This document shows positions 1 to 23,006 of a stretch of 23,006 nucleotides of DNA, piece by piece. Both the position numbers and the translations under genes were made by a program. How positions within the stretch are numbered: position 1 is the stretch's first letter; the number at the start of each line of letters is the position of its first letter. Below the pieces are notes generated by a model. That model was not told where the DNA came from. It saw only the letters and a program-made list of their open reading frames with translations, and made no database searches. Source of the DNA: a virus (lineage: Duplodnaviria; Heunggongvirae; Uroviricota; Caudoviricetes); the IMG/VR virus record IMGVR_UViG_2617270967_000008; one strand, written 5' to 3'.

Positions 1-63
1 CCCGCCATATTCGTTGCTGGCTGCATTTCGTACTGCAAGAATCTCTTTTCCCTTATCCACCAT
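1..63 (-). CDS. Partial ORF (N-terminal 21 codons, MVDKGKEILAVRNAASNEYGG, runs off window); position suggests a tail fibre assembly/chaperone gene
   Basis: ATG at 63..61 preceded by AGGAGG (64-71), which overlaps the stf stop at 72-74; own translation of 1-63. No sequence recognition; the call rests on position only. Confidence 0.3.
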   Translation of the reverse strand, partial: MVDKGKEILAVRNAASNEYGG

Positions 64-71
64 GACCTCCT

Positions 72-1376
72 CTATGATATGCGCTGAAATAATCCTGCCT
101 GTCTGATACCCGGAGATGATGTCCATAGCATCGGACCACATGCACGCCACGTGCCCGGTAAACGGGTCTCCCCCACATTACCGGAAGCAACCAGGGGAGT
201 ACCATTCGAAAGGCAACATGCAGACAGTGATGAGCCGGCAATGGCTGAGCCCGGTGCCATATCCCCCGAATAACTCGTCGCATAATATGCCGCAAGGACA
301 AAAGAACCGACACCAAACAGTCCGCTGTCAGGACTTCCTGACGGTCCCTGAGGTCCTGCCGGACCTGTGTCTCCCGTATCTCCCTTCGGTCCCTGTGGTC
401 CTGCCGGGCCTGTGTCTCCCGTATCTCCCTTCGGTCCCTGTGGCCCTGCCGGGCCTGCAGCTCCCGCATCCCCTTTAGGTCCCTGTGGTCCTGCCGGGCC
501 TGTGTCTCCCGTATCTCCCTTCGGTCCCTGCGGACCTGCCGGGCCTGTGTCTCCCGTATCTCCTTTTGGCCCCTGAGGCCCTGCCTGACCTGCGGCTCCC
601 GTATCCCCTTTTGGCCCCTGTGGTCCTGCCGGGCCTGTGTCTCCCGTATCTCCCTTCGGCCCCTGTGGTCCTGCCGGGCCTGTGTCTCCCGTATCTCCCT
701 TCGGCCCCTGTGGTCCTGCCGGGCCTGTGTCTCCCGTATCTCCCTTCGGCCCCTGTGGTCCTGCCGGGCCTGTGTCTCCCGTATCCCCTTTCGGCCCCGG
801 CGGTCCGCCCGGGTCACCTTTATCGCCCTTCGGTCCCTGTGGACCTGTTTCTCCCCGTTCTCCCTTTGGCCCCGGCTCACCTTTTGGTCCGACCGCCCCC
901 GTTGCCCCGGCTGGTCCCTGTGCCCCTGTGGCACCCTGTGGACCTGTGTCCCCCTTCTCGCCCGCCGGTCCCCGGGCATTCTCTGCCCGTTCCTTCGCTT
1001 CCTCTGCACTCGCCGCCGACGCTTCAGCACGCTTCAGGATTTCCGCTGCCACCGCTTCCAGCTCTGCAAGCGCTTTCGGGTAATACTGCACCTCATCCTG
1101 TTCCATCAGAAATTTATTCAGCGTTCCCGGCTCAGAATCCGCCTTCACCAGAATGTCACCCACATACGACGGGGCGTACCCTTCCGTGTTCAGCGTCACC
1201 CGGTACCACCCCGGCTCCACATCAAAACTGTAACTGCCGGTTTCCCCCGGCTGCCCCTGCGCCACCGTGGTGACTATCACCGTCTCACTCGTTCGCGTGG
1301 CTTTCAGCTCTATGGTGCAGTCCGGTACCGGTTTTCCTGTACCATCCTTCAGCACACCTGAAATCTTTACTGCCAT
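72..1376 (-). CDS. stf: Side tail fibre protein with lambda Stf-like N-terminus and a long collagen-like Gly-X-Y domain
   Basis: N-terminus [17 protein letters not shown]...PGTLNKFL resembles the lambda Stf N-terminus as I recall it; about 200 residues of [20 protein letters not shown] repeats; start taken at the ATG 1376..1374 (MAVKIS), the track start is an upstream GTG. Confidence 0.8.
365..790. repeat. About nine near-identical 45-bp tandem repeats (unit tgtgtctcccgtatctcccttcggtccctgtggtcctgccgggcc on +) encoding the 15-aa collagen-like unit
   Basis: Direct reading of lines 361-840: the unit recurs head-to-tail with a few point variants. Confidence 0.9.
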
Positions 1377-1385
1377 ATTCACCCC

Positions 1386-1414
1386 ACAAAAAAGCCCGCC
1401 TGAACCGGCGGGCT
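1386..1414 (-). terminator. Rho-independent terminator between the lom-derived ORF and stf
   Basis: Minus-strand hairpin AGCCCGCC-ggttca-GGCGGGCT followed by TTTTTTG. Confidence 0.7.
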
Positions 1415-1440
1415 GTCATAACACTGTGTTACCTGGCTAA

Positions 1441-2076
1441 TCAGAATTTATAACCGATACCCACGATGAAACCGTCAGTGCGCCAGTCACCACTGCCGGA
1501 GCCTTCATAAGCAATATCAATGGCCACGGATTCGGTCGGGTTAAACTGCACGCCAGCCCCCCACGCCAGAGACGTGTTGCTGTGGCAACCGTCATCACTT
1601 CCGGTCAGCACGTCGTGCGTTTTCCCCTTGTTGTCAGTTACGCGGAGATAATCCCCGGAGAAAGTCGACACACGGCTGTAAGCCACACCCGCCATCGCAT
1701 ACGCGCTGAACCATTCATTCACGCGTACAGACGGCCCCGCCATCACGCTGAACCAGCGGTTACGCACGGAATCTTCATGCCAGCGGGTATCTCTGTAGCG
1801 CGTTTTTTGCTCATCCTCAGCATTGGCATAACTGAAGGACGTAAGACGGGCATACACCGCCTCCGGTGCCGTGTCATCACCGGCAATACGTATCTGGTAC
1901 CAGCCTTCGTTCATCTGACGGCGAAAGCCCGGCATCTGCATCGACAGGGCGCGAATGGCTTCCGCTGCCGTGTTCACATACAGGCTGAGGCGGCGGCCAA
2001 ATCGTTGTAAATCCCCGTGAAGGCAGATGCGTGCCAGTGGCGGTGACGCCAGACAGAATGCGTTCGTCGTTGCCAT
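1441..2076 (-). CDS. lom: In-frame chimera: N-terminal ~70 aa of tail assembly protein I fused to C-terminal ~135 aa of outer-membrane protein Lom; likely deletion remnant
   Basis: Residues 1-66 (MATTNAFCLASPPLARICLHGDLQRFGRR...WYQIRIAG) resemble the lambda gpI N-terminus; from TSFSYANAEDEQKT to GYKF it matches the lambda Lom C-terminal two thirds as I recall it. No signal peptide is present. Confidence 0.75.
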   Translation of the reverse strand: MATTNAFCLASPPLARICLHGDLQRFGRRLSLYVNTAAEAIRALSMQMPGFRRQMNEGWYQIRIAGDDTAPEAVYARLTSFSYANAEDEQKTRYRDTRWHEDSVRNRWFSVMAGPSVRVNEWFSAYAMAGVAYSRVSTFSGDYLRVTDNKGKTHDVLTGSDDGCHSNTSLAWGAGVQFNPTESVAIDIAYEGSGSGDWRTDGFIVGIGYKF

Positions 2077-2717
2077 TTTTCGGAATACCTCTCCCGTTTA
2101 CTCAGTTGTTCAGGCAGATGGTGAAGCAGCTCACCGTTGCCGCAGTAAATGGCGGCATGGTTCGGTACCGAAGCACCAAAGCAGCACAGCAGAATATCGC
2201 CCGCCTGTGCAGAGGACAGGGGCACCCGGTAAAAGCCTGTGACCGCCATATTGTCCAGGTAAAGGTTCTGACCGTTGCGCCACCAGTCATCCTCGCGATG
2301 AAAATCCGGCATTTCAGTCCCCGCCAGATGATAAGCATCCCGAAACAGCGTGTAACAGTCCGTCACCCCGTGCTCAAAGCGCCGTCCTGTCAGATGTGGC
2401 ACACAGCGGAATTTGTGAATGTCACCCCGGCAGACCAGCCACCAGGGCAGTGCGCTTTTTATCTGCAGCCGCCGGTCAGCCTCGCTCAGCCAGGGCAGCC
2501 CACCGGGATGACTGTGGACCAGTGCCACAATCTCCCCCTGCATCTCTGCCCGCAGCCAGTCTTCCGGTGCGATACGAAAATACGCCTCCGGCTCTGCAGA
2601 AATATTCACACAAGGGATATACCACTCCCCCTCCGGCGTGCTTATCACGAAGCCGCACGACTCCGCAGGCGCACACCGCCGGGCATGCGCCAGAATCGCT
2701 GATTCAGTCTGTGTCAT
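1974..2717 (-). CDS. K: Tail tip assembly protein K (JAMM/MPN plus NlpC/P60 domains)
   Basis: HSHPGGLPWLSEAD JAMM motif and Cys/His NlpC/P60 motifs (GVTDCYTLF, NHAAIY); start at ATG 2717 (MTQTESAIL), 11 nt after the L stop. The 3' end overlaps the I'-lom start by 103 nt. Confidence 0.8.
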   Translation of the reverse strand: MTQTESAILAHARRCAPAESCGFVISTPEGEWYIPCVNISAEPEAYFRIAPEDWLRAEMQGEIVALVHSHPGGLPWLSEADRRLQIKSALPWWLVCRGDIHKFRCVPHLTGRRFEHGVTDCYTLFRDAYHLAGTEMPDFHREDDWWRNGQNLYLDNMAVTGFYRVPLSSAQAGDILLCCFGASVPNHAAIYCGNGELLHHLPEQLSKRERYSEKWQRRTHSVWRHRHWHASAFTGIYNDLAAASACM

Positions 2718-2727
2718 AAACCGGGAT

Positions 2728-3426
2728 TTACTGCGAAAGTTTATTAATGGAAAGGAAACCGCCAAAATTGCCGACATTCCTGCGCAGTTCACACCCGCGC
2801 ATGCACTTGCTGCATCTGTCCTTACGGATATCCGTGGTGGGTTTATCGAACTCATCCGCCACAGCCCCGCCCGTGTAACCACACTCATCAGAGCGGTAGG
2901 TCCACATACAGGTGTTCGCCAGCATGATACGACCGGGAAACAGCGCCCCGTCCGTCTCGGTCGGTGTGGCCAGCACAAACGAGGCCGTCATGGCTGTCAG
3001 CTGCGACATCTGCTCCACCACCCAGCGGTCACTCAACTCCTGCTCCGGGTCCGCCGCCGGATTGCCCGCAACGAAATTCACCGCATCCAGAAAACGGGCA
3101 TACACCCGGCGGCGGACCACCGTGGCCCCCACCAGACTCTGCAGGTCTTCCGCCATCCCGGTGACCAGACCGAACAGATTGGACACCGTCAGCGACGGTC
3201 TGGCACTGCTGCCCTTCCCGCTCATCTCAAAGCCGCTGCCATCAATCGGGTACGCCTGGTACTTCCGCCCCTGCCAGGTGACCGGCTCCCCTTTTTCATT
3301 CAGCTCATTACAGAAAAAATACCGCTCACCACCCTGCACCGTCAGGTCAATTTCCCAGAGTACCACCCGCGGTGACTGCTCTGATTTAACCGACTCGCTC
3401 AGACTTTCTTCGTGAATATCCTGCAT
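2728..3426 (-). CDS. L: Minor tail protein L
   Basis: 232 aa, MQDIHEESL...GNFGGFLSINKLSQ, closely resembles lambda gpL along its whole length as recalled. Confidence 0.9.
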   Translation of the reverse strand: MQDIHEESLSESVKSEQSPRVVLWEIDLTVQGGERYFFCNELNEKGEPVTWQGRKYQAYPIDGSGFEMSGKGSSARPSLTVSNLFGLVTGMAEDLQSLVGATVVRRRVYARFLDAVNFVAGNPAADPEQELSDRWVVEQMSQLTAMTASFVLATPTETDGALFPGRIMLANTCMWTYRSDECGYTGGAVADEFDKPTTDIRKDRCSKCMRGCELRRNVGNFGGFLSINKLSQ

Positions 3427-3459
3427 CAGTTCACCACCTGCTTAAACTCCGCGCTGAAC

Positions 3460-6581
<3,122 letters not shown>

Positions 6582-6607
<26 letters not shown>

Positions 6608-7127
6608 TCAGCAACCCCGGTATCAGTTCATCCAGCGCGGCTGCTTTGTTCATGGCTTTGATGATATCCCGTTTCAGGAAATCAACATGTCGGTTTTCCA
6701 GTTCCGGAAAACGCCGCTGTACCGAGAGAGGGATCCCGTCAAGAATACTGGCAATTTCACCTGCGATCCGTGACAGCACGAAAGTACAGAATGCGGTTTC
6801 CACCACCTCTGCGGAGTCTCTGGCATTCTTCAGCTCCTGTGCGTCGGCCTGCGCACGCGTAAGTCGATGGCGTTCGTACTCAATAGTCCCAGGCTGGAGA
6901 TCTGCCTCACTGGCAGCCCTGTAATCCTCAACCTCTTTACGGAGTTTTTCATTTTCGATATCAGCTTCCCTCTGCGCATACCACTGAATTGCCATGGCGG
7001 TATCAAATACAGATTCAACGCCCTTACCACCTCCGGAGACGCAAGGGAGTCCCTGAGACTGCCAGCGTTCAATCGTTCGCGGATCCACGTTGAAAATTTC
7101 GGCAAGTTTCTTTTTATTAACCTTCAT
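6582..7127 (-). CDS. nu1: Terminase small subunit Nu1
   Basis: 181 aa with an N-terminal winged-HTH; the C-terminal two thirds are near-identical to lambda Nu1 as recalled. Confidence 0.95.
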
Positions 7128-7129
7128 GA

Positions 7130-7345
7130 AACAGTCTCACAATAAATACAGGGGCCGACATGAAAGTGCCCGAAAATGACTTTTTTAGGCGTTTTCATGT
7201 CGGACCTTTTACGGATTCGATATTAGAAAAAACAAATAGTTATGTTCGAGAAGTACCGACATGATTTTCCCCGGAAAATTTTCATAAATAGCGAAAACCC
7301 GCGAGGTCGCCGCCCCGTAACGGCCCGGATCGCCGGAAAGGACCC
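7130..7345. other. cos site (cosB between Nu1 and cosN; cosN 12-nt cohesive end at 7304-7315; cosQ side to ~7345)
   Basis: Reverse complement of 7271-7315 reads GGGCGGCGACCTCGCGGGTTTTCGCTATTTATGAAAATTTTCCGG, the lambda left-end sequence beginning with the cohesive end. Confidence 0.85.
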
Positions 7346-7521
7346 ACGAAATGATAATGATTATCATCTATATAAGGTTTATCACAACATGTGTGTACGC
7401 CATCAAACCACGAGAAATAATCAATTATGACGCAGGTATCGTATTGATTGATCTGCATCAAATTAACGTAAAAGCAACTTCAGATAATACAAATCAGCAA
7501 CACTGAATATGGGGAAACATT

Positions 7522-7722
7522 ATGTCATCAAAGAACAGAACCCGCAGAACAACAACCCGCAACATCCGATTTCCAAACCAGATGATTGAACAAATTAACA
7601 TCGCTCTTGATCTGAAAGGTTCAGGAAACTTTTCAGCGTGGGTTATTGAAGCCTGCAGGAGAAGGCTGGCAACAGATGCAACGCATCTGCGCCCGGCCAG
7701 CATGAAAAATAACGAGAAATGA
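7522..7722 (+). CDS. Small ribbon-helix-helix-like protein, homologue of the small ORF at the lambda right end
   Basis: MSSKNRTRRTTTRNIRFPNQMIEQINIALD...SAWVIEACRRRL matches the lambda right-end ORF from memory; strand-helix-helix pattern. A Fur-box-like GATAATGATTATCATC lies upstream near 7350. Confidence 0.65.
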   Translation: MSSKNRTRRTTTRNIRFPNQMIEQINIALDLKGSGNFSAWVIEACRRRLATDATHLRPASMKNNEK

Positions 7723-7853
7723 ACGTTCGGCTACAGGAGCAGGTACCCACTGTCCTCCAACAATATTTCATCTTCATATCCGACGGAACAAGACTTACCC
7801 TGCCGGGATGTACAGAATAACAACAGAGTGATAATTAATTTCTGATGAAATAA

Positions 7854-8180
7854 TCAGGGTGCAGAAGGACTAAAGATAAACGTTTTCTTCACGCCTTTAC
7901 ACGGCCTGTCCTTCTCAAATCGCCATTTTGCCATCGCCTTTACAACCTGCTCATCAAACAAATGGTGCGGCTCTGAACGGATAAACTCAATTCGGGTGAC
8001 AGTACCATCAGCACCAATATCAAACTTCACATCAACCCGTCCCTTTATATAATTTGCCGCTGCATAGGCCGGATATTGTGGTAATGCCTTAACCAACTGT
8101 CGGGGCATATCTGTTTTATGTTGCGTACAGCCCATAACCAGAGAAGACAACAAAATAATTAACGGAAGGTTTCTTTTCAT
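7854..8180 (-). CDS. Lipoprotein with TonB C-terminal-domain-like region (moron at the bor-equivalent position)
   Basis: Signal peptide plus lipobox (LVMGC); YPAYAAANYIKGRVDVKFDIGADGTVTRIEFIRSEPHHLFDEQVVKAMAKWRFE aligns to the TonB C-terminal motif pattern. Start ambiguous (8186 or 8180). Confidence 0.65.
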   Translation of the reverse strand: MKRNLPLIILLSSLVMGCTQHKTDMPRQLVKALPQYPAYAAANYIKGRVDVKFDIGADGTVTRIEFIRSEPHHLFDEQVVKAMAKWRFEKDRPCKGVKKTFIFSPSAP

Positions 8181-8196
8181 TTTCATTCCCGGCACA

Positions 8197-8217
8197 GATA
8201 AGAATAAGTCTTATTCT
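8197..8217. promoter_or_regulatory. Perfect inverted repeat AGAATAAG-T-CTTATTCT (with GATA prefix) at the putative -10/+1 of the lipoprotein gene; operator-like, weakly Fur-box-like
   Basis: Direct reading: 8201-8208 is the reverse complement of 8210-8217; sits 11-30 nt upstream of the lipoprotein start on the minus strand. Confidence 0.5.
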
Positions 8218-8524
8218 AACAATGCCACCCTGTCGGTCATCAATCCTCTGCTTAATGGCAACGACAATTATCCGACTTAAATCACAAATCAGACACATGA
8301 CATAACAGAGCTTGCGAGGTAACACATCGTCCGGTTTCTTCCACCATCGCACCGGACCAGCGACCATGAGGGGACAACGCCGCGCTCCGTTAACACGGTA
8401 AACCCCGGTGTGTATCGTTTTTGATTATCCCCGCACACTCGCGCAGAGGAGTCTCCCGGTCGGGCTGCGGTCTCTGTTAATGCGGGGATACGGCGACAAT
8501 ACCGCGCATGGTTAATAAGGTCGC

Positions 8525-8749
8525 TCAACACACTGGCTGTAATGCAGCGGATACCATGCGGCATTTAGCGGCATTCATCGTACACTCAACGGTTAGCTCT
8601 TCATTCGTGGCATTCACCTGAAAGGTCCGGGAGTGTAATTGCGTACATTTACCACTGAACGAACCTTCAACAAGAACACGACCACGCTGCAAAATACGGA
8701 ACGGAATTGTTCCCTGAAAAGGCTTTACGGTTACCAGTAATTTCTTCAT
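8525..8749 (-). CDS. Hypothetical 74-aa protein downstream of Rz
   Basis: ORF with GGAGA 4 nt upstream of ATG 8749; no signal peptide, no recognisable motif. Confidence 0.4.
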   Translation of the reverse strand: MKKLLVTVKPFQGTIPFRILQRGRVLVEGSFSGKCTQLHSRTFQVNATNEELTVECTMNAAKCRMVSAALQPVC

Positions 8750-8772
8750 GCATTCTCCGGATAACAAAAATA

Positions 8773-9240
8773 CTAGTTAATACACTGAGTGCGGATATAG
8801 TCCTGCGCCCCTTCCAGTTGCTTCTGCATTGTCATCAACCGCTCTCTGAGGGTGAAATAATCCCGTTCAGCGGTGTCTGCCAGTCGGGGGCCGGTTGCAT
8901 TATCCACGCGGGCGGTGCCGGTGGCTTCACGCACGGAACCTGGACAGGTGGCGTTGATACGCAGGCTGCGGCGACCAGCGGCAACGTCAGCGCGCAGAGT
9001 TTCATTTTCAGCTCTCGCATCGGCTAACTCCTTTGTGTATTTTTCATCCAGCGCAGCAACATCACGCTGACGCTGCTGCATGTCAGTAATGGTTGTGTTT
9101 GCCAGCTCCAGCTCTCTGGCTTTTTTATCGCGCTGCGCTTTGTAGGTGATGGCGTTATCGCGGTAATGATTCAGCCCCAGACTAAGCACACCACAGGCTA
9201 CCAGCAGGACAATAATCACCACACACAGAACACGGTTCAT
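8773..9240 (-). CDS. Rz: Rz i-spanin
   Basis: [16 protein letters not shown]...[15 protein letters not shown]...QKQLEG matches lambda Rz; N-terminal TM; start at ATG 9240 (MNRVLCVV) with a GGTGGTGA RBS. Confidence 0.9.
8835..9020 (-). CDS. Rz1: Rz1 o-spanin lipoprotein, embedded in +1 frame within Rz
   Basis: [25 protein letters not shown]...[30 protein letters not shown] matches lambda Rz1 including lipobox and proline-rich region. Confidence 0.85.
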
Positions 9241-9339
9241 ATCACCACCAACGGATTGCCCAGACCAGAACAGCAATGGCCACAATACGAATGGCAAATG
9301 CCATTGCCCGAATAAGTTCAGCACTCATCTTTTTAAAGT

Positions 9340-9522
9340 TCACGATTTCAGCGCAATGACCAGTTTTGCCAGCCCATACAGTATCGGAGACACAGCGATA
9401 CCAACCGCCACCCACTTAATAGCAAAAGCCAGCGCTCTGCTGATGTCATCAGTTACTGGCGCTTTCAGTTCAAGGCCGTTTTTCATAGTCAACCTCAACA
9501 GAATTCGTTTATACTTTTCCAT
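9340..9522 (-). CDS. Small single-TM membrane protein between endolysin and Rz (function unknown)
   Basis: ATG at 9522 (MEKYKRIL...) preceded by AGGGAGA; hydrophobic FAIKWVAVGIAVSPILYGLAKLVIAL segment. Confidence 0.45.
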   Translation of the reverse strand: MEKYKRILLRLTMKNGLELKAPVTDDISRALAFAIKWVAVGIAVSPILYGLAKLVIALKS

Positions 9523-9550
9523 GTTCTCCCTTGCCTTATCCAAGGTCAGA

Positions 9551-9590
9551 AACACAAAACCCCGCTTGCAGCCAACAAACGGGGTTTTTA
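9551..9590. terminator. Hairpin with flanking T/A runs (weak, bidirectional-looking) between endolysin and the small membrane gene
   Basis: CCCCG...CGGGG stem with a 15-nt loop, TTTTT on + and UUUUGUGUU on minus. Confidence 0.35.
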
Positions 9591-9678
9591 CTTTTATTCA
9601 CTTAGTTTTTGTTAGTTCGCAGGATTTCGTGTTATCCGTCCGTGTGAGCAAACCGCATTTTTCAGCAAAATATTCTGC

Positions 9679-10212
9679 TTATCTGTCAATTCCCCAGCAC
9701 GCCAGCGCACTCTCCTGGTCGCGACGGGATACCTGACCGTAACAGTTGTTTGAGCGAATACGGCAGTCTCTGCCACCGTCCTTAATCCACCAGCGAATCG
9801 CTTCGCATGCTCCCCTGCGATCACCTGCATTAATTCGTCTGTAAAACGTCGACGGGAAACACTTACCGGGACCAATGTTGTACGGACAGAATGACGCGAT
9901 CCCCGCTTTCTGGGGTTCGGTCAGCGGCACTCTGATGTTTTTCTCCACCCACGCCAGCGCTTTATCACGCTCAATGGCGTTAACCTGGTCGCATTTTTCC
10001 TTCGACAACTTCATGCCCGGAACGACAGGTTTGCCATCCACCATGATGGCACCACGGCAGATGGTCCAGATACCCGCACCATCACGGTATGCCGTGGTGT
10101 GGTTGCCTTCTTTTTCATCCAGAAACTGGTCGAGAATTTCAGGCGCAGACGCACCAGCGGCAATCAGCGCCAGAACGGCAGCCGACAGGCCGTATCTGAT
10201 TTTTGCGTTCAT
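9679..10212 (-). CDS. SAR-type endolysin (phage lysozyme with N-terminal signal-arrest-release domain)
   Basis: N-terminal weakly hydrophobic Gly/Ala-rich segment (LSAAVLALIAAGASAPEIL) followed by a lysozyme-like catalytic region (EGNHTTAYRDGAGIWTICRG); resembles phage 21 R / K-12 prophage Rrr-type lysozymes. Confidence 0.85.
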   Translation of the reverse strand: MNAKIRYGLSAAVLALIAAGASAPEILDQFLDEKEGNHTTAYRDGAGIWTICRGAIMVDGKPVVPGMKLSKEKCDQVNAIERDKALAWVEKNIRVPLTEPQKAGIASFCPYNIGPGKCFPSTFYRRINAGDRRGACEAIRWWIKDGGRDCRIRSNNCYGQVSRRDQESALACWGIDR

Positions 10213-10337
10213 GGATATTTATCAGGATTTATCGGTTCCGAATCCCTGGATATGTTAAGTCTTCAGCCCGCCAGTGGTGGGCACTGGCGTAAACTCAACA
10301 ATGCGAGATGGCTGCCTCGCAAAGATAAGGAACAGAT

Positions 10338-10613
10338 ATGAGTGAAGAAAATAGCAAAGAGAATACAGCACTTTTTGACAGAATTTTTACTCTTGAGTTA
10401 CAGGTCGGTTTTCTTCTCCCAAAGATAATCAAAGCAATGGATGCACTAAGTAAAAATAACGCTGTGTCAGATTACCTGATCGCCGAAATGGAACATCTAA
10501 TTAAAGAAATACCAAAGACAGTTGCTCGTGATGATAAAAGATTCCTCAAGGCTGCTGAAGATGCTCTTTCAACAGTGAAGCGCAGCTTAGATGCGCCGCG
10601 CGATCAAGAATAG
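10338..10613 (+). CDS. Hypothetical 91-aa helical protein, AT-rich, convergent with and overlapping the 3' end of the 176-aa gene
   Basis: ATG 10338 with AAGGAA 7 nt upstream; about 38% GC; overlaps 10546-10613 with the minus-strand gene. Confidence 0.5.
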   Translation: MSEENSKENTALFDRIFTLELQVGFLLPKIIKAMDALSKNNAVSDYLIAEMEHLIKEIPKTVARDDKRFLKAAEDALSTVKRSLDAPRDQE

Positions 10614-11076
10614 TTTCTTTCATTTCATCTGCTGCAAGCACCTCATTTTTTGTTGGGGTGCTTTTTTTCAATTCAGCGATATAGCACTCCAGTTTTTCAA
10701 TGCGTGATTCAATATCATCGTTTTCTGACCGCAATGCCGTCGGTGGCGTCTTCAGAGAACCAGTAATTATTCCCGGTAGTTTTCCTCTGTAGGTTATCAA
10801 CACATCCTGCGCCTCTAAAATTATGGGGCGCTTTTCCGGCAACGGACCATCCCCTTCACATAACCCGGCAGCAACATCCATGAAAAACTGCTTCGCCTGC
10901 TTTTTCGCCTCAGCTTCGTAAAACTCCAGCGTGGCATCTTCAGTACGGTCAAGACTAATCGCCACATCTGGCAACAACAGTGACGGATACCCACCAATTT
11001 CCAGTGCCACAGTAACAGTAATCTTATTCGGGTAATTATTTATCCCTTTAACAACCAGTTCGTATTTTTTCTTCAT
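10546..11076 (-). CDS. Hypothetical 176-aa soluble protein inserted between holin and endolysin
   Basis: ATG 11076 lies 4 nt after the holin stop with GGGGAGAG upstream (translational coupling); no TM or signal peptide; predicted coiled-coil C-terminus; no family recognised. Confidence 0.6.
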   Translation of the reverse strand: MKKKYELVVKGINNYPNKITVTVALEIGGYPSLLLPDVAISLDRTEDATLEFYEAEAKKQAKQFFMDVAAGLCEGDGPLPEKRPIILEAQDVLITYRGKLPGIITGSLKTPPTALRSENDDIESRIEKLECYIAELKKSTPTKNEVLAADEMKETILDRAAHLSCASLLKEHLQQP

Positions 11077-11080
11077 CGCT

Positions 11081-11296
11081 TTACTCTCCCCGCGCCGCCT
11101 TACGACGGTCCTCTCTGATTTTGAAATACAGGTTAGTCAGATATGTCAGCAGCCCAAACAGCAGACTTCCCAGTACGCCTATTGCCGCCCACTGAGACGG
11201 GGAAACCCTGTCCAGCAGCTGCAGGAACCAGTAGCCCGTCCCCACCGCTGACGTGGTGTATGACACACCTGTTGTGATTTTTTCCATCTGGTACAT
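11081..11296 (-). CDS. Class II holin/pinholin of the phage 21 S type, with dual-start motif (M1...M4)
   Basis: 71 aa, ...[50 protein letters not shown], resembles S21 pinholin and K-12 EssD-type holins; two TM segments. Confidence 0.85.
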
Positions 11297-11371
11297 ACCC
11301 CGTCTCCCGCAATCCGGAAGCTCACAACAACAAGAGGGGCATCAGCTCACACCGACAGCCCCTGCGCATGG

Positions 11372-11641
11372 TTACATCATCATTTCGCCGTCAGGCTGAG
11401 GCTCACTGCTACCATCAGGCTGAGACCCGACGCCATCTGAAACAGCACTGTCATCCGCAATGCCTTCCGGCTCCGGAACAGTCGGTGCGCCCAGCAGTTC
11501 ATCCAGAATGGCATCCACTTCTGCATCAAGACGCGCCTCAAGGTTCTGCCGAAGTTGCTGTTTCAGTGCGCTTCTGACTTCTTCAGAGCGCAGGACTTCC
11601 TTCACTGCTTCAGCAGTGACCAGCGATTTTATTTCTGACAT
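11372..11641 (-). CDS. Hypothetical acidic 89-aa protein upstream of the holin
   Basis: ORF from ATG 11641 (MSEIKSLV...); helical N-terminus, acidic Pro/Glu/Asp-rich tail; weak RBS. Confidence 0.4.
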   Translation of the reverse strand: MSEIKSLVTAEAVKEVLRSEEVRSALKQQLRQNLEARLDAEVDAILDELLGAPTVPEPEGIADDSAVSDGVGSQPDGSSEPQPDGEMMM

Positions 11642-11678
11642 GGTATTTTCTCGTTGAAAGGTGTTGTTAAGAAAGTTG

Positions 11679-11861
11679 CTACGGAATGAGAGGCTCTTCG
11701 GGTTTTGTTCCGGCTGACTGACTGGCACTGATTTTCTCAGCGGCCCTTTTGTCAATCTGCCTGCGCCAGAAATCTCTCACGACTCTGTACCCACCAGAAA
11801 GAAGATACAGCACACAAACTGCTGTACAGAAATACAACATAATCAGCTGTAAAAATGTCAT
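11679..11861 (-). CDS. Hypothetical 60-aa membrane peptide
   Basis: ORF with hydrophobic N-terminus (LIMLYFCTAVCVLYLLSG); overlaps the next ORF in another frame. Confidence 0.3.
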   Translation of the reverse strand: MTFLQLIMLYFCTAVCVLYLLSGGYRVVRDFWRRQIDKRAAEKISASQSAGTKPEEPLIP

Positions 11862-12009
11862 TATTCATCTCCATTATTGACATGGTCAATGCCTGCCAGT
11901 AAAAAACTCCTGCATTTTTTGCTCAGCATATTTTTGCTAAGGATGTAGCGACTTCTGCCGCCGGTTCTGGCTCCTTGTTTTCCCTGCCACGGCGGTCTTT
12001 TTTTCCTGC

Positions 12010-13953
12010 TTACGGGTTATTCACTTCCACTGTTATACTTTCAATCAGCACCGGGTAAGTCGCATTTTTAGTGATATCGGTCACGCGCAACTTGTCTGCC
12101 GTAAACGTGCCGACCGGAGACTGCGACAGCATGAATGGTGTCCCGTCCTTACCATCAATGACCGGCGTCACCTCAATACTGTTGTTACCGGCAAAACGGA
12201 AGCCCAGCGTATGCCATTCGTTATTAAATGCGCCGAATGACCCCAGCTTCGTGTTCTGCGCCGTGTTTCCTTTGTGATACATCACGTTAAGGTCTGTGGC
12301 ATCGCTCTGTACGTAGAACGATGCCAGCAGGTTATGACCGGCATTACCTTCCAGTGTGACCCCCTGAGGCAGGGAAGAAACCGGCCAGTACAGCGCCAGT
12401 GCGTACTGATTAGCCGTAAGCGCGCCATCGAGTTTAAAACGACAACTGACAAGACCACCTTTACCCAGCAGGTCCGCACCATTACCAGCATCATGCTCAA
12501 GGTACCAGGGGGCTCTTCCTGTTTCCTTGGTCAGTTTCATTGCCTTACCCCCGCTGGCTCCGGCATCATCCACGATTTGAGCCTTGCCACCTCCGGCAGC
12601 CCAACCCTGTGGTGTCAACCGTCCTTCAGACTCAGATGCCCGGTAAGCAAATAGCGTACTCATCGTCGTGGTGTCTGCGGGTGGCGTGGACGGTTTTGAT
12701 GGTGTATCAGGTGACGGCTTCTCATCCGGTGGTGTCACGGTCTGCCCGCGCATCAGTTCAGCCGTGCGCCCTGCATGGAGCATAATAGCTGAGGCCAGAC
12801 GGTCTGAAATGACGCCCCTGCGTGCCCATGAGCTGAAATGGCTGTCACGCTGTGTCGAAACAAAACTGCCCTGGGTTCGGGATGCTGCACCGTAATACCC
12901 GACAGCCACAATATCCGGGTCTTCCGCCGGAGCATTCGTTGGCGTGCTCTGTCCATTCTCATCCGTCAGGAACGGTACAAAGAAAATATTCTGTGCTTCC
13001 CTGCCCTTGTAACCGCCATATACCGCCTCATATTTATCGGCGTTAAGATTCTTCCAGTAATACGTGGTGTCACCACAAATCCACGGCACCGAGCCAGCAC
13101 TTCCGCCAACACACTGTGCAGAATATGCAGCCATATCAGCCCTGAACTGCTGCACCATAGTGGTAAACAGGCCGCTGTGCTGCTGACTGCCGTCCGCAAG
13201 ATCATTTTCCCCCTGCATCCATACCACGGCCAGAAGCCTGTTTTTCGGGTTCTTCGACAGCGCCGCTTTTGTACGGAAGAGAAAATCCTGATACAGCGGT
13301 TTACCCACTCCCCAGCGGGCTGAATTTGCCGATGCGCCAGACGTTTCGCTGAACGTGCCGTCATTACCCACGGTTAAACCAGACCCGCCACGGCAACAGG
13401 GCACCAGAAGAATCCCGGCATTCTGCGGGATATAAGGCAGAAGTTTTTTGGCAATATGCAGCCCCTGACCGACAGTCCCGTACTGGCCCTTACTCAGGTC
13501 TGCATGAGGATGGTTAAGTGCGCTCATGTCCTGAACATCATGCAGACAGTGGTCTGCCGGAATAACGTCATTGTATGCACAGGTATCACCACCCGGCGTC
13601 ACAGTGCTGCGACGGGCCAGCTGCTTAATACGGGAGTCAGGGCGATCATAGGTCTCCGGCAGAGGAAGCCCCTCACCATAGGCCATACCGTTCGACTGCC
13701 CGGCCAGGGGAATAACGTAGTAATACTCCGGTTCAGTGGTAGCCACTCCCGGAGAGCCACCAGCCCCTGTGTCGGGCACAACCACAGGCGTGGTCACATC
13801 ACCCTCTGCGGCAATGGCCTGCATCAGTGTATAAGGCGTGATAGCCACAGGACTGCCAAACGGCTGCCAGCCTTCCTTCAGTTTTTGTGTCAGTCGCTCC
13901 GCAAGGTCTGACGGCGACGCCGCCCTGACCACGTCATAGTGTTTAAATGCCAT
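12010..13953 (-). CDS. nanS: Prophage sialate O-acetylesterase (NanS-p-like; the large ORF that follows stx in Stx phages)
   Basis: N-terminus MAFKHYDVVRAASPSDLAERLTQKLKEGWQPFGSP is the characteristic start of these esterases as I recall; about 647 aa; strong RBS AAGGGGAGGA before ATG 13953. Confidence 0.8.
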   Translation of the reverse strand: MAFKHYDVVRAASPSDLAERLTQKLKEGWQPFGSPVAITPYTLMQAIAAEGDVTTPVVVPDTGAGGSPGVATTEPEYYYVIPLAGQSNGMAYGEGLPLPETYDRPDSRIKQLARRSTVTPGGDTCAYNDVIPADHCLHDVQDMSALNHPHADLSKGQYGTVGQGLHIAKKLLPYIPQNAGILLVPCCRGGSGLTVGNDGTFSETSGASANSARWGVGKPLYQDFLFRTKAALSKNPKNRLLAVVWMQGENDLADGSQQHSGLFTTMVQQFRADMAAYSAQCVGGSAGSVPWICGDTTYYWKNLNADKYEAVYGGYKGREAQNIFFVPFLTDENGQSTPTNAPAEDPDIVAVGYYGAASRTQGSFVSTQRDSHFSSWARRGVISDRLASAIMLHAGRTAELMRGQTVTPPDEKPSPDTPSKPSTPPADTTTMSTLFAYRASESEGRLTPQGWAAGGGKAQIVDDAGASGGKAMKLTKETGRAPWYLEHDAGNGADLLGKGGLVSCRFKLDGALTANQYALALYWPVSSLPQGVTLEGNAGHNLLASFYVQSDATDLNVMYHKGNTAQNTKLGSFGAFNNEWHTLGFRFAGNNSIEVTPVIDGKDGTPFMLSQSPVGTFTADKLRVTDITKNATYPVLIESITVEVNNP

Positions 13954-14040
13954 TATTCCTCCCCTTTCCGGGATTTTCCTCAACAGTTGCGGGCCACGGT
14001 CCGGCTACACGGAGAATCAAAAGAGGAGAACCGCAGCCCG

Positions 14041-14072
14041 CAAAACGAAAAAGGCCGCGCAGTTGCGCAGCC
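14041..14072 (-). terminator. Rho-independent terminator upstream of nanS-p
   Basis: Minus-strand GGCUGCGC-aacu-GCGCGGCC 8-bp stem followed by UUUUUCGUUUUG. Confidence 0.65.
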
Positions 14073-14133
14073 TTATCACAGATGGTAAAAATCAGAACAC
14101 GATAATAAAAATACCTGATGTATATTCATGCGA

Positions 14134-14165
14134 CCCGCCCGCCACTCACTGCGGGCTTTTTTTTG
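14134..14165 (+). terminator. Plus-strand hairpin followed by T8
   Basis: CCCGC-cactcact-GCGGG then TTTTTTTT on the + strand; the opposite orientation to the surrounding genes. Confidence 0.5.
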
Positions 14166-14171
14166 CCCATA

Positions 14172-14199
14172 GAAAAGCCCCTCCGGAGAGGGGCTTTTT
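14172..14199. terminator. Bidirectional rho-independent terminator
   Basis: AGCCCCTC-cgga-GAGGGGCT flanked by AAAA and TTTT. Confidence 0.65.
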
Positions 14200-14439
14200 A
14201 CAGTGGTAGTGTAGACAATTTTGCATGGTGCCGGGTGCCTCCCGGTGAGTTCAGTATCAGCACCTGAACCCGCACAGAAAGGATAAGGGTCGGTGACAAA
14301 ACACCAGTTGCTGATTGCCCCTCCGCACAGGGGGATTCACCATGCCAGTTTCTTTTAACAAACTCCCCGCAAACCAGACAACAGTCAACCGCCTGAATTG
14401 TGAGGTATTTAAAAATTTCAACGGGTAACTGATACCCTG

Positions 14440-14613
14440 CTAATCGCCTGATGCTTTCTTTTTCAGCAACGGGAAAGCAACAACCACCACACCCGCCACC
14501 AGCACACCGTCAGCCAGCACTGACATTATCCGGCTGCTGAAGTCCACCATCACCACCATCACTACCAGAAACAGCAGGAGCGCAACCACAGCCAGACGCA
14601 TTTTTACCGTCAC
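14440..14613 (-). CDS. Small two-TM hydrophobic peptide (~57 aa) translationally coupled to the TerB-like gene
   Basis: GTG 14613..14611 overlaps the TerB stop (GTGA) with GGAGA 7 nt upstream; an ATG lies at 14601; own translation MRLAVVALLLFLVVMVVMVDFSSRIMSVLADGVLVAGVVVVAFPLLKKKASGD. Below the ORF-track size cutoff. Confidence 0.45.
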   Translation of the reverse strand: MTVKMRLAVVALLLFLVVMVVMVDFSSRIMSVLADGVLVAGVVVVAFPLLKKKASGD

Positions 14614-15041
14614 AGATGATTCTCCAGACGAAGGCCCAGAACACCGGCAATCTCTTCCAGCACCTTGCGCTCTTCCGGCTCTATTTCGCCGTCTGCTTCG
14701 GCAATGGCCACCGCCACATCCAGCACGTCTTCCGCTTCACGCGTATCGTGTTTCACATCCTCGATCTCACGTAACGCCGCTCGACGACCAATTTTAAAGT
14801 TCGTATCCAGCTGACCGATAATGGTTGCGCTAATCGCATTAATTTCTGACGTAAACGCGGACAACGCAGGCTGGTTACGCAAGACCTGCTCGATCTTCGC
14901 TTTCTCTGAAGCCTCACATTCACCATCTGCATAGGCCACCAGATAGGCAGCATTAATAACCGCCTGTGCCAGATCACGTTTCTCAAACTTTTTAATTTCC
15001 ACTGCCGCTCGGCGGGCTTTTTTACCAAAAATACCAAACAT
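14610..15041 (-). CDS. TerB-domain (tellurite-resistance TerB-like) protein, cargo at the stx-equivalent position
   Basis: Two ADG-containing helix pairs (AAYLVAYADGECEASEKAKI and VAVAIAEADGEIEPEERKVLEEIAGVLG) typical of TerB; start at ATG 15041 (MFGIFGKK) with AAGGAA 8 nt upstream. Confidence 0.7.
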   Translation of the reverse strand: MFGIFGKKARRAAVEIKKFEKRDLAQAVINAAYLVAYADGECEASEKAKIEQVLRNQPALSAFTSEINAISATIIGQLDTNFKIGRRAALREIEDVKHDTREAEDVLDVAVAIAEADGEIEPEERKVLEEIAGVLGLRLENHL

Positions 15042-15181
15042 CGTGACGTTCCTTTGGGTGGGTGAGCCAACGCCCGGGAGCGATCTGCCCACAGAGAAAG
15101 TCACACTGACCACTCCGTAAGCTCACCCCCGAAAGGCTCTGTGGTTGATATGCGCCGGGCGTGGCGCGGATACAAAAAAGG

Positions 15182-15210
15182 CCCGCAAAAGCGAGCCGGG
15201 AAAAATAAGT
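15182..15210 (-). terminator. Terminator after the tRNA cluster
   Basis: Minus-strand GGCUCGC-uuuu-GCGGGCC (one G-U pair) followed by UUUUUUGU. Confidence 0.55.
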
Positions 15211-15211
15211 C

Positions 15212-15288
15212 TGGCGCGTTGTACTGGATTCGAACCAGTGACCGATTGCTTAGAAGGCAATTGCTCTGTCCGGCTGAGCTAACAACGC
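15212..15288 (-). tRNA. tRNA-Arg (anticodon UCU)
   Basis: Hand-folded cloverleaf: acceptor GCGTTGT/ACAACGC, D-arm GCTC/GAGC, anticodon loop CTTCTAA, T-arm ACTGG-TTCGAAT-CCAGT, discriminator G, encoded CCA. Confidence 0.85.
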
Positions 15289-15304
15289 AGGATACAGATA
15301 ATGA

Positions 15305-15378
15305 ACCGCCTTCGGGGATCCGAACTCCGCGCAACCAGCTTCGAAGGCTGGCGCTCTTTCCTGATGAGCTAATGGCGG
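15305..15378 (-). tRNA. tRNA-Arg-like (anticodon UCG) with non-canonical features; possibly degenerate
   Basis: Hand fold: D-arm GCTC/GAGC, anticodon arm CCAGC-CTTCGAA-GCTGG; T-loop TTCGGAT with one A-C mismatch in the T-stem; acceptor 6/7 paired, starts C1-G72, no encoded CCA. Confidence 0.5.
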
Positions 15379-15385
15379 TATGTGA

Positions 15386-15461
15386 TGGTGGCCCTTGCTG
15401 GATTTGAACCAGCGACCTGGCGATTATGAGTCGCTCGCTCTCACCACTGAGCTAAAGGGCC
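15386..15461 (-). tRNA. tRNA with anticodon CAU, resembling E. coli tRNA-Ile2 (ileX-like) rather than tRNA-Met
   Basis: Hand fold: acceptor GGCCCTT/AAGGGCC, anticodon loop CTCATAA, T-arm GCTGG-TTCAAAT-CCAGC, encoded CCA; overall resemblance to ileX as recalled. Confidence 0.8.
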
Positions 15462-15489
15462 GAGCCAAAAAATAATAATCAGATGAAAA

Positions 15490-16203
15490 TCAATAATCAA
15501 GCCCTTGCCTGGATACATATCTGTCTGGCGGGAAGCCATAATAGCGGTGAAATACAGAAATAAAGTAGGACCTGCTTGAATAACCGCATTTTTCTGCTAT
15601 AGCCTGTCCATATCCATGCCGGGAACATAACATATTTACAGCAACACGCATCCGCTCTTCCAGCAACAAGCGACTGAACATGCCCCCTTCATTTTTCAGT
15701 TTTGTCTTTAACAAACTCTCACTCATATGCAACTGTAGAGCAATCGCACAAAGCGTCCAGCTTGCTGATATATCTGTCTGAATTATCGCCCTGACTTTGG
15801 CACTTATGCTGGATAAACATCCACTTAAAAACAATGACATCCGTTCATCTGTTTCAAACAGAGACAGGCAGGCCATCATAAGAAACATATCCGTGGCCTC
15901 TCCGGAAAATCCCTGGCTGGTAATTAAAGCCGCAGCCAACGCAGGATTGTTGGGTTCCAGCAACAGGTAAAGCGGAATGTCAGTCAGACGAGTCCTCGTC
16001 AGCTTATGCTGACTTTCCAGATATTGACTTACGACGGATTCGCTTATATCGACAATTTTAACTTTGCCATAATGCATAAGGAAAAGCTCCCTGATGCATT
16101 TGGTGGCCAGAACAACTGAGCCTGGCTTAAGTGACAACGTATCCTTTTCAAGAAAAATATTAATTGGGGAGCAAACCATGATAACTGAACAGACAACAGC
16201 CAT
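15490..16203 (-). CDS. AraC/XylS-family transcriptional regulator (AppY/EnvY-like; prophage regulatory cargo)
   Basis: C-terminal double-HTH (...LLKTKLKNEGGMFSRLLLEERMRVAVNMLCS...AEKCGYSSRSYFISVFHRYYGFPP) resembles EnvY/AppY; N-terminus MAVVCSV like AppY MDYVCSV; AT-rich. Confidence 0.85.
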   Translation of the reverse strand: MAVVCSVIMVCSPINIFLEKDTLSLKPGSVVLATKCIRELFLMHYGKVKIVDISESVVSQYLESQHKLTRTRLTDIPLYLLLEPNNPALAAALITSQGFSGEATDMFLMMACLSLFETDERMSLFLSGCLSSISAKVRAIIQTDISASWTLCAIALQLHMSESLLKTKLKNEGGMFSRLLLEERMRVAVNMLCSRHGYGQAIAEKCGYSSRSYFISVFHRYYGFPPDRYVSRQGLDY

Positions 16204-16237
16204 TATAATTTTACTTTCATTAGCAATTGGTTAGCTC

Positions 16238-16268
16238 AATTATAGCCCCAAAAGGTAAATTATCATCA
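16238..16268 (-). promoter_or_regulatory. Putative sigma-70 promoter for the AraC-family gene (-10 TATAAT, -35 TTGATG, 19-bp spacer)
   Basis: Minus strand reads TTGATGataatttaccttttggggcTATAAT about 30 nt upstream of the start codon. Confidence 0.5.
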
Positions 16269-16321
16269 ACACATAAGCAAAGGACTGACAGGTGTCGCCC
16301 CCCACCAGCCGCCCATTCACC

Positions 16322-16350
16322 ACAAATAAAAAGCCTTCAGGACTGAAGGC
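16322..16350 (-). terminator. Terminator overlapping the 3' end of the small wHTH gene
   Basis: Minus-strand GCCUUCAG/CUGAAGGC hairpin followed by UUUUUAUUU. Confidence 0.6.
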
Positions 16351-16534
16351 GTCTGTAACAACCGCACTGATAGTCTGCCAGACCCACCATAACAAGCTGG
16401 GTCAGTATTAACTGGCAGCGTTCGCGTGAAAGGTAAGTATTCTGCGCAATCTCCCCGACGGTCGCCGGTTCGGTGACGCTTAATTCATTAAACACCACTC
16501 TGGCGGTTTCTGTCATATCCTGCTGTTTTAGCAT
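16337..16534 (-). CDS. Small (65-aa) putative winged-helix DNA-binding protein, first ORF after pR'/tR'
   Basis: ATG 16534 (MLKQQDMTE...) with GGAAAAGGGA upstream; TVGEIAQNTYLSRERCQLILTQLVMVGLA resembles an HTH recognition helix. Confidence 0.45.
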   Translation of the reverse strand: MLKQQDMTETARVVFNELSVTEPATVGEIAQNTYLSRERCQLILTQLVMVGLADYQCGCYRRLQS

Positions 16535-16656
16535 GTCTTTTTCCCTTTTCCGGTTAACGTGACACACCAATAACTCTTGTCGAAAAAGCCAGCAAGCTGA
16601 AAGACAGGTATTCACCGCCACCAGCGCGTTTACTGTACTGACGCGATTTCAGTCAT

Positions 16657-16680
16657 AAAAACCCCGCCAGGCGGCGGGGT
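16657..16680 (-). terminator. tR'-like terminator immediately downstream of pR'
   Basis: Minus-strand CCCCGCC-gccu-GGCGGGG followed by UUUUU. Confidence 0.7.
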
Positions 16681-16685
16681 GTAAA

Positions 16686-16755
16686 AAATCTTCTAACGTC
16701 AGGCATAAAACGCCCATCGTTAGAGCAAATTTACCACAGATTCGGGAAAAATCAA
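16686..16755 (-). promoter_or_regulatory. Late promoter pR' with qut-like region (-35 TTGATT at 16755-16750, -10 TAAATT at 16733-16728)
   Basis: Minus strand GGTAAATTTGCTCTAACGATGGG closely matches the lambda pR' region GGTAAATTTGACTCAACGATGGG as recalled; starts 6 nt after the Q stop. Confidence 0.75.
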
Positions 16756-16760
16756 CAACA

Positions 16761-17582
16761 CTATCGCGTTACCCTCTTTAACTGCCGCTCCGCCCATGCC
16801 TCTTCAATGTCAAACCGAACCACCAACGTATCGTAAAAGCGTTTCACTGATTTTTTCCACGTATCAAGCGTGATAGCACTCGTCACTTTGCATATGGCAT
16901 TAAATGCCTCCGTTGATGGTAGTCTTTCACAGCCACGACCACCACAACGCTGGCAGTCTCTGATAACAGGCATACCACGTTTTACCGACTCTTCACGATG
17001 AATGGCGACACCACGCCCACGGCAATCCTTACAGGCGGTGGAAACCTCACCCTTTCCGCCACACTCCGGACAGGCAACTTTTACCACCTCCCTGACTTTT
17101 TTCCATTCTTCCCAGTAAGACGGATACACACCTTTCGTACACTTTGCCCATACCGGCGGCTTACCATCCGGATACTGGACCTTGTTTGTAAAAACTACGC
17201 TTTCAATAAATTTTTCCCCATAGCAACAAGGGCACTGCTTTTTACTCGCTGCGCTGCGGGCATAATCCTCAAAAGCGTACGAAGCCATAATGCGCATCAC
17301 TACCGGTTTTATTTCTGCCGGGAGTTTTCTTAACGCCGCCACGCGATCACACCGACTGAGTGCATATTCTGTCAGCAATTCTGTTGCCCGCTCTCTGTCA
17401 TTCATACTAATGCCCATTTTACCAAGGAACGCAGAAAACCCCATCTCAGCCCGATTCTGTGTCATGCCCTGCGCGGCCATCACATCAGTGATACTCAGCG
17501 CATCTTTCGACGTTGAGGCCGATGCATCAGTCAGGCCGGGGGATTTTGGGGAGTAGTATTTCGGTAAATCTTCCAGTTTCAT
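16761..17582 (-). CDS. Q: Late-gene antiterminator Q (lambda Q family)
   Basis: Alignable to lambda Q at the N-terminus (YSPKSPGLTD...DVMAAQGM), zinc-binding cysteines, and C-terminus (TLDTWKKSVKRFYDTLVV...LKRVTR); 273 aa with insertions. Confidence 0.85.
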   Translation of the reverse strand: MKLEDLPKYYSPKSPGLTDASASTSKDALSITDVMAAQGMTQNRAEMGFSAFLGKMGISMNDRERATELLTEYALSRCDRVAALRKLPAEIKPVVMRIMASYAFEDYARSAASKKQCPCCYGEKFIESVVFTNKVQYPDGKPPVWAKCTKGVYPSYWEEWKKVREVVKVACPECGGKGEVSTACKDCRGRGVAIHREESVKRGMPVIRDCQRCGGRGCERLPSTEAFNAICKVTSAITLDTWKKSVKRFYDTLVVRFDIEEAWAERQLKRVTR

Positions 17583-17956
17583 TTTTTGACCTGCCCTTCA
17601 AGCATTATGGGGTAAATCTTCACCCCCAGACGTCCACCAGATACTGGCTGACCACGAACGATATTGATTTCATCAAACTGCTCATCGTCCATTAACACTC
17701 CCGCATGCGTCAGCGCATCCAGCGGTGCTTTCAGGATATTGTCCAGGTCGCGACGACGCTTATCCGGAAGCTCTGCAATCACCTTTATCGCCAGCCTTCC
17801 GGACAGGCTTAATTTCAGCCGCTGCTGGCGAACAATAAGCGCCACAGCCCGGCGATAACGCTTTCCCTCCTCCGAGATAAAATATGTGCTGCCACGGCGT
17901 CGCCAGTAAGTGTTCACCGTCGGCGGGTAAGGTAAAACCAAATCTATGAGCATCAC
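17579..17956 (-). CDS. rusA: Holliday-junction resolvase RusA
   Basis: 125 aa; PDKRRRDLDNILKAPLDALTHAGVLMDDEQ matches the RusA catalytic core; 4-nt overlap with the Q start. Confidence 0.85.
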   Translation of the reverse strand: MMLIDLVLPYPPTVNTYWRRRGSTYFISEEGKRYRRAVALIVRQQRLKLSLSGRLAIKVIAELPDKRRRDLDNILKAPLDALTHAGVLMDDEQFDEINIVRGQPVSGGRLGVKIYPIMLEGQVKK

Positions 17957-17965
17957 TCACCTCTT

Positions 17966-19015
17966 TTACCCAAGCACGCCAGTTGCAAAGGCGTGATCAA
18001 GAAAACGAAAAATTAAATCAACCTGAGAACCATGCTTTTCTTCGAACGCCAGAGGATCCGCATGAAGCTCGTTGTGATGCTCCCGACACAGCGGTAGCGT
18101 GAAAATATCGTGAGATTTTGTCCCCATTCCGCCCTGACCATGACCAATCAGGTGATGGGGATCGTCGGCTGGCTTACCACAACACGCACACGGCTGTGTC
18201 TTCACCCAGCGTGTGTATTTCTCGTTAACCCAGCGGCGACGTTTAGGTCGTTTCATGAAAGATTCCGGAGACTCAGGATCAACGGCAATGCTGACCACCG
18301 TCTTTTCCTGTGGTGGGTTCTGTTGCTGGTGGGCGTGAGGCAGCGGCGCAAGATTTTTTGTGCGCTGTTTCAGTATGCTGGTGGCGGTCTGCTCTCCCGG
18401 TACGATGTCGCTTTCACGGTACATTGAGCGGATTTTTTCCGCACGCAACCCCAGCGAACGACGTAATACCGCTTCCGGTAGCGCGTCCGCCACCTGATTG
18501 CGGACCGCCCACCAGGATAATTCAGCCAGCGATAATTCCCGCTCCTGTGTGCCATTCATTGCGTGACGAATGACGTCAATCATCCATGCTGACAAGTTTT
18601 GGTGAGCAAGTTGCTCAAGTGATTCGGAGGTCTGGTCACGCAACTGGTTGTCGCAGTGCCAGCACAACACCATTGCGCCGGTACCATAACGGTGAATGAC
18701 GGTTTCGCTGTGATGATAATCGCCGTGTGGCCACTGGCAGGATTTAATATGGCGCAACAGCCAGTCAGACAATGCACCAGCACCACCAGCAGCACGAATC
18801 ACCCGTGCGTTACTGAAAAACGGCAGCAATGTTTTGTCTTCCACCAGCGGCTGGCGAACGGCAGGAACGACCCCGGACGGCAGATTACGCATGCTTTTCG
18901 GTTCCGGCTCCACCAGTACCCGGGTATTGTGGAATACCGGCATGGATTCACGGCCCGGCTTAACGATCACCAGCCCGAGTTCCGGTACCAGAACAGGTCG
19001 AAGTAATACTCGCAC
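17966..19015 (-). CDS. DUF968-type protein (YdfU-like) with C-terminal Cys/His-rich HNH-like motif
   Basis: 349 aa, the same length as K-12 Qin YdfU as I recall; C-terminal CACCGKP...HHLIGHGQGGMGTKSHD...CREHHNELH motif. Confidence 0.6.
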   Translation of the reverse strand: MRVLLRPVLVPELGLVIVKPGRESMPVFHNTRVLVEPEPKSMRNLPSGVVPAVRQPLVEDKTLLPFFSNARVIRAAGGAGALSDWLLRHIKSCQWPHGDYHHSETVIHRYGTGAMVLCWHCDNQLRDQTSESLEQLAHQNLSAWMIDVIRHAMNGTQERELSLAELSWWAVRNQVADALPEAVLRRSLGLRAEKIRSMYRESDIVPGEQTATSILKQRTKNLAPLPHAHQQQNPPQEKTVVSIAVDPESPESFMKRPKRRRWVNEKYTRWVKTQPCACCGKPADDPHHLIGHGQGGMGTKSHDIFTLPLCREHHNELHADPLAFEEKHGSQVDLIFRFLDHAFATGVLG

Positions 19016-19016
19016 G

Positions 19017-19295
19017 TTACCTCCAGATGCGTTGCTGGAATGTGCGGGACGGACGCGGTGAGCGTTCGGAGTAAGGAAGCCTGACGGAGATTATCCAGTG
19101 ACGATAATCGAGGCTGAGGGCTTTCTTAATCTCGTATCCGTGTCTGCGGTAGCACTGAATTAGCCACTCGGCCTGTTCTTCAGTGCATGGGGGATGCTGG
19201 AACCAGTCAGATTTGAAAGTGCGGGAACGCCGCCCGTGCCTGCTGGCAAAGACGGCAGAATCATCAGAATTGTGTAATTTGGTATCGTGCGCCAT
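19017..19295 (-). CDS. Hypothetical ~92-aa protein (position equivalent to rem of Qin; identity unverified)
   Basis: ATG 19295 (MAHDTKLH...) downstream of a terminator and a TTGTTT-N18-TACAAT promoter-like sequence; the upstream ORF-track extension contains the terminator. Confidence 0.35.
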   Translation of the reverse strand: MAHDTKLHNSDDSAVFASRHGRRSRTFKSDWFQHPPCTEEQAEWLIQCYRRHGYEIKKALSLDYRHWIISVRLPYSERSPRPSRTFQQRIWR

Positions 19296-19365
19296 CGGTT
19301 GTCTCTGCTGGCGCAGCAGGTGCCAGTTGTTCAGGCTGGCGTGCGAATTGTAAACCAGAATGCCA

Positions 19366-19394
19366 GGAAAAAACAAAACCCGCCGAAGCGGGTT
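19366..19394 (-). terminator. Rho-independent terminator downstream of hok
   Basis: Minus-strand AACCCGC-uucg-GCGGGUU followed by UUGUUUUUU. Confidence 0.65.
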
Positions 19395-19462
19395 ACGTGC
19401 GGGTGCGTTGAGGATGCCTGACACATCAGAGGTGGCGAGGGGTTTCTCCCTCGCCGGGTCTC

Positions 19463-19618
19463 TTACTCCTCAGGTTCGTAAACTGTGAAGACAGCGACCT
19501 CCGTCTGGCCGGTTCGGATTCGTACCTCGCAGAGGTCTTTCCTCGTTACCAGTGCCGTCACTATGACGGTTAAACAGATGACGATCAGGGCGATTAACAT
19601 CGCCTTTTGCTGCTTCAT
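19463..19618 (-). CDS. hokD: Hok/Gef-family type I toxin (HokD-like, 51 aa)
   Basis: MKQQKAMLIALIVICLTVIVTALVTRKDLCEVRIRTGQTEVAVFTVYEPEE is near-identical to HokD as I recall; AAGGAG RBS; an upstream in-frame ATG gives a mok-like extension. Confidence 0.85.
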   Translation of the reverse strand: MKQQKAMLIALIVICLTVIVTALVTRKDLCEVRIRTGQTEVAVFTVYEPEE

Positions 19619-19909
19619 AGCCTGCTTCTCCTTGCCTTTCGGCACGTAAGAGGCTAACCTAGATTTGCCGTTCATAGATTGAGCCTCAGATTAATGTTAA
19701 GCGTCTTGCAGGACGCGTAATGTTAACTGGGGCTTTTCTCTATCTGCCTTTTGGTATTCATGCCTGAGACAGATAGCCTCAAGCACCCGCAGCAATTCTA
19801 CTTAACTATCCTTTCCCCGCAAATCGTTTTTATCCCCAGCGACAAATCGAATACACCACCAGCGCCACCGCCATTGCGATCCCTACCGTTGTGAATGCCT
19901 CAGGCCAGG

Positions 19910-20254
19910 TCATCGTAAAACATCCTCTGCGCTTATCAGTCCGTTTCGCTTCAGGTAGTCCATCGCCTTACCCGGCAATTTACAGTCCGGCTTCGTTTTC
20001 CTCAGTTGCCAGGTTAACTGCTTTACCAGCATGGTTAACTCGTCGACCAGACGCTGATGTCCCACTGGTTTGTATTCATGCAATTTACCGGCTGGCTCTG
20101 CTGCCAGCGATGCCAGTGCGATTTCCAGAACAGCAATATCCATCTTATATGTGCGGATGATGTCATGGTCGATTGTGCCCGGTATGCACAGTCTCTGTGC
20201 TTCAATAGTCTCCTCTGCGTGAGCTATTAACTGCTCTCTGGTAAAAGTGGTCAT
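19910..20254 (-). CDS. Hypothetical 114-aa protein
   Basis: ORF whose start overlaps the stop of the upstream 130-aa gene (ATGA); no recognised motif. Confidence 0.4.
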
Positions 20255-20643
20255 GCCGCGCTTCCTTCTTGCTTATTAACGATTACACCGTCATATATTT
20301 CATTAAGGTGTCCCCTCAACTCCATGCGCCTTAATGCAGACAACATGTAATCGCATTCAACCTGCTTATTTCCAGTAAATGGCTTATCGTCAGGATCACC
20401 CCAACAGCAATTACCCTTGGGCCACCCATGTACTTTCCGTACTCTTCCGTTAACAACGTGAAGTAATCCCCAGCCAGGTGGTAAATCCTCAATTGAAATA
20501 ATTCCCGGCTCACTAATAAAGAATCTCCAGTCGCCCATGCCAAGAGAGGGATTTTTACGGAAACGCTTTTTTCTATCTGCCAACAAGTCAGCACGAGAAC
20601 ACTTCGCCTCTATCAGGCATGATGCTGAATTTCTGAATCCCAT
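20251..20643 (-). CDS. Hypothetical 130-aa protein (Cys/Trp-rich [14 protein letters not shown] segment)
   Basis: ORF coupled to the 114-aa gene; no recognised family. Confidence 0.4.
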
Positions 20644-20669
20644 AGCATCTGGTTGTTCTCCAGTACTGG

Positions 20670-21608
20670 TTACAGCAACAAAGCGGTCATGAAAGCAAAC
20701 CTTGAACCCGTTGCGCTTAAGGAACCTGTAACCAGTTCATCCCATTTTTCGCGAAGCTTTGACGGACTCATGATATTTTTTACCCAGAATGGATCCCGCT
20801 GCGCCCGACCAAACATTTCACAAATTTGTCTGTGAGTTCTGCCATCCAGCATCCGCATTGTGCGCACGTCGTTGGCCCATGCGGTCCAGTTGGGTTCTTT
20901 CGGTCGCGAAATCTCGCCATCATCGCTGGCGGCCTGCTCGTAAAGACTCACGATTCGTCCCCAGATCCACTGCGCACACGCCAAATCTTCCTGGTTGCCC
21001 CACTGGCGTTTTTTTGCACTGAACACAACCGCGTCAGGGTGTCGGGTTAAAAAATCCTGTTCAACCGTCTGCGGGTCCGGTTGCGAAGCTTCCGGACGAG
21101 AAGTGTTTTTATTCTCTGTAGTAATCTCTGTTGTATTCTCTGTAAGATCATCAGGCCATTTTGACCCGATGACATTGAGTCGTTTTGAACCAATGGAACG
21201 TGCCATTTTGGCCCCTTCCATCGTGTCATTCTGACCTGATGGAGCAGCGCATTTTGACCTGATGGATTCGCTCACTTTGCCACCATTTAAAAGCTCGCTC
21301 TCGTAATTAATCGTGTAAAAATTAGTCATATCACGCTTTGATTTATTGAGCTTTTCGCAACGCAAAAGCCCCAGCGTTTTCAGACTTGCAAATGCGCGTT
21401 TTAACGTTGACTCTGACCAGAACGGGAACTGCTCCAGCCATTGTTCTGTTGTGTTATAAATCCAGCGAACACCATCACATTCCATGCCGGAACCGGTATC
21501 TCTCAACCAGTAATGCAACTGCTGCAACACGATGGCTTCGTTCAGACCAATTTTCATCGCCAGCTGCGTGTTTATAACCAGCGGACGTTCAGCAAAAAGG
21601 AGCTTCAT
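20670..21608 (-). CDS. Putative phage replication-initiation / replisome-organizer protein
   Basis: N-terminal HTH-like region (LNEAIVLQQLHYWLRD...STLKRAFASLKTLGLL) and position upstream of the nin-like genes; start at ATG 21608 directly after a G9 tract. Family assignment is tentative. Confidence 0.5.
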   Translation of the reverse strand: MKLLFAERPLVINTQLAMKIGLNEAIVLQQLHYWLRDTGSGMECDGVRWIYNTTEQWLEQFPFWSESTLKRAFASLKTLGLLRCEKLNKSKRDMTNFYTINYESELLNGGKVSESIRSKCAAPSGQNDTMEGAKMARSIGSKRLNVIGSKWPDDLTENTTEITTENKNTSRPEASQPDPQTVEQDFLTRHPDAVVFSAKKRQWGNQEDLACAQWIWGRIVSLYEQAASDDGEISRPKEPNWTAWANDVRTMRMLDGRTHRQICEMFGRAQRDPFWVKNIMSPSKLREKWDELVTGSLSATGSRFAFMTALLL

Positions 21609-21617
21609 CCCCCCCCC
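21609..21617. repeat. Homopolymeric C9 (G9 on coding strand) tract abutting the replication-gene start codon
   Basis: Direct reading: nine consecutive C at 21609-21617; ATG at 21608..21606. Confidence 0.9.
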
Positions 21618-21628
21618 AGAACACGTTA

Positions 21629-21888
21629 TCAATGCGCCACCACGGCATTTCCCGCCGGACCACCACGATTCATCTGATCGAACAACACGATCGCTGCCGC
21701 AACAAACTCATCGATATCTTTCACCAGGCGCTCCCGTCGCTCGACAAGCTCCCGGTGATATTCCGAACTGTGGCTGCGCATTCGGGCCACCAGTGGAGGC
21801 GGCATTGCTTTTTCGATCGCCGGTAACAACGCCTGAATTTTTTTAACCGCATCAGGGGTGTCTTTTTCTACCCAGCGGAAAATTTTCG
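21629..21888 (-). pseudogene. 5'-truncated prophage gene (C-terminal ~66-86 codons) interrupted by the IS66-family insertion
   Basis: Open frame continues upstream of the track start with no stop until it enters the IS end near 21889; the stop overlaps the replication-gene region. Confidence 0.4.
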
Positions 21889-21972
21889 TAAGCGTAAAGC
21901 CAATGCCGTCTGTAACACCTGCTCCTTGCAGACTAAATTAGAGCTCCTTCTAAATTAGACGGAGTTCTATTG

Positions 21973-22407
21973 ATGGATAAACCTACAGACTGGCGCTCCG
22001 GAACCCGCCGGATATTTTCTAATGAATTTAAACTTCATATGGTTGAACTGGCTTCGAAACCAAATGCCAATGTTGCACAACTGGCCCGGGAACATGGCGT
22101 TGATAACAACCTGATTTTTAAATGGCTACGCCTCTGGCAAAGAGAAGGACGTATTTCTCGTAGAATGCCTCCAACTATTGTAGGCCCTACAGTATCACAA
22201 TCTTTTCCGGCCTCTCCGACTCTGGTTCCAGTGGAACTTATCGACACCCCGCGCTGTGCTACAGATGCTCCTGCTCCGGGGGCATTATCAGTTGCTTGTG
22301 CAGCTTCCTGCCATGTGGAATTCCATTACGGTAAAATGATGCTGGAAAATCCTTCACCAGAGCTGCTCACGGTGTTGATCCGTGAGCTGACCGGGAGGGG
22401 ACGATGA
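21973..22407 (+). CDS. tnpA: IS66-family accessory protein TnpA
   Basis: N-terminal ...RRIFSNEFKLHMVELASKPNANVAQLAREHGVDNNLIFKWLRLWQ HTH typical of IS66 orfA; ATG 21973 with GGAG upstream. Confidence 0.85.
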   Translation: MDKPTDWRSGTRRIFSNEFKLHMVELASKPNANVAQLAREHGVDNNLIFKWLRLWQREGRISRRMPPTIVGPTVSQSFPASPTLVPVELIDTPRCATDAPAPGALSVACAASCHVEFHYGKMMLENPSPELLTVLIRELTGRGR

Positions 22408-22754
22408 TTTCACTCCCATCAGGTACCCGTATCTGGCTCGTTGCCGGCGTTACTGATATGCGTAAATCCTTCAACGGTCTGGGGGAGCAGATACAGCATG
22501 TGCTGGATGATAACCCCTTCTCCGGTCACCTGTTTATCTTCCGTGGCCGACGGGGAGACACGATTAAAATCCTGTGGGCTGATGCTGATGGTCTGTGCCT
22601 GTTCACCAAACGCCTTGAGGAAGGTCAGTTTATCTGGCCTGCGGTGCGTGACGGTAAGATATCCATTACCCGCTCGCAACTGGCAATGCTCCTCGATAAG
22701 CTGGACTGGCGTCAGCCAAAAACATCCCGCCTTAACGCACTGACAATGTTGTAA
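22404..22754 (+). CDS. tnpB: IS66-family TnpB
   Basis: 116 aa, MISLPSGTRIWLVAGVTDMRKSFNGL...LFIFRGRRGDTIKILWADADGLCLFTKRLEEGQFIWP, characteristic IS66 orfB; overlaps the tnpA stop. Confidence 0.9.
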   Translation: MISLPSGTRIWLVAGVTDMRKSFNGLGEQIQHVLDDNPFSGHLFIFRGRRGDTIKILWADADGLCLFTKRLEEGQFIWPAVRDGKISITRSQLAMLLDKLDWRQPKTSRLNALTML

Positions 22755-22784
22755 AAAACGCCGGGCCGGATTATAAAAACGGCC

Positions 22785-23006
22785 ATGAGTCAGAAATACC
22801 TCATTCGCATCGCTGAGCTGGAAAGGCTGCTCTCTGAGCAGGCTGAAGCCCTCCGTCAGAAAGACCAGCAACTGAGTCTGGTTGAAGAGACGGAGGCCTT
22901 CCTGCGCTCTGCACTGGCACGTGCCGAAGAAAAGATCGAAGAAGATGAGCGAGAAATAGAGCATCTGCGGGCTCAGATAGAAAAACTGCGCCGGATGCTG
23001 TTCGGA
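22785..23006 (+). CDS. tnpC: IS66-family transposase TnpC, N-terminal 74 codons (3' end beyond window)
   Basis: Own translation MSQKYLIRIAELERLLSEQAEALRQKDQQLSLVEETEAFLRSALARAEEKIEEDEREIEHLRAQIEKLRRMLFG: the coiled-coil N-terminus typical of IS66 transposases. Confidence 0.8.
   Translation, partial: MSQKYLIRIAELERLLSEQAEALRQKDQQLSLVEETEAFLRSALARAEEKIEEDEREIEHLRAQIEKLRRMLFG

Follow-up and report, generated by a model that had tools for sequence, protein, structure and literature searches.

A collagen-like side tail fibre gene of a lambdoid prophage with a 45-bp tandem array that varies in copy number among closely related alleles

We analysed a 23,006-nt stretch of viral DNA (IMG/VR record IMGVR_UViG_2617270967_000008; hereafter the window) and conclude with high confidence that positions 72–1376 encode a lambdoid prophage's side tail fibre, presumably trimeric, which is a member of the E. 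coli (EHEC) prophage collagen-like proteins (EPclPs, EPclA–D; Ghosh et al. 2012, PMC3368898) and a relative of lambda Stf, with a collagen array prone to misalignment. The copy-number polymorphism of this array is real, yet it is an ordinary feature of an already described type. The locus offers a clean natural case in which the length of a collagen-coding repeat evolves at roughly the pace at which its flanks acquire point mutations, and a second point of biological interest is that fibre modules are joined within the array.

Gene and protein architecture

The fibre gene (72–1376) lies on the minus strand, as do all protein features described in this section, and comprises 434 codons plus stop, with the ATG at 1376–1374 and the stop codon at 74–72 according to the open reading frame list and its translation. 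The strand of the gene was absent from the earlier note. The MAVKISG start is also the one annotated in relatives, and phrog_366 'tail fiber protein' is the best PHROG match of the whole protein (E 1e-107). Identification as a side tail fibre, as the earlier note had it, is supported both by the place of the gene after lom and by the N-terminal region: PF08400 (Prophage tail fibre N-terminal) covers aa 1–134 (E 4.1e-42; 143.8 bits, the cut-off being 26.6), and PDB chain 9e7m_Ta 'Tail fiber protein', the Ur-lambda Stf collar, matches aa 1–91 (E 9.4e-30). On these two matches the collar domain is placed at aa 1–91 (1104–1376).

The collar is followed by a putatively helical, Ala/Glu-rich linker of 44 residues (aa 92–135; 972–1103), which lies within the PF08400 model and occupies the place of the long PCoil of EPclA and EPclB. 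The Gly-X-Y region comes next (Pfam Collagen, E 2.5e-33) and runs for 71 triplets or 214 residues (aa 136–349; 330–971), close to the extent of 340–965 and about 200 residues previously given for it. It begins with 18 non-repetitive triplets, Col1 (aa 136–189; 810–971), in which identity at a lag of 45 nt is only 0.48, and its sole interruption is G-D-P-G-G-P-P-G at aa 187–194 (795–818). The variable part of the shaft consists of ten 45-bp units, each of 15 residues or five triplets, at 342–791, as delimited by repeat finding and unit alignment. The protein ends in an 85-residue distal domain (75–329), which carries a conserved PGTW motif and terminates in GLFQRIS.

Residue preferences along the shaft resemble those published for EPclPs. 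The X position is occupied by Pro (53.5%), Asp/Glu (35.2%) and Ala (8.5%), against published values of 48/36/10, and the Y position by Thr (29.6%), Ala (21.1%), Lys/Arg (22.5%) and Gln (18.3%), against 20/21/31/14.5 (PMC3368898). From this composition, and by analogy with characterized family members, the 434-aa fibre would form a collagen triple helix. The collar would dock the fibre on the tail, and beyond the helical linker the 214-residue triple helix would form the rod, ~61 nm long when reckoned at 0.286 nm per residue.

Genomic context and prophage decay

The fibre gene directly follows lom in a lambdoid late operon, and intact relatives show the order J–lom–fibre–DUF4376 at the prophage end adjoining potB. 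In the window, the upstream neighbour (1441–2076, minus strand) joins in frame the N-terminus of tail assembly protein I to the C-terminal part of Lom, with Pfam matches to Lambda_tail_I at aa 15–69 and Ail_Lom at aa 77–211 of the fusion protein. Between lom and the fibre start codon lies a terminator-like hairpin (1393–1414, minus strand) with a stem of eight pairs, seven of them G-C, followed by TTTTT. Downstream, the left edge of the window cuts through a DUF4376 gene, of which the start is present (1–63, minus strand); in relatives, PGAP places an alternative start at 126. The corresponding protein of relatives matches PF14301 and phrog_1141 'tail fiber protein', and the gene is not Tfa. 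DUF4376 proteins also appear inside the 90% cluster of the fibre, but relatedness to the fibre was rejected, because the two have zero similarity and the shared cluster is therefore a clustering artefact.

The prophage is decaying, a circumstance that, like the use of the array as a joint for distal modules, did not figure in the earlier note. The tail tip gene J is deleted, with the junction mapped against a related genome (L008), and altogether three deletions take out J, the tape measure gene (H), the tail tube gene (V), the major capsid protein gene (E) and part of the portal gene; most of M is also deleted in the window. With these genes missing, the prophage is unable to mount its fibre, and the fibre gene must be regarded as an intact relic or as a reservoir for other phages rather than as part of a working virion.

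The strongest alternative to our reading follows from this decay. It holds that the gene is a functionless relic and that unit changes are neutral drift without phenotypic consequence, and we give it a probability a little short of even. Besides the three deletions, a draft relative displays an intermediate stage of the same decay, and plaque formation is possible without the lambda side fibres (PMC12617516). That the frame is intact does not speak for selection: steps of 45 bp always preserve it, and the ORF would stay open under such steps with no selection at all. Against this, both the fibre ORF of 434 codons and the beginning of the DUF4376 gene are not only intact but also match exactly those of a prophage whose late region is almost complete, and tail fibre modules can pass from defective prophages to other phages by recombination (PMC3368898). 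Moreover, the relic reading concerns present use only and is compatible with our identification of the gene as a lambdoid side tail fibre with a misalignment-prone array.

A young 45-bp array in the shaft

Tandem Repeats Finder reported a single array at 342–813 with a period of 45, 10.5 copies, 89% matches, no indels and a score of 706, and an independent repeat search returned 11 copies spaced exactly 45 nt. The collagen-like tandem repeats described before are thus confirmed by the Tandem Repeats Finder run and by the Gly-X-Y region at 330–971, whereas the previous count of about nine was near the mark without being exact, since the coding register holds ten 15-codon units at 342–791. Eight of the ten share one peptide and the other two are variants. 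Individual units differ from the consensus at 0–9 nucleotides, units 2 and 3 being identical, and the longest run identical at lag 45 is a perfectly periodic tract of 173 bp across units 1–4 (613–785).

Neither chance nor the plain periodicity of collagen accounts for the repeat; both were ruled out by the lag profile, a block shuffle and likeness at synonymous sites. Identity at a lag of 45 nt is 0.90 compared with 0.56 at a lag of 9 nt, and shuffling of 9-nt triplet blocks (2000 times) gave 0.56 ± 0.03 with a maximum of 0.67. Units with the same peptide differ on average at 2.7 of 15 codons, compared with the 9.1 expected from independent encoding.

The array makes up 70% of the rod (150 aa, ~43 nm) in ten nearly identical units. 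Each unit contains exactly five Gly-X-Y triplets, so that gain or loss of a unit preserves both the reading frame and the triple-helix register; on geometric grounds, it would be expected to change the length of the rod by ~4.3 nm.

Copy-number variation among relatives

Comparison with E. coli S1-CAM-01-A (L001) provides the closest view of such a change. The related prophage of this strain is nearly intact, its S49 protease gene being annotated as frameshifted. Positions 1–1844 of the window are the same as in this genome save for one SNP and one clean 90-bp indel of two units, that is, one 90-bp indel compared with one SNP in 1.75 kb, and the S1-CAM-01-A sequence is reproduced by deleting any 90-bp block that starts at 613–696. 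A draft contig (L013) lacks one of the identical units 2 and 3, a 45-bp difference within the 613–785 tract. The differences between the 8-, 9- and 10-unit alleles (S1-CAM-01-A, the draft contig and the window) all fall in this 173-bp tract, where true slippage is most likely to occur, and mis-assembly as well.

Only four complete genomes have a distal domain at least 99% identical to that of the window, and they carry 8, 10 (in another order), 6 and 7 units. The flanks of these four alleles differ by at most 4 nt in 585 and 1 nt in 270. Alleles with near-identical flanks thus have 10, 8, 9, 10 in another order, 6 and 7 units, and share a variant unit. Among wider relatives, the range is 1–10 units in a protein collection and 11 in one complete genome, with shuffled unit order. 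The exact 434-aa sequence is absent from a collection of 15 billion proteins, and no complete E. coli genome covers 80% or more of the whole 23,006-nt window. An O157 long-read outbreak paper holds nothing relevant on variation in the fibre gene.

Comparing repeat number across related prophages therefore supports the earlier proposal that the array expands and contracts in in-frame steps of 45 bp. An identical number of units in all relatives had been named beforehand as the observation that would speak against it; instead, near-identical alleles range from 6 to 10 units. Misalignment between units would alter the number of copies at roughly the frequency with which point mutations arise in the flanks, possibly by replication slippage or by unequal homologous exchange, and the partner in such an exchange may be another part of the array or a paralogous fibre gene of another prophage. 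The route by which units misalign is putative, as is any effect of shaft length on phenotype. Counting the units could provide a rapidly evolving marker with which to follow closely related prophages.

A mosaic joint inside the array

One related gene (L004) is the same as the S1-CAM-01-A allele over its first 752 nt, into the fourth unit, beyond which its collagen units are different ones and its distal module is Peptidase_S74. Because the module switch lies inside the array, the array is also a recombination joint. A 483-aa protein (P0014) considered as the source of the distal half of L004 was rejected, the equal length being coincidental. Among the ranked matches, many partial matches from E. 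coli and phages start at 760–787, no farther than ~30 nt from the proximal edge of the array (791), and others end in or just past it, at 674–854. The same distal domain is found behind at least three proximal architectures: one without PCoil (the window), a diverged PfN/Col1 lineage (L006/L007) and one with a long PCoil (O104:H4). Homology between units would let different proximal and distal modules join inside the collagen region.

These observations could be taken further, with the array acting mainly as a homologous adaptor for swaps of distal receptor-binding modules and not as a means of tuning rod length. For Streptococcus thermophilus phages, it has been suggested that collagen-like repeats are hot spots of recombination (cited in PMC7242381; PMC5601072), and together with the switch in L004, the positions at which partial homologies begin and stop, and the distal domain shared between architectures, this lends the idea some weight. 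However, any repeated sequence could yield exchange as a by-product, and the closest alleles mostly show a pure change of unit count and order with identical modules on either side; we therefore regard a primary adaptor role as rather unlikely. A still bolder proposal, in which the array is both a selected dial of reach, matching side-fibre length to the thickness of the host O-antigen or capsule, and a module adaptor, with defective prophages as the reservoir, strikes us as improbable. If the dial were real, in-frame steps of 4.3 nm would fit the fibre to the O-antigen or capsule layer; if the adaptor were real, co-resident prophages, defective ones included, would exchange distal receptor-binding modules.

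The distal domain itself gave no family match in its 85 residues in Pfam (E ≤ 10) or PHROGs; PfC (PF06820) was likewise not found there (Pfam, E ≤ 10), although this family may be missing from the Pfam copy used. The domain recurs in fibres of 286–397 aa at 87–100% identity and in other E. coli fibre types at 28–45%. Complete genomes carrying it number 33, at 43 places in all. An AF2 monomer model predicts a small beta domain at moderate confidence (mean pLDDT 72), which in a Foldseek search of the BFVD predicted viral structures matches the C-termini of many phage tail fibres (TM 0.6–0.7, E down to 3e-5); Foldseek against the PDB matched no solved structure. Sequence and profile searches of the PDB yielded nothing beyond a weak hit on the C-terminal end of Pseudomonas phage Pa193 gp47 (E 0.97 and 0.075), and the matched part of gp47 is unbuilt in its structure. 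A tblastn search of 50,697 phage records (E ≤ 1e-3) found no copy of the domain, so that no isolated phage is known with exactly this fibre. If PfC of EPclA is a guide, the distal domain probably nucleates trimerisation, and a contact with either the receptor or the DUF4376 protein encoded downstream is also probable.

Assembly and annotation of the fibre gene

Length differences in a tandem repeat may also arise during assembly, and the earlier note had warned of collapse. For individual database entries, this is plausible, if unproven: alleles with a single unit are confined to short-read contigs of 1.1–2.2 kb, one of them with a coverage of 3.5, and there are partial proteins at contig ends. 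As an account of the copy-number differences as a whole, however, collapse or mis-resolution of the repeat is very unlikely. It draws on the perfect 173-bp tract, which exceeds the length of many short reads and contains every difference between the window, the draft contig and S1-CAM-01-A, and on the many database entries that are partial proteins cut inside the repeat. Yet the four independent RefSeq 'complete genome' assemblies differ in unit order as well as in count, and also in whether they have units 6–8 or a variant unit instead, outside the perfect tract. All the differences are whole multiples of 45 bp and no other mismatches accompany them, a pattern atypical of long-read error, and collagen domains of unequal length in different prophage copies had been noted earlier in finished Sanger-era genomes (81 versus 111 aa in Sakai; PMC3368898).

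At the fibre gene, assemblies built from short reads break or collapse, and gene callers give spurious ORFs. Large clusters of 'partial' collagen-like proteins end at contig ends, and a protein search with the C-terminal part, intended to obtain the distribution of unit numbers, returned mainly such truncated proteins. Spurious ORFs had been anticipated, and across 300–1000 the longest stop-free stretch is indeed 112–233 codons whichever of the six frames is read; one more minus-strand frame stays open throughout this interval, and the opposite strand carries a 262-aa ORF. Annotation suffers too: one genome labels the fibre gene 'M14 carboxypeptidase N/E family protein', and in O104:H4 an intact copy is marked as a pseudogene.

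Comparison with known collagen-like proteins

The EPclPs are the nearest described relatives. The shared features are the order of PfN (PF08400), collagen domain and non-collagenous C-terminal domain, the origin in lambdoid prophage tail modules, the X/Y preferences with the GP(Q/P)-GPK-G(D/E) motif and the G-x-P-G-G-P-x-G interruption, and collagen (Col) lengths that vary between copies in multiples of three residues. The window fibre differs in lacking the long PCoil, the Pf2 repeat and PfC (PF06820). In EPclA, B and D, a PCoil of ~88–116 aa separates PfN from Col, and it is often missing in EPclC (PMC3368898); in the window fibre, no such segment intervenes, the PF08400 match ending at aa 134 and Col starting at aa 136. 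With PCoil, Pf2 and PfC missing, none of the four drawn EPclP architectures fits exactly, the nearest being EPclC/C*. The Col of the window fibre (214 aa) is also longer than that of EPclA (63–144 aa) and consists mostly of a young 45-bp tandem array of a kind undescribed in PMC3368898. EPclA, and EPclA only, has been characterized as a trimer with a collagen triple helix by CD, SEC-MALLS and EM, and its stalk consists of the collagen domain plus the PCoil coiled coil (PMC3368898); with the long PCoil and PfC absent here, this biochemistry carries over by analogy only.

Lambda Stf shares a homologous collar (aa 1–91, E 9e-30) and the place of the gene after lom. In Ur-lambda, the collar domain of Stf mounts the trimer at the gpV/gpM junction of the tail, and the fibre is non-essential and speeds adsorption (PMC12617516). 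Beyond the collar the two fibres diverge: Stf has a coiled-coil shaft and a T4 gp37-like tip that binds OmpC, and its gene is followed by tfa, whereas the window fibre has a collagen-like shaft and an unrelated tip domain, and its gene is followed by the DUF4376 gene.

Outside tail fibres, the array has the attributes of a coding collagen-like VNTR: the unit is a multiple of 9 nt, there are no indels, and unit number is polymorphic among near-identical strains. Nothing about it is new in principle, since length-variable collagen domains of E. coli prophage fibres were described in 2012, and collagen VNTRs with functional effects are already known from BclA and Lcl. [quoted passage not shown] 2003, PMC148075, cited in PMC10470788); this is a glycosylated spore-surface protein with other repeat units and no phage context, and the link between length and phenotype is one established for BclA. 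Legionella pneumophila Lcl has tandem collagenous repeats numbering 11–18 units between isolates, its repeat domain is needed for the triple helix, and its function scales with repeat number (PMC6460258), but it is a secreted adhesin with another C-domain, and its repeat number serves as a VNTR typing marker. That the window protein might itself be a bacterial surface adhesin of the Scl, Lcl or BclA type, as copy-number polymorphism typical of such proteins and a Gly-X-Y-based PDB match to BclA (1wck, E 9e-10) could suggest, is scarcely credible and was rejected on its N-terminal domain and gene context, given that the N-terminus is a lambda Stf collar with no adhesin-type targeting region and that the gene sits in the tail module between lom and a gene associated with tail fibres.

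Collagen-like repeats also separate domains of host-recognition proteins in Streptococcus thermophilus phage antireceptors and virophage ORF8, and in the Guarani virophage a spontaneous in-frame deletion of 81 nt of repeats is associated with changed host range (PMC5601072; PMC7242381). These are unrelated proteins with unrelated hosts and shorter repeat sets, such as the five 27-nt repeats of Guarani. Closer to the window, the O104:H4 fibre, which carries the same distal domain, has 512 aa compared with 467 aa for 'EPclC*' of EAEC 55989 (PMC3368898), a difference of 45 aa that equals three units, although the two loci are possibly separate.

Fibre identity and repeat anatomy

The fibre gene (ATG at 1376, stop at 74-72, minus strand) encodes 434 aa and contains the repeat array. 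In Pfam its product hits the Collagen family and, over aa 1-134, PF08400 'Prophage tail fibre N-terminal' (E 4e-42); among its PHROG matches, 'tail fiber protein' ranks first (E 1e-107). A search of solved structures aligned aa 1-91 at E 9e-30 with the 'Tail fiber protein' chain 9e7m_Ta, which was solved by cryo-EM in work on Ur-lambda (PMC12617516). In Ur-lambda, Stf residues 1-91 form the collar domains, whose beta4-beta5 loops touch gpV and gpM and which are joined to the fibre shaft via a flexible linker; the four side fibres are non-essential and accelerate adsorption (PMC12617516). The gene lies directly after lom, and intact relatives share the order J-lom-fibre-DUF4376, with the prophage end adjoining potB. 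These matches and this position bear out the designation of the gene as a side tail fibre in an earlier note on this DNA. Between lom and the start codon of the fibre stands a strong intrinsic terminator-like hairpin (1393-1414, minus strand; 8-pair stem with 7 G-C pairs, followed by a T-run); the T-run comes shortly before the likely ribosome-binding site, so fibre expression would need terminator read-through.

Tandem Repeats Finder placed a single strong array at 342-813, with a period of 45, 10.5 copies, 89% matches, 0 indels and a score of 706, and a second, independent repeat search returned 11 copies spaced exactly 45 nt. Read in the coding register, the array comprises ten 15-codon units at 342-791 on the minus strand, a strand the earlier note had left unnamed; its tandem 45-bp array, coordinates and unit peptide were correct, as was its estimate of about 200 Gly-X-Y residues, while its count of about nine units falls short by one. 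The same 15-residue peptide is encoded by eight of the ten units, and the remaining two each encode a variant of their own. Deviation from the unit consensus amounts to 0-9 nt, units 2 and 3 are identical, and 173 bp (613-785) are perfectly periodic. The Gly-X-Y region spans 214 residues (aa 136-349; window 330-971, minus strand), 150 of them from the tandem array, and is broken only once, by G-D-P-G-G-P-P-G (795-818, minus strand).

Origin of the likeness among units

Self-identity of the array was 0.56 at lag 9, fell to 0.41 at lag 18 and reached 0.90 at lag 45. Collagen coding as such yields far less: shuffling of 9-nt triplet blocks (2000 times) gave a lag-45 identity of 0.56 +/- 0.03 with a maximum of 0.67, and the upstream, non-repetitive collagen part only 0.48. 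Units encoding the same peptide differ on average in 2.7 of 15 codons, whereas 9.1 of 15 would be expected of independent encodings under the codon usage of five other window genes and of the non-array part of the fibre gene; selection for a peptide motif would not account for such likeness. This agreement at the codon level marks the units as recent duplications or as copies kept similar through exchange.

Variation in unit number

Over window 1-1844, E. coli S1-CAM-01-A (NZ_CP145714.1) is identical except for one substitution (1587) and one 90-bp indel, and its sequence is reproduced by deleting any 90-bp block starting at 613-696 of the window. Unit counts were read in all four complete genomes with an at least 99% identical distal domain (the last 85 aa of the fibre), and in the draft GCA_012348535.1, whose contig came to light because it encodes exactly the window's I::Lom fusion protein. 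The window has ten units in the order 1 to 10; S1-CAM-01-A has eight (1,4,5,6,7,8,9,10), JNEC-KY204 ten (1,4,5,6,2/3,4,5,h,9,10), 2017.17.03CC six (1,4,5,h,9,10), PS2Canimalfeces12 seven (1,2/3,4,5,h,9,10) and the draft nine (1,2/3,4,5,6,7,8,9,10), lacking one of the identical units 2/3. Variant unit h lies 2 nt from unit 6 and also 2 nt from unit 9. In their array flanks these alleles show no more than 4 differences from the window over 585 nt and 1 over 270 nt. Less closely related fibres that share this distal domain have 5, 7 and 11 units in complete genomes and 1-10 in the protein collection; their variant units stand in shuffled order, and their full-length sizes step by 15 aa (367/382/397, 373/388 and 339/354).

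Alleles of 6, 7, 8, 9 and 10 units within near-identical flanks are what the earlier note had anticipated, namely expansion and contraction in 45-bp in-frame steps; its observation is confirmed and its interpretation supported, the repeat number being far from identical among related complete genomes. For the differences among the window, S1-CAM-01-A and the draft (10, 8 and 9 units), all of which fall inside the perfect 173-bp tract, mis-assembly is as conceivable as slippage. The remaining alleles differ outside this tract and in unit order and are therefore not explained by assembly collapse.

Module exchange and the distal domain

The fibre gene of NMBU-W12E19 equals that of S1-CAM-01-A over its first 752 nt, reaching into the fourth unit, and continues with other collagen units and a distal module bearing a Peptidase_S74 intramolecular chaperone domain. 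Many partial matches in phage records and E. coli genomes start at window 760-787, no more than about 30 nt from the proximal array edge at 791, and others end inside the array or slightly past it (674-854). Judged from these breakpoints, the array also serves as a joint between fibre modules. Earlier work had suggested that collagen-like repeats act as hot spots of recombination in the host-recognition genes of phages, and had linked in-frame repeat deletions in a virophage to host-range change (PMC7242381; PMC5601072).

The distal domain (window 75-329) matched no family in Pfam; it carries a PGTW motif and ends in GLFQRIS. It occurs behind other proximal parts at 87-100% identity and in other E. 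coli fibre types at 28-45% identity; the O104:H4 fibre, which has a long coiled coil (PCoil), carries it too. Among 5,426 complete E. coli genomes it was present in 33, at 99% identity or more in four, and tblastn found it in none of 50,697 phage records. AlphaFold2 gave a moderately confident model (pLDDT 72, pTM 0.67) of a small beta domain, which matched none of the solved structures; it did match predicted C-termini of many phage tail fibres (TM 0.6-0.7, E down to 3e-5), from phages of several other bacterial genera, Pseudomonas, Aeromonas and Roseobacter among them. These fold matches are consistent with a weak similarity in sequence to the C-terminus of Pa193 gp47, a stretch left unresolved in its structure. 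The domain is rare by sequence, yet its predicted fold recurs at the C-terminus of tail fibres.

Relation to the EPclP family and proposed working

In the fibre collagen, X positions are occupied by Pro (53.5%) and Asp/Glu (35%), and Y positions by Thr (30%), Lys/Arg (22.5%), Ala (21%) and Gln (18%), close to the preferences published for the E. coli prophage collagen-like proteins (EPclP), with which the window fibre also shares a conserved G-x-P-G-G-P-x-G-type interruption (PMC3368898). Unlike the described architectures, it lacks the long PCoil and the Pf2 repeat, its collagen domain starting at aa 136, straight after the PF08400 (PfN) match. Given these absences and the occurrence of its distal domain in the O104:H4 fibre with long PCoil and behind other proximal parts, the window fibre stands nearest to the EPclC/C* group of PMC3368898. 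The gene adds a new allele and a variant architecture to a described family, and its in-frame length polymorphism, mosaic joints, and assembly and annotation artefacts are behaviour that specialists would anticipate. The O104:H4 2011C-3493 fibre has 512 aa, 7 units and the same distal domain; compared by length alone, it exceeds EC55989_1078 of EAEC 55989 (467 aa; PMC3368898 Table 3) by 45 aa, exactly three units.

EPclA is a dumbbell-shaped trimer with a stalk and a true collagen triple helix melting at 42 C, and its C-terminal PfC domain trimerises and nucleates helix refolding (PMC3368898). By analogy, the C-terminal domain of the window fibre may register three chains, which would zip into a triple helix, and the collar domains would dock the trimer onto the tail. 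Through replication slippage or unequal homologous exchange, units could misalign and be gained or lost whole, leaving reading frame and triplet register unbroken. With a collagen rise of 0.286-0.288 nm per residue (PMC3368898), each unit would contribute about 4.3 nm; the rod would measure about 61 nm, with about 43 nm supplied by the array. Functional analogies are found in BclA, where collagen-region polymorphism alters filament length (Sylvestre 2003, cited in PMC10470788), and in Legionella Lcl, where binding scales with repeat number (PMC6460258).

Annotation and assembly artefacts

The spurious ORFs predicted by the earlier note are present: within 300-1000, each of the six frames has a longest stop-free stretch of 112-233 codons, a second minus-strand frame is wholly open (ORF 53-1030, 325 aa), and ORFs of 262, 148 and 120 aa lie on the plus strand. 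The assembly trouble it foresaw is plausible, one-unit alleles occurring only on short-read contigs of 1.1-2.2 kb. Some protein clusters, dozens of members strong, are made up of collagen-like proteins labelled 'partial' that break off within the repeat. PGAP labels the JNEC-KY204 fibre (NZ_AP045180.1, 3072-4376) 'M14 carboxypeptidase N/E family protein' and flags that of O104:H4 2011C-3493 (NC_018658.1, 2052-3110) as a pseudogene 'missing C-terminus', its 512-aa ORF being intact. Clustering at 90% identity groups the fibre protein (P0001) with DUF4376 proteins of 177-201 aa as well; one of these, P0121, showed no similarity to P0001 by BLASTP, and their inclusion is probably a clustering artefact, perhaps via a read-through or fused entry.

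Decay of the prophage

Relative to the S1-CAM-01-A prophage, the window has three deletions, with junctions near 1840-1844, 3586-3587 and 3851-3856. One took out J together with the 3' part of I and the 5' part of lom, creating an in-frame I::Lom fusion (ORF 1441-2076); another runs from within M across H, T, G, V, U and Z into FII; and a third from FII across FI, E, D and the protease into the portal gene, creating a portal-FII fusion (ORF 3460-4482). The prophage is defective: it can build neither tail nor head, and so cannot itself use the fibre. Since 45-bp steps never break the ORF, the intact fibre ORF says little about selection. Draft GCA_012348535.1 has the first two deletions and lacks the third, and therefore represents an intermediate stage of decay.

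Window segments 6983-9674, 10228-10825 and 19395-23006 have no counterpart in the closest prophage; the first of them includes an ORF with a TonB C-terminal domain (7854-8195). Five ORFs between 19017 and 22964 gave no Pfam match. A cluster of three tRNA genes (Arg-tct, Arg-tcg and a CAT-anticodon tRNA) lies at 15212-15461 on the minus strand; like its counterparts in Stx-type lambdoid phages, it is downstream of the Q antiterminator region. The CAT-anticodon tRNA is Met according to ARAGORN and Ile in the relative's annotation.

Follow-up and report, generated by a model that had tools for sequence, protein, structure and literature searches.

A 211-residue open reading frame (ORF) in a lambda-like Escherichia coli prophage joins the start of the tail-assembly gene I, in frame, to the end of the moron gene lom. 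The I'-'lom ORF is very probably a fusion pseudogene, left behind by a single deletion of about 4.53 kb in a cryptic prophage under stepwise decay. Features expected of such a pseudogene were seen: the flanks are collinear, the breakpoints lie inside two coding sequences, and the same prophage carries further lesions (B'-'FII and FII'-'M). The stretch of DNA analysed (23,006 nt; hereafter, the window) is the whole of contig JNRW01000069.1 from the E. coli draft assembly GCA_000704885.1 (locus L012; the window is L012 reversed). An earlier note on this DNA had described the deletion and the lost signal peptide, both of which stand; it had also proposed an unusual architecture and a stable fusion protein, and these are not supported.

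Materials and methods

The junction was mapped by three-way alignment and a base-by-base walk. The prophages of HCP4S3_I4 (L005) and S1-CAM-01-A (L018) were used as intact references. For the reading-frame tally, the chance expectation was that one junction is in frame with a probability of 1/3. The tally took in the window, the sister loci, and three independent decayed prophages. The coordinates of the features are listed in Table 1.

Table 1. Features of the window (positions and strand)
Feature	Position	Strand
Side-tail-fibre N-terminal domain protein, collagen-like repeats, downstream of the chimera	72..1382	-
Terminator-like GC hairpin and T-run just 3' of the lom stop; native lom terminator, kept	1393..1414	-
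I'-'lom chimera, 211 aa; in GenBank also 178 aa from an in-frame GTG at 1977	1441..2076	-
'lom fragment, codons 67-199 and stop of a 199-codon Ail/Lom gene; 24-aa signal peptide and the 42 residues after it missing	1441..1844	-
Deletion junction, 2-bp TT common to both parental sequences; about 4529 bp gone	1843..1844	.
I' fragment, codons 1-78 of a 226-codon gpI homologue; N-terminal domain truncated	1843..2076	-
gpK homologue, intact, JAB/NlpC-P60 peptidase; last ~100 bp shared with the start of I', as in lambda	1974..2717	-
gpL homologue, intact	2728..3426	-
'M fragment, equivalent to lambda M residues 58-109; out-of-frame junction with FII'	3429..3584	-
B'-'FII fusion ORF, 340 aa, portal gpB residues 1-213 and gpFII residues 21-110, in frame	3460..4482	-
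NanS-p-type esterase, DUF1737, SASA and DUF6645 domains	12010-13983	-
TerB-domain protein	14610-15113	-
Three tRNAs, Met-CAT, Arg-TCG, Arg-TCT	15212-15461	-
AraC-type regulator	15490-16203	-
Q antiterminator	16761-17582	-

Results

Identity of the two halves of the ORF

The minus strand of the window carries an uninterrupted ORF of 636 nt, with an ATG at 2076 and the stop codon at 1441-1443. In BLASTP searches, ORF residues 1-78 matched residues 1-78 of lambda gpI (J02459; 59% identity, E=2e-32), and ORF residues 78-211 matched residues 73-206 of lambda Lom (48% identity, E=2e-43). Pfam assigned residues 15-69 to Lambda_tail_I (PF06805; profile positions 3-55 of 83) and residues 77-211 to Ail_Lom (PF06316; profile positions 65-199 of 199, E=2.9e-81). 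In the intact relatives, the same profiles span positions 3-83 of 83 in I and 1-199 of 199 in Lom. A PDB sequence search split the ORF alike, with gpI (8iyk) at 1-78, Lom (9wso) at 75-206, and OmpX and Ail as more distant matches; the OmpX alignment starts only from OmpX residue 53. As judged by these searches, the homology of both halves lies far beyond chance. The earlier note had read the ORF as an in-frame I'-'lom chimera and had proposed pairwise alignment to lambda I and lom as a check; BLASTP, Pfam, and the PDB search all bear the reading out, and the N-terminal part is I-derived.

Expressed in the residues of the intact relative, the chimera is gpI(1-78) followed by Lom(67-199), chimera residues 79-211 being Lom 67-199. 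Its N-terminus, MATTNAFCLASPPLARICLHGD, is the same as that of the intact gpI homologue over 78 residues. The homology to gpI stops at residue 78, and the C-terminal region of gpI (residues about 80-223) is missing. The peptide that spans the junction contains EAVYARLTSFSYANAEDEQK. At the other end, the C-terminal beta-signal with its aromatic last residue is kept (...GFIVGIGYKF, as in lambda Lom).

The junction and the missing DNA

Base-level mapping against L005 assigned 2076..1843 to I and 1844..1441 to lom. The alignments to L005 and L018 both break at window position 1843/1844, inside the two coding sequences, and the flanks are collinear. Compared with L005, 4529 bp are missing; compared with L018, 4528 bp. 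The missing DNA comprises I codons 79-226, J in full, the spacer between J and lom, in which a terminator-like hairpin lies, and lom codons 1-66. This agrees with the earlier claim that most of I, the whole J gene, and the 5' part of lom, signal peptide included, were lost by deletion. The TT at 1843-1844 is the sole microhomology at the junction. Illegitimate recombination is the favoured mechanism because the junction homology is only 2 bp; homologous and site-specific recombination were rejected on the same ground.

A full J gene elsewhere, contiguous with the locus, had been named beforehand as a finding that would contradict the deletion. tblastn searches with lambda J and with the J of the relative found none in the window or in sister loci L007, L008, and L011, and blastn gave no match to the deleted segment in the same four places. 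The K-I-J context is thereby broken, with K upstream of I' and J absent.

Several E. coli genomes hold both halves about 4.5 kb apart within one prophage. In E. coli S1-CAM-01-A, the intact L018 prophage lies at the same chromosomal site (potA-potB-ykgJ-like) and has the order tfa-stf-lom-J-I-K-L-M-H. The window is 97.0% identical to L018 on the lom/stf side and 96.4% identical on the K-L side. In the other reference, L005 of HCP4S3_I4, an annotated ompC porin gene is inserted between the tail genes M and L (8781-9914).

The two halves might also have come from different elements, with I supplied by one lambdoid prophage and lom by another instead of by an internal deletion, although we regard this origin as highly unlikely. 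To either side of the junction, the genes follow one another in the order, orientation, and spacing seen in one intact prophage at this chromosomal site, even though E. coli offers many paralogous lambdoid tail modules for such an exchange (a median of 3 and up to 28 places per genome matched the region by megablast in 5426 complete genomes). The 2-bp homology at the junction tells against homologous exchange, while the differing flank of sister locus L011, described below, suggests that the remnant is able to join in rearrangements. The uneven identity to L018 could be taken as a trace of two sources, but mosaic identity differences are normal in lambdoid phages. Either origin would lead to the same functional verdict, that of a dead fusion remnant.

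Other lesions of the prophage

tblastn with the lambda structural proteins was used to lay out the window. Nu1, A, and W are intact and are followed by B(1-213)-FII(21-110), FII(110)-M(58), intact L and K, I(1-78)-Lom(73-206), and then the N-terminal domain of a side-tail fibre (stf). C, D, E, FI, Z, U, V, G, T, H, and J were not found in the window by this search. The window thus has three deletion junctions, of which B'-'FII and I'-'lom are in frame and FII'-'M is out of frame. The B'-'FII junction (at about 3851-3856) has a 6-bp microhomology, CGGGTA, and 4206 bp are gone relative to L007; Pfam returned Phage_portal_2 and Phage_attach together on its 340-aa ORF. At the FII'-'M junction (about 3585-3587, minus strand), Z, U, V, G, T, H, and the 5' half of M are gone, and this junction is common to 11/11 sister contigs.

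The sister contigs form a series. I'-'lom and FII'-'M are present in all of them, combined either with B'-'FII, with or without Nu1'-'A, or with W'-'B. Nu1'-'A, in L010, L015, and L016, joins Nu1(1-42) to A(517-641) in frame on top of the junction pattern of the window. W'-'B, in L006 and L007, joins W(1-53) to B(142-533), again in frame, and some sister contigs keep B(142-533), C, D, E, FI, and a full FII alongside the W'-'B fusion. Grounded prophages are known to decay by deletion (PMC6379469), and the nested series of junctions corresponds to the pattern that stepwise prophage degradation would be expected to leave.

The stf gene downstream of the chimera contains a repeat array at 342-813 with 10.5 copies of a 45-bp collagen-like (GXY) tandem unit. 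Sister loci that are almost identical in other respects encode stf products of 404 to 479 aa, which shows that the number of repeats is unstable. The stf gene call of L012 runs almost to the contig end. On the same strand, the late-regulatory region of the window (12010-17582) is organised like that of Stx phages, with the difference that there is no stx gene.

Reading frames at the junctions

With 2/3 junctions of the window in frame, the probability of at least two of three is 0.26. In the prophage lineage, 4/5 junctions are in frame (I'-'lom, B'-'FII, W'-'B, and Nu1'-'A), which gives P=0.045 at p=1/3, a post hoc value that includes the two junctions that drew attention. The whole tally adds an in-frame junction from 2013C-4974, A(292)-L(212). 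I'-'lom, B'-'FII, W'-'B, Nu1'-'A, and this A'-'L are then in frame, FII'-'M and the I'-'lom of EC2341 are out of frame, and P=0.045, likewise post hoc. When the two junctions that prompted the flag were removed and the other lineages were included, 3/5 were in frame (P=0.21). Independent I/J/lom deletions with other breakpoints were found in 3/5426 complete genomes.

The in-frame junctions are consistent with chance, and the weak excess leaves slight room for a frame bias. The earlier note had seen a two-deletion architecture that preserves reading frames and had called this unusual. The window has three junctions, the middle one of which (FII'-'M) is out of frame; the I-lom deletion of EC2341 is out of frame as well, and the value of 0.26 for the window is what chance gives. 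That frame preservation is no accident, either through selection for unbroken translation of the late operon (for example, of the downstream tail-fibre or cargo genes) or through an I'-'lom product that is tolerated as a cytoplasmic protein with a new role, appears to us very improbable.

Export, fold, and expression of the product

Intact Lom starts with a typical signal peptide, MRKVCAAILSAAICLSVSGAPAWA, which is gone from the chimera. The Lom part also lacks the first 42 mature residues, SEHQSTLSAGYLHARTNAPGSDNLNGINVKYRYEFTDALGLI. No signal-peptide features were found in the N-terminus of the chimera, which is the gpI N-terminus. As for the barrel, the match to profile positions 65-199 of 199 in Ail_Lom leaves 64 positions missing, short of a full eight-stranded barrel. 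Placed on the profile and OmpX alignments and the known OmpX/Ail topology, the lost residues would have formed the signal peptide, strands 1-2, and the N-terminal half of strand 3. The N-terminal domain of gpI is incomplete too, as its last about 20-28 profile positions are lost, including the conserved VIHIVPRLAG of intact I. Each half thus seems to be broken off within its fold, and a short-lived, misfolded product confined to the cytoplasm would be expected.

The earlier statement that the ORF cannot be an outer-membrane Lom is upheld, since the signal peptide and the start of the barrel are missing and no complete Lom barrel can be exported. The stable cytoplasmic fusion protein that was proposed alongside it is unlikely, as the gpI domain breaks off near position 55 of 83 and Lom is without 64 of 199 positions; the copies are identical and give no sign of maintenance.

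The ORF retains the native gpI start, a GGAG-like motif upstream, and the overlap with K, and Q is present; it would therefore be translated if the late operon were transcribed. A simple promoter scan found no promoter-like sites above the shuffle expectation upstream of the chimera or of intact lom. In the intact relative, terminator-like hairpins bracket lom, one after J and one after lom (L005 2697-2716 and 2020-2041), and the one just downstream survives in the window. The location of lom between two terminator-like hairpins is the classic layout of a moron, an independent transcription unit, and the bracketing hairpins of the intact relatives fit this model. If the moron model applies, the deletion would also have removed the lom promoter. 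With the upstream hairpin and the would-be promoter region deleted, the ORF would be transcribable only within the Q-dependent late operon. Lambda Lom has been reported to be expressed from the prophage (PMC3594210).

Carriers of the junction

The same 41-nt junction and the same 636-nt ORF occur in 11 contigs, which are independent assemblies from several projects and include the closed 4.84-Mb chromosome CP170296.1. The surrounding 2051 bp differ among them by 0-10 mismatches. Given these copies, the I'-'lom event is real, single, and recent. The comparison with other strains, which had been suggested before, was thereby carried out, and the junction is identical in every carrier. Megablast did not find the junction in 5426 complete RefSeq E. 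coli genomes, in which the two halves were matched separately at 97-99.8% identity. The closest intact genes elsewhere are 99.8% identical on the lom side and 99.7% identical on the I/K side, so there has been no time yet for the chimeric ORF to decay. As regards selection on the fused ORF (dN/dS), 11/11 copies are nucleotide-identical, with zero differences to score, and the intactness of the ORF is therefore uninformative on selection.

Where the contigs are long enough, the remnant adjoins potB-potA-pepT-roxA-phoQP-purB. The flank is different in L011 (GCA_000704665.1, JNRL01000022.1). At 5400-13534 of this locus, the remnant adjoins an integrase gene, a formate/nitrite-transporter-family gene (probably yfdC), mlaA, fadL, a DUF406 gene (probably yfcZ), and a thiolase gene (probably fadI). 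Compared with the potB-potA-pepT flank elsewhere, this suggests inter-prophage recombination (a chromosomal rearrangement) or a mis-join in the draft.

Could the ORF be a retained new gene, whose product is a stable fusion protein that has taken on a new role in the cytoplasm, with selection keeping translation of the late operon running? The chance of this is very slim. The chimeric ORF is intact, with its native start and translational context, and it persists in 11 contigs; but the copies are nucleotide-identical, and their persistence reflects recency and clonality, not selection. The 4/5 in-frame junctions of the lineage fall to the 3/5 (P=0.21) given above once the flagging junctions are left out and other lineages are added, and both FII'-'M in the same window and the independent I-lom junction of EC2341 are out of frame. 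Furthermore, the gpI and Lom domains are both truncated inside their folds, the promoter signal is not above background, and the junction is missing from the 5426 complete RefSeq genomes. An assembly artefact, that is, a collapsed or mis-joined contig, was rejected as practically negligible, for although the window is a short-read draft contig and lambdoid tail genes are repeated in E. coli genomes, the junction has no repeat to cause a collapse and is identical in 11 contigs of independent assemblies, including the closed CP170296.1.

Discussion

The fusion pseudogene can be accounted for by a short sequence of events. Illegitimate recombination at the 2-bp TT linked codon 78 of I with codon 67 of lom. 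Lost in this event were the C-terminal two thirds of I, the whole of the host-recognition gene J, the hairpin after J, and the upstream region and signal peptide of lom. The two frames would coincide by a 1-in-3 chance, and gene callers would consequently see a single ORF of 211 aa (or 178 aa). Translation would be possible only from the I start, within the Q-dependent late operon, which would be silent in the lysogen. The product, made of a partial gpI N-terminal domain and 5.5 of 8 beta-barrel strands, would probably stay in the cytoplasm, misfold, and be degraded. The fusion would have no function of its own, and its sole biological meaning would be a prophage that is unable to build a tail tip.

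The chimera has entered the databases in two forms, a 211-aa "hypothetical protein" (EFC4077933.1) and a 178-aa version with a GTG start (KDA76001.1 and others). The shorter version (1441-1977, minus strand) is named either "Ail/Lom family outer membrane beta-barrel protein" or "bacteriophage lambda tail assembly I family protein". The chimera can be neither an Ail/Lom barrel nor a tail assembly I protein, and these names are a small annotation trap for surveys of virulence genes or morons. The nested series of sister contigs may be of use as a lineage marker, or to show on a concrete case in what order a prophage decays. The biological weight of the fusion is otherwise little. It is one more step in ordinary lambdoid prophage decay, and the loss of J abolishes tail-tip formation.

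A literature search did not find the junction of gpI codon 78 to Lom codon 67 as a described chimera. I'-'lom is new solely as a particular example, and the kind of event is already known.

Like lambda gpI (PF06805, 8iyk), the chimera has the same start context and the same overlap with K, and its residues 1-78 are homologous (59%). In contrast to gpI, it is without 65% of the protein, including the end of the N-terminal domain and the entire C-terminal part, and J is absent, so there is no tail tip for gpI to assemble. With lambda Lom and the eight-stranded barrels of Ail and OmpX (PF06316; 9wso, 1qj8, 3qra), it shares the C-terminal 133 residues to GYKF, and the downstream terminator is kept. 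It differs from them in that the signal peptide is gone along with 42 residues from the start of the mature protein, which hold strands 1-2 and some of strand 3, and from Lom also in that the upstream region, with the hairpin after J and any lom promoter, is deleted.

A close parallel is E. coli EC2341 (NZ_CP072976, KBW65_RS06235 and RS06230), in which a deletion likewise runs from inside I to inside lom, J is gone, and the prophage is without head genes. That event was independent and has other breakpoints, at about residue 118 of I and about residue 62 of Lom. The EC2341 junction is also out of frame, with the I frame stopping just past it, and RefSeq gives two pseudogenes there. As the in-frame chimera is named as a protein whereas the out-of-frame EC2341 genes are called pseudogenes, in-frame deletion scars escape pseudogene flagging.

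Deletion-derived remnants have been described in cryptic or defective lambdoid prophages of E. coli, including DLP12, Rac, and Qin of K-12 and the defective pool of O157 (PMC6379469). The window resembles these elements in that head and tail genes are lost stepwise, with breakpoints within coding sequences that leave truncated or fused ORFs, and in that regulatory, lysis, and cargo parts are kept. The element also lies at a fixed chromosomal site at which intact relatives are found in other strains. A point of difference is that I'-'lom happens to be in frame, so some GenBank annotations call a protein and not a pseudogene.

Follow-up and report, generated by a model that had tools for sequence, protein, structure and literature searches.

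A gene between Rz and cos of a lambdoid prophage encodes a small protein that we consider best explained as an outer-membrane-tethered decoy for TonB boxes, a reading to which we assign a probability of roughly 45%. The gene lies in the 23,006-nucleotide stretch of viral DNA that was analysed in full (the window; IMG/VR record IMGVR_UViG_2617270967_000008), and profile searches together with a predicted structure confirmed that its product, a predicted lipoprotein, carries a genuine and complete TonB C-terminal (TonB_C) domain. The first-pass annotation had placed a prophage lipoprotein and an operator-like palindrome at 7854-8230; this span indeed holds the TonB_C lipoprotein CDS and the palindrome, with the gene on the minus strand (Table 1). 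An open reading frame listing begins the ORF at GTG 8195. However, ATG 8180 is the real start, as the GGGA ribosome-binding site precedes it and the RefSeq protein has 108 aa. In addition, an upstream ATG at 8186 is mutated to ATA in five related loci, which again places the start at ATG 8180. The block formed by ribosome-binding site and start codon is kept in phage 21. Coding-sequence comparison pointed clearly to purifying selection on the gene, with a dN/dS of 0.13 between the window gene and its phage 21 homologue (two E. coli clades; dS ~1.3) and of 0.09-0.30 among other TonB_C lipoprotein homologues.

Table 1. Positions of the TonB_C lipoprotein gene, its promoter region and neighbouring features in the window.
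Feature	Position	Strand	Remarks
YlcI/YnfO (DUF3950) gene	7522..7722	+	convergent with the TonB_C gene; Pfam E 4.8e-19
TonB_C lipoprotein CDS, 108 aa	7854..8180	-	stop 7854-7856, start ATG 8180-8178
TonB C-terminal domain, residues 26-104	7869..8105	-	equals E. coli TonB 153-231
Lipobox V15-M16-G17-C18	8138-8127	-	Cys18 codon 8129-8127
Lipoprotein signal peptide, residues 1-18	8127..8180	-	read directly in the sequence
Ribosome-binding site GGGA	8187..8190	-	read in the sequence; 6 nt 5' of ATG 8180
Perfect 8-1-8 palindrome AGAATAAG-T-CTTATTCT	8201..8217		left arm within the -10
16-nt conserved island ATTGTTAGAATAAGAC	8208..8223	-	extended -10 and predicted start region
Extended -10 TGtTAGAAT	8221-8213	-	TG 8221-8220, TAGAAT 8218-8213; pattern scan
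Weak -35-like hexamer ATGACC	8235..8240	-	pattern scan
Conserved lambdoid intergenic element	8325..8510	-	upstream mosaic boundary of the moron

The TonB C-terminal-like domain noticed in the first-pass annotation was borne out by both of the checks proposed there, a Pfam search and structure prediction. Pfam PF03544 (TonB_C) matched at E 1.3e-14 (54.8 bits against a cut-off of 24.6) and TIGR01352 at E 1.1e-14 (54.5 bits, cut-off 27.1), and the protein shares both this Pfam/TIGRFAM domain and the alpha-beta-beta-alpha-beta fold with the E. coli TonB C-terminal domain (~150-239; 1U07, 1XX3, 2GSK chain B, 2GRX chain C). In a phmmer search of the PDB, residues 26-104 gave an ungapped alignment with E. 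coli TonB 153-231 (E ~1e-16; 1u07, 2gsk, 2grx), with 36-41% identity over 79 residues, and the TonB fragment co-crystallised with BtuB (2gsk_B, 81 residues) has boundaries equal to those of the window domain. The AlphaFold2 (AF2) model had block-mean pLDDT values of 89-95 for residues 31-100 and 82 for residues 101-108, and its secondary structure (helix 38-42, strands 47-55 and 61-70, helix 76-84, strand 94-103) superposed on solved TonB C-terminal domains. Its top structural matches in Foldseek were TonB in the transporter-bound state, in complex with BtuB (2gsk_B; TM-score on target 0.89, rmsd 1.0 Å) and with FhuA (2grx_C; 0.93, 1.2 Å), and the BFVD viral structure library gave no significant match to the model. 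Seven TonB residues of structural importance, aromatic or Gly (Y163, F180, G186, F202, W213, Y215 and F230), all have counterparts in the alignments (Y36, F53, G59, F75, W86, F88 and F103), and the YP motif is retained (Y163 and P164 equal Y36 and P37). Across the family, Y36, G59, F75 and W86 are invariant, P37 and F103 are conserved in at least 90%, and F53 and F88 alternate with Tyr.

The N-terminus of the protein, MKRNLPLIILLSSLVMG-C18, reads as a lipoprotein signal peptide composed of the n-region MKRN, the h-region LPLIILLSSL and the lipobox VMG-C18. The earlier description of the gene as encoding a prophage lipoprotein is therefore upheld for a predicted lipoprotein with Cys18 of VMGC as its expected lipidation site, encoded by a prophage accessory gene. 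Both G17 and C18 were invariant in an alignment of 13 homologues of 34-88% identity. In Lol sorting, Asp at position +2 is the inner-membrane retention signal. As position +2 is Thr in the window protein and Ser, Ala or Thr in the homologues, and never Asp, we infer that the lipoprotein is sorted to the outer membrane. Its mature part, from Cys18 to Pro108, consists of a 7-residue tether (TQHKTDM) and the complete TonB C-terminal domain. In contrast to TonB, the protein lacks the N-terminal transmembrane helix, the coupling to ExbB/ExbD, the proline-rich spacer and the final four residues; its signal peptide and short tether point to the opposite membrane. Nor does it have the make-up of a TonB energy transducer, since an 18-residue signal peptide takes the place of the anchor helix, the spacer has only seven residues, and the NCBIfam TonB equivalog models match only via their C-terminal ~80 positions, at 49-74 bits against cut-offs of 265-448.

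As a decoy, the gene product would be a Lol-sorted outer-membrane lipoprotein devoid of the membrane anchor and proline-rich spacer of TonB, made from a lysogenic-conversion moron with its own extended -10 promoter. Tethered to the periplasmic side of the outer membrane, the domain would offer its exposed edge strand, beta3, for pairing with the TonB boxes of TonB-dependent transporters (e.g. FhuA, BtuB, FepA, Cir). As it would transmit no energy, it would compete with host TonB, and TonB-dependent entry of phages (T1 and phi80 type), group B colicins and microcins would be damped or blocked, at the cost of some siderophore and B12 uptake. The side chains by which TonB contacts transporters are not conserved in the family, which counts against a decoy: in the ungapped alignment, TonB R166, which like Q160 contacts the transporters in the 2GRX and 2GSK structures, is replaced by an invariant Tyr, and Q160 by Leu, Tyr or His. 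Nonetheless, TonB-box recognition in 2GSK and 2GRX is mainly backbone beta-pairing, so that this divergence is weak counter-evidence.

The decoy idea is supported by an experimental precedent, as the exported periplasmic TonB fragments 33-239, 103-239 and 122-239 inhibit TonB-dependent transport; ferrichrome transport is lost and growth becomes iron-deficient in the presence of such engineered fragments (bioRxiv 10.1101/2020.01.05.895219). Like the window protein, these dominant-negative fragments present a TonB C-terminal domain in the periplasm without an energy-coupling N-terminus. However, they are soluble, longer and over-expressed, whereas the window protein is shorter, predicted to be lipid-anchored and under a modest native promoter; the greater length and over-expression of the published inhibitory fragments speak against a decoy. 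Their inhibition has been ascribed in part to ExbD-TonB interference, a site that an outer-membrane-tethered domain may not reach. The window protein can also be likened to Llp (T5) and Cor (phi80, N15, HK022), small phage lipoproteins that sit in the inner leaflet of the outer membrane and, acting from the periplasmic side on the TonB-dependent transporter FhuA, block phage entry (bioRxiv 10.64898/2026.03.26.714494). It has no sequence or fold relationship to them, with a Pfam scan yielding only TonB_C/TonB_2. Llp and Cor also target one transporter, FhuA, which serves their phage as receptor, whereas the whole transporter class would be hit by a protein that binds TonB boxes. If it does compete for TonB boxes, the protein would be a natural counterpart of the engineered fragments, and carriage of the prophage would help to set how sensitive a host is to TonB-dependent phages, colicins, microcins and siderophore-antibiotic conjugates and how it acquires iron in the gut.

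A TonB_C lipoprotein gene is already annotated and common, and is not novel as a gene. The window-type gene, annotated as 'TonB family protein', was found in 415 of 5426 complete E. coli genomes, and a 72%-identical form, that of phage 21 and the Perceval prophage of LF82, in 1225 further ones; intact full-length copies were present in 1636 complete genomes (~30%), where the gene is labelled merely 'TonB family protein' or 'TonB fragment'. Carriers include O157:H7 and other Shiga-toxin lysogens, the species type strain and the AIEC strain LF82. WP_000828068.1 is 100% identical to the window protein, and the 72% form is represented by phage 21 CPT_21_73, Perceval PERCE_65 and WP_000830178.1. 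The latter type has the same length, lipobox and genomic slot as the window gene; however, it lacks the right palindrome arm and the neighbouring ylcI, and bor lies upstream. In lysogens, transcription of the Perceval homologue (PERCE_65, LF82_160, 'TonB fragment') exceeds the prophage background 8-fold (PMC9928086). Our literature search found no functional study of the TonB_C lipoprotein or of any family member, and PADLOC had no model or significant match for the window protein.

A related-locus search built on a 7-sequence alignment revealed TonB_C lipoproteins in Raoultella, Klebsiella, Serratia and Erwinia (L006-L012, L014; P0035-P0040). As tblastn found no lysis or terminase neighbours at these loci, they were recognised as chromosomal. 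The encoded proteins are 38-50% identical to the window protein over the full length, including the signal peptide, and have the same lipobox and ~108-111 aa. Unlike the window gene, their genes lie outside prophages and either adjoin lacI-lacZ or are located between a ycgN-like gene and dsbB-nhaB-fadR, and the lacI-lacZ-linked homologue is syntenic across species with ~80% DNA identity. By these sequence relationships, the window gene is one of a broader family of genes for small TonB_C lipoproteins, which in other Enterobacterales are found on the chromosome as well.

The first-pass annotation had called the palindrome loosely Fur-box-like and considered control by iron. We compared the promoters with the Fur consensus, given as the 19-bp GATAATGATAATCATTATC or as a 7-1-7 motif TGATAATnATTATCA (PMC11353095). 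The window promoter agreed with the classical box at 13/19 positions (8197-8215), a score reached equally at just nine window positions, whereas the palindrome failed the 7-1-7 motif with 5-6 mismatches. In contrast, the chromosomal homologues scored 15-17/19 and, where the promoters align, had 0-1 mismatch to the 7-1-7 motif. Near-perfect candidate Fur boxes were located 29-65 nt 5' of the homologues of Raoultella, Klebsiella and Serratia (L006, L007, L009-L011, L014); each was the sole such site in its 12-kb locus, and none of 200 shuffles gave one. The Erwinia locus (L012) had no Fur box before its TonB_C homologue. These putative Fur boxes at the matching promoter position are new here and lend indirect support to iron control; they also suggest that the iron-starvation response of Klebsiella, Raoultella and Serratia has a member that had so far escaped notice. 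Phage-borne copies matched the consensus at 14/19, 13/19, 12/19 and 9/19, and this progressive loss of the box points to a changed use once the gene was carried on phages.

These homologues bear directly on what the protein does. Conserved, syntenic and apparently induced by iron starvation, they would be odd for a pure poison of iron uptake and suggest a subtler, possibly positive or gating role, which argues against a simple decoy. The protein might instead be an iron-starvation modulator, that is, a Fur-controlled accessory of the TonB system that alters the iron economy of the lysogen, and with it fitness or virulence, without excluding invaders; it could park on or protect the TonB boxes of unliganded transporters, ration TonB or act in gating. 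The boxes upstream of the Raoultella, Klebsiella and Serratia homologues and the syntenic conservation beside lacI-lacZ are in line with such a role, as is the LF82 Perceval prophage, which carries the sitABCD iron/manganese importer along with its TonB_C gene. However, without a link to ExbB/ExbD the protein cannot energise transport, so that a positive role would need a novel mechanism, and the phage copies have lost the box that their chromosomal relatives keep. We regard this account as rather unlikely. A broader proposal combines iron control with the decoy: Enterobacterales may possess an unrecognised class of Fur-controlled 'anti-TonB' outer-membrane lipoproteins, which prophages would have captured, uncoupled from Fur and spread through ~30% of E. 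coli as broad protection from TonB-dependent phages and from group B colicins and microcins. We put this forward tentatively, as a possibility against which we would still bet; if true, it would be the first exclusion factor aimed at the energy-coupling step common to a whole receptor class instead of at one receptor.

The divergence of the transporter-contacting side chains would also fit a TonB_C fold serving as a generic periplasmic binding module for another partner, such as peptidoglycan, an envelope protein or a substrate, and strengthening or changing the envelope in the way that Bor/Iss confer serum resistance. TonB_C domains with other roles exist, as FusB TonB_C binds ferredoxin (9hi3) and the gliding-motility proteins AgmX/PglI and GltG are among the NCBIfam matches, and in many prophages the gene lies beside bor/iss. 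However, the nearest similarity of the window protein is to enterobacterial TonB, with NCBIfam PRK10819 models matching at E 1e-20, and the model superposes best on transporter-bound TonB, for which recognition runs mainly through the backbone. A generic module therefore appears unlikely to us.

The genomic position is that of a moron. In phages with differing head modules, the TonB_C gene is located between Rz and the small terminase subunit, which fits a moron and not a morphogenesis or lysis gene. The first-pass annotation had put the gene at the position of lambda bor. This holds for the region, as lambda Bor/Iss is likewise a prophage-expressed lysogenic-conversion lipoprotein of the Rz-to-cos region, but not for a replacement of bor: although bor is absent from the window, bor/iss and the TonB_C gene are both present in phage 21, Perceval and E. 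coli ATCC 11775. The two are unrelated in sequence and lie on opposite strands, the TonB_C gene being co-directional with the late genes and having its own extended -10 promoter, and bor being antisense. No Bor family match appeared in the Pfam scan of the window protein, and a bor21 query found nothing in the related loci, bor of phage 21 being a separate gene beside the homologue.

With the gene co-directional with the late operon and directly 3' of Rz/Rz1, no strong terminator between them, a late lytic function also has to be weighed, either as a spanin or lysis accessory or, like T5 Llp, as a factor preventing irreversible adsorption of progeny to lysis debris. PHROG 1267, labelled 'Rz-like spanin', even matched at E 5.7e-43. 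Nevertheless, the window has a separate and complete Rz/Rz1 pair (8773-9324 and 8835-9020), and the protein has a globular TonB_C fold with no C-terminal hydrophobic membrane segment and no spanin-like features. Moreover, non-phage homologues lie on chromosomes behind putative Fur boxes, a homologue is expressed in lysogens, and the cassette occurs with unrelated head modules, showing no tie to a single packaging or head module. We therefore rejected a spanin identity, the PHROG label is probably a positional mis-annotation, and a late function of either kind is very unlikely. It is highly improbable that the gene is a decaying, functionless fragment of a captured tonB, as might be read from the labels given in older annotation of ev017, Perceval and CP-933N ('TonB fragment', 'partial tonB-like membrane protein') and from the existence of frameshifted or truncated copies (P0012-P0021; L162), given the complete domain, the dN/dS of 0.13 over a dS of ~1.3, a bespoke signal peptide with an invariant lipobox in place of the TonB N-terminus, and the intact full-length gene in those 1636 E. 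coli genomes.

The palindrome itself was found exactly where the first-pass annotation had placed it, overlapping the -10/+1 region through the extended -10. Between the window and phage 21, the 16-nt island is the sole conserved stretch in ~100 nt of diverged promoter-proximal DNA, and TGTTAGAAT was invariant in 80 viral loci, whereas the -35 differs. As the latter varies among close relatives (ATGGCC, ATGATC, ATGCCC), it is probably dispensable given the extended -10. A 17-bp palindrome by itself is not improbable here. Of inverted repeats whose arms of 8 nt or more pair perfectly, the window has four with a loop of 0-3 nt, where shuffled sequence gave 1.5 +/- 1.3; once loops of 0-10 nt are allowed, the count is 13 and that of the shuffles 3.9 +/- 2.8. 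The left arm, which is the -10, is kept in the 72% sister clade, whereas the right arm lies within a 13-nt indel and is missing from the phage 21 clade. Among the 80 loci, two variants break pairing and no change compensates. The suggested repressor operator thus lost its footing, as one arm has no sister-clade counterpart and pairing is not maintained. Elsewhere in IMG/VR, the exact 17-mer occurred just in this cassette or within unrelated coding sequence, and a recurring operator was rejected. A role as an RNA hairpin or terminator was likewise rejected, on account of the 1-nt loop, the AT-rich stem and the absence of a T-run after it; a terminator scan did not flag it. As the transcription start, predicted near 8205, lies inside the palindrome, the gene's own mRNA would not contain the left arm. 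From these comparisons, the palindrome is best read as a -10/+1 region joined by a lineage-specific insertion, and possibly as what is left of a Fur site.

Homology to most viral loci spans ~7500 to ~8550, a shared block of ~1 kb that includes ylcI. The ylcI gene was found in 38 of 40 palindrome-bearing TonB_C loci and is absent in phage 21 and Perceval; YlcI/YnfO thus travels with the palindrome-bearing cassette and not with the phage 21 type. Foldseek matches of YlcI/YnfO to ribbon-helix-helix-type folds (TCP domain, ParD2) had E values of at least 4, and a HicB-like PHROG matched at E 0.007. With an AF2 pLDDT of 68 and these weak matches, a ribbon-helix-helix repressor that binds the palindrome is an unproven lead that we did not adopt. 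On the other side of the gene, the intergenic element at the upstream mosaic boundary was considered as a structured RNA and rejected, with no Rfam match and a fold z-score of -0.16. Comparison of the window with phage 21 showed this element to be better conserved than the TonB_C gene itself; 398 phage records contain it, whether or not they carry that gene.

A minus-strand ORF and its immediate upstream sequence lie within the span 7854-8230. An automated ORF listing starts this gene at GTG 8195; three observations put the real start at ATG 8180: the spacing of a GGGA Shine-Dalgarno motif, the RefSeq product of 108 aa (WP_000828068.1), and five related loci that have ATA in place of the alternative ATG 8186 but all retain 8180. 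The protein is laid out as MKRNLPLIILLSSLVMG-C18-TQHKTDM-P26...P108. Residues 1-18 form a tripartite lipoprotein signal peptide (positively charged n-region, hydrophobic core, lipobox VMGC), and Gly17 and Cys18 are invariant across all aligned homologues, even at 34% identity, so that the lipoprotein nature claimed in the first-pass annotation is borne out as a prediction. According to the Lol sorting rule, a residue other than Asp after the Cys directs a lipoprotein into the outer membrane's inner leaflet. As Asp never follows the lipobox Cys in the aligned homologues, this location is predicted for the TonB_C lipoprotein.

The mature part carries a TonB C-terminal domain, as first proposed from a residue pattern. 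Pfam TonB_C matched with 54.8 bits (cut-off 24.6, E 1.3e-14) and TIGR01352 scored above its cut-off, whereas the best NCBIfam matches, to the C-terminal ~80 positions of enterobacterial TonB equivalog models, stayed below the full-length cut-offs. In a phmmer search against the PDB, residues 26-104 aligned without gaps to E. coli TonB 153-231 (E ~1e-16), the segment crystallized with BtuB (2gsk_B, 81 residues). The AF2 model (block-mean pLDDT 89-95 for residues 31-100, 82 for 101-108) showed a helix at 38-42, strands at 47-55 and 61-70, a helix at 76-84 and a strand at 94-103, corresponding to TonB alpha1-beta1-beta2-alpha2-beta3, and its top Foldseek matches in the PDB were BtuB-bound TonB (rmsd 1.0 Å, TM 0.89) and FhuA-bound TonB (rmsd 1.2 Å, TM 0.93). 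The YP motif and the core aromatic and Gly residues of TonB are all kept. Because the inner-membrane anchor and proline-rich spacer, the energy-transducer parts of TonB, are absent, this is a TonB_C-domain protein and not a TonB. A BFVD search returned no significant structural relative, and the PADLOC models do not include the protein.

The window is a lambda-like prophage in reversed orientation, with the order terminase large subunit, Nu1, cosN, cosQ, ylcI/ynfO, TonB_C gene, Rz/Rz1 and endolysin. Lying between cos and Rz/Rz1, the TonB_C gene thus occupies the classic moron region from lysis cassette to cos. To this extent it sits where lambda carries bor, as the first-pass annotation had it, but that description is overstated: unlike bor, the gene is co-directional with the late operon, and bor/iss adjoins a 72%-identical TonB_C gene in phage 21, the LF82 prophage Perceval and E. 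coli ATCC 11775, which rules out a bor substitute.

Coordinates of features in the window and in related chromosomal loci
Feature	Position	Strand	Remark
Terminase large subunit	4682-6607
Nu1	6582-7127
cosN (AGGTCGCCGCCC)	7304-7315
cosQ	7339-7345
ylcI/ynfO	7522-7722	+
Palindrome AGAATAAG-T-CTTATTCT	8201-8217
GGGA Shine-Dalgarno	8190-8187	-	six bases 5' of ATG 8180
Extended -10 TGtTAGAAT	8221-8213	-	pattern scan; accompanying -35 weak
Non-coding element, ~185 nt	about 8325-8510	-	window vs phage 21 conservation
80-aa ORF	8525-8767	-	between Rz and conserved element; bor slot in phage 21
Rz/Rz1	8773-9324 and 8835-9020		endolysin next
Fur boxes before chromosomal TonB_C lipoprotein genes	L006, L007, L009, L010, L011 (Raoultella/Klebsiella) about 5918-5986; L014 (Serratia) 5927-5941

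Annotation pipelines already know the gene: among 5426 complete E. coli genomes, 'TonB family protein' is the label of the window type in 415 and of the phage 21 type in 1225, the curated phage 21 record reads 'TonB C-terminal domain protein', and Perceval has 'TonB fragment'. We found no paper testing any family member. The gene is widespread and cheaply testable, if not surprising in kind. It accompanies both lambda-type and HNH/933W-type packaging modules, and in most IMG/VR relatives homology to the window is limited to ~7500-~8550 (TonB_C gene and ylcI), which is typical moron mosaicism. A Klebsiella phage (L005 3795-4337) and a Raoultella planticola contig (L008 5795-6337) share a single stretch, of 543 bp at 86% identity, comprising the TonB_C gene and ~200 nt upstream; as the flanks are unrelated, the gene is mobile as a minimal cassette. 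In another viral contig (L162, ~2700-2790), promoter, palindrome and first codons (ATGAAAATGAAAATGTAA...) are kept before the sequence diverges, the TonB_C gene having been deleted or replaced right past its start.

The Perceval copy, LF82_160, is listed with the genes whose transcription in LF82 lysogens exceeds prophage background 5-fold or more, 8-fold in its case (PMC9928086). When window and phage 21 were aligned, a 16-nt island, ATTGTyAGAATAAGAC (8223-8208), and the RBS/start block were conserved amid ~100 nt of diverged sequence. In 80 close relatives TGTTAGAAT is invariant and the -35 variable. From the scan match, this footprint and this invariance, we take the extended -10 to be a real, -35-independent promoter, with transcription probably starting near 8205.

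The palindrome described earlier as operator-like is indeed perfect and overlies this region, its left arm combining the final five bases of the -10 with the start region. The right arm, however, falls inside a 13-nt insertion absent from the phage 21 clade; the window clade has two symmetry-breaking variants and zero compensating ones; and substitution density is not below that of the flanks. Nor are perfect palindromes of such length rare here: with loops of 0-3 nt, the window has four against 1.5 expected. Elsewhere in IMG/VR the exact 17-mer is found only in the TonB_C cassette or as part of unrelated coding sequence. Together, these data give no evidence that the symmetry is under selection, and a repressor site is not supported; the operator reading was overstated.

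Measured against the Fur consensus of PMC11353095, the palindrome departs from the 7-1-7 motif at 5-6 positions and is a weak match (13/19) to the classical box, equalled by only 9 window positions. The proposed iron link draws its support from the chromosomal homologues rather than from this palindrome. In an exhaustive HMMER search, the nearest relatives beyond the prophages of E. coli were other TonB_C lipoproteins, of 107-133 aa, and a one-genome-per-species scan found relatives in Raoultella, Klebsiella, Erwinia and Serratia. The Raoultella and Klebsiella copies are chromosomal and syntenic, adjoining lacI-lacZ, and the Serratia copy has a ycgN-like gene on one side and dsbB-nhaB-fadR on the other; the surroundings of the copies in these three genera lack phage genes. 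All of these chromosomal genes are closely preceded by a near-consensus Fur box: in five Raoultella/Klebsiella loci it is TGA(G/T)AATTATTATCA (0-1 mismatch), placed at -29 or -30, and the Serratia box, GATAATGATTTTCATTACC, matches at 17/19. Each is the sole such site in its 12-kb locus (0 in 200 shuffles), and in MAFFT alignments the boxes align with the window palindrome. Consensus matches fall from 15-17/19 in chromosomal copies to 14/19 in a mobile Raoultella copy, 13/19 in the window, 12/19 in the Klebsiella phage and 9/19 in phage 21. This new regulatory clue suggests that the iron-starvation regulon includes the chromosomal genes as a member not described before; in our reading, the ancestral family was probably Fur-regulated and phage-borne copies have largely escaped this control. 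Directly downstream of the chromosomal TonB_C lipoprotein gene in Raoultella lies a DUF1440 (YagU-like) membrane protein gene (L006 6738-7301), whose homologue in Klebsiella phage ST13-OXA48phi12.4 (L005 277-903; 82.5% identity over 97 nt) is ~3 kb from the TonB_C gene, hinting that the morons may have been captured from a DUF1440-bearing chromosomal region.

At the outer membrane's periplasmic face, the lipoprotein would carry a TonB-box-binding domain on a tether of 7 residues, unconnected to ExbB/ExbD. Because of this anatomy we favour a model in which it would compete for the TonB boxes that TonB-dependent transporters carry, which would make the lysogen resistant to TonB-dependent phages, group B colicins and microcins (probability about 0.45). 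The decoy proposed in the first-pass annotation is plausible by domain anatomy and experimental precedent: exported TonB fragments 33-239, 103-239 and 122-239 inhibit TonB-dependent transport (bioRxiv 10.1101/2020.01.05.895219), and T5 Llp, a phage lipoprotein at the same location, can silence FhuA from the periplasmic side (bioRxiv 10.64898/2026.03.26.714494). Less probable, but a serious rival, is a role in modulation or gating, since the chromosomal homologues are apparently iron-starvation-induced and a plain iron-uptake poison would be odd within the Fur regulon. A different binding partner, to which the loss of the TonB R166 and Q160 side chains would point, is rather unlikely, and a role in the lytic cycle is improbable. 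A dead remnant is very hard to reconcile with dN/dS values of 0.13 between the two E. coli clades (dS ~1.3) and 0.09-0.30 among other homologues, which indicate purifying selection rather than a decaying tonB fragment.

Several neighbouring elements were also observed. ATGATAATGATTATCAT (7352-7366, within palindrome 7351-7367) perfectly matches the Fur 7-1-7 motif TGATAATnATTATCA and does so, alone among window sites, with zero mismatches; placed 6 nt outside cosQ and 156 nt upstream of ylcI, it overlaps a minus-strand promoter-like site (7387-7360) and recurs at the equivalent place in E. coli ARS-C301 and 13 of 80 related viral loci. YlcI/YnfO (DUF3950) has a predicted extended N-terminus followed by two helices, and a ribbon-helix-helix DNA-binding fold is hinted at by weak matches below significance. 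The protein accompanies the cassette that bears the palindrome, whereas the phage 21 type, without the right arm, does not have it, making it an unproven candidate regulator. Between window and phage 21, conservation of the non-coding element exceeds that of the adjacent TonB_C gene, and 398 phage records contain the element (Stx phages, lambda-like phages, 933W), whether or not they have that gene; with no Rfam match and a fold z-score of -0.16, it is probably a recombination linker bounding the moron or a DNA-level signal. The 80-aa ORF, unannotated in RefSeq, matches PHROG 2571 (291 positions) over positions 98-172 only and looks like a truncated remnant. PHROG 1267, the family containing the TonB_C lipoprotein, bears the label 'Rz-like spanin'; in view of the TonB_C fold and of an Rz/Rz1 pair present separately, this appears to be a positional mis-annotation, which will propagate through phage annotation pipelines.

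Follow-up and report, generated by a model that had tools for sequence, protein, structure and literature searches.

Lysis of a Gram-negative host is usually described in three steps, carried out by a holin, an endolysin and a spanin. In phage lambda the endolysin and i-spanin genes, R and Rz, overlap by 4 nt, and the genes rrrQ and rzpQ of the K-12 Qin prophage overlap as well. Some of the membrane proteins of such cassettes come in two forms: the dual-start holins S105/S107 of lambda and S68/S71 of phage 21 are made from two in-frame starts that each have a Shine-Dalgarno (SD) sequence, and the longer product carries extra positive charge at its N-terminus. Among the mycobacteriophages, Gp5 of Ms6 is reportedly a lysis modulator with a single transmembrane domain (TMD). 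Here we describe a conserved fourth gene family of the lysis cassette, which has neither a name nor a Pfam family.

The window, by which we mean the whole 23,006-nt stretch of phage DNA that was analysed, contains the following lysis genes around the locus of interest:

9679..10212, minus strand: SAR-type endolysin, the upstream neighbour (PF00959; N-terminal hydropathy 1.82)
8773..9240, minus strand: Rz i-spanin, the downstream neighbour, 155 aa from ATG 9240 (PF03245, PF06085, phrog_13, phrog_3198)
8835..9020, minus strand: Rz1, embedded in Rz (the PF03245/PF06085/phrog_13/phrog_3198 matches are for Rz and Rz1 together)
11081..11296: S21-type holin, a separate gene that is part of the lysis cassette (PF04971)

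The start of Rz is ATG 9240; the mechanical ORF list places it at GTG 9324. Endolysin and Rz are separated by 438 nt with a GC content of 0.45, compared with 0.547 in both flanking genes, and this interval is extra DNA, since R/Rz of lambda and rrrQ/rzpQ of Qin overlap. A hok/sok locus is present elsewhere in the same window. The elements of the interval, as read on the strand of the lysis genes, are:

9556..9588, minus strand: GC-rich, terminator-like hairpin that heads the cassette, with T tracts on both strands (AAAACCCCG...CGGGGTTTT)
9340..9522, minus strand: target ORF in its long form ('type A'), 60 aa, recognised by its sequence and SD, a PHROG match, purifying selection and a predicted helix
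9340..9486, minus strand: candidate short form, 48 aa, from an internal ATG (M13) with an SD, GAGG, 6 nt upstream
9469..9516, minus strand: island conserved at the nucleotide level, codons 3-18, 48 nt (AAGTATAAACGAATTCTGTTGAGGTTGACTATGAAAAACGGCCTTGAA)
9242..9328, minus strand: second tiny TM ORF, 28 aa, 'type B', paralogous to the TM segment of the target but short (phrog_4493)
9240..9250, minus strand: 3' junction of the cassette, TGG TGG TGA t ATG, in which the RWW-stop codons are also the GGUGGU SD of Rz

The target ORF extends from ATG 9522 to TGA 9342..9340, has AAGGCAAGGGAGAAC just 5' of its start, and encodes MEKYKRILLRLTMKNGLELKAPVTDDISRALAFAIKWVAVGIAVSPILYGLAKLVIALKS. A start at GTG 9555 (71 aa) is unlikely, as this codon falls within the upstream hairpin. 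In a set of 42 distinct type-A sequences, codons 19-60 have a piS of 0.295 and a piN of 0.061 (ratio 0.21, bootstrap CI 0.12-0.31), and the other two frames give piN/piS values of 0.87 and 10.8; the variable columns are distributed 18/6/36 over the three codon positions of the target frame. The ORF is thus more than a chance reading frame; the gene is real, and its codons 19-60 are under purifying selection. A 126-aa ORF on the plus strand (9356..9736) was set aside as an antisense shadow, because the variation by codon position fits the minus-strand frame. The product matches phrog_1115 over its full length (E 3e-46) and also phrog_4493 (E 6e-29), and the diverged family members at L241, L242, L247 and L250 match PHROG 1115/4493 as well. 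The type B ORF, which is annotated as WP_032140280 in other E. coli, has a piN/piS of 0.34 (four distinct alleles).

The long form is composed of a basic 12-aa N-terminal extension, the motif MKNGLExxAP, one TM helix of 30 residues with small-xxx-small motifs, and a C-terminus ending in ...ALKS. Hydropathy is 1.3-2.0 over residues 30-58, and AlphaFold2 predicts a single long helix for residues 23-59 (pLDDT ~90), with an additional low-confidence helix at residues 2-14. MKNGLExxAP and the TM segment persist in family members down to ~40% identity, and the extension pattern, xY[KR][KR]xFx[LM]R[LI][ST]M, is retained in members sharing only 40-50% identity. The charge distribution is asymmetric, with +3 to +5 on the extension in most lineages, 0 to -3 on the N-tail and +1 to +2 at the C-end; in the tail-fibre variants the extension is acidic (-2). 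These results agree with the preliminary description, which proposed that a 60-aa protein with one TM helix and a good ribosome-binding site is inserted between R and Rz, relative to lambda and phage 21. The helix is long and C-terminal, the flanking genes are those described (a PF00959 SAR-like endolysin and a PF03245 Rz, with an S21-type holin), and a comparison of R-Rz junctions finds the ORF conserved in frame. The upstream hairpin, the internal start with its SD, the 28-aa paralogue and the nucleotide island with its antisense promoter-like site were additional features, not mentioned there.

The hairpin was found 5' of every full-length family member examined, with point changes in the stem of a few copies. 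It is supported by covariation: 93% of the cells are paired, 6 of the 13 pairs show compensatory changes, and the observed score was matched by none of 500 shuffles. In 13 of 18 variants the sense-strand hairpin is the more stable one, as its U.G pairs turn into A.C mismatches on the antisense strand. Among the aligned variants, no sense promoter between the hairpin and the ORF passes the scan or is conserved; a candidate based on TATAAA was rejected, since it is missing the final T, a conserved -35 and a TG extension. Because the hairpin is always 5' and covaries, and no conserved sense promoter was found, we infer late-only expression, in which the protein would be made only from the Q-antiterminated late transcript and the hairpin would halt RNA polymerase that is not antiterminated.

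The internal methionine and its SD are retained in every lineage, even where the residues differ (LRLT vs VEAN, the latter with GGAGG), and the Arg10 codon is the rare AGG in 40 of the 42 distinct type-A sequences. The conservation of this SD independently of the residues, together with the retention of AGG, supports the proposal of two starts, and M13 at 9486 is probably a second, or the main, translation start. It is frequently the start annotated by gene callers and by RefSeq/Sakai (ECs_1094). Codons 3-12 of the extension have a piN/piS of ~1.1 among close type-A alleles, which weakens the case that the extension is translated. In the Salmonella and Sakai variants, the upstream SD and ATG are kept as an 8-codon uORF, the stop of which overlaps a GTG start. 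The same region is unusual at the nucleotide level: piS of the island is 0.036 (compared with 0.295 downstream), the lowest value in the sliding-window scan, and none of 5000 random codon subsets was as low. Identity is 33-39 of 39 nt in six of the seven compared lineages, some from other genera, and 28 of 39 in the seventh (L089). An SD-sequestering hairpin around M13 was rejected as the main cause of the island, being weak (z of about -1 to +0.7) and not retained in type B.

The opposite strand offers another account of the island, as two further elements can be placed there:

9486..9515, plus strand: antisense sigma-70 promoter-like site, TAGTCA-18-TATACT, the -10 of which is the reverse complement of the invariant AAGTATAA
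9521..9595, plus strand: putative cis-antisense RNA of ~75 nt, from the promoter-like site to the hairpin; its span would include the long-form SD and start

On the basis of these two signals, the promoter-like site and the hairpin, a cis-antisense RNA is possible, and the locus might be a type I toxin-antitoxin-like unit. In such a unit, a constitutive RNA of ~75-100 nt running from the conserved TATACT/TATAAT to the hairpin would mask the long-form SD of a toxic hydrophobic protein; the RNA could also be a layer atop either functional reading. The idea is helped by the recurrence of the promoter-like site, which the scan called at the homologous position in five diverged contexts, although L241 and the first cassette of L242 have no passing site. 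The -35 sequences vary among contexts, each with at least 4/6 matches, the -10 reads TATAAT in K3N variants, and TAnnnT persists even where Phe replaces Tyr. The island coincides with the -35 to -10 span, as would be consistent with such a promoter, but it could instead be an enhancer of translation, rich in A and U, together with the SD of M13. On the antisense strand, too, the hairpin is followed by T tracts, and the predicted RNA folds well, into two stem-loops (-20.3 kcal/mol, z -3.0); the hairpin nevertheless favours the sense strand in most variants. No Rfam family matches the site, either at gathering scores or with E values up to 5, and the Hfq-CRAC table has no sRNA at the R-Rz junction of the Sakai Sp4 homologue, located at about 1,184,727-1,184,948 of NC_002695.2; both results count against the unit. 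The known prophage sRNAs AsxR, AgvB and Pas lie upstream of the holin rather than at the R-Rz junction. The product, with 48 or 60 aa and one TM segment, is within the size of type I toxins (up to ~60 aa, hydrophobic) but is not homologous to known ones, while the tandem arrays of the cassette are like the ldr and sib/ibs loci, and the presence of hok/sok in the same window also favours the comparison. Overall, we regard a toxin-antitoxin-like unit as possible, on the doubtful side.

Of 5426 complete E. coli genomes, 1043 (19%) carry at least 80% of the module, and ~39% carry at least a part of it; the E. coli copies are invariably annotated as hypothetical protein. Prophages of O157:H7 and Stx-converting phages have family members, and so do Salmonella and other genera. 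No match was found in Pfam, NCBIfam or PADLOC for the target, type B, the unrelated small TM ORF that we call type C, or the 60-aa lipoprotein described below, and the target has no homology to holin, antiholin, spanin or releasin families in Pfam, NCBIfam, PHROG or PADLOC. The GTDB species-representative genomes yielded no member by protein pattern; scanned for degenerate DNA encoding MKNGLExxAP, they gave three chance matches only. Among 1.84 billion representative proteins, a profile search found only 29 clusters, none tied to a named family, and nothing on the family was found in the literature on lysis-cassette small TM proteins, prophage type I toxin-antitoxin systems and sRNAs, Sakai tags or the R-Rz junction. 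The family thus comprises uncharacterised tiny single-helix membrane proteins in a hairpin-headed cassette, usually in the endolysin-spanin slot of lambdoid prophages.

In this slot, the endolysins that accompany the family are of five types, the holins of four, and the spanins of two families; locus retrieval favoured close relatives and took the best 80 loci per scan, and these context counts are not frequencies. Endolysin, hairpin, member and i-spanin follow one another in this order whether the endolysin is a PF00959 SAR lysozyme, a GH19 enzyme or of phrog_873, whether the holin is of S21, HP1 or lambda-S type, and whether the spanin belongs to phrog_13 or phrog_214. For example, a GH19 endolysin and a lambda-S-type holin accompany the member in L087, and a phrog_873 endolysin does so in L250. 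In L091, M15 peptidases are found with PF16931- and PF05449-type holins, and the member is followed by a 60-aa lipoprotein rather than a spanin. The GH19 (L087) and M15 (L091) enzymes have no N-terminal hydrophobic domain (maximum hydropathy 0.57 and 0.86, respectively, vs 1.8 for R of the window). The interpretation in the preliminary description, which set the protein in the context of a SAR endolysin and pinholin, therefore stands only in part: the association with the lysis cassette is strong, but a link to SAR endolysins and pinholins is not supported, given the variety of enzymes and holins; members also occur at non-lysis sites. A dedicated antiholin or SAR-release modulator is disfavoured, because such a protein should go with a single kind of holin or endolysin. 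The more general alternatives offered there, a 'small toxin' and a 'lysis regulator', are both possible, and the apparent insulation of the cassette and its candidate dual starts make both attractive.

The 3' side of the cassette raises the possibility that the protein is a partner of the spanin, acting at the TMD level as a chaperone of, or brake on, the i-spanin Rz that is translated directly downstream. In Enterobacterales lysis cassettes, a family member or type C lies directly 5' of the i-spanin with stop/SD coupling, and this holds for two spanin PHROGs. The same 3' junction, however, precedes a different gene in L091, and in a distant GC-rich phage (L241) three cassettes are arranged around a holin, 5' of a SAR-like endolysin, with the junction preceding the endolysin; what follows the cassettes there is a holin and an endolysin, not a spanin. 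The 60-aa lipoprotein that follows type B in the M15 cassettes was considered as a degenerate Rz and rejected, as homology ends at ATGAACC; it is unrelated to Rz. The baseplate and tail-fibre contexts have no nearby spanin, and on these grounds a spanin-specific partner is very unlikely. The target itself lacks spanin features: it carries its TM segment at the C-terminal side, has no lipobox, and leaves no more than ~20 residues outside the membrane.

Three arrangements lie outside lysis cassettes: within a baseplate operon in L247-249, downstream of a tail-fibre gene in L089/090, and upstream of a portal-like gene in L242. The hairpin is upstream of the member in every context, and a downstream terminator is found only in L089. 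The baseplate-operon position and the one behind a tail-fibre gene, with terminators on either side, are of the kind where morons are classically found, and in L242 one adjoining small ORF matches a PHROG labelled 'moron ... membrane protein'. The protein might be made in the lysogen and benefit it from the inner membrane, e.g., by superinfection exclusion that blocks DNA entry, like HK97 gp15. The interval in the window separates two genes that adjoin in lambda and differs from them in composition, and the module is variably present in otherwise related prophages (~4037 module places vs 12742 Rz places in E. coli), as expected of a moron. A lysogenic-conversion function is nonetheless unlikely: no sense promoter is conserved between the hairpin and the ORF, the hairpin is 5' rather than 3' and would block transcription in the lysogen, PADLOC gives no match, and a strong preference for the endolysin-spanin slot across non-homologous flanks is unexpected for an exclusion gene.

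The cassette might also be selfish or neutral: the hairpin-ORF-SD unit would persist because its insertion among late genes has no polar effect, and the protein would have no phenotype for phage or host. The design keeps the downstream gene expressed, cassettes occur as tandem duplications and arrays, and mosaic recombinant alleles are seen (A/B/C hybrids, e.g., P0116, P0109 and P0090). Purifying selection on the protein (piN/piS 0.21) and the retention of MKNGLExxAP and the TM segment to ~40% identity make a selfish or neutral cassette very improbable.

Our preferred reading, to which we assign a probability of roughly 0.4, is that a moron-like cassette brings an accessory lysis protein which is expressed late, is active at the membrane and possibly has two starts. 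The cassette would be mobile within phage late operons, the target being one copy. From 5' to 3' it consists of a GC hairpin with U tracts, a leader of 35-95 nt with one SD and start, a small ORF that contains another SD and start, and a 3' end that provides the following gene with its ribosome-binding site. The single helix would place the protein in the inner membrane, where it might be a holin-like or antiholin-like timer that works on the membrane itself or through contacts between TMDs, and not on any particular holin or endolysin. Initiation at both starts would yield a long form bearing the charged extension and a short form whose N-tail is neutral or acidic, following the logic of S107/S105, and the ratio of long to short form could set activity. 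The existence of the gene, the selection on it, and the anatomy, distribution and preferred slot of the cassette are observations; late-only expression, the use of both starts, activity at the membrane and an effect on lysis are inferred from them. An accessory lysis role is favoured because the slot recurs with non-homologous endolysin, holin and spanin flanks. Against it are the baseplate, tail-fibre and portal-adjacent copies and the acidic extension in the tail-fibre variants, and the protein is dispensable, as lambda, 21 and Qin lyse without a family member. Precedent for single-TMD lysis regulators, one of them reportedly encoded among tail genes in mycobacteriophage D29, speaks for the role.

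A more elaborate form of the accessory lysis role can be drawn from the sequence, in which the family would be a new class of lysis regulator: a two-start, single-TMD protein, its form ratio controlled by an sRNA transcribed in cis-antisense from within the ORF to the hairpin, on a portable 'lysis timer' with a 5' insulator and a 3' SD that could be inserted between late genes without polar effects. We consider this combination decidedly unlikely. If it were true, it would concern about one-fifth of complete E. coli genomes (at least 80% of the length), O157:H7 and Stx phages, and could influence the timing of phage and toxin release. More generally, if the family adjusts when lysis occurs, it matters for burst size and for the moment at which Shiga toxin is released, and if the cassette is portable, with insulation and an SD hand-off, it would be a new route by which small genes spread through phage operons.

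Compared with the dual-start holins, the target is likewise a small membrane protein of the lysis cassette with two potential in-frame starts, each with an SD, a long form that would be the more positive one in most lineages, and RNA structure that could set the form ratio. It differs in having one TMD rather than two or three, an extension of 12-20 residues in the family rather than 2-3, and no holin Pfam homology. It also coexists with a separate bona fide holin, of several classes, and the family is not paired with one holin type (S21, HP1, lambda-S, PF16931/PF05449), and the use of both starts is putative here. Mycobacteriophage Ms6 Gp5, LysF1b and D29 LysA2b are similar in being small single-TMD proteins that reportedly modulate lysis beside the main holin-like protein, and LysA2b is reportedly encoded outside the lysis cassette among tail genes, which may be compared with the baseplate and tail-fibre copies of the family. 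Those regulators are experimentally supported and act in a different host envelope, where homology is not expected. The 'releasin' gp25 of Mu (PMC9239132), compared by description only, is also an extra small membrane protein in a SAR-endolysin cassette, whereas the present family is not bound to SAR endolysins (GH19, M15 and phrog_873 enzymes also occur).

The resemblance to type I toxin-antitoxin loci (hok/sok, ldr/rdl, ibs/sib, zorO/orzO) lies in a hydrophobic peptide of at most 60 aa, tandem arrays and layered control of translation, and the putative cis-antisense RNA would overlap an upstream translation-initiation region as Sok does on mok. In contrast to these loci, there is no toxin homology, the antisense RNA is putative, the hairpin favours the sense strand, and the cassette is co-directional inside a late operon rather than stand-alone. 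Lambdoid morons (Juhala et al. 2000; HK97 gp15) share with the locus extra DNA of distinct composition between genes adjacent in relatives, transcription signals carried by the inserted unit, and a small inner-membrane protein as the product. Whereas classical morons have their own upstream promoter, a downstream terminator and expression in the lysogen, here a terminator-like hairpin is upstream without a sense promoter, and the 3' end of the cassette donates the SD to the next gene.

Judged by its sequence, the small ORF between the endolysin R and Rz genes (9340..9522 (-), 60 aa, its start preceded by AAGGCAAGGGAGAAC) is a real gene. In 42 distinct type-A nucleotide sequences (type A being its C-terminus form), codons 19-60 have piS of 0.295 and piN of 0.061 (ratio 0.21, bootstrap CI 0.12-0.31), the remaining two frames give piN/piS of 0.87 and 10.8, and variable columns per codon position number 18/6/36; these diversity statistics, like those below, are computed without regard to phylogeny or recombination, and the alleles are mosaic. 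Purifying selection on the protein counts against a neutral selfish cassette, which we regard as highly improbable. The protein is hydrophobic at residues 30-58, and its AlphaFold2 model is a single long helix (residues 23-59, pLDDT about 90), which for a 60-aa helix adds little to hydropathy. The TM has small-xxx-small spacing (A39xxxA43 and G41xxxS45), which would suit helix packing. RefSeq entries from other E. coli give it as a hypothetical protein of 60 aa, its PHROG matches (phrog_1115 and phrog_4493) are both of unknown function, and there is no match in Pfam, NCBIfam or PADLOC.

The late genes of the window are ordered as follows, all on the minus strand.

12010..13983 (-), NanS-p-like esterase, first in the order
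between this esterase and the holin (-), DUF826 protein
11081..11296 (-), S21-type class II holin (PF04971)
10546..11076 (-), DUF1327/YdfR-like protein, 176 aa, between holin and endolysin
9679..10212 (-), SAR-type lysozyme R (PF00959)
between R and Rz (-), 438-nt interval holding the small ORF
9242..9328 (-), second tiny TM ORF, 28 aa, directly upstream of Rz, annotated elsewhere as WP_032140280
8773..9240 (-), Rz (PF03245), real ATG at 9240
8835..9020 (-), Rz1, embedded in Rz (PF06085)
7854..8195 (-), TonB_C lipoprotein, 113 aa (PF03544), downstream of Rz
past this lipoprotein (-), Nu1/terminase, last in the order

The counterparts of R and Rz overlap in lambda (by 4 nt) and in K-12 Qin (rrrQ and rzpQ), and the 438-nt interval is therefore an insertion; its GC content is 0.45, versus 0.547 in each flanking gene. 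Lambda carries bor at the place corresponding to the TonB_C lipoprotein, which in the window is adjoined by a convergent DUF3950/YnfO-like ORF (7522..7722 (+)). In relatives, the DUF1327/YdfR-family insert varies in length between 114 and about 213 aa. Between it and the endolysin, on the opposite strand, lies a 91-aa ORF of unknown function (10338..10613 (+), phrog_18136), followed by a terminator-like hairpin (10636..10663 (+)); together they look like an antiparallel moron within the lysis cassette. Rfam matches at gathering score are an STnc100 sRNA (14165..14374 (-)), three tRNAs (15215..15461 (-)), which we take to be a Stx-phage-like tRNA cluster, and the sok antitoxin RNA of a hok/sok locus (19613..19788 (-)).

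The small ORF belongs to a module with these further elements.

9556..9588, hairpin AAAACCCCG-loop-CGGGGTTTT, heading the module upstream of the ORF
9469..9516, nucleotide-conserved island (codons 3-18)
9486..9515 (+), antisense promoter-like site TAGTCA-18-TATACT, from a promoter scan, within the island
9486, probable second start, ATG codon 13, with GAGG 6 nt upstream

The hairpin lies 35-95 nt upstream of the ORF in every full-length family member examined (a few copies have point-mutated stems), and is kept even in lineages with unrelated flanking genes. With 21 distinct hairpins compared, pairing holds in 93% of cells, 6 of 13 pairs have compensatory changes, and the covariation score is reached by 0/500 shuffles, with slid controls lower. 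Either strand forms a stable hairpin (-9 to -16.5 kcal/mol), and because of U.G pairs the sense-strand form is the more stable in 13 of 18 variants.

All lineages retain the internal SD and ATG, also where the residues differ (LRLT vs VEAN, the latter with GGAGG), and Arg10 is the rare codon AGG in 40/42 distinct type-A sequences. This internal start is the one chosen by many gene callers and in the Sakai annotation (ECs_1094). The island has the lowest piS of all sliding windows (0.036, a value as low in 0/5000 random codon subsets), with piN/piS of about 1.1 at codons 3-12; it is identical at 33-39 of 39 nt in six of seven compared lineages, other genera included, and at 28/39 in the tail-fibre locus L089. 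In Salmonella and Sakai Sp4 variants (L083, L086-L088, L240), a leader insertion of ~30 nt makes the usual SD and ATG part of a uORF of 8 codons (MCREVCSL or MGREVLSL), whose TGA stop overlaps the long-form GTG start (CTGTGAGG). The overlap suggests termination-reinitiation coupling, and retention of the uORF points to controlled initiation.

At the homologous position the scan also flags promoter-like sites: TGGACA-18-TATACT (10/12) for type B, TTGGCC-16-TATACT for the tail-fibre variant, TTCATA-16-TAAAAT for the second L242 cassette, and one for Salmonella type A. It flags none in L241 or the first L242 cassette. All promoter and terminator calls here are matches to a consensus and no more. 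Such recurrent sites, their place in the island and the tandem arrays of cassettes would fit type I TA-like control, with a cis-antisense RNA that would start at the conserved TATACT and end at the hairpin. We hold this reading, which is compatible with the others, to be possible but doubtful, given the sense-strand bias of the hairpin, the two or three lineages where the scan flags nothing, and the absence of an Rfam match at the site and of an Hfq-bound sRNA at the Sakai Sp4 homologue.

Types A (...KWVAVGIAVSPxLYGLAKLVIALKS) and B (...RLVAVAVLIWAVRWW) are one family: one protein variant (P0121) bridges them and hybrids are found. The consensus begins with a basic extension that may be absent, xY[KR][KR]xFx[LM]R[LI][ST], followed by M[KN][ND]G[LI]ExxAP, about 8 residues, the TM, and a C-terminus of RWW or LK(S). 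The 28-aa ORF is a short paralogue of the target TM with a type B C-terminus (piN/piS 0.34 over four alleles), and its final codons TGG TGG TGA (RWW-stop) form the SD of Rz. An unrelated third small TM ORF, type C (MSDKLITLAKILCVIVGISFSLMLVAICFSTAWRVLTLSWLVG), can fill the slot just upstream of Rz. It is 43-48 aa with a single TM (MSDKLITL...VGISF...); some copies are the only small ORF there, some follow an antirepressor and some form a tandem with type A, and fusions of C with A are also found (P0090). Examples are in E. coli O157:H7 Sakai Sp12 and Sp10 (L237:2612-2758 (-) and L238:6125-6271 (+); ECs_5732/ECs_1966) and in strain 9234 (L239:2357-2488 (-)).

Our sample is 253 instances from about 240 loci, taken as the best matches of each scan, and the contexts below are thus not frequencies.

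Endolysin-to-spanin slot, SAR PF00959 lysozyme and S21 holin: the window
Same slot, HP1-type holin and lysozyme: L083-85
Same slot, lambda-S-type holin and non-SAR GH19 enzyme: L087
Same slot, lambda-S-type holin, phrog_873 endolysin and phrog_214/456 spanin: L250/251
After an antirepressor inserted in the slot: L086
After an M15 peptidase, then a 60-aa lipoprotein (phrog_7528) in place of Rz: L091 and many others
This M15 arrangement, with two holins, in phage phiSTEC1575-Stx2k and about 100 IMG/VR loci: L091:2649-2831 (+)
Three hairpin-headed cassettes from the major capsid gene to a SAR-like PF00959 endolysin in a GC-rich phage: L241
Between baseplate hub and wedge genes, outside lysis cassettes: L247-249
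After a tail-fibre gene, with flanking terminators, outside lysis cassettes: L089/090
Two cassettes before a portal-like gene, outside lysis cassettes: L242

In all contexts seen the cassette points the same way as the late genes, with its hairpin on the 5' side, and in none does a hairpin follow the last small ORF; where that ORF ends in RWW, the next gene begins 1-9 nt later. One L241 cassette also holds a holin (phrog_920), and a 48-nt hairpin-containing repeat (three copies, 77-100% identical, L241:2923-3615) separates the tandem cassettes. The phrog_7528 lipoprotein (lipobox LLVGC) shares only ATGAACC with Rz.

The preliminary description proposed an antiholin-like or SAR-release modulator, or a small toxin. 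The association with lysis cassettes is strong and is kept when both neighbours are non-homologous, which linkage alone would not explain; the specificity for pinholin or SAR endolysin does not hold. The GH19 and M15 endolysins lack a SAR-like domain, four holin classes occur with the family, and some sites are among tail genes, so that a dedicated S21 antiholin or SAR-release factor is unlikely, and an accessory lysis factor that acts generically at the membrane, or a small toxin, is plausible. A spanin-specific partner is improbable in view of L241, the tail contexts and the M15 cassettes, where no recognisable spanin is seen in the examined stretch. Base composition, patchy distribution and tail-gene sites would fit a lysogen-expressed moron, for example for superinfection exclusion; we consider this unlikely, given the terminator-like hairpin upstream, the failure to find a promoter and the preference for the lysis slot.

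By its distribution this is a narrow, strain-variable family. Of 5426 complete E. coli genomes, 1043 carry 80% or more of the module (9340..9600) and 2132 carry some of it, with about 4037 places in all versus 12742 for window-type Rz. Searching 1.84 billion representative proteins by profile gives only 29 clusters, and none of the GTDB species-representative genomes searched carries the family. Its role is putative; its appeal is that it is common, found in Stx-converting phages and O157:H7 prophages, and easily testable.

The anatomy and distribution are established by the data above; the expression, isoforms, topology and activity that we infer are those of a late-expressed, dual-start, holin-like or antiholin-like timer, or depolarising helper, of the inner membrane (probability roughly 0.4). 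Late-only expression is proposed because of the upstream hairpin and U tract, which should stop RNA polymerase without Q modification, and because no conserved sense promoter was found for the cassette. The two starts would give a long form, whose N-terminal extension has a charge of +3 to +5 in most lineages, and a short form with a neutral or acidic N-tail and a C-end of +1 to +2.

Family sequences already have database entries as hypothetical proteins, and our literature search turned up no paper about them. Accessory small membrane proteins and morons are known from phage late operons; the design of the cassette (a covarying hairpin at the 5' side, two starts, a nucleotide island, an SD donated at the 3' end, and tandem arrays) and its recurrent placement in the endolysin-spanin slot appear to be undescribed. 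The proposed long and short forms would follow the same logic as S107/S105, in which extra N-terminal charge in the longer product alters TMD behaviour while the membrane is energised.

Follow-up and report, generated by a model that had tools for sequence, protein, structure and literature searches.

A small antisense gene and its late-strand partner, merged with a YdfR/DUF1327 gene in the lysis region of an Escherichia coli prophage, with an architecture like that of phage Tab/anti-Tab and Tai/Ati pairs

The window, by which we mean the whole stretch of 23,006 nt that was analysed (IMG/VR record IMGVR_UViG_2617270967_000008), contains the S-R interval of an E. coli prophage, in which a late gene of the YdfR/DUF1327 family is merged to a cassette of about 0.5 kb. 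The plus-strand gene of this cassette is called gene A here, and the segment of the minus-strand ORF that faces it is called B. The features of the region are:

8773-9324 and 8835-9020: Rz/Rz1
9679-10212, minus strand: SAR endolysin (PF00959, E 3.3e-24)
10213-10337, plus strand: conserved leader of gene A, from cross-genus alignments
10223-10248, plus strand: inverted repeat CAGGATT/AATCCCTG in the leader
10251-10256, plus strand: TATGTT of the invariant -10-like element CCTGGnTAnnnT in the leader
10264-10268, plus strand: CAGCC element of the leader
10269-10289, plus strand: hairpin H2 (CGCCAGTG-GTGGG-CACTGGCG)
10303-10320, plus strand: hairpin H3 (GCGAG-ATGGCTGC-CTCGC), with the conserved GATGGCTG motif
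10338-10613, plus strand: 91-aa ORF (gene A), convergent on the 176-aa ORF
10546-11076, minus strand: 176-aa ORF with ATG start, stop codon included
10546-10740, minus strand: C-terminal coil and B tail (residues 113-176), with the TGA stop at 10546-10548
10636-10668, plus strand: intrinsic terminator of gene A with 10-bp stem and T7 run, from a terminator scan
10741-11076, minus strand: YdfR/DUF1327 N-terminal domain (residues 1-112; PF07041)
11081-11296, minus strand: S21-type class II holin (pinholin; PF04971, E 9e-33)
11084-11091, minus strand: Shine-Dalgarno (SD) sequence GGGGAGAG of the 176-aa ORF, inside the holin 3' end

The initial annotation had described the 176-aa ORF as translationally coupled to the holin, and reading of the sequence confirmed this: the holin ends at 11081 with a TAA stop codon, which is followed by the four nucleotides AGCG and then by the ATG of the 176-aa ORF at 11076, with the SD sequence upstream (GGCGCGGGGAGAGTAAAGCGATGAAG at the coupling site). 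The convergent AT-rich gene on the opposite strand was likewise described correctly, as gene A shares its 3' end with the 176-aa ORF over 68 bp (10546-10613) and has a GC content of 39.5%, vs 52.3% for the window. On the other side of the cassette, the start codon of the SAR endolysin directly adjoins the left edge. The statement that both proteins lack transmembrane segments and signal peptides also stands: the maximum of the 19-residue Kyte-Doolittle mean is 1.30 and 1.18 for the two proteins, compared with 1.70-2.04 for the holin, the SAR endolysin and an adjoining 71-aa membrane ORF, and neither hydropathy nor Pfam searches gave a membrane segment, a signal peptide or holin similarity for either protein.

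Both ORFs were said to resemble no recognisable family, which does not hold. The 176-aa protein belongs to Pfam family DUF1327 (PF07041), matched by residues 1-112 with 150.6 bits (cutoff 25, E 1.5e-44), and in a PHROG search it was placed in phrog_2091 and gene A in phrog_18136, both of which carry an annotation without function. RefSeq labels homologues of the 176-aa protein as 'YdfR family protein', and E. coli K-12 YdfR is 47% identical to it over residues 1-74. Nor is the arrangement an odd insertion between genes that are normally adjacent, as had been supposed: in the K-12 Qin prophage, ydfR lies between essQ and rrrQ and is likewise coupled to a class II holin by a 4-nt gap. Of the 5426 complete E. 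coli genomes, 3085 (57%) contain matches to this gene, and a YdfR/DUF1327 gene is a routine resident of the S-R position in lambdoid prophages. K-12 YdfR thus shares family, position and holin coupling with the 176-aa protein, but is only 103 aa long, overlaps the rrrQ start and has no neighbouring antisense gene, whereas the window protein has an additional 64 residues of coil and B tail facing gene A. Residues 1-72 of K-12 YdfR are reported to bind the N-terminal (catalytic) half of RNase E, RNA co-purifies with the protein, and its overproduction altered few transcripts (PMC13232886). The DNA homology of the 176-aa gene to 114-aa forms of YdfR starts at 10740/10741, and such 114-aa forms are present without A or B in many functional Stx phages. 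The predicted structure of the 176-aa protein has a beta-beta-beta-alpha core at residues 1-73, followed by a disordered linker (residues 74-116, which like the last residues have pLDDT <50) and a helical hairpin over residues 118-173; the model as a whole is poor (pLDDT 59.7), and Foldseek gave no match to it at E ≤ 0.001. Weak partial matches to dsRBD-like folds were also seen and, as the model is poor, are taken only as a lead.

Gene A encodes an acidic protein (pI 5.2) of 91 aa, with an AAGGA sequence (10327-10331) as SD 6 nt upstream of its ATG. Homologues with 58-72% identity were found in Salmonella, Enterobacter and Citrobacter next to more distant ones, and a search of 1.8 billion representatives gave nine clusters of the family when clustered at 50% identity. 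Judged by its SD, leader, intrinsic terminator and conservation as a protein, gene A is a real gene, and the 176-aa ORF likewise has conserved protein homologues outside E. coli in other genera, in agreement with the initial reading of both ORFs as genes. The HMM and structure searches proposed at that stage assigned the 176-aa protein to DUF1327, but for A they returned only phrog_18136 and generic helical bundles: the AF2 model of A is a predicted three-helix bundle (pLDDT 75), for which the best Foldseek match in the PDB has E = 3. Scans of A, B and two alternative cargo genes (A' and A'', see below) against Pfam, NCBIfam and PADLOC gave chance-level matches only, and a PDB sequence search gave no match for A or B; with A and B matching no Pfam, PADLOC, Rfam or PDB entry, the pair is, as first proposed, one without a described function. 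The suggestion that it is toxin/antitoxin-like found no backing, as Pfam, NCBIfam, PADLOC and hydropathy gave no toxin-like fold, toxin/antitoxin domain, membrane peptide or defence-family match for A/B. Gene A is missing from most related Stx phages, and its own terminator, deviant composition and presence or absence among close relatives are those of a moron. A tblastn search of A against 50,697 phage records matched only phage CharmingMan and two remnants, and this search lent no support to the identification of gene A with STMMW_20121, a lysogeny-expressed antisense locus of Salmonella ST64B. A peptide-pattern scan of genome contigs gave no confirmed locus.

The leader of gene A was searched for promoter and RNA elements. 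No consensus σ70 promoter was found on the plus strand upstream of A by promoter scan, and the putative promoter consists only of the invariant -10-like element (TAnnnT) and a weak -35; a σ54-type reading of a TGGCTG motif was rejected by eye for its wrong spacing. Whatever the cargo type, the -10-like element CCTGGnTAnnnT precedes a 5' hairpin, and it is kept together with H2 even in phages without cargo (L003). In an RNAalifold analysis of the leader none of the eight H2 pairs was broken and two had compensatory changes; since the single-sequence fold was not better than that of shuffled sequences (z = -0.86), the case for a leader RNA structure is made only by a few compensatory or wobble changes. 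Searches of the window and the cassette, leader and terminator included, against Rfam 15 gave no match at the gathering threshold and only chance-level matches at E ≤ 5. The intrinsic terminator folds with -18.6 kcal/mol (z = -3.98), is embedded in the coding sequence of B within its reading frame, and is kept with compensatory stem changes in the Enterobacter and Citrobacter copies. At least 120 nt of the A-sense transcript would be complementary to the late transcript.

The true partner of gene A is only the C-terminal 60 or so residues of the 176-aa protein. Alignments showed that this B tail is homologous to stand-alone late-strand genes of 51-59 aa, which in five lineages have a strong SD and an ATG, and whose lengths (51, 54, 57 and 59 aa) differ by multiples of 3 nt, so that the frame is kept. 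Gene A converges on B and overlaps it with its last 65-68 nt in all lineages examined except the most distant one (L055), where the convergent ORF is not recognisable as B. B-like proteins were also detected independently in the protein database. One distant A homologue is paired with a B (hhalign probability 90%), and another with a distant YdfR-like+B fusion (85.5%, E 5.7e-6). This YdfR-like+B relative is 144 aa long. The overlap with A and the terminator hairpin impose part of the conservation of B; in the 12 codons that neither of them covers, the third positions vary most (6 vs 2 and 3), and B is likely to be translated. B-tail DNA is present in 135 genomes vs A-specific DNA in 29-45, an 87-bp deletion has removed the SD and first 26 codons of A while leaving YdfR-B intact, and an orphan B''' was found in Salmonella. 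At one locus (L018) A is intact and B is frameshifted in an A7 run, a state which under an antidote model should be self-harming unless it reflects a sequencing error or a dead prophage.

The A/B cassette runs from 10213 to approximately 10740 and comprises the leader, A, its terminator and the late-strand B; it is conserved at the DNA level with leader and terminator included, and DNA homology with other genera starts at about 10217-10244. The convergent 3' overlap is conserved, measuring exactly 68 bp in copies from E. coli, Salmonella, Enterobacter and Citrobacter. The pair recurs in prophages of several enterobacterial genera and is not limited to S-R intervals: in Salmonella it lies between tail genes L and M and also after the tape-measure gene, in Enterobacter and phage CharmingMan between the lysis region and that of the terminase, in Citrobacter upstream of the holin, and in a distant A lineage A lies between LysC and the terminase. 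In every context A is antisense to the late genes and B is co-oriented with them, and B either stands free, with an SD and an ATG of its own, or, as in the window, is the tail of a protein that begins with a YdfR-type domain. Because A/B is also found among tail, tape-measure and terminase genes and upstream of the holin, the module is not lysis-specific, which speaks against its first description as a lysis-timing or exclusion module tied to the lysis cassette.

The same slot in E. coli holds unrelated alternative cargos behind the same leader, with A' in approximately 300-400 and A'' in approximately 550 complete E. coli genomes. As hhalign showed no relationship of A to A' or A'' (nor to Tab, see below), these cargos are analogues and not homologues. 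The C-termini of YdfR proteins form a nested series (114/176/211/329 aa), with homology of the 176-aa gene to the long forms starting exactly at 10549; the forms of 211, 305 and 329 aa have lost A but still carry the B tail in frame, and in PhiR5_1 the protein-coding frame runs through remnants of A and of the A' terminator. The nested C-terminal extensions of YdfR genes are remnants of earlier cassettes.

By analogy, the architecture of A/B comes closest to Tab/anti-Tab of phage JBD26 and Tai/Ati of phi80. In JBD26, tab is antisense with its own promoter and atab is on the late strand (PMC10884400). In both systems a small gene stands opposite the late operon (tab 83 aa, A 85-91 aa), the late-strand partner is in tight coupling with the late gene before it, the 3' ends overlap convergently (47 bp in JBD26, L046 378-629 plus and 583-834 minus, vs 68 bp in the window), and neither protein has a recognised domain. 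There are also clear differences: Tab always has its place between TerS and TerL, but A/B is found at many sites of the late operon, B with its 51-59 aa is the shorter partner and is often fused to a DUF1327 domain, the terminator of A lies inside B, and BLASTP and hhalign gave no sequence or profile similarity between the pairs. Tab is an anti-phage protein which targets the tape-measure protein and keeps other phages from assembling tails, and its partner binds and neutralises it (PMC10884400). TaiEcA/AtiEcA of E. coli phi80, described as a 'noncontiguous operon', likewise has an antisense gene inside a Q-dependent late operon (PMC11364771), and Tai/Ati and the Staphylococcus aureus phage system Tha/Ith each combine a defence gene between lysis and packaging genes with a late-strand counter-defence gene, the switch from lysogenic to lytic expression being made by opposing transcription (PMC11364771, PMC11087260). 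Tai, at 204 aa, is larger than A, and tai and ati overlap head-to-head (L045, 5366-5980 minus and 5961-6191 plus) whereas A and B overlap tail-to-tail; A/B did not align with TaiEcA/AtiEcA at E ≤ 100. The lambdoid morons bor (lambda) and gp15 (HK97) resemble A as small AT-rich genes among late genes with their own terminator, present or absent among close relatives and, in the case of bor, antisense to late transcription, but they are single genes for envelope proteins, whereas A is cytoplasmic, is overlapped by its late-strand partner and has its conserved leader in common with unrelated cargo genes.

The best overall explanation, which on these analogies we hold to be about evenly balanced between right and wrong, is that gene A of this cassette is made in the lysogen and B serves as its late antidote. 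A would be an accessory protein of the prophage, most probably with anti-phage activity as in Tab/anti-Tab, Tai/Ati and Tha/Ith, and a weak promoter of its own would drive its transcription in the lysogen. Once the prophage is induced, late transcription antiterminated by Q would run antisense through A and silence it, and the same transcription would give B, in the window as a YdfR tail coupled translationally to the holin; by binding A, B would then neutralise it and spare the phage from self-inhibition, and the YdfR N-domain, given RNase E binding in K-12, may add an RNA-level component. A wider version, put forward tentatively and with clearly less than even confidence, is that A/B together with A' and A'' and their B' and B''' tails are exchangeable defence/self-immunity cassettes, with YdfR carrying the antidote, possibly via RNase E. 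The recombination handles would then be the shared leader (-10-like element, 5' hairpin and GATGGCTG) and the N-terminal coil of B with the terminator, and the ydfR-R gap and equivalent late sites would form a defence hot spot in about one-fifth of E. coli genomes.

It is unlikely, in our judgement, that A is instead a lone moron and the B tail no functional partner, the 176-aa ORF being a YdfR gene whose own 3' end the insertion displaced and whose frame now runs through the antisense of the terminator and 3' end of A to a chance stop, with the conservation of B as a by-product of constraint on A and the hairpin. This would fit the NCBI PGAP annotation of the 176-aa form as YdfR family, incomplete and missing its C-terminus, the coincidence of its stop codon with the junction to unique DNA, the low pLDDT of the linker and last residues, and the fact that most of B is covered by overlap and hairpin; it is, however, hard to reconcile with five lineages of stand-alone B whose frame is kept across indels, with the third-position bias in unconstrained N-terminal codons of B, with the in-frame tail in long forms that have lost A, and with B homologues beside A homologues of <50% identity, one of them an independent YdfR-like+B fusion. 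Stand-alone B genes and this distant fusion led us to downgrade accidental read-through as the origin of the B tail.

We consider it quite improbable that the module acts chiefly through RNA, as lambda oop/cII does, with an A transcript that stops at the terminator within the late gene and, antisense to the S-ydfR-R message (elsewhere that of tail or terminase genes), tunes late expression or excludes related superinfecting phages, and with the RNase E-binding YdfR domain helping to process the duplex. The predicted complementarity of the two transcripts, the persistence of the -10-like element and H2 in cargo-less phages, the exclusion mediated by STnc6030 of BTP1 (an antisense RNA in late genes) and the RNase E and RNA association of K-12 YdfR all accord with such a role, yet the reading frame and helix pattern of A are kept at 58-72% identity though the antisense target differs in every genomic context, and the few transcripts altered on YdfR overproduction (PMC13232886) also count against it. 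A dedicated lysis-timing, antiholin or toxin/antitoxin-like pair belonging to the lysis cassette is very improbable: while the holin coupling of the 176-aa gene, the YdfR genes in the S-R interval of thousands of prophages and the several A/B copies adjoining lysis genes are in its favour, A/B also occurs among tail genes far from lysis genes, the proteins have neither membrane segment, signal peptide nor holin similarity, no toxin, antitoxin or defence family was matched, and many Stx phages are functional with a 114-aa YdfR and neither A nor B.

DUF1327/YdfR is matched in 57% of the complete genomes of E. coli, K-12 and BL21-type strains among them, and in most Stx phages, and the link between the variable C-terminus of YdfR and antisense cargo gives a concrete and testable hypothesis for the role of this family. 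The history of the cassette would account for the nested YdfR lengths, to which annotation pipelines give the label of pseudogenes. Should A-type genes prove to be defence genes with late antidotes, they would add a new sequence family and two further candidate cargos (A' and A'') to the 'noncontiguous operon' immunity pairs. In Stx-type phages the slot is part of the lysis region, so that it may influence how phages are released and how Stx prophages compete with one another.

In this lambdoid prophage the minus strand encodes the late genes, and the lysis region has the following layout:

11679-11861, minus strand: DUF1378 gene
11372-11755, minus strand: DUF826 gene
11081-11296, minus strand: S21-type holin gene
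10546-11076, minus strand: 176-aa ORF
10338-10613, plus strand: 91-aa ORF, hereafter A
10636-10668, plus strand: intrinsic terminator of A (terminator scan; fold z-score -3.98)
9679-10212, minus strand: SAR endolysin gene
9340-9555, minus strand: 71-aa membrane ORF
8773-9324 and 8835-9020, minus strand: Rz and Rz1 genes

The holin stop is separated by a 4-nt gap from the start of the 176-aa ORF, which is preceded by GGGGAGAG, and this ORF shares 68 bp with the convergent A, which is AT-rich (39.5% GC vs 52.3% for the window); no hydrophobic segment was found in either protein. The initial annotation had described this same coupling, overlap and composition, and was therefore correct as an observation. 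The 71-aa ORF between the endolysin and Rz genes matches phrog_1115, a function-unassigned family, and has a membrane segment at its C-terminus (KD19 2.04), while a strong terminator-like hairpin (14 pairs and a T-run, 9556-9588, minus) is located on the late strand directly upstream of it.

The 176-aa protein had been thought to belong to no recognisable family and its gene to be an odd insertion between holin and endolysin, and neither view holds: residues 1-112 match Pfam DUF1327 with 150.6 bits, which by homology makes the gene a member of YdfR, a known and very common family without an assigned role. The layout of the K-12 Qin prophage is the same (essQ, a 4-nt gap, ydfR of 103 aa, and then rrrQ overlapping the ydfR stop), and the query has matches, mostly to the YdfR N-domain, in 3085 of 5426 complete E. 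coli genomes, so a gene at this position is ordinary for this phage group; the complete arrangement of the window is present in only 43 of the 5426. The protein is 47% identical to K-12 YdfR over residues 1-74, and the only functional data found in the literature are those for the K-12 protein: two-hybrid and pull-down assays show that its residues 1-72 interact with the N-terminal, catalytic half of RNase E, RNA co-purifies with it, and its overproduction alters few transcripts (PMC13232886). An AlphaFold model of the 176-aa protein, built on 28 sequences, has a beta-beta-beta-alpha core at residues 1-73 (moderate confidence), a disordered linker at residues 74-116 and a helical hairpin at residues 118-173, and has no significant match among solved structures. 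With the low-confidence N-domain model (residues 1-73), Foldseek gave weak, partial and non-significant matches to dsRNA-binding domains, such as ADAR1 dsRBD3 (probability 0.85, 39 columns, E 0.4), whose only interest is that RNA co-purifies with K-12 YdfR.

YdfR forms of 114, 176, 211, 296, 305 and 329 aa have the N-domain and a short coil (DDIESRIEKLE) in common and diverge afterwards. The 176-aa form, labelled as incomplete YdfR by PGAP, consists of the N-domain, the coil and a tail, hereafter B, which here lacks a separate start. Residues 113-176 are found again within the 211-, 305- and 329-aa forms, and the DNA homology to these forms starts exactly at 10549, one base past the stop codon, with 10289-10548 being unique to genomes with the 91-aa gene. 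The 114-aa form looks like the result of a deletion between GGTGG repeats (10276-10280 and 10742-10746 in the window).

Judged across genomes, A is a real and mobile gene. Homologues of 85 aa (58-72% identity) are present in Salmonella, Enterobacter and Citrobacter, and an exhaustive profile search yielded only nine clusters at 50% identity, and hence the family is small. In Salmonella the gene follows the tape-measure gene or separates tail genes L and M; Enterobacter, one metagenome contig and phage CharmingMan have it in the stretch from the lysis region to the terminase genes; in Citrobacter it is upstream of the holin, and a distant lineage has it between LysC and terminase. In every context examined it is opposite in strand to the flanking late genes. 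The predicted model of A is a three-helix bundle (pLDDT 75), for which no informative structural neighbour was found.

The conserved DNA unit extends from about 10217 to 10668 and comprises a leader, A and the intrinsic terminator, in whose stem the changes between genera are compensatory. The leader contains an invariant CCTGGnTAnnnT element (TATGTT at 10251-10256), followed on its 3' side by hairpin H2 (10269-10289), in which none of the eight pairs is broken in eight sequences and two show compensatory changes, and of which the U-G wobbles become A-C mismatches if read on the opposite strand. A second hairpin, H3, bears the conserved loop motif GATGGCTG and is adjoined by the SD. No Rfam family matches the leader or the terminator, the promoter scan gave no consensus sigma-70 promoter for A, and the single-sequence fold of the leader is not exceptional, and we therefore only infer the promoter and leader function. 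Two leader motifs, CAGCC (10264-10268) and GGATGGCTG(AT) (10308-10315), are conserved better than the coding sequence, being kept even at loci where the A protein is <50% identical (L052, L054, L055), and are paired by RNAalifold in a long-range helix competing with hairpin H3. The CCTGGnTAnnnT element (10244-10256) and part of H2 are also retained upstream of the endolysin start in cargo-free Stx phages with the 114-aa YdfR form (L003:3606-3690), where this -10-like element would fire antisense into ydfR.

The prophage itself has three tRNA genes downstream of the Q region (15215-15461, minus) and a 657-aa ORF (12010-13983, minus), whose counterpart in the matching G1/2 prophage (L004) carries the annotation of a SASA-family carbohydrate esterase (NanS-p-like), and between the two lies a full-length match to the Rfam STnc100 sRNA (14165-14374, minus, 145.6 bits). 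Excluding STnc100, the gap from tRNA genes to esterase is about 840 bp, which seems too little room for an stx operon; the prophage therefore looks like an stx-negative relative of the Stx phages. A match to sok antitoxin RNA (Rfam RF01794, 19613-19788, minus, 112.4 bits) indicates a hok/sok locus (type I toxin-antitoxin) in the early or nin region of the prophage.

The initial annotation, whose interpretation is borne out in part, had paired A with the whole 176-aa protein; the pair is real, but the true partner of A is the C-terminal third. Copies from Salmonella, Enterobacter and Citrobacter have a small minus-sense ORF (51-59 aa), homologous to about residues 120-176 of the window protein, that converges on A and covers its last 68 nt, with a strong SD, an ATG and the terminator of A inside its reading frame. 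Evidence that B is probably translated comes from its preserved frame (length differences in the middle part are multiples of three), from its variable sites, of which the 12 N-terminal codons outside both overlap and hairpin have 2, 3 and 6 at first, second and third positions, and from B-like proteins turning up independently in the protein database. Two distant homologues of A (both <50% identity) strengthen the link: one is opposite a 55-aa B (hhalign 90%, E 1.6e-6), the other opposite a 144-aa protein to which the YdfR profile aligns with N-domain and B tail alike (85.5%, E 5.7e-6). For the most distant homologue no relation to B was detected in the facing 61-aa ORF. The homopolymer of the terminator tail (T7 on the plus strand, 10659-10665) reads as A7 within the B frame, and in one IMG/VR locus (L018) A is intact while B is frameshifted in this run and truncated, which could be sequencing error, decay or phase variation.

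Alternative cargo genes, likewise small and antisense, indicate that the slot is a cassette site:

L001, 3725-3985: A'
L006, 2255-2527: A''
L047, 3179-3430: further locus

In PhiR5_1 the leader is the same as far as H2 and is followed by A' (phrog_2572), an unrelated ORF of 86 aa that has a terminator of its own; beyond it lie a 65-bp remnant of the 3' end of A and the terminator of A. The 211-aa YdfR of PhiR5_1 runs antisense across A', the remnant and the terminators, and this read-through yields a B tail and then a B' tail; forms with the B' tail alone exist (proteins P0155 and P0147). A third unrelated cargo, A'' (phrog_2411), lies behind the same -10-like element in E. coli; its Citrobacter partner is a 63-aa B''' with an N-terminal half as in B and a different tail, and one Salmonella prophage retains B''' beside a deleted A''. 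By hhalign, A, A' and A'' show no relation to one another. Of the complete E. coli genomes, 29-45 have A, 294-422 have A' (derivatives of E. coli B carry it) and about 550 have A''. B is retained more often than A, with B-tail DNA in 135 genomes, and in one common allele an 87-bp deletion removed the SD and first 26 codons of A with the 176-aa gene intact.

This architecture is that of the prophage defence/counter-defence pairs described in 2024. In Pseudomonas phage JBD26, the 83-aa tab gene is antisense to the late operon with its own promoter, the late-strand gene atab is coupled to that of the small terminase, its product Anti-Tab binds Tab, and phages that keep tab are not viable once atab is lost (PMC10884400); as annotated in the JBD26 record, tab and atab converge with a 47-bp overlap. 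In E. coli phage phi80, taiEcA is antisense within the Q-dependent late operon with atiEcA next to it on the late strand, and Tai is lowered by Q expression (PMC11364771), and for Tha/Ith of S. aureus phages opposing transcription toggles such pairs between lysogeny and lysis (PMC11087260). Neither A nor B has sequence or profile similarity to Tab/anti-Tab or Tai/Ati, or a match in PADLOC, which rules out membership of the Tab or Tai families and leaves the likeness architectural only. A and its overlapping partner form an undescribed family with an architecture already known from other phages.

We give about an even chance to an explanation in which A acts in the lysogen, is silenced by late transcription and has B as its antidote. 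The architectural part, comprising the demonstrated gene anatomy, cassette mobility, orientation rule, constant A-B overlap, YdfR fusion and cassette exchange, stands on far firmer ground than the functional one. Less probably, B could be incidental read-through, a reading against which its preserved frame and third-position bias speak; the mechanism could be purely at the RNA level and oop-like; or the pair could serve lysis timing or be toxin/antitoxin-like, as the initial annotation proposed from the convergent overlap. In the favoured explanation, A would be expressed from the prophage, and after induction late transcription would run antisense across A and shut it off, while the same transcription would yield B, here as the YdfR tail translated straight after the holin; the YdfR N-domain may possibly have a role via RNase E or RNA. 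B would then neutralise A and spare the phage from self-harm, and orphan B tails may shield phages from A-bearing lysogens.

Follow-up and report, generated by a model that had tools for sequence, protein, structure and literature searches.

A TerB–DUF3927 cassette in the stx2AB slot of a Shiga toxin-negative lambdoid late region

Gene content of the late region

The window, by which we mean the whole stretch of DNA that was analyzed, is 23,006 nucleotides in length and comes from a virus of the Caudoviricetes (IMG/VR record IMGVR_UViG_2617270967_000008). Its minus strand carries, one after the other, Q, a small ORF, an AraC-type regulator, three tRNAs (tRNA-Ile2/Arg/Arg), a hairpin with a T-run and the gene pair tciA (TerB)–tciB (DUF3927). 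These are followed by the STnc100 sRNA, nanS-p, DUF1378, DUF826, holin S, DUF1327, R and Rz/Rz1. The features are:

16761..17582, minus: late antiterminator Q, 273 aa, Antiterm family with DnaJ-like CXXC zinc motifs (Pfam PF03589, E 5e-51; 'antitermination protein' in the nearest genome)
16661..16680, minus: tR'-like intrinsic terminator, a G+C-rich hairpin and T-run directly 3' of Q (terminator scan)
16337..16621, minus: small conserved ORF 3' of Q (PHROGs match, phrog_331)
15490..16203, minus: AraC-type regulator, YdeO/GadX-like (Pfam HTH_AraC/HTH_18; phrog_1450)
15386..15461, minus: tRNA with CAT anticodon, tRNA-Ile (ileZ-like) in annotated relatives (ARAGORN, Rfam, annotation)
15303..15379, minus: tRNA-Arg (TCG) (ARAGORN, Rfam)
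15212..15288, minus: tRNA-Arg (TCT) (ARAGORN, Rfam)
15174..15197, minus: post-tRNA hairpin GGCTCGC-TTTT-GCGGGCC and T6 (terminator scan, alignments)
14416..15173, minus: cargo segment, 758 bp (blastn against the empty allele L005; junction sequences)
14610..15041, minus: TerB-domain protein, 143 aa from ATG, P1 TciA-like (Pfam TerB; phrog_632)
14440..14613, minus: DUF3927/TciB-like peptide, 57 aa (Pfam DUF3927, E 9e-20; phrog_1470)
14165..14374, minus: STnc100-family sRNA with its own terminator (Rfam RF02076)
12010..13953, minus: nanS-p, prophage sialate O-acetylesterase with DUF1737, SASA/NanS esterase and lectin-like DUF6645 (Pfam; matches to 3PT5 and 6YP6)
11679..11861, minus: DUF1378 small protein (ORF; annotated at the same position in L001 and L005)
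11372..11641, minus: DUF826 protein (Pfam DUF826, E 1e-36; annotated version 270 nt)
11081..11296, minus: class II holin S, phage 21 type (Pfam PF04971, E 9e-33)
10546..11076, minus: DUF1327/YdfR-like protein, 176 aa (Pfam DUF1327, E 1.5e-44)
9679..10212, minus: endolysin R, phage lysozyme (Pfam PF00959, E 3e-24)
8773..9324, minus: Rz-like spanin ORF with a tentative start codon and an embedded Rz1-like ORF at 8835-9020 (ORFs)

Several of these reading frames have other lengths in annotated relatives. The nearest genome annotates a shorter form of the small ORF after Q, with a length of 198 nt, as 'TrmB family', a TTG start would lengthen the DUF826 ORF to 11755, and the DUF1327/YdfR-like protein has 176 aa here vs 104-114 aa in relatives. 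The Rz-like ORF region and the endopeptidase/Rz region of L002 share 91% identity (blastn).

It was originally predicted that the order of Q, tRNAs, cargo, nanS-p and lysis genes mirrors that of Stx-converting phages. The order does mirror that of Stx2 phages, yet Q is not adjacent to the tRNAs, as the small ORF and the AraC-type regulator lie between them. The predicted phage tRNAs are present as a cluster of three (15212-15461, all on the minus strand by ARAGORN) that is 92% identical to the cluster of Stx2 phages by blastn. Stx2-phage homology (94%) begins at the tR'-like terminator, where window positions 16301-16678 correspond to 10158-10536 of L002 (blastn). The Q families differ, a PF03589 protein of 273 aa in the window vs a 933W-type protein of 126 aa in the Stx2a phage compared, but the 273-aa type is also found in Stx2 phages (L010). 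The AraC-type regulator occupies a second variable slot, upstream of the tRNAs, which in Stx2 phages holds a DNA methylase. As its NCBIfam scores are below cut-off for both YdeO (108.6 bits) and GadX, no equivalog was assigned to it. A sigma-70 consensus scan gives promoter-like sites upstream of the AraC gene (16266-16239) and directly upstream of the CAT tRNA (15500-15472).

Of the features that define an Stx-converting phage, the late region with Q, tRNAs, nanS-p and S-R-Rz is found here and stxA and stxB are not. Across the whole window the best tblastn matches of Stx2A and Stx2B have E values of 0.58 and 2.8, which agrees with the predicted lack of Shiga toxin genes.

NanS-p and the TerB/DUF3927 pair

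The nanS-p ORF extends over 12010-13983 on the minus strand when read from a TTG, and its likely ATG start is at 13953. From this ATG the protein has 647 aa, the same length as annotated in the nearest genome. All three Pfam domains score over their curated cut-offs: DUF1737 (aa 13-60, E 1e-15), SASA (aa 159-288, 45.7 bits with a cut-off of 24.8) and DUF6645 (aa 506-623, E 3e-68). Residues 71-391 align with the NanS/YjhS of E. coli (PDB 3PT5, E 2e-113), and the esterase block AGQSN(G/A)MAYGEG with its GQSN motif is kept in this alignment. For residues 432-646 the match is the solved C-terminal domain of NanS-p (PDB 6YP6, E 9e-98). These domains and matches establish that the large ORF is a NanS-p homolog, with exactly the coordinates (12010-13953) given in the original prediction. 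Judged by its sequence, NanS-p is intact and full-length with all three domains.

The layout of DUF1737, esterase and lectin-like C-terminal domain has been described (PMC10462455) and is that of the NanS-p proteins of 933W (L0105/Z1466) and Phi24B (vb_24B_21, 6YP6), where the gene is likewise upstream of the lysis cassette. In the window it is found in the lambdoid late region upstream of holin S, as in relatives. The chromosomal NanS/YjhS (3PT5) is homologous in its esterase and lacks DUF1737 and the C-terminal lectin-like domain. The protein is a divergent allele with 69% full-length identity to the NanS-p of an Stx2a phage, a similarity far beyond chance. The nanS-p alleles of many prophages are active esterases, and deacetylation of Neu5,9Ac2 as well as growth on it were shown for other alleles (PMC8065619). 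By homology to these, the protein would take 9-O-acetyl groups off mucin-derived Neu5,9Ac2 and supply the host with a carbon source.

The cargo starts with a 132-nt leader, continues with tciA/TerB and tciB/DUF3927 and ends in a short hairpin and T-run on the 3' side. As originally predicted, its two genes encode a TerB protein (14610-15041) and a peptide (14440-14613), and Pfam and PHROGs add that the peptide belongs to DUF3927. TerB reaches 58.5 bits in Pfam (cut-off 24.4) and matches phrog_632 over its full length with an E value of 3e-69; its counterpart in phage JLK-2012 is annotated tciA. The peptide scores 70.8 bits against a cut-off of 25, and its hydropathy shows two hydrophobic segments. 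The GTG start of DUF3927 overlaps the TerB stop codon (GTGA), which suggests that the two genes are translationally coupled.

A TerB domain that passes the Pfam gathering score, with a small TciB-like membrane peptide after it, is the arrangement of a P1 TciA-TciB-like cassette. In the tciA-tciB-tciC operon of P1 a TerB-domain protein is likewise followed by a small hydrophobic protein, and the window pair gives full-length matches to the PHROG families labeled TciA ('tellurite resistance') and TciB-like. The P1 operon is likewise a variable accessory region (PMC9603915). The window differs from P1 in that no tciC was recognized in it and in that its site is a lambdoid late operon and not the P1 plasmid-prophage. 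Other ter genes (terC, terD, terE, terZ and terA) were found neither among the window ORFs and domains nor in annotated relatives, and because of this a 'tellurite resistance' label for the cargo is not justified. In NCBIfam TerB gives only a weak hit to a DjlA segment (28.9 bits vs 162), so no equivalog is assigned here either. TerB and the two-helix DUF3927 peptide would probably form a membrane-anchored TerB module, analogous to the TerB-like segment of DjlA.

Borders and alleles of the cargo slot

Breakpoints were mapped by comparison with three Stx2 phages, with five loci that carry tciAB and one that carries a methyltransferase, and with two alleles that are naturally empty; with these 11 loci and 60 table rows the slot survey is a sample rather than a census. 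The motifs that bracket the slot are the hairpin G[CT]TCGCTT..G[CT]GG[GA]C-T(6-8) and GCATGGTGAATCCCCC. One slot is common to all mapped loci, from the hairpin and T-run after the last tRNA-Arg to the STnc100 sRNA before nanS-p. In blastn, homology to the three Stx2 loci ends at window position 15163 and resumes at 14403, so the alignment of the tRNA-to-nanS interval to Stx2 phages, proposed with the original prediction, does locate the breakpoints. Relative to the empty allele L005 the insert is 14416-15173. The tciAB segment fills the stx2AB slot to within a few nucleotides. In another prophage the same slot holds a SAM-dependent methyltransferase, and in others it is empty. Between the hairpin and the STnc100 core there are 89-90 nt in empty alleles, 789-851 nt where the slot holds tciAB, 1129 nt where it holds the methyltransferase and 1420 nt for stx2AB.

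The cargo interval of ~1.2 kb had been compared to the size of stx2AB. This match is a coincidence, because the mapped borders give a segment of 758 bp of tciAB where Stx2 phages carry 1335 bp of stx2AB. The whole tRNA-to-nanS-p interval is 1258 bp in the window vs 1842 bp in an Stx2a phage, and a conserved spacer with STnc100, present in Stx2 phages too, accounts for about 460 bp of the 1258.

The upstream border of the slot is the post-tRNA hairpin, which is kept in filled and empty alleles and shows one compensatory CG-to-UA pair. The downstream conserved flank, in all contexts compared, is STnc100 (RF02076), which scores 145.6 bits vs a Rfam gathering score of 47, covers model positions 1-206 and has a terminal hairpin and U-run. 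The element is also found in L002, L003 and L004, and in Stx2 phages it lies directly 3' of stx2B. TerB and the esterase are conserved neighbors of prophage sRNAs (bioRxiv 10.64898/2026.05.13.724894). The cargoes themselves also share sequence. A related leader, TATCYGCGCC-N6-GGYGC…, opens the three unrelated cargoes tciAB, methyltransferase and stx2AB; about 45 nt of it are common to tciAB and the methyltransferase, and the leader of the window cargo resembles that of stx2 over its first ~27 nt. Empty alleles do not have this leader.

How did such different genes come to the same position? The most likely mechanism would be cargo exchange between co-resident lambdoid prophages by homologous recombination in the conserved flanks, with the tRNAs, hairpin and leader on one side and STnc100 and nanS-p on the other. 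Another option, which we consider a real if minor one, is that each cargo was inserted independently and illegitimately at the T-run after the tRNA terminator, as a moron, with the empty alleles being ancestral. In the two empty alleles AAATGTCTCACAATTCAG follows directly on hairpin-T8, and the tciAB and methyltransferase inserts finish in their own A/T-rich runs (…GAAATTTTT and …GAAAATTTT), so that each insert is bracketed by T-runs like a classic moron with its own terminator. However, a related leader before three unrelated cargoes is unexpected for independent insertions; it fits a replacement downstream of the leader, with empty alleles arising by deletion between T-runs. When the cargo is compared with a moron, its 3' end has only a weak 5-bp hairpin and T-run, and two further points speak against accretion: the GC content of 0.52 shows no composition anomaly relative to the surroundings, and the consensus scan finds no promoter of its own in the leader.

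Beyond exchange by homologous recombination, we can suggest, tentatively and as something rather unlikely, that the stx slot is a defined 'payload bay' whose borders are fixed, by the post-tRNA hairpin and its T-run at one end and by TCACAATTCAG/STnc100 at the other, and in which unrelated payloads (stx2AB, tciAB and a SAM-dependent methyltransferase) all stand behind a related leader of ~27-45 nt with a conserved small hairpin. If this leader is functional, as an RNA processing or translation signal or as a recombination anchor, it would explain both the exchange and the co-regulation of toxin and non-toxin cargoes. A systematic census of lambdoid cargoes at the toxin position would then be possible.

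Expression, possible role and origin of the cargo

The promoter search was a simple sigma-70 consensus scan, which can miss promoters, and it found no sigma-70-like site on the coding strand of the 132-nt leader. A TTGAC(T/A) upstream of STnc100 was weighed as a -35 box, and by eye there is no acceptable -10 at 16-18 nt from it. Because the cargo has no recognizable sigma-70 promoter of its own and is positioned behind terminator-like hairpins, it would be transcribed, like stx2AB, mainly within the Q-antiterminated late transcript. In the lysogen, transcripts that start at the tRNA promoter may in addition read through into the cargo.

From its domain content, the TerB/DUF3927 module would probably act in envelope stress or in colicin or phage tolerance. 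A more specific hypothesis is that the pair is an anti-phage or anti-colicin exclusion system of the lysogen and does not have a late, lytic-cycle function. The terB-containing ter operons are implicated in phage inhibition and colicin resistance, and the P1 tciABC operon was named on this basis (PMC9603915); in both P1-like and lambdoid phages the cassette is among the variable accessory modules, and PHROGs places both genes among morons. Against this stands the PADLOC scan of TerB, DUF3927, the AraC regulator, nanS-p and their neighbors, in which nothing was significant (best E 0.003, 14.6 bits) and by which we rejected the cargo as a known defense system. The absence of a promoter-like site for lysogenic expression in the consensus scan also counts against it, as does the literature search for TciA/TciB, which found no experimental report: papers on P1-plasmids only repeat the homology-based name, and the one paper found that brings together tciA, stx and prophages has 'TciA' just as a table entry. 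We therefore regard an exclusion system as improbable, though worth keeping in mind.

Taken as a whole, the window very probably contains the Q-to-lysis late region of an stx-negative lambdoid prophage of E. coli with tciAB in the stx slot. The Stx2 phages Stx2_14040 (LC567818) and ASU11 (ON416862) and the RM10466 prophage have the same late-region architecture, tRNA-Ile2/Arg/Arg cluster and post-tRNA hairpin, and share with the window the STnc100 flank, nanS-p, DUF1378, DUF826, the class II holin and the cargo slot with its borders. A recent origin of the window from an Stx2-converting phage, by a swap of stx2AB for tciAB with loss of the toxin, is nevertheless very unlikely: the slot borders are identical to those of three Stx2 loci, the tRNA cluster and the ORF downstream of Q are 92% and 94% identical to those of Stx2 phages, and the stx2-like start of the leader and the 273-aa Q of some Stx2 phages would fit, but in the nanS-p/STnc100 flank nucleotide identity is just 70-72% with each of the Stx2 loci compared, even the best matches in the phage database span no more than 44% of 11000-16300, with an identity of about 80%, and many non-Stx prophages with a different Q and different or no tRNAs carry tciAB at 85-99% identity, which makes the cassette an old, independently circulating module. 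Of the two origins put forward in the original prediction, an stx-negative relative or a cargo-swapped derivative, a relative that shares the slot stands and a recent Stx-phage derivative, given these flanks and the other Q family, does not.

The arrangement is not unusual; the whole of it is already known and has been deposited and annotated many times, in phage JLK-2012, PPyecE_EH1910 and O157:H7 chromosomes, and nanS-p is already recognized in non-Stx prophages (PMC10462455; PMC8065619). JLK-2012 (NC_049942/JQ347801, from E. coli O55:H7 DEC5E) shares the order Q–(tRNAs)–tciA–tciB–STnc100–yjhS/nanS-p–holin–endolysin–Rz, and O157:H7 non-Stx prophages (NZ_CP038376, locus L009) and PPyecE_EH1910 (LC567835) have the order of the window; the genes are already named tciA, tciB and yjhS in annotations. 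The cargo is 98.6% identical to that of JLK-2012 and 85-91% identical to those of the O157:H7 prophages and PPyecE_EH1910, whereas the nanS-p alleles of all these have about 70% nucleotide identity to that of the window. JLK-2012 has another Q and tRNA-Asn/Thr/Gly in place of Ile/Arg/Arg, PPyecE_EH1910 lacks tRNAs and combines a 933W-type Q with a methylase, and the AraC-type regulator between Q and the tRNAs is an addition of the window relative to these prophages.

Stx-negative lambdoid prophages with nanS-p, ileZ/argN/argO-like tRNAs and a TciA-TciB cassette are part of the standard accessory genome of E. coli, including O157:H7 and O55:H7, and the finding has little weight as a discovery. 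The TerB/DUF3927 pair is very common in E. coli. What is added here is small: the anatomy of the slot at the nucleotide level (borders, empty allele, alternative cargoes) and the leader common to different cargoes. This description can be used for mining genomes for payloads at the stx position and for designing stx-replacement constructs. The cargo is found at a coverage of at least 80% in at least 790 of 5,426 complete E. coli genomes (about 15%), the order tRNA-Arg/TerB/DUF3927/esterase occurs in O157:H7, O145:H28 and other genomes, and the tciAB cassette is also found behind other tRNA sets or without tRNAs. Few genomes have the exact mosaic of the window: seven of the 5,426 cover at least 80% of 11000-16300, one of them at 98.7% identity.

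The late region and its esterase

The window is E. coli prophage DNA; among chromosomes it matches NZ_CP145714 best, with 97-98.7% identity across 10825-19395 and the same annotated genes. From the ORF listing, all relevant genes are carried on the minus strand.

Features of the late region, with the basis of each assignment
16761-17582, -, late antiterminator Q (Pfam Antiterm, E 5e-51)
16680-16661, -, tR'-like hairpin (terminator scan)
16337-16621, -, small conserved ORF (phrog_331)
15490-16203, -, AraC-type regulator (Pfam and NCBIfam searches)
15461-15212, -, tRNA(CAT), tRNA-Arg(TCG), tRNA-Arg(TCT)
15197-15174, -, hairpin GGCTCGC-TTTT-GCGGGCC + T6 (terminator scan)
14610-15041, -, TerB-domain protein (Pfam)
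14440-14613, -, DUF3927 peptide, 57 aa (Pfam)
14374-14165, -, STnc100-family sRNA, RF02076, full-length (Rfam, 145.6 bits vs gathering score 47)
12010-13953, -, nanS-p, large ORF (ORF, Pfam, structure-database alignments)
11679-11861, -, DUF1378 (ORF, annotation of nearest genome)
11372-11641, -, DUF826 (Pfam, annotation of nearest genome)
11081-11296, -, class II holin (Pfam)
10546-11076, -, DUF1327 protein (Pfam)
9679-10212, -, lysozyme (Pfam)
8773-9324, -, Rz/Rz1 (ORFs, match to Stx2_14040 locus)

The original prediction of a nanS-p-like esterase depended on the homology of the large ORF, and it stands: DUF1737, SASA and DUF6645 each exceed the Pfam cut-offs. Residues 71-391 match chromosomal NanS/YjhS (3PT5, E 2e-113) in an alignment that takes in the AGQSN…YGEG block, and residues 432-646 match the crystallised C-terminal domain of phage NanS-p (6YP6, E 9e-98). 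Along its whole length the protein shares 69% identity with the NanS-p of an Stx2a phage; at 647 aa it has the usual length in the family (PMC10462455). By homology with active alleles, of which several can occur in one genome (reviewed in PMC8065619), it probably removes O-acetyl groups from Neu5,9Ac2, and its lectin-like domain probably targets glycans. Non-Stx prophages also carry nanS-p (PMC10462455). The three predicted tRNAs are real, in a cluster 92% identical to that of Stx2 phages, and the Shiga toxin genes are indeed absent (tblastn of Stx2A and Stx2B, whole window, best E 0.58).

The toxin slot and its cargoes

Alignment of the tRNA-to-nanS interval with Stx2 phages placed the breakpoints at 15163 and 14403. 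Against the Stx2a phage Stx2_14040 (LC567818), 11072-14403 aligns at 72% identity, from the holin to ~46 bp below the stx2B stop, and 15163-15465, with tRNAs and hairpin, at 92%; in two more Stx2 loci homology ends at identical points. Strain CEA212U has a naturally empty allele: tRNA-Arg, hairpin, T8, AAATGTCTCACAATTCAG…, STnc100, esterase. Relative to it, the TerB/DUF3927 cargo (the tciAB cassette, after P1 tciA/tciB) is an insert of 758 bp (14416-15173) and stx2AB one of 1335 bp, with a common junction. We also measured how far the hairpin lies from the invariant STnc100 core in loci where both anchors were located.

Slot content and hairpin-to-STnc100-core distance
Empty, 2 loci, 89-90 nt
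tciAB, 5 loci, 789-851 nt
SAM-dependent methyltransferase, 1 locus, 1129 nt
stx2AB, 3 loci, 1420 nt

From the common junctions and this spacing it follows that the window cargo sits in the toxin slot. TerB and the peptide thus occupy the stx position, as had been proposed, with borders common to three Stx2 loci and the empty alleles. The proposed size match (1.2 kb, about that of stx2AB) fails, the replaced segments being 758 bp vs 1335 bp, because ~460 bp of the interval then considered is conserved STnc100 spacer that is also present in Stx2 phages.

The STnc100-family sRNA (14165-14374) lies between the cargo and nanS-p; the element is found directly 3' of stx2B in Stx2 phages and 3' of tciB in phage JLK-2012 (from O55:H7) and PPyecE_EH1910. 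In the latter, the AgvB anti-sRNA adjoins it on the opposite strand. A 2026 preprint describes TerB and the sialic-acid esterase as conserved neighbours of prophage sRNAs, with discussion of STnc100 (10.64898/2026.05.13.724894).

The inserts carry unrelated cargoes (tciAB, methyltransferase or stx2AB), and each opens with a related leader, TATCYGCGCC-N6-GGYGC…. This leader (window 15042-15173 (-); compared loci L002, L003, L004 and L008-L011) contains a small conserved hairpin, GCGCC-N6-GGYGC, preserved via G·U changes, and is absent from both empty alleles (L005, L006). The leader fits replacement better than independent insertion, and it might merit a systematic census.

The window had been read as an stx-negative relative or a cargo-swapped derivative of Stx phages. 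It is a slot-sharing relative, but not a recent derivative, since identity in its nanS-p-side flank reaches only 70-72% with each of the Stx2 loci compared, its Q is not of the 933W type and the best phage-database matches to 11000-16300 reach at most 44% coverage at ~80% identity. The tciAB cassette itself circulates on its own: it is 98.6% identical in JLK-2012, where Q differs and tRNA-Asn/Thr/Gly lie upstream, 91% in an O157:H7 prophage with Ile/Arg/Arg tRNAs, and 85% in PPyecE_EH1910, without tRNAs. The simplest mechanism would be homologous exchange at conserved flanks between co-resident lambdoid prophages.

Every module of the window is common, and the feature is an ordinary one that was known before. 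The annotation of JLK-2012 already has the order tciA, tciB, yjhS, S, R, Rz, those of PPyecE_EH1910 and of O157:H7 chromosomes show the same gene order, and 790 of 5,426 complete E. coli genomes have the cargo at a coverage of at least 80%. Among 60 of 2,932 matching records, the tRNA-Arg/TerB/DUF3927/esterase order was found in O157:H7, O145:H28 and other genomes, together with the Stx2, methyltransferase and empty variants. The mosaic is uncommon: seven genomes cover at least 80% of 11000-16300, one at 98.7% identity. The only small addition of this work is the nucleotide-level slot anatomy and the leader common to the cargoes.

Expression and function of the cargo

The consensus scan found promoter-like sites before the AraC gene and the tRNAs and none in the 132-nt cargo leader, and on the way to the cargo there are several terminator-like hairpins. 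Given these, expression would most likely come from the Q-antiterminated late transcript, as for stx2AB; read-through from the tRNA unit is another possible source.

TerB matches phrog_632 over its full length, a family labelled 'tellurite resistance', as is tciA of JLK-2012, and shows a weak resemblance to the TerB-like part of DjlA, a membrane co-chaperone (NCBIfam). The DUF3927 peptide matches a TciB-like PHROG family and has two hydrophobic segments; its GTG start shares bases with the stop codon of TerB, which suggests translational coupling. On these grounds we favour, speculatively, a membrane-anchored TerB module that may affect envelope stress, colicin or phage tolerance. The window has no further ter genes, PADLOC gave no significant defence-system match for TerB/DUF3927, and a literature search found no experimental work on TciA/TciB.

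Other variable positions

A second variable position, from the ORF downstream of Q to the tRNAs, holds the AraC-type regulator in the window and a DNA methylase in Stx2 phages. The regulator (phrog_1450) is YdeO/GadX-like but below the NCBIfam cut-offs, and has its own promoter-like site at 16266-16239. As a class it can be likened to PatE/PsrA/PsrB, prophage regulators of acid resistance and T3SS (PMC10877973). At a third position, STnc100 to nanS-p, some related prophages carry the anti-adaptor gene iraM on the opposite strand (L006 4715-5050 and L007 2638-2973, in place of window 13954-14168); all that is left of nanS-p in locus L007 is a fragment with DUF1737, and DUF3927 is shortened there.

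Window 7000-8700, which separates Rz from the gene for the small terminase subunit, is a stretch of low GC (0.42-0.48) and another cargo slot. Within it, 7513-8510 is 96% identical to JLK-2012, with YlcI/YnfO- and TonB-like ORFs, and the nearest genome has other genes there ('beta family' and 'sce7726 family' proteins). The DUF1327 ORF (176 aa) exceeds the YdfR-family proteins of relatives in length; between it and lysozyme lies a plus-strand ORF, 10338-10613 (phrog_18136), within a stretch (10290-10740) that neither the nearest genome nor the Stx2a phage shares. A sok antisense RNA (19613-19788 (-), RF01794, 112 bits) overlaps a 70-aa ORF (19463-19675 (-)), together a hok/mok/sok-type toxin-antitoxin locus, and an O157:H7 prophage has an annotated hokD at the corresponding position. 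The PasA/PasC sRNAs were described beside the holin/lysozyme operon, across the esterase from PasD2/STnc100 (2026 preprint); the intergenic stretches 11297-11371 and 11862-12009 are the places in the window relevant to this location.

Follow-up and report, generated by a model that had tools for sequence, protein, structure and literature searches.

The DNA analysed here, hereafter the window, is a 23,006-nt stretch of a Caudoviricetes genome (IMG/VR record IMGVR_UViG_2617270967_000008). Its minus strand carries two small genes, tciA and tciB, which lie between a tRNA cluster and a nanS-p-like esterase gene and are preceded by a conserved leader (Table 1). The stop codon of tciA and the start codon of tciB share four nucleotides (plus-strand tcac at 14610-14613, which reads GTGA on the minus strand), and a GGAGA motif lies 7 nt 5' of the tciB GTG; both the overlap and this ribosome-binding site had been pointed out in the initial annotation and are read directly from the sequence. 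Further upstream, antiterminator Q and a tR'-like terminator define the late operon that holds the pair.

Table 1. Features of the tciA-tciB locus and its surroundings, in window coordinates
Feature	Coordinates	Strand	Basis or detail
Antiterminator Q	16761..17582	minus	Pfam Antiterm, E=5e-51
tR'-like terminator	16680..16661	minus	follows Q
tRNA cluster Met/Ile2(cat), Arg(tcg), Arg(tct)	15212..15461	minus	ARAGORN and Rfam; upstream slot border
Terminator-like hairpin with T run	15180..15197	minus	7 pairs, 6 of them G-C; directly 5' of leader
Structured 5' leader of tciA, ~125 nt	15042..15167	minus	conservation, covariation, covariance model
Leader hairpin P1	15167..15152	minus	
Leader stem A	15144..15137 with 15096..15089	minus	
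Leader stem B	15128..15121 with 15067..15060	minus	
Leader stem C	15116..15108 with 15085..15077	minus	
Leader Shine-Dalgarno sequence	~15054..15049	minus	
tciA	15041..14610	minus	143-aa ORF; ATG at 15041, TGA at 14612..14610
tciB	14613..14440	minus	57-aa ORF; GTG at 14613, stop at 14442..14440
STnc100-family sRNA	14165..14374	minus	Rfam RF02076, 145.6 bits vs gathering score 47; directly 3' of tciB
Candidate convergent anti-sRNA, AsxR-like	14100..14161	plus	Rfam AsxR 22.2 bits, E=0.54, below threshold; plus-strand terminator 14137-14156
Strong terminator-like hairpin	14051..14074	minus	10 pairs, 7 of them G-C; precedes nanS-p-like gene
nanS-p-like esterase, DUF1737-SASA-DUF6645	12010..13983	minus	Pfam; downstream slot border

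The larger protein, TciA, belongs to the TerB family, as had been proposed. It matches Pfam TerB (PF05099) over residues 26-138 with E=3.9e-16 and 59.8 bits against a cutoff of 24.4, and it likewise matches PHROG 632 (E=3e-69) and the TerB structure 2JXU in the PDB (E=1.7e-15). Its AlphaFold2 model (pLDDT 87.4) consists of eight helices, and the best Foldseek matches of the model are the TerB-clan structures 2H5N (probability 1.00, E=0.015) and 2OU3 (0.87, E=0.65). The likeness to the TerB of the ter operon extends over nearly the full length of the domain and includes the two acidic (A)DG-x5-E repeats, both of which are kept in TciA: in both alignments D39, G40, E46 and E124 are (nearly) invariant, and the closer homologues share invariant D117 and G118. 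The gene is under purifying selection (dN/dS 0.065). Its product is a soluble, cytoplasmic and acidic protein that has an all-helical TerB fold and whose N-terminal helix is basic. Unlike TerB in the ter system, it stands alone among the window ORFs scanned, without TerC, TerD, TerZ, TerA, TerE or TerF, and its partner is a 57-aa peptide where the ter system has the multi-pass TerC.

This peptide, TciB, matches Pfam DUF3927 (PF13064; E=9.1e-20, 70.8 bits against a cutoff of 25) and PHROG 1470 (E=9e-21). The initial description of a very hydrophobic peptide with two transmembrane segments agrees with its GRAVY of 1.55 and with the hydropathy plot, which places the segments at about residues 7-23 and 36-50. 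As these segments are flanked by the positive residues K4/R6 and K51-53, a hairpin with both termini inside is predicted; by hydropathy and the positive-inside rule, TciB is thus an inner-membrane peptide with two transmembrane segments and both ends predicted to be cytoplasmic. Positions R6, D24, S31 and D35 are conserved, and the gene is under purifying selection (dN/dS 0.34). There are 684 DUF3927 relatives of TciB in the database, and the best 120 of the 684 are all 49-90 aa long, with no natural TciA-TciB fusion among them. Two TerB-DUF3927 fusions among the relatives of TciA (P0127 and P0185) proved to be frameshift products and were dropped as evidence of interaction. A tblastn search of the phage collection with the 57-aa TciB returned no match, which we read as an effect of the low-complexity filter, since profile searches found TciB in many of the same records.

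Taken together, the Pfam, PHROG and PDB matches and the annotated homologues in P1, P7, JLK-2012, Fostie, ChrisDB and FSL SP-076 make it essentially certain that the TerB-like gene and the tiny peptide gene are a copy of the phage accessory cassette tciA-tciB: a TciA-type TerB protein is followed at once, on the same strand, by a DUF3927 peptide. What had been presented as a module without a name is therefore already catalogued, as tciA/tciB of phage P1 and terB/upf69.4 of P7, as PHROGs 632 and 1470, and by annotation in JLK-2012. Nor is the peptide easily missed, as had been supposed: its family is in Pfam, PGAP annotates the identical 57-aa protein (WP_032180851.1) with a 4-nt overlap with the TerB gene, identical proteins occur in NZ_CP049845, and the pair is present in 542 of 5426 complete E. 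coli genomes (about 10%).

Among the known relatives, P1 tciA-tciB-tciC (AF234172) and P7 terB/upf69.4/upf69.6 (AF503408), in the annotation of Łobocka et al. 2004, are alike in protein families, gene order and abutting or overlapping codons. Full-length identity of the window TciA is 41% to P1 and 53% to P7, the TciB peptides share the motif VDF(T/S)S..(M/L)SVL(A/S)DG...WP..K, and tRNA genes adjoin the pair in the window as they do in P1 and P7. On the other hand, P1 and P7 have a tciC-like third ORF where the window has the STnc100 sRNA, which begins at 14374; no tciC-like small membrane ORF follows position 14440 in the window. The operons also differ, being Q-dependent and late in the window and the C1-controlled ban operon in P1. 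By annotation, most non-P1 loci likewise lack tciC. A much closer relative is found in the lambdoid phage JLK-2012 of E. coli O55:H7, where tciA/tciB share 96% nucleotide identity and TciA 99% identity with the window and occupy the same slot between tRNAs and an esterase gene. The two loci differ in the tRNA set (Asn/Thr/Gly in JLK-2012), in an AraC-type cargo that the window has in addition between Q and the tRNAs, and in a 3-aa VVM duplication carried by the window TciB and not by that of JLK-2012.

Just as the gene pair needs no new name, the cargo slot is already described. The initial annotation had placed the pair where Stx phages carry stxAB, and comparison with the Stx2a phage WGPS6 bears this out. 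The window is collinear with WGPS6 on both sides, in blocks covering nanS and the holin (11081-13965), the STnc100-like region (14173-14403) and the tRNAs (15163-15465; 94% identical to ileZ-argN-argO), and between these blocks lie 760 bp of tciB-tciA in the window as against 1330 bp of stxB-stxA in the Stx phage. The nanS-p-like gene is itself collinear with the 645-aa ORF downstream of stx2. The cassette thus sits between ileZ-argN-argO and STnc100-like/nanS-p, downstream of Q, with only the cargo replaced. The insertion point is identical to the PR' 'moron' site of stxAB (Tree et al. 2014, PMC4104026), as are the tRNAs and the intergenic region with its STnc100-like sRNA and anti-sRNA, while the cargoes are unrelated; that study describes a convergent sRNA pair, whose position is matched by the AsxR-like candidate in the window. 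Of the terminators that were said to bracket the pair, the upstream one (15197..15180) and two downstream ones (14191..14178 and 14074..14051) are present, with the qualification that the first downstream terminator is the STnc100 sRNA's own, in a stretch common to Stx phages. In other loci the hairpin at the upstream position differs in sequence and keeps its pairing, and the region as a whole has 11 terminator-like sites compared with 3.8±2.0 in shuffles.

The two genes also travel together. All 80 close viral loci have a TciB profile match 0-22 nt past TciA, as do about 36 of about 46 diverse genome loci with a full-length TciA-type protein. The tciA-then-tciB arrangement was counted in 120 loci, and the geometry of the overlap in relatives comprises 86 GTGA overlaps and 21 ATG starts that overlap the stop by 1 nt, so that the two genes are translationally coupled in nearly all relatives. 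This coupling is kept across lambdoid, P1-like, N4-like and jumbo phages, and from the overlapping stop and start codons it can be inferred that TciA and TciB should be made together. Where TciB is missing, a substitute small membrane ORF takes its place, for example a 60-72-aa single-TM protein in Pseudomonas, or hydrophobic ORFs of 42-45 aa in two further loci (L098 and L130). Co-adaptation of TciA and TciB alleles was not seen: the classes are freely recombined, a single TciB cluster being shared by two TciA classes of only about 42% identity, and the P1-type TciB is found with two TciA classes. As for the neighbourhood, Q lies upstream in 8 of the 36 diverse loci. An obligatory link to tRNA genes, striking as their proximity is in P1, P7, lambdoid and jumbo phages, was rejected: of about 36 diverse genome loci, no more than 5 have a tRNA within 2 kb, and we judge this proximity to be positional, not functional.

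With regard to expression, a crude search for sigma-70 consensus sites, which a weak or non-sigma-70 promoter could escape, found no promoter-like site from 15211 to 15042, a stretch that includes the interval between the upstream terminator and tciA; an A/T-rich conserved stretch after leader hairpin P1 gave, by eye, only poor hexamers. Under the strict definition of a moron, which has its own promoter and terminator (Juhala et al. 2000), the cassette has the downstream terminators described above and no promoter visible to the consensus search. Operator annotations of both P1 and P7 place the tci genes within the C1-repressed ban operon, tci transcripts of P1 have been reported 10 and 20 min into infection, and tci was found to be non-essential in P1 by CRISPRi (PMC10695390). 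Given the Q-dependent late operon, the terminator upstream, the lack of a recognisable promoter of its own and the control of the P1 ban operon by C1, the cassette is most likely expressed in lytic growth and not in the resting lysogen.

We found no experiments on any tciA or tciB homologue in the literature. Our best explanation, which we hold tentatively and would put somewhat short of probable, is a coupled, membrane-anchored TerB module of the lytic phase that conditions the envelope. TerB proteins have been reported to be membrane-associated, and TciB would serve as membrane partner or anchor, holding the TerB domain against the cytoplasmic side of the inner membrane; the small membrane ORFs that replace an absent TciB fit the need for such a partner. 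TciA and TciB would then represent a split version of membrane-tethered TerB-clan proteins, and the pair would condition the envelope of the infected cell until lysis, possibly through ion or membrane-stress homeostasis or by shielding the cell from membrane attack from outside, for example by colicins or superinfecting phage, while being dispensable in the laboratory. Several points count against parts of this explanation. The shuffled TciA and TciB classes argue against a tightly co-adapted interface, a weak or non-sigma-70 promoter together with lysogenic expression may undermine a purely lytic reading, and the interval between Q and the lysis genes is a general insertion hot spot, so that adjacency to holins may mean nothing.

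An alternative, which we consider unlikely, is that the pair serves prophage defence, abortive infection or superinfection exclusion, as the initial annotation had in part suggested: TciA would sense the membrane perturbation caused by an incoming phage, and TciB would be the small membrane-disrupting effector, with the pair expressed in the lysogen. Prophage cargo slots often hold defence genes, TerB domains occur in the validated systems Shango, Bunzi and Dionysus, where membrane surveillance has been proposed, and the ter operon is reported to confer phage-inhibition and colicin-resistance phenotypes; moreover, the nearly invariant Asp and Ser residues in the membrane or loop of TciB could form an ion path. 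However, while TciA shares with Shango, Bunzi and Dionysus a TerB domain and a presumed action at the membrane, the window pair differs from them in being phage-borne in lytic operons and in having no helicase, ATPase, lipid-binding or pore-forming partner nearby. The only match of TciA in PADLOC-DB v2, which includes Shango and Bunzi, is PDC-S48 at the level of noise (E=0.003, 14.6 bits), and TciB has none. Furthermore, C1 of P1 represses the tci genes in the lysogen, no promoter is predicted behind the upstream terminator, and among the carriers are a virulent N4-like phage and jumbo phages, with no lysogen in need of protection. The evidence therefore leans away from an abortive-infection or defence role: in view of the missing defence-model match, the late operon behind a terminator and the virulent carriers, a lytic-cycle, membrane-associated accessory role fits better than abortive infection expressed in the lysogen.

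It is also conceivable, though in our view quite unlikely, that the pair modulates the timing of lysis through the holin pathway or the energisation of the membrane and thereby prevents premature triggering, in the manner of an antiholin or a buffer of the proton motive force. The commonest downstream neighbours in 36 non-redundant loci are indeed lysis genes (9 holin and 5 endolysin matches, about 14 in all), the pair lies directly before holin genes in Fostie and pPE4, and TciB resembles class II holins in being a small peptide with two transmembrane segments. Yet Tree et al. 2014 (PMC4104026) describe the interval between Q and S as a generic site of insertion, and the pair lies far from the lysis genes in P1, P7, N4-like and jumbo phages. 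In addition, TciB matches none of the Pfam holin families. A counter-defence gene would fit carriage by both virulent and temperate phages and expression during the lytic programme, and phages often carry homologues of defence components. The phage TerB protein could then be a decoy that, during infection, mimics or titrates host TerB sensors of the Ter, Shango, Bunzi or Dionysus type. We regard this as improbable: TciA is closest to stand-alone TerB proteins and not to those of defence systems, and the obligatory membrane peptide is left unexplained. That the genes literally determine resistance to tellurite or colicins, as their names imply, is very improbable despite the homology to TerB of the terZABCDEF operon and the P1 annotation, which reads 'by homology'. 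The name derives purely from homology, the other ter genes are absent from the window, and it has been argued that resistance should not be expected from phage terB on its own (PMC8421299).

The sole new item at this locus is the RNA in front of the two genes, a conserved and seemingly pseudoknotted leader. Stem A crosses stems B and C to form a pseudoknot that ends just before the Shine-Dalgarno sequence (4-6 nt), and translation of tciA would start right behind it. Between loci whose TciA proteins share just 41-44% identity, the leaders are still 76-86% identical, which makes the leader more conserved than the genes behind it, and compensatory changes are seen in four helices by column-wise covariation counts. 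Its covariance model scores 170.7 bits on the window and places the leader 5' of tciA in every one of the 107 viral contigs that could be evaluated. It spans at least three divergent TciA allele classes, occurs also in Erwinia jumbo phages and always follows a terminator. Weaker relatives of it are found in front of other cargo genes in the late region, past the lysis cassette (KilA-N/Ant-like genes and unknown ORFs). The leader is present in the window and was not found by the covariance model in P1, P7, FSL SP-076, LIET2 or the Pseudomonas and Pectobacterium-type loci, nor in front of the stx cassette, and the window holds no second copy even with filters off. In Rfam 15 nothing reached the gathering score, and relaxing the threshold to E=10 over 14950-15260 gave no more than noise.

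The exact fold of the leader calls for some caution. The helix score of stem A does not discriminate between cognate and non-cognate pairings (6.55 vs 5.41), because its strands are similar purine-rich runs, and the support for this stem comes from the column-wise covariation counts. On the other hand, the minimum-free-energy fold of the window leader (z = -1.9) is a nested alternative that likewise has some covariation, and the leader may therefore be either a pseudoknot or a two-state switch between mutually exclusive pairings. We take it to be a cis-acting element for the translation or stability of the cassette. We consider it an evenly balanced proposition that it represents an undescribed cis-acting RNA, composed of a hairpin and an H-type pseudoknot and specific to tciA, whose distant relatives would make it a 'cargo-gene leader' of general use in lambdoid late operons.

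As a cassette found in about a tenth of complete E. coli genomes, in P1-like plasmid-phages, and in N4-like and jumbo phages, tciAB is among the most widespread accessory modules of enterobacterial phages, and its label has been homology-derived since 2004; should it be shown to be a lytic-phase, membrane-anchored module, it would inform how TerB domains work in general, including those of Shango, Bunzi and Dionysus. The leader, if real, would be a new class of cis-regulatory motif serving cargo genes that are inserted into the late operons of phages. Its role might be to control the translation or stability of such genes inside a long Q-antiterminated transcript, or to act as a switch, and it would offer a handle on how cargo genes are expressed from a very long antiterminated transcript.

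The minus strand of the window reads as a lambdoid late region, in which profile searches matched the 143-aa protein to Pfam TerB (E=3.9e-16) and the 57-aa protein to DUF3927 (E=9e-20), both above cutoff. The two genes share a GTGA stop/start overlap, with GGAGA located 7 nt 5' of the GTG, and hydropathy analysis gave the shorter product two hydrophobic segments and basic residues at either terminus; its predicted topology is an N-in/C-in hairpin. The initial annotation's description of a TerB-family ORF overlapping a very hydrophobic peptide with its own ribosome-binding site is therefore confirmed as written. Its statements that the module had no name and that the peptide is easily missed fail, because the pair is named or annotated in several places: phage JLK-2012 (96% nucleotide identity) carries it as tciA/tciB, P1 as tciA-tciB-tciC and P7 as terB-upf69.4-upf69.6 (the latter two sets flanked by tRNA genes and part of the ban operon, under C1 control), PHROGs files the proteins as phrog_632 ('tellurite resistance') and phrog_1470 ('TciB-like'), and PGAP annotated an identical 57-aa protein overlapping a TerB gene in NZ_CP049845. 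Furthermore, the DUF3927 profile matches 684 database proteins and at least 80% of the cassette is present in 542 of 5426 complete E. coli genomes. The pair was thus known and annotated before but is uncharacterised, and the first interpretation is partly supported. An in-frame 9-nt duplication (VVM, residues 19-21) gives the window's TciB 57 rather than 54 aa; among 120 loci it is unique to the window, with the identical protein annotated in NZ_CP049845.

Features of the window and leader-motif copies in comparison loci (coordinates with '..' run in the direction of transcription)
Feature	Coordinates	Strand	Remark
sok antisense RNA	19613-19788	-	Rfam RF01794, 112 bits
antiterminator Q	17582..16761	-	
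tR'-like terminator	16680..16661	-	
second cargo	15490-16621	-	
94-aa ORF	16621..16337	-	phrog_331
AraC-family ORF, 237 aa	16203..15490	-	closest to YdeO/GadX
three tRNAs	15461..15212	-	
tRNA-Met(cat) by ARAGORN	15386-15461	-	
terminator-like hairpin	15197..15180	-	
leader RNA of tciA	15167..15042	-	
leader hairpin P1	15167..15152	-	
leader stem A	15144..15137 with 15096..15089	-	
leader stem B	15128..15121 with 15067..15060	-	
leader stem C	15116..15108 with 15085..15077	-	
tciA, 143-aa ORF	15041..14610	-	Pfam TerB
tciB, 57-aa ORF	14613..14440	-	Pfam DUF3927
STnc100 sRNA	14374..14165	-	145.6 bits
AsxR-like element	14100-14161	+	sub-threshold, 22 bits, E=0.54; own terminator
further terminator	14074..14051	-	
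nanS-p-type esterase gene	13983..12010	-	DUF1737-SASA-DUF6645
DUF826, DUF1327, lysozyme, Rz, Nu1, terminase genes	after esterase gene	-	
collinear block with WGPS6	15163-15465		tRNAs, 94% identical
collinear block with WGPS6	14173-14403		STnc100-like stretch
collinear block with WGPS6	11081-13965		esterase/holin region
leader-motif copy, L004	4975-5097		
leader-motif copy, L010	4277-4420		
leader-motif copy, L282	8789-8937		
leader-motif copy, L093	7446-7566		

The proposed location in the stx cargo slot was borne out by BLAST against the Stx2a phage WGPS6: three collinear blocks flank a sole differing interval, between the STnc100-like and tRNA blocks, where the cargo alone is swapped (tciB-tciA in the window, stxB-stxA in WGPS6). 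The same site is the PR' 'moron' insertion site of Tree et al. 2014 (PMC4104026), who placed convergent sRNAs between the cargo and a conserved downstream ORF; the window matches that arrangement, with STnc100 directly 3' of tciB facing the sub-threshold AsxR-like element. Terminators do bracket the pair, the downstream one being that of the sRNA gene. The window has a second cargo after the tR'-like terminator and before the tRNAs, missing from both WGPS6 and NZ_CP049845; it consists of the phrog_331 ORF and the AraC-family regulator and resembles the EHEC prophage regulators PatE/PsrA/PsrB. The tRNA called Met(cat) has a tRNA-Ile (ileZ) homologue in Stx phages and RefSeq and is presumably a lysidine-modified Ile2 tRNA, and the sok RNA suggests that the prophage's early region has a toxin-antitoxin locus of the hok/sok type.

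TciA-type proteins were found in 131 phage records, including virulent N4-like phages of Salmonella, Vibrio and Pseudomonas as well as Erwinia/Salmonella jumbo phages. Across 170 loci collected from viral and genome collections and scanned with small profiles, the suggested co-occurrence was upheld: the distance from TciA to the start of a TciB homologue is 0-22 nt in 80/80 close viral loci and in about 36 of the ~46 genome loci with a full-length TciA-type TerB protein, with the start/stop geometry kept (GTGA overlap in 86 loci, ATG with a one-base stop overlap in 21). Loci lacking TciB have a different small membrane ORF in the same place, namely a conserved 60-72-aa single-TM protein in the Pseudomonas group and 42-45-aa hydrophobic ORFs in two Pantoea/Rosenbergiella loci; more distant TerB proteins among the collected loci had no such partner. 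The Pseudomonas protein (L006, L106 and L108-L116, from Pseudomonas phage AF and Pseudomonas genomes) is non-homologous to DUF3927, identical in position, and carries the motif C.(W/Y)YG(Y/F)QT(E/D)R.TRYAAFVGCMV...GW.PR.E.R. Both tciA and tciB are under purifying selection (median dN/dS 0.065 and 0.34), and TciB hardly varies at R6, D24, S31 and D35. Direct TciA-TciB contact is graded as plausible and no higher, because allele classes of the two proteins have freely recombined and the fusions considered as contact evidence were frameshift products only. Four unrelated phage types, represented by P1, P7, ChrisDB, JLK-2012 and the window, have the cassette beside or within a tRNA cluster. Since only 5 of about 36 loci in diverse bacterial genomes have tRNA neighbours, this adjacency probably reflects a common hot spot for insertion, not a functional link.

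No published experimental work on tciA/tciB homologues was found in the literature; several genome papers offer speculation alone on function, the P1 gene label reads 'by homology', and all three P1 tci genes are non-essential by CRISPRi (PMC10695390). The cassette sits 3' of a terminator, no promoter-like site was found before tciA, the P1 and P7 cassettes are governed by the C1 operator of ban, and virulent phages are among the carriers. In 36 non-redundant loci the genes most often found nearby are Q on the upstream side and holins or endolysins on the downstream side, with repressor-proximal and P2/186-like contexts also seen. For P1, tci transcripts have been reported 10 and 20 min into lytic infection. 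TciA itself is a soluble, acidic, all-helical protein whose model (pLDDT 87.4) has TerB-clan structures as best fold matches, and TerB proteins are reported to be peripheral membrane proteins. Our leading reading, held tentatively and at somewhat under even odds, is a lytic-phase, membrane-anchored TerB module, in which TciB would serve as the partner in the membrane and TciA as the TerB domain on the cytoplasmic side, the two jointly conditioning the envelope of the infected cell. The abortive-infection idea of the initial annotation, a defence system expressed in the lysogen, is possible and not favoured; PADLOC defence models matched neither TciA nor TciB beyond noise, and we consider it unlikely. 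A modulator of lysis timing is rather less likely still, and an anti-defence decoy is improbable. Literal tellurite or colicin resistance is very improbable.

An apparently new element is a structured leader RNA directly 5' of tciA. When 250 nt 5' of tciA were aligned across loci, the last ~125 nt showed 76-86% identity although the TciA proteins are merely 41-44% identical, and a recognisable copy was present in the Erwinia jumbo phage ChrisDB. The point at which the cassette begins relative to the Stx phage (15163) falls at the leader's 5' end, and Rfam families gave no match at gathering score, nor at E up to 10. The alignment suggests a hairpin P1 and three stems, with a predicted pseudoknot formed by the crossing of stem A with both B and C; stem B stops 4-6 nt short of the Shine-Dalgarno sequence. 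Pairing counts support the proposed helices: 94.6% of cells pair in 35 unique leaders, against 40-47% with partners slid, and 94.3% in 69 distinct sequences, for which the aligning covariance model lacked stems A and B. In the latter set both-sided changes fall in 19/30 pairs (5.3±1.6 in shuffles, 0/500 reaching 19), with three compensatory pairs in stem A and four in stem B. Paired variants include CCACAGAG/CTCTGTGG, CCGTAGAG/CTCTACGG, CCAAAGA/TCTTTGG, CAGAGAG/CTCTCTG and GAAAGT/ACTTTC in stem A, and GGGTGAGC/GCTCACCC, GATGAGCCCTG/CAGGGTTCATC and GGGGTGAGTCAG/CTGACTCACCCC in stem B. A nested alternative fold is the minimum-free-energy structure of the window leader, and because it shows some covariation too, the leader may be a two-state switch.

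A 24-nt core of the leader had exact matches in 119 viral contigs. In 107 of these an intact TciA ORF begins ~80 nt downstream; in the remaining 12 the contig ends or tciA is disrupted, mostly by a frameshift. Scanning with the covariance model gave no leader hit in P1 or P7, nor in N4-like, Pseudomonas or Pectobacterium-type loci. In one viral contig (L055) the leader (1327-1466) and tciA (4001) are 2.5 kb apart, which suggests an insertion between them. The window has a single copy, and some phages with the tciA leader carry weaker copies (28-56 bits) 2-6 kb downstream, just after the lysis cassette where this is annotated (Fostie, pPE4). Each weaker copy runs up to the Shine-Dalgarno sequence and ATG start of a cargo gene other than tciA (KilA-N/Ant-like, a 53-aa ORF, 246-268-aa ORFs, a 110-aa ORF), and the T run of an upstream terminator precedes every leader copy. 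We read the element as a putative cis-acting leader of cargo genes inserted in late operons, which may act in translation, in stability or as a switch. It appears to be the sole element here that is undescribed, and it merits experimental test.

Follow-up and report, generated by a model that had tools for sequence, protein, structure and literature searches.

A probably weakened tRNA-Arg(UCG) allele in the ileZ-argN-argO cassette of a lambdoid Escherichia prophage

Introduction

The closest described counterpart of the locus reported here is the ileZ-argN-argO cassette, a set of three tRNA genes that is a long-described and routinely annotated feature of Stx-type prophages and whose gene names reportedly come from the 1999 description of phage 933W. 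Gene order, spacing, anticodons and the position downstream of the late antiterminator gene Q are the same in phage 933W and Stx2-converting phages as in the DNA analyzed here, a stretch of 23,006 nt from an IMG/VR virus record (IMGVR_UViG_2617270967_000008), which as a whole is referred to below as the window. Genes for tRNA-Asn and tRNA-Thr lie downstream of Q in phages SfI, Sf6, ST64T and P21 as well, where they have been proposed to act as decoders for codons that the phages overuse (PMC3636060). These genes share their slot and proposed role with the cassette, but they encode different isoacceptors, have no sequence relationship to it and have not been reported as degenerate. For argN we found no experimental work in the literature searched, only this general precedent for tRNA genes downstream of Q.

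Phage tRNA genes need not encode the 3' CCA. Phage T4 tRNAs without an encoded CCA mature in E. coli through RNase BN/Z and the CCA-adding enzyme, and to our knowledge E. coli's own tRNA genes all encode CCA. The window argN resembles the T4 genes in being phage-borne and CCA-less in E. coli, and its maturation would be possible in principle; in T4, however, the absence of CCA is a conserved native state, whereas the window argN lost its CCA through a derived C-to-T change, in addition to its other lesions.

Identity and distribution of the tRNA cassette

ARAGORN called three tRNA genes in the window and no others; they lie on the minus strand in the order CAU, UCG, UCU, with spacers of 7 and 13 nt between them (C1-to-A76 register), as in related loci. 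Their scores against Rfam RF00005 (gathering score 29) were 72.5, 44.7 and 70.1 bits, respectively. The features of the region, in minus-strand order, are:

16761..17582, minus strand: late antiterminator gene Q (Pfam Antiterm, E = 5e-51; RefSeq "antitermination protein")
15490..16203, minus strand: AraC-type HTH regulator, between Q and the tRNA genes (Pfam HTH_AraC, E = 7.8e-12)
15472..15500, minus strand: sigma-70-like promoter TTGATT-17 nt-TATTAT (consensus match; the -10 element ends 10 nt before ileZ +1)
15386..15461, minus strand: ileZ, tRNA with anticodon CAU, PGAP tRNA-Ile (Ile2 type), 76 nt, encoded CCA (ARAGORN; Rfam 72.5 bits)
15302..15378 (ARAGORN 15303-15379), minus strand: argN allele, tRNA-Arg(UCG) (Rfam 44.7 bits)
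15212..15288, minus strand: argO, tRNA-Arg(UCU), 77 nt, G73, encoded CCA (ARAGORN; Rfam 70.1 bits; named in phage records)
15170..15197, minus strand: intrinsic-terminator-like hairpin GGCTCGC-TTTT-GCGGGCC followed by TTTTTTG, directly after argO
14610..15113, minus strand: TerB-family protein, downstream of the tRNA genes (Pfam TerB, E = 9.9e-16)

Two open reading frames that overlie the tRNA genes (15141-15407, plus strand, 88 aa; 15101-15334, minus strand, 77 aa) are almost certainly spurious.

A preliminary description of this sequence had placed the three genes, correctly, between the AraC-type gene and the TerB module, in the position where Stx phages carry ileZ-argN-argO. The relationship goes beyond position, as the cluster is 93-94% identical to the corresponding part of the Stx2a_WGPS and Stx2a_1447 phage records, which name ileZ, argN and argO; on this sequence match, the three genes are the known ileZ-argN-argO cassette of lambdoid (Stx-type) Escherichia prophages. 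The outer two genes (CAU and UCU) had been said to fold cleanly, and both have perfect stems and an encoded CCA.

Of 5426 complete E. coli genomes, 3061 have a match to the 371-nt cluster region, at a median of one place per genome and a maximum of 14, which amounts to 7670 copies altogether, and the RefSeq/PGAP labels at these loci read tRNA-Ile, tRNA-Arg and tRNA-Arg. It also matches 289 phage records, mostly of Stx-converting phages, several of which use the names ileZ, argN and argO. A scan of one genome per species returned six loci, namely three from Escherichia (E. coli, E. albertii and an Escherichia sp.), two from metagenome-derived bins that carry the cassette and one unrelated chance match (L127); these six loci gave neither a deeper phylogeny nor a clue to the origin of argN.

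Genomic context

The tRNA region is the late region of a lambdoid prophage. Based on Pfam searches and the RefSeq annotation of a 99.7% identical locus (L001), the minus-strand order is Q, a small ORF, the AraC-type HTH gene, the three tRNA genes, TerB, DUF3927, an STnc100 match, a SASA-family esterase, the lysis cassette and terminase. Synteny in L001 is the same as in the window (Q, tRNA genes, stx or accessory genes, SASA esterase, lysis genes). TerB and DUF3927, which follow the window cassette, lie where Stx phages carry stxAB; in one related locus (L122), stx2AB follows argO. Complete E. coli genomes cover at most 63% of the 23,006-nt window in one place, and the prophage is a mosaic that is not represented as a whole among complete E. 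coli genomes.

Several small RNA matches were recorded in the same DNA. A full-length STnc100 sRNA match (Rfam, 145.6 bits) lies at 14165-14374 on the minus strand, between DUF3927 and the SASA esterase; STnc100 adjoins the tRNA cassette in most related loci and occurs twice in L007 and L018. Matches to AgvB, an anti-GcvB sRNA, lie directly beside STnc100 downstream of the cassette in some related prophages (L028, 2840-2901; L011, 3051-3110), and the window itself has no AgvB match. A full-length match to the sok antitoxin RNA (112.4 bits; 19613-19788, minus strand) overlaps a 70-aa ORF (19463-19675, minus strand), and together they presumably form a hok/sok-type toxin-antitoxin module in the prophage early region.

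Structure of the window argN allele

In the Rfam register, the window argN starts at C1 (15378) with C1-G72 as its first pair. The anticodon UCG is at 15344-15342 and the T-loop UUCGGAU at 15324-15318, with G58 at 15320 and an A at position 59 (15319) that is private to the window allele. Two mismatches interrupt the stems, A52·C62 in the T-stem (15326/15316) and A6·A67 in the acceptor stem (15373/15311). The discriminator is U73 (15305), followed by UCA (15304-15302) in place of CCA, while the neighboring genes encode CCA after A73 or G73. All features listed for the middle gene in the preliminary description (anticodon UCG, T-loop TTCGGAT, T-stem mismatch, C1-G72 and no encoded CCA) are present in the sequence; the acceptor-stem mismatch and U73 are additions to that list.

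Of the 21 standard cloverleaf pairs 19 form, A6·A67 and A52·C62 being the two that do not; canonical alleles of the family form all 21. The allele also departs from the conserved T-loop pattern T54-T55-C56-R57-A58, as position 58 is G. A58 is near-universal in tRNA, where it forms the T54-A58 reverse-Hoogsteen pair, and it is present in 28 of 38 indel-free argN alleles. According to the Rfam alignment and the ARAGORN drawing, the invariant U8, A14, G18-G19, A21, U33 and G53-C61 are retained, and the anticodon loop is intact (C32 U33 U34 C35 G36 A37 A38). E. coli ArgRS recognizes A20, C35 and G36 or U36 as identity elements, with an A73 or G73 discriminator as a minor determinant. A20 (in the D-loop AUCAGGAAA, the A after G18-G19), C35 and G36 are all present in the window argN; the purine discriminator is not, its place being taken by U73, which is invariant across the argN family.

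The ARAGORN drawing of this allele shows an 8-bp acceptor stem that begins at A(-1). We do not regard this as a tRNA-His-like or tRNA-Sec-like feature, since it is a register shift caused by the loss of CCA and is seen only in CCA-less alleles; for sister alleles in which CCA is preserved, ARAGORN uses the C1 register. Rejection of the middle gene by tRNA predictors had been proposed as the outcome that would count against it, and this is not what we observed, as the gene passes ARAGORN, Rfam (E = 1e-06 within the window) and PGAP.

Variation of argN across 120 cassettes

To compare alleles, we collected 120 cassettes from IMG/VR, using the ileZ T-arm and the argO D-arm as anchors so that argN itself did not bias the sample. 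The argN consensus of these cassettes, CCGCCATTAGCTCATCAGGATAGAGCGCCAGCCTTCGAAGCTGGTTGCGCGGGGTTCGAGTCCCCGATGGCGGTCCA, forms all 21 pairs and ends in U73-CCA, and its T-loop reads TTCGAGT or TTCAAGT, with A58 in both. The family shows essentially no variation at C1-G72, U73, A(-1) and A20 or in the anticodon arm, and C1-G72, U73 and A(-1) are common to the window argN and the argN of Stx2 phages. The C1-G72 start, like U73, thus characterizes the whole family and is no flaw of the window copy, so that of the non-canonical features attributed to the middle gene, G58, A52·C62 and the lost CCA stand, together with A6·A67, as damage of its lineage while C1-G72 does not.

By our tally of the allele table, argN is fully canonical in about 39 of the 120 loci. 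Recurrent variation in the canonical alleles is confined to the D-loop, the variable loop, R57 and switches between G-C and G-U, as would be expected if purifying selection acts on the tRNA. CCA is encoded by argN in 114 of the 120 loci; the end is UCA in four cassettes including the window, and CTA in one more allele.

The window allele is part of a sub-lineage that comprises 24 of the 120 loci, all of which have A6·A67, A52·C62 and A58G, each uncompensated. Extra changes within this sub-lineage are G10T, G50A, C74T and G59A, of which the window argN carries C74T (giving UCA) and G59A; compared with the family, these lesions are derived. Variable sites within the sub-lineage number seven in argN, two in ileZ and two in argO. 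The Stx2a-phage argN is imperfect in another way, with A51·C63 and G·U pairs but with A58 and CCA kept, unlike the window argN with its A6·A67, A52·C62, G58, A59 and UCA. The exact 77-nt window argN is absent from the 5426 complete E. coli genomes, in which its best match has one mismatch, and G59A is absent from them as well. Within one to three mismatches of the window allele there are 829 genome records, and one canonical allele is found exactly in 146 records.

Elsewhere argN has been broken repeatedly and independently, in different ways. The commonest single type, found in 31 of the 120 loci (L010, L041, L004, L038, L128 and others) and also in the E. coli species-representative genome, has the anticodon arm replaced by unrelated sequence: the arm reads AGACGACACGATAACAGGGTTGTTGG, the T-loop reads GGCGGGT and a poly-G run varies in length, while the acceptor and D arms are kept. 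No predictor calls this type a tRNA. In four loci (L011, L015, L051 and L056) the anticodon arm is deleted, leaving a relic of about 66 nt to CCA (98 nt between the anchors) beside an intact ileZ and argO. Further damage includes acceptor-stem C·A mismatches (GGCAA) and frameshifting indels. At the argN position of PPompW phages (L123, 2652-2727) lies a gene annotated as tRNA-Lys with anticodon UUU, C33 and a shortened, crippled D-stem, which is called by ARAGORN and scores below the Rfam threshold.

The indel-free argN alleles have a nucleotide diversity of 0.080, compared to 0.011 for ileZ, 0.046 for argO and 0.18 for the spacer, and an identical ileZ allele is present in 106 of the 120 cassettes. 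As measured by these values, turnover of argN is much higher than that of ileZ, and argN is the least constrained of the trio. The argN alleles are 94% identical on average and contain no double-sided compensatory changes, the family being too shallow for covariation; beyond register specificity, the count of such changes speaks neither for nor against the structure. The cloverleaf register nevertheless pairs 95.9% of the cells in argN alleles, compared to at most 53% when the register is slid. One compensatory double change was seen in the T-stem of argO (CACTGG...CCAGT to CAGTGG...CCACT, about 8 of the 120 loci), and none in argN.

Rfam scores and predicted folding

Canonical argN alleles score 54-58 bits, the window lineage 43-45 bits and the Stx2a-phage allele 43 bits, and the window argN is 12-14 bits below the canonical alleles. 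None of the tested representatives of the replaced-arm, deleted-arm, GGCAA-acceptor and "Lys" types reaches the Rfam threshold. Scores of the neighboring genes were 72.5 bits for ileZ in 12 of 12 loci tested and 63-71 bits for argO.

Nearest-neighbor folding placed the window argN cloverleaf 8.0 kcal/mol above the ensemble free energy, with the T-arm refolded in the lowest-energy fold, whereas in canonical alleles the cloverleaf is the lowest-energy fold and lies 2.6-4.4 kcal/mol from the ensemble; since the cloverleaf is not the lowest-energy fold of ileZ and argO either, this comparison is only relative and supportive with regard to argN damage.

Expression signals and codon use

Although the related loci differ in what lies upstream, with 32 different contexts, ileZ is preceded at a distance of 9-10 nt by a TTGNNN-17-TATTAT motif in 117 of 118 of them, and a terminator-like hairpin with a T-run follows argO in 75 of the 118. 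With its own predicted promoter, three tRNA genes and a terminator, the cassette looks like an autonomous unit, and the bracketing signals suggest that it may be transcribed on its own and not only from the Q-dependent late promoter.

Codon use was counted in the minus-strand ORFs of the window with greedy ORF calls and not with transferred annotation, as no complete E. coli genome covers enough of the window (at most 63% in one place). Per 1000 codons, these calls gave 7.4-7.9 CGA, 12-15.5 CGG, 5.9-9.3 AGA, 5.2-9.3 AGG and 7.4-10.3 AUA; the values for E. coli K-12 are about 3.6, 5.5, 2, 1.2 and 4.4, respectively. Rare-codon use in the window is thus roughly 2-6 times that of K-12, which fits the classical role of such cassettes in rare-codon supply. 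A U34-containing tRNA-Arg could serve both CGA and CGG.

Discussion

From its place between Q and the accessory and lysis genes, the cassette would supply decoders for codons that are rare in E. coli and commoner in the prophage. AUA would be read by the lysidine-modified CAU tRNA (ileZ), AGA and AGG by the UCU tRNA (argO), and CGA and probably CGG by the UCG tRNA of canonical argN. We consider that the window argN is a weakened or dead copy of this decoder, with a probability of roughly 60%: the acceptor A·A, the T-stem A·C, the lost A58 and the broken CCA would each weaken it, and it would be carried along beside two intact neighbors. On the allele comparison, the non-canonical appearance of the middle gene would mostly be lineage-specific decay of argN. 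The preliminary description had left the choice between a specialized rare-codon tRNA and a decaying one, and both halves apply, to different objects: the family consensus is a clean tRNA-Arg(UCG), and the window copy bears derived lesions. With tRNA pseudogenes this copy shares uncompensated mismatches, a lost invariant T-loop base and a lost CCA; unlike them it is accepted by every tRNA predictor and has its anticodon arm intact, so that early-stage pseudogene is at most what it may be called.

Several observations speak against decay. The window argN is still called a tRNA by three independent predictors, ARAGORN, Rfam (44.7 bits; gathering score 29) and PGAP; its anticodon stem-loop and A20, C35 and G36 are intact; single stem mismatches are tolerated in some tRNAs; viable Stx2a phages also carry an imperfect argN (43 bits, A51·C63); and the damaged lineage has persisted and not been deleted, as the 829 records within one to three mismatches indicate. 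Such points would be met by a functional rare-codon tRNA-Arg(UCG) that is transcribed with its neighbors, trimmed, given its CCA by the host, charged by ArgRS and used to read CGA (and CGG), the deviations of the window allele being tolerated idiosyncrasies. The conserved promoter and terminator that bracket the cassette, the roughly 2-3-fold enrichment of CGA and CGG in the window ORFs, the wide spread of the allele lineage and the restriction of canonical-allele variation to loops and G-C/G-U switches, as under purifying selection, are consistent with that account. It has to accommodate, however, four or five uncompensated changes that all go towards weaker structure and include the near-universal A58, a score 12-14 bits below that of canonical alleles, lesions that keep accumulating in this lineage while ileZ and argO stay constant, and the lack of compensatory double changes anywhere in the argN family. 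We hold a functional window argN to be the less probable outcome.

Retention of a degenerate argN for something other than decoding seems improbable to us. Such a gene could serve as processing punctuation, at which RNase P or RNase E would release ileZ and argO, or as a decoy for tRNA-Arg-cleaving toxins or defense nucleases. The acceptor stem, D-arm, A(-1) and U73 are conserved even in alleles with a replaced or deleted arm, the ileZ-argO spacing is kept within about 98-125 nt, and many hundreds of E. coli genomes still carry a degenerate argN next to an intact ileZ and argO. Yet conserved ends are equally expected from recent common descent (94% mean identity), some alleles damage the acceptor stem as well (GGCAA), and the length variation of poly-G in the replaced-arm type looks like drift. 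That the middle gene might be a chance tRNA-like match or an annotation artefact, as its score well below those of its neighbors could suggest, is refuted by the E-value of 1e-06 within the window, by the pairing of 95.9% of cells in the cloverleaf register, a value that drops to 53% or less in slid registers, and by clean cloverleaf homologues at the same position in dozens of loci; we give it almost no weight. A weakened or dead window argN remains the reading that we prefer.

Beyond annotation hygiene the finding matters little: "tRNA-Arg" calls at the argN position span everything from textbook genes to relics, with a clean argN in roughly one third of the sampled cassettes. Counts of prophage-supplied CGA/CGG decoders in E. 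coli are likely to be overestimates, since argN calls include relics. An active canonical argN would provide E. coli with its only U34 decoder of the CGN box, as we know of no other, and it may be relevant to the expression of CGA/CGG-rich prophage and virulence genes, which is an old idea.

Follow-up and report, generated by a model that had tools for sequence, protein, structure and literature searches.

A psrB allele in a lambdoid late region: an AT-rich cassette of 801 bp flanked by a conserved winged-helix gene and tRNA genes

The Psr proteins are AraC-type regulators encoded by prophages of E. coli O157:H7, and one of them, PsrB, whose gene has been characterized since 2011, is the closest relative of the protein analyzed here. 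As summarized in reviews, PsrA and PsrB induce gadE, yhiF and hdeA and thereby repress type III secretion encoded by the LEE. The reviews further report that deletion of psrA raises type III secretion in O157:H7, that deletion of psrB alone has little effect on secretion in these strains, and that psrB supplied in trans represses it. PsrB is described there as binding to the hdeA promoter (-132 to -45) and to the gadE promoter and as raising survival at pH 2.5-3.5 and in mice. PatE is described as acting in much the same way, and the identity of PsrA and PsrB is given as 90%. In the literature gadE and the acid-fitness island are described as targets of each of PatE, GadW, YdeO and AppY. The laboratory that described the Psr family equates psrA with ECs1087 (PMC13502914). 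According to the same paper, psrA is down without the sRNA HnrS and up after pulse expression of HnrS, which represses hha; the effect on psrA is considered indirect by its authors. HnrS itself is encoded within the late regions of Sp9, Sp10 and Sp12 (2026 HnrS paper). Z2104 of EDL933 is annotated as an AraC-type regulator of prophage CP-933O. The published placement of z1789 in CP-933N (OI-50) is at odds with psrA being ECs1087 in Sp4.

The window, i.e. the whole stretch of 23,006 nt that was analyzed, contains the locus under study at 15490-16534, and all features described below lie on the minus strand. The gene order is Q, a winged-helix gene, psr, ileZ-argN-argO, TerB, an esterase and the lysis genes. 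This confirmed the original prediction, from which the analysis started, in its placement of a small winged-helix ORF and an AraC-family regulator between pR'/tR' and the tRNA cluster, including the coordinates. The AraC-type gene (15490..16203) encodes a protein of 237 aa, whose assignment to the AraC/XylS family was borne out by Pfam matches above the gathering cut-offs for HTH_AraC (45.5 bits, cut-off 26.6) and HTH_18 (39.8 bits, cut-off 33.6). Together these matches form a C-terminal double helix-turn-helix spanning residues 155-230. The protein also matches phrog_1450 with an E-value of 7e-99. Its start codon at 16203 is supported by the N-terminal motif M-x-x-[VT]-C-S-V-[IV], as this motif is common to the full-length relatives PatE, GadW, YdeO and AppY. 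The Sakai annotation begins ECs1087 and ECs2191 at Met43, and both proteins were extended to the conserved upstream ATG for comparison. On this basis the protein shares 233 of 237 residues (98.3%) with ECs2191 of Sakai Sp11 and 214 of 237 (90.3%) with PsrA (ECs1087) of Sakai Sp4. The four substitutions relative to ECs2191 are A103V, C152G, H196Y and I202V, the last three of which fall into the DNA-binding half.

ECs2191 was assigned as psrB (Z2104) by elimination. O157:H7 genomes contain exactly two copies of the gene, and no psr was found in Sakai Sp10. ECs1087 and ECs2191 are identical at 215 of 237 positions (90.7%); this agrees with the published value for PsrA and PsrB and thus supports ECs2191 as PsrB. 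In ATCC 43894, a presumed close relative of EDL933, the copy of the ECs2191 type is found at 1.907 Mb, which fits the expected site of Z2104 as roughly estimated by gene count from the OI-51 coordinates. The prophage at potC in the same strain has the Q type of the window and lacks psr. Judged by its sequence, the AraC-type gene is therefore an allele of psrB and as such already known. The expectation of a regulator of the type that acts on acid resistance and virulence in EHEC was thus upheld by the identity to both Psr proteins and by a common gene order.

The relationship to other regulators of acid resistance is more distant. Over the full length the protein is 37% identical to PatE, 35% to GadW, 31% to YdeO and 28.6% to AppY, and all four share with it the start motif and the C-terminal double helix-turn-helix. 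EnvY aligns only at residues 96-233, that is with the DNA-binding domain, and GadX likewise aligns with the DNA-binding domain only. AppY and EnvY, to which the regulator had been likened, were thus rejected as its nearest relatives; PatE and GadW are closer than AppY, and the comparison that had been suggested with AppY, EnvY and the prophage-borne AraC regulators of EHEC gave PsrB as the nearest protein. The best match among the NCBIfam models is YdeO over the full length (108.6 bits, below the cut-off of 348), and the C-terminal half matches GadX (87.4 bits, below the cut-off of 500). These matches place the protein in the acid-resistance subgroup; as both remain below their cut-offs, it is an orthologue of neither.

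The surroundings of the gene were compared with those of the two Psr genes in Sakai. PsrB of Sp11 has the same length, the same start motif and the same order of small ORF, psr and ileZ, and the 110 nt upstream of the gene, including a TATAAT hexamer, are identical. The late regions also share the layout of TerB, DUF3927, SASA esterase and holin. In contrast to the window, where Q is a PF03589 protein of 273 aa and three tRNA genes are present, Sp11 has a DUF1133-type Q and two tRNA genes. PsrA of Sp4 differs by 23 substitutions over 237 residues; like the gene in the window it is located directly upstream of ileZ-argN-argO, but the adjoining small ORF in Sp4 is frameshifted (79 aa). The order small ORF-psr-ileZ is common to Sakai Sp4, Sakai Sp11 and an Stx2k phage. 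Sp11 carries pch between Rz and the terminase and Sp4 has pchA nearby, whereas a tblastn search of the whole window with PchB revealed no Pch/PerC gene (best E-value 1.5). In Sp4 and Sp11 pch is located between Rz and the terminase; of the ORFs in this interval of the window, those tested encode a TonB_C-domain protein and a 91-aa product without family match. The association of Psr with effector loci and Pch on the same prophage was not found within the window, which ends before the tail end of the prophage, the usual site of effectors. As no Pch/PerC gene was found in the window and the virulence branch of Psr function depends on a LEE-positive host, this branch may not apply here.

The late region begins with the antiterminator gene Q (16761..17582), which was identified by Pfam PF03589 (Antiterm, E-value 5e-51); a near-identical gene carries the RefSeq label antitermination protein. 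A candidate pR' of the extended -10 type, TTGATT-16-TGgTAAATT, was read off the sequence at 16728..16755 and scored below the threshold of the promoter scan. Just 3' of Q and this candidate lies an intrinsic terminator resembling tR' (16655..16680, hairpin 16680-16661), which was detected by the scan and by RNAfold and consists of a stem of 8 bp, seven of them G-C pairs, followed by a U run (-17.2 kcal/mol). The 65-aa winged-helix ORF follows at 16337..16534 and is preceded by AAGGGA, which resembles a Shine-Dalgarno sequence. Its stop codon is overlapped by a second hairpin terminator found in the scan (16325..16350, hairpin 16350-16333; -11.0 kcal/mol for the 41-nt segment 16360-16320), and the prediction of a terminator upstream of the AraC-type gene is thereby substantiated. 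The 28 nt that separate the psr stop codon from ileZ contain no predicted terminator. The tRNA cluster ileZ(CAU)-argN(UCG)-argO(UCU) was annotated at 15212..15461 with ARAGORN, Rfam and the RefSeq and Sakai annotations. The first terminator downstream of psr is the one after argO (15172..15197, hairpin 15197-15180; detected by the scan, -14.0 kcal/mol in RNAfold). In the scanned region (15100-16900) terminator-like sites were above chance, with seven found against 2.1 +/- 1.5 expected in shuffled sequence, whereas promoter-like sites were at chance level (three found, 2.0 +/- 1.4 expected).

The 65-aa ORF is a real gene, as its low dN/dS shows. Compared with a Salmonella homologue it shows a dS of 1.37 and a dN of 0.075 (dN/dS 0.055), and compared with an E. 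coli homologue dN/dS is 0.088, which places the constraint at 0.055-0.09. The product matches phrog_331 with an E-value of 7e-37 and is named 'TrmB family' by PGAP; Pfam TrmB yields 17.3 bits (E-value 0.0044), below the cut-off of 25.6. In a confident AF2 model based on 32 homologues (pLDDT 89.3), a bundle of three helices (residues 4-17, 26-33 and 37-49) precedes a beta-hairpin wing formed by two strands (53-56 and 59-62), as in a winged-helix fold. The best Foldseek matches are winged-helix domains of IclR proteins (TM 0.81, rmsd 1.5 A), followed by OhrR and SelB, with E-values of only about 1e-3, as expected for a domain of 60 residues. A profile search of the PDB sequences with the 65-aa protein retrieved nothing significant, and a literature search by the locus names of its counterparts in Sakai and EDL933 yielded unrelated papers only. 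The K-12 regulator gene ydeO is likewise preceded by a 65-aa ORF, safA; BLASTP found no similarity between the two small proteins, and their equal length was therefore regarded as coincidental.

The winged-helix protein has homologues with 77-98% identity in Escherichia, Shigella, Salmonella, Klebsiella, Citrobacter, Buttiauxella and Scandinavium, and temperate phages with homologues include phiP27, SfV, Stx2a phages, phiNP, cdtI and mEp460. The counterpart in phiP27, L23, is 96.8% identical, is likewise located after Q and its terminator and has the same hairpin at its 3' end. In phiP27 and in many prophages of Salmonella and E. coli it is an N6/N4 DNA methyltransferase gene, instead of psr, that comes next. 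The Salmonella prophages and many of those in E. coli carry the winged-helix gene after Q, sometimes behind inserted cargo, followed by the methyltransferase and holin, and have no psr. Homology with the winged-helix modules of other prophages starts at the tR'-like terminator (16655..16680). Conversely, psr occurs without an intact small ORF, which is absent in strain A34 and frameshifted in Sakai Sp4 and in K_EC180. As each of the two genes occurs without the other, the small one is a backbone gene that heads the late operon, and it is no partner of Psr. Many lambdoid phages of enterobacteria have it conserved as their first late gene behind tR'. Thus, the earlier view of the small ORF as regulatory cargo held with respect to the winged-helix fold and to its being a real gene, and has to be given up with respect to its status as cargo linked to psr.

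These findings bear on a reading in which the winged-helix protein and the AraC-type regulator form a two-gene unit, with the small protein controlling psr. The two genes adjoin and are co-oriented in most psr-bearing prophages, and the modeled fold of the small protein is one that would bind DNA. However, the small gene has a much wider distribution than psr and adjoins the methyltransferase or different genes in Salmonella, Klebsiella, phiP27, SfV and further phages, and both the loci with psr and a missing or frameshifted small gene and the break in the homology blocks between the two genes argue against a fixed pair. This reading is therefore considered very unlikely. It also appears quite improbable that the phrog_331 protein is a dedicated controller of the adjoining variable cargo slot or of the phage tRNA genes. 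Such a controller would be comparable to the C proteins of restriction-modification systems, and through it expression of the cargo would be coupled to late transcription.

The DNA specific for psr was delimited by comparison with phiP27 and strain A34; from the prophages bearing the methyltransferase, no border other than the right one of the winged-helix module was obtained. Homology between phiP27 and the window extends from 16678 to 16267 and is found again from 15465, 4 nt before ileZ. The breaks in this homology define a psr-specific cassette of 801 bp (15466..16266), which comprises a promoter-like site, a 5' leader, psr itself and 24 nt of 3' flanking sequence. In phiP27 the order is small ORF, DNA methyltransferase and ileZ, and the hairpin shared with the window there lies upstream of the methyltransferase gene. 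The same slot thus holds psr in the window and an N6/N4 DNA methyltransferase in phiP27. A34 has the Q type of the window and lacks the small ORF; its homology stops at 16621 and resumes at 16306, and the region upstream of psr travels with the gene also in this strain without the winged-helix gene. In seven other loci psr occupies the same slot downstream of Q and upstream of ileZ. The psr gene has a GC content of 43.7% and its upstream 100 nt of 38.8%, as opposed to 52.3% in the window, which corroborates the predicted AT-richness of the gene. Presence/absence polymorphism at a fixed site of the backbone combined with a deviating base composition is characteristic of a moron. Of the promoter and terminator that a moron would bring along, a site with 10 of 12 consensus matches is found at the left edge, such sites occurring at chance frequency in this region, and no terminator is predicted between psr and ileZ.

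The left edge of the cassette coincides with the -35-like hexamer of this site, ATGATA-16-TATAAT (16239..16266), which is located 35 nt upstream of the psr ATG. The predicted perfect TATAAT is indeed present, with the -10 hexamer at 16244-16239, and it is invariant in 7 of 7 aligned alleles (77-98% protein identity). This invariance is only modest support for a promoter, because the last 110 nt upstream of psr are highly conserved throughout in the same seven-allele alignment. Judging from the consensus match and the conservation, psr probably has its own promoter of the sigma-70 type; of the claim that the gene is preceded by a promoter of its own, the hexamer was verified and the promoter is retained as a candidate. 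A further candidate promoter, TTGATT-17-TATTAT, was found in the scan at 15472..15500, overlapping the psr stop codon, and would probably serve the tRNA genes. In phiP27 a TATTAT is located at the identical distance from ileZ within otherwise unrelated sequence. Transcripts starting at psr may also read through into the tRNA genes.

Data from O157:H7 indicate how psr genes are expressed in lysogens. When EDL933 was analyzed by strand-specific RNA-seq without induction, Z2104 gave 1-37 reads and Z1789 0-18 across 11 conditions. These low but mostly non-zero counts indicate that the psr genes are weakly expressed in lysogens. The predicted expression in the lysogen thus holds for the O157:H7 copies, and it appears probable by extension for the allele in the window. 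The low counts would also suit a psr gene that lacks a promoter of its own, is transcribed solely within the Q-dependent late transcript upon induction, and serves the phage during lytic growth. Such a gene would be expected at the position of psr, which follows Q and the candidate pR' in the same orientation and is separated from them by intrinsic terminators only, and the match to the promoter consensus is statistically at chance level. Several observations argue against this alternative: reads were obtained in almost all of the 11 uninduced conditions, deletion of psrA alters secretion in uninduced cultures, psrA responds to HnrS, and the cassette starts at the -35-like hexamer and keeps its upstream region wherever it is found, including A34. 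Exclusive late transcription is thus unlikely, and transcription of psr from a promoter within its own cassette remains the preferred reading.

Among 5426 complete E. coli genomes, megablast detected the gene in 726, with at least 99% nucleotide identity in 591, and its location immediately before the phage tRNA gene ileZ is constant. In all 726 carriers at least 80% of the gene is covered in one place, and the translation was checked for seven alleles. The nearest match over the 1.7-kb locus is a human stool isolate with a 4.8-Mb genome (99.8%), whose AraC-type gene is 100% identical at the nucleotide level, and alleles with 99.9% identity occur in chicken isolates, human isolates and O111:H8. 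At most 63% of the window is covered by any single complete genome, which shows that the prophage is a lambdoid mosaic. The dN/dS of psr is 0.21-0.45, which indicates a looser constraint than that on the winged-helix gene and is still well below 1. The looser constraint, the AT-rich DNA and, according to the reviews, the small effect of a psrB deletion on secretion in O157:H7 would be in line with silent or decaying xenogeneic cargo that is kept off by H-NS and has no effect in this host. This possibility is regarded as improbable, since dN/dS is well below 1, since coverage of the gene (at least 80%) was retained in 726 of 726 carriers and 591 of these reach at least 99% identity, and since induced PsrB is reported in the reviews to raise acid survival and survival in mice. 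The small effect of the psrB deletion nevertheless indicates that the native contribution of this type of allele may be small.

The locus is most probably a psrB allele carried in an 801-bp AT-rich cargo cassette of a lambdoid late region, between the winged-helix gene and ileZ-argN-argO, and acting as outlined in the following; we hold this explanation with high confidence. The identity of the gene and the anatomy of the locus were established here, and the targets are taken by analogy from the published O157:H7 alleles, from the closest of which the protein differs at 4 of 237 residues. In the lysogen, psr would probably be transcribed at a low level from its own promoter with the -10 hexamer at 16244-16239, and the upstream hairpin would insulate it against read-through. 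The HnrS data and the AT-rich DNA suggest that psrA is kept down by Hha/H-NS silencing, and owing to its AT-rich DNA the gene in the window is probably held down by H-NS/Hha as well. Upon induction, RNA polymerase modified by Q would proceed from pR' through both terminators and transcribe psr. The protein, with a GadW/YdeO-like N-terminal domain and the C-terminal double helix-turn-helix, would switch on the GAD acid-fitness island by binding to AT-rich sites within the promoters of gadE and hdeA, as deduced from the O157:H7 alleles. In LEE-positive hosts, the induced GadE and YhiF would repress type III secretion.

Two modest additions result from this analysis, neither of which alters the current understanding of Psr. 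A PsrB-type allele occurs also in a mosaic prophage whose sequenced 23 kb contains no Pch/PerC gene, and psr occupies a defined slot of 801 bp that is filled by a DNA methyltransferase in other phages. Psr is an example of how prophages plug into the GAD acid-fitness island and, in EHEC, into the control of type III secretion.

Based on sequence comparison, the site between the conserved gene for a 65-aa winged-helix protein (16337-16534, minus strand) and the phage tRNA gene ileZ is a variable cargo slot. In the window it is occupied by the AraC/XylS regulator gene psr (cassette at 15466-16266), whereas the segment of phiP27 compared with it (L023, 3771-4944) carries an N6/N4 DNA methyltransferase gene. 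The homology of both flanks between the window and phiP27 reaches the edges of the slot. In many prophages of Salmonella and E. coli a methyltransferase gene likewise comes after the winged-helix gene. An nleL-bearing prophage at potC in ATCC 43894 (L024, 1615000-1664999) shares the Q type of the window, and the winged-helix gene, psr and the tRNA genes are all absent after Q in this prophage.

A promoter-like site on the minus strand (TTGATT-17-TATTAT, 15472-15500) overlaps the psr stop codon just 5' of ileZ. In phiP27 a TATTAT is located at the same distance from ileZ, within surrounding sequence that is otherwise unrelated to the window. A scan of the window sequence predicted no terminator between psr and the tRNA genes. 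The tRNA gene itself (15386-15461, minus strand) was classified by ARAGORN as tRNA-Met(CAT) and is annotated in RefSeq and in Sakai as ileZ, tRNA-Ile(CAU).

In the Sakai annotation the two psr copies, ECs1087 and ECs2191, begin at Met43 and encode 195 aa (L002, 28804-29391, and L006, 5933-6520). An in-frame ATG further upstream extends both to 237 aa. The N-terminus of this longer form reads M-x-x-[VT]-C-S-V-[IV], a motif common to PatE, GadW, YdeO and AppY, and the 237-aa form is also the one used by PGAP for psr. The location of psrA (z1789) is given in reviews as CP-933N / OI-50, in disagreement with a 2026 paper (PMC13502914) that identifies psrA as ECs1087 in Sp4. In K-12 the psr relative ydeO is preceded by the 65-aa ORF safA (safA-ydeO at L008, 4927-5960), just as the 65-aa winged-helix ORF precedes psr. 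This layout was rejected as a true parallel, and the likeness appears to be a coincidence, because BLASTP detected no similarity between SafA and the winged-helix protein of the window.

In Sakai Sp4 and Sp11, pch lies between the lysis gene Rz and the terminase genes; in the window this interval contains an ORF of 113 aa (7854-8195, minus strand) whose product carries a C-terminal TonB domain (E = 1.4e-14). The STnc100 sRNA family is represented by a full-length Rfam match (14165-14374, minus strand; 145.6 bits against a gathering score of 47), flanked by DUF3927/TerB genes on one side and a SASA esterase gene on the other. A further Rfam match, over the full length of the sok antitoxin RNA (19613-19788, minus strand; 112.4 bits), points to a type I toxin-antitoxin locus of the hok/sok kind within the prophage's early region.
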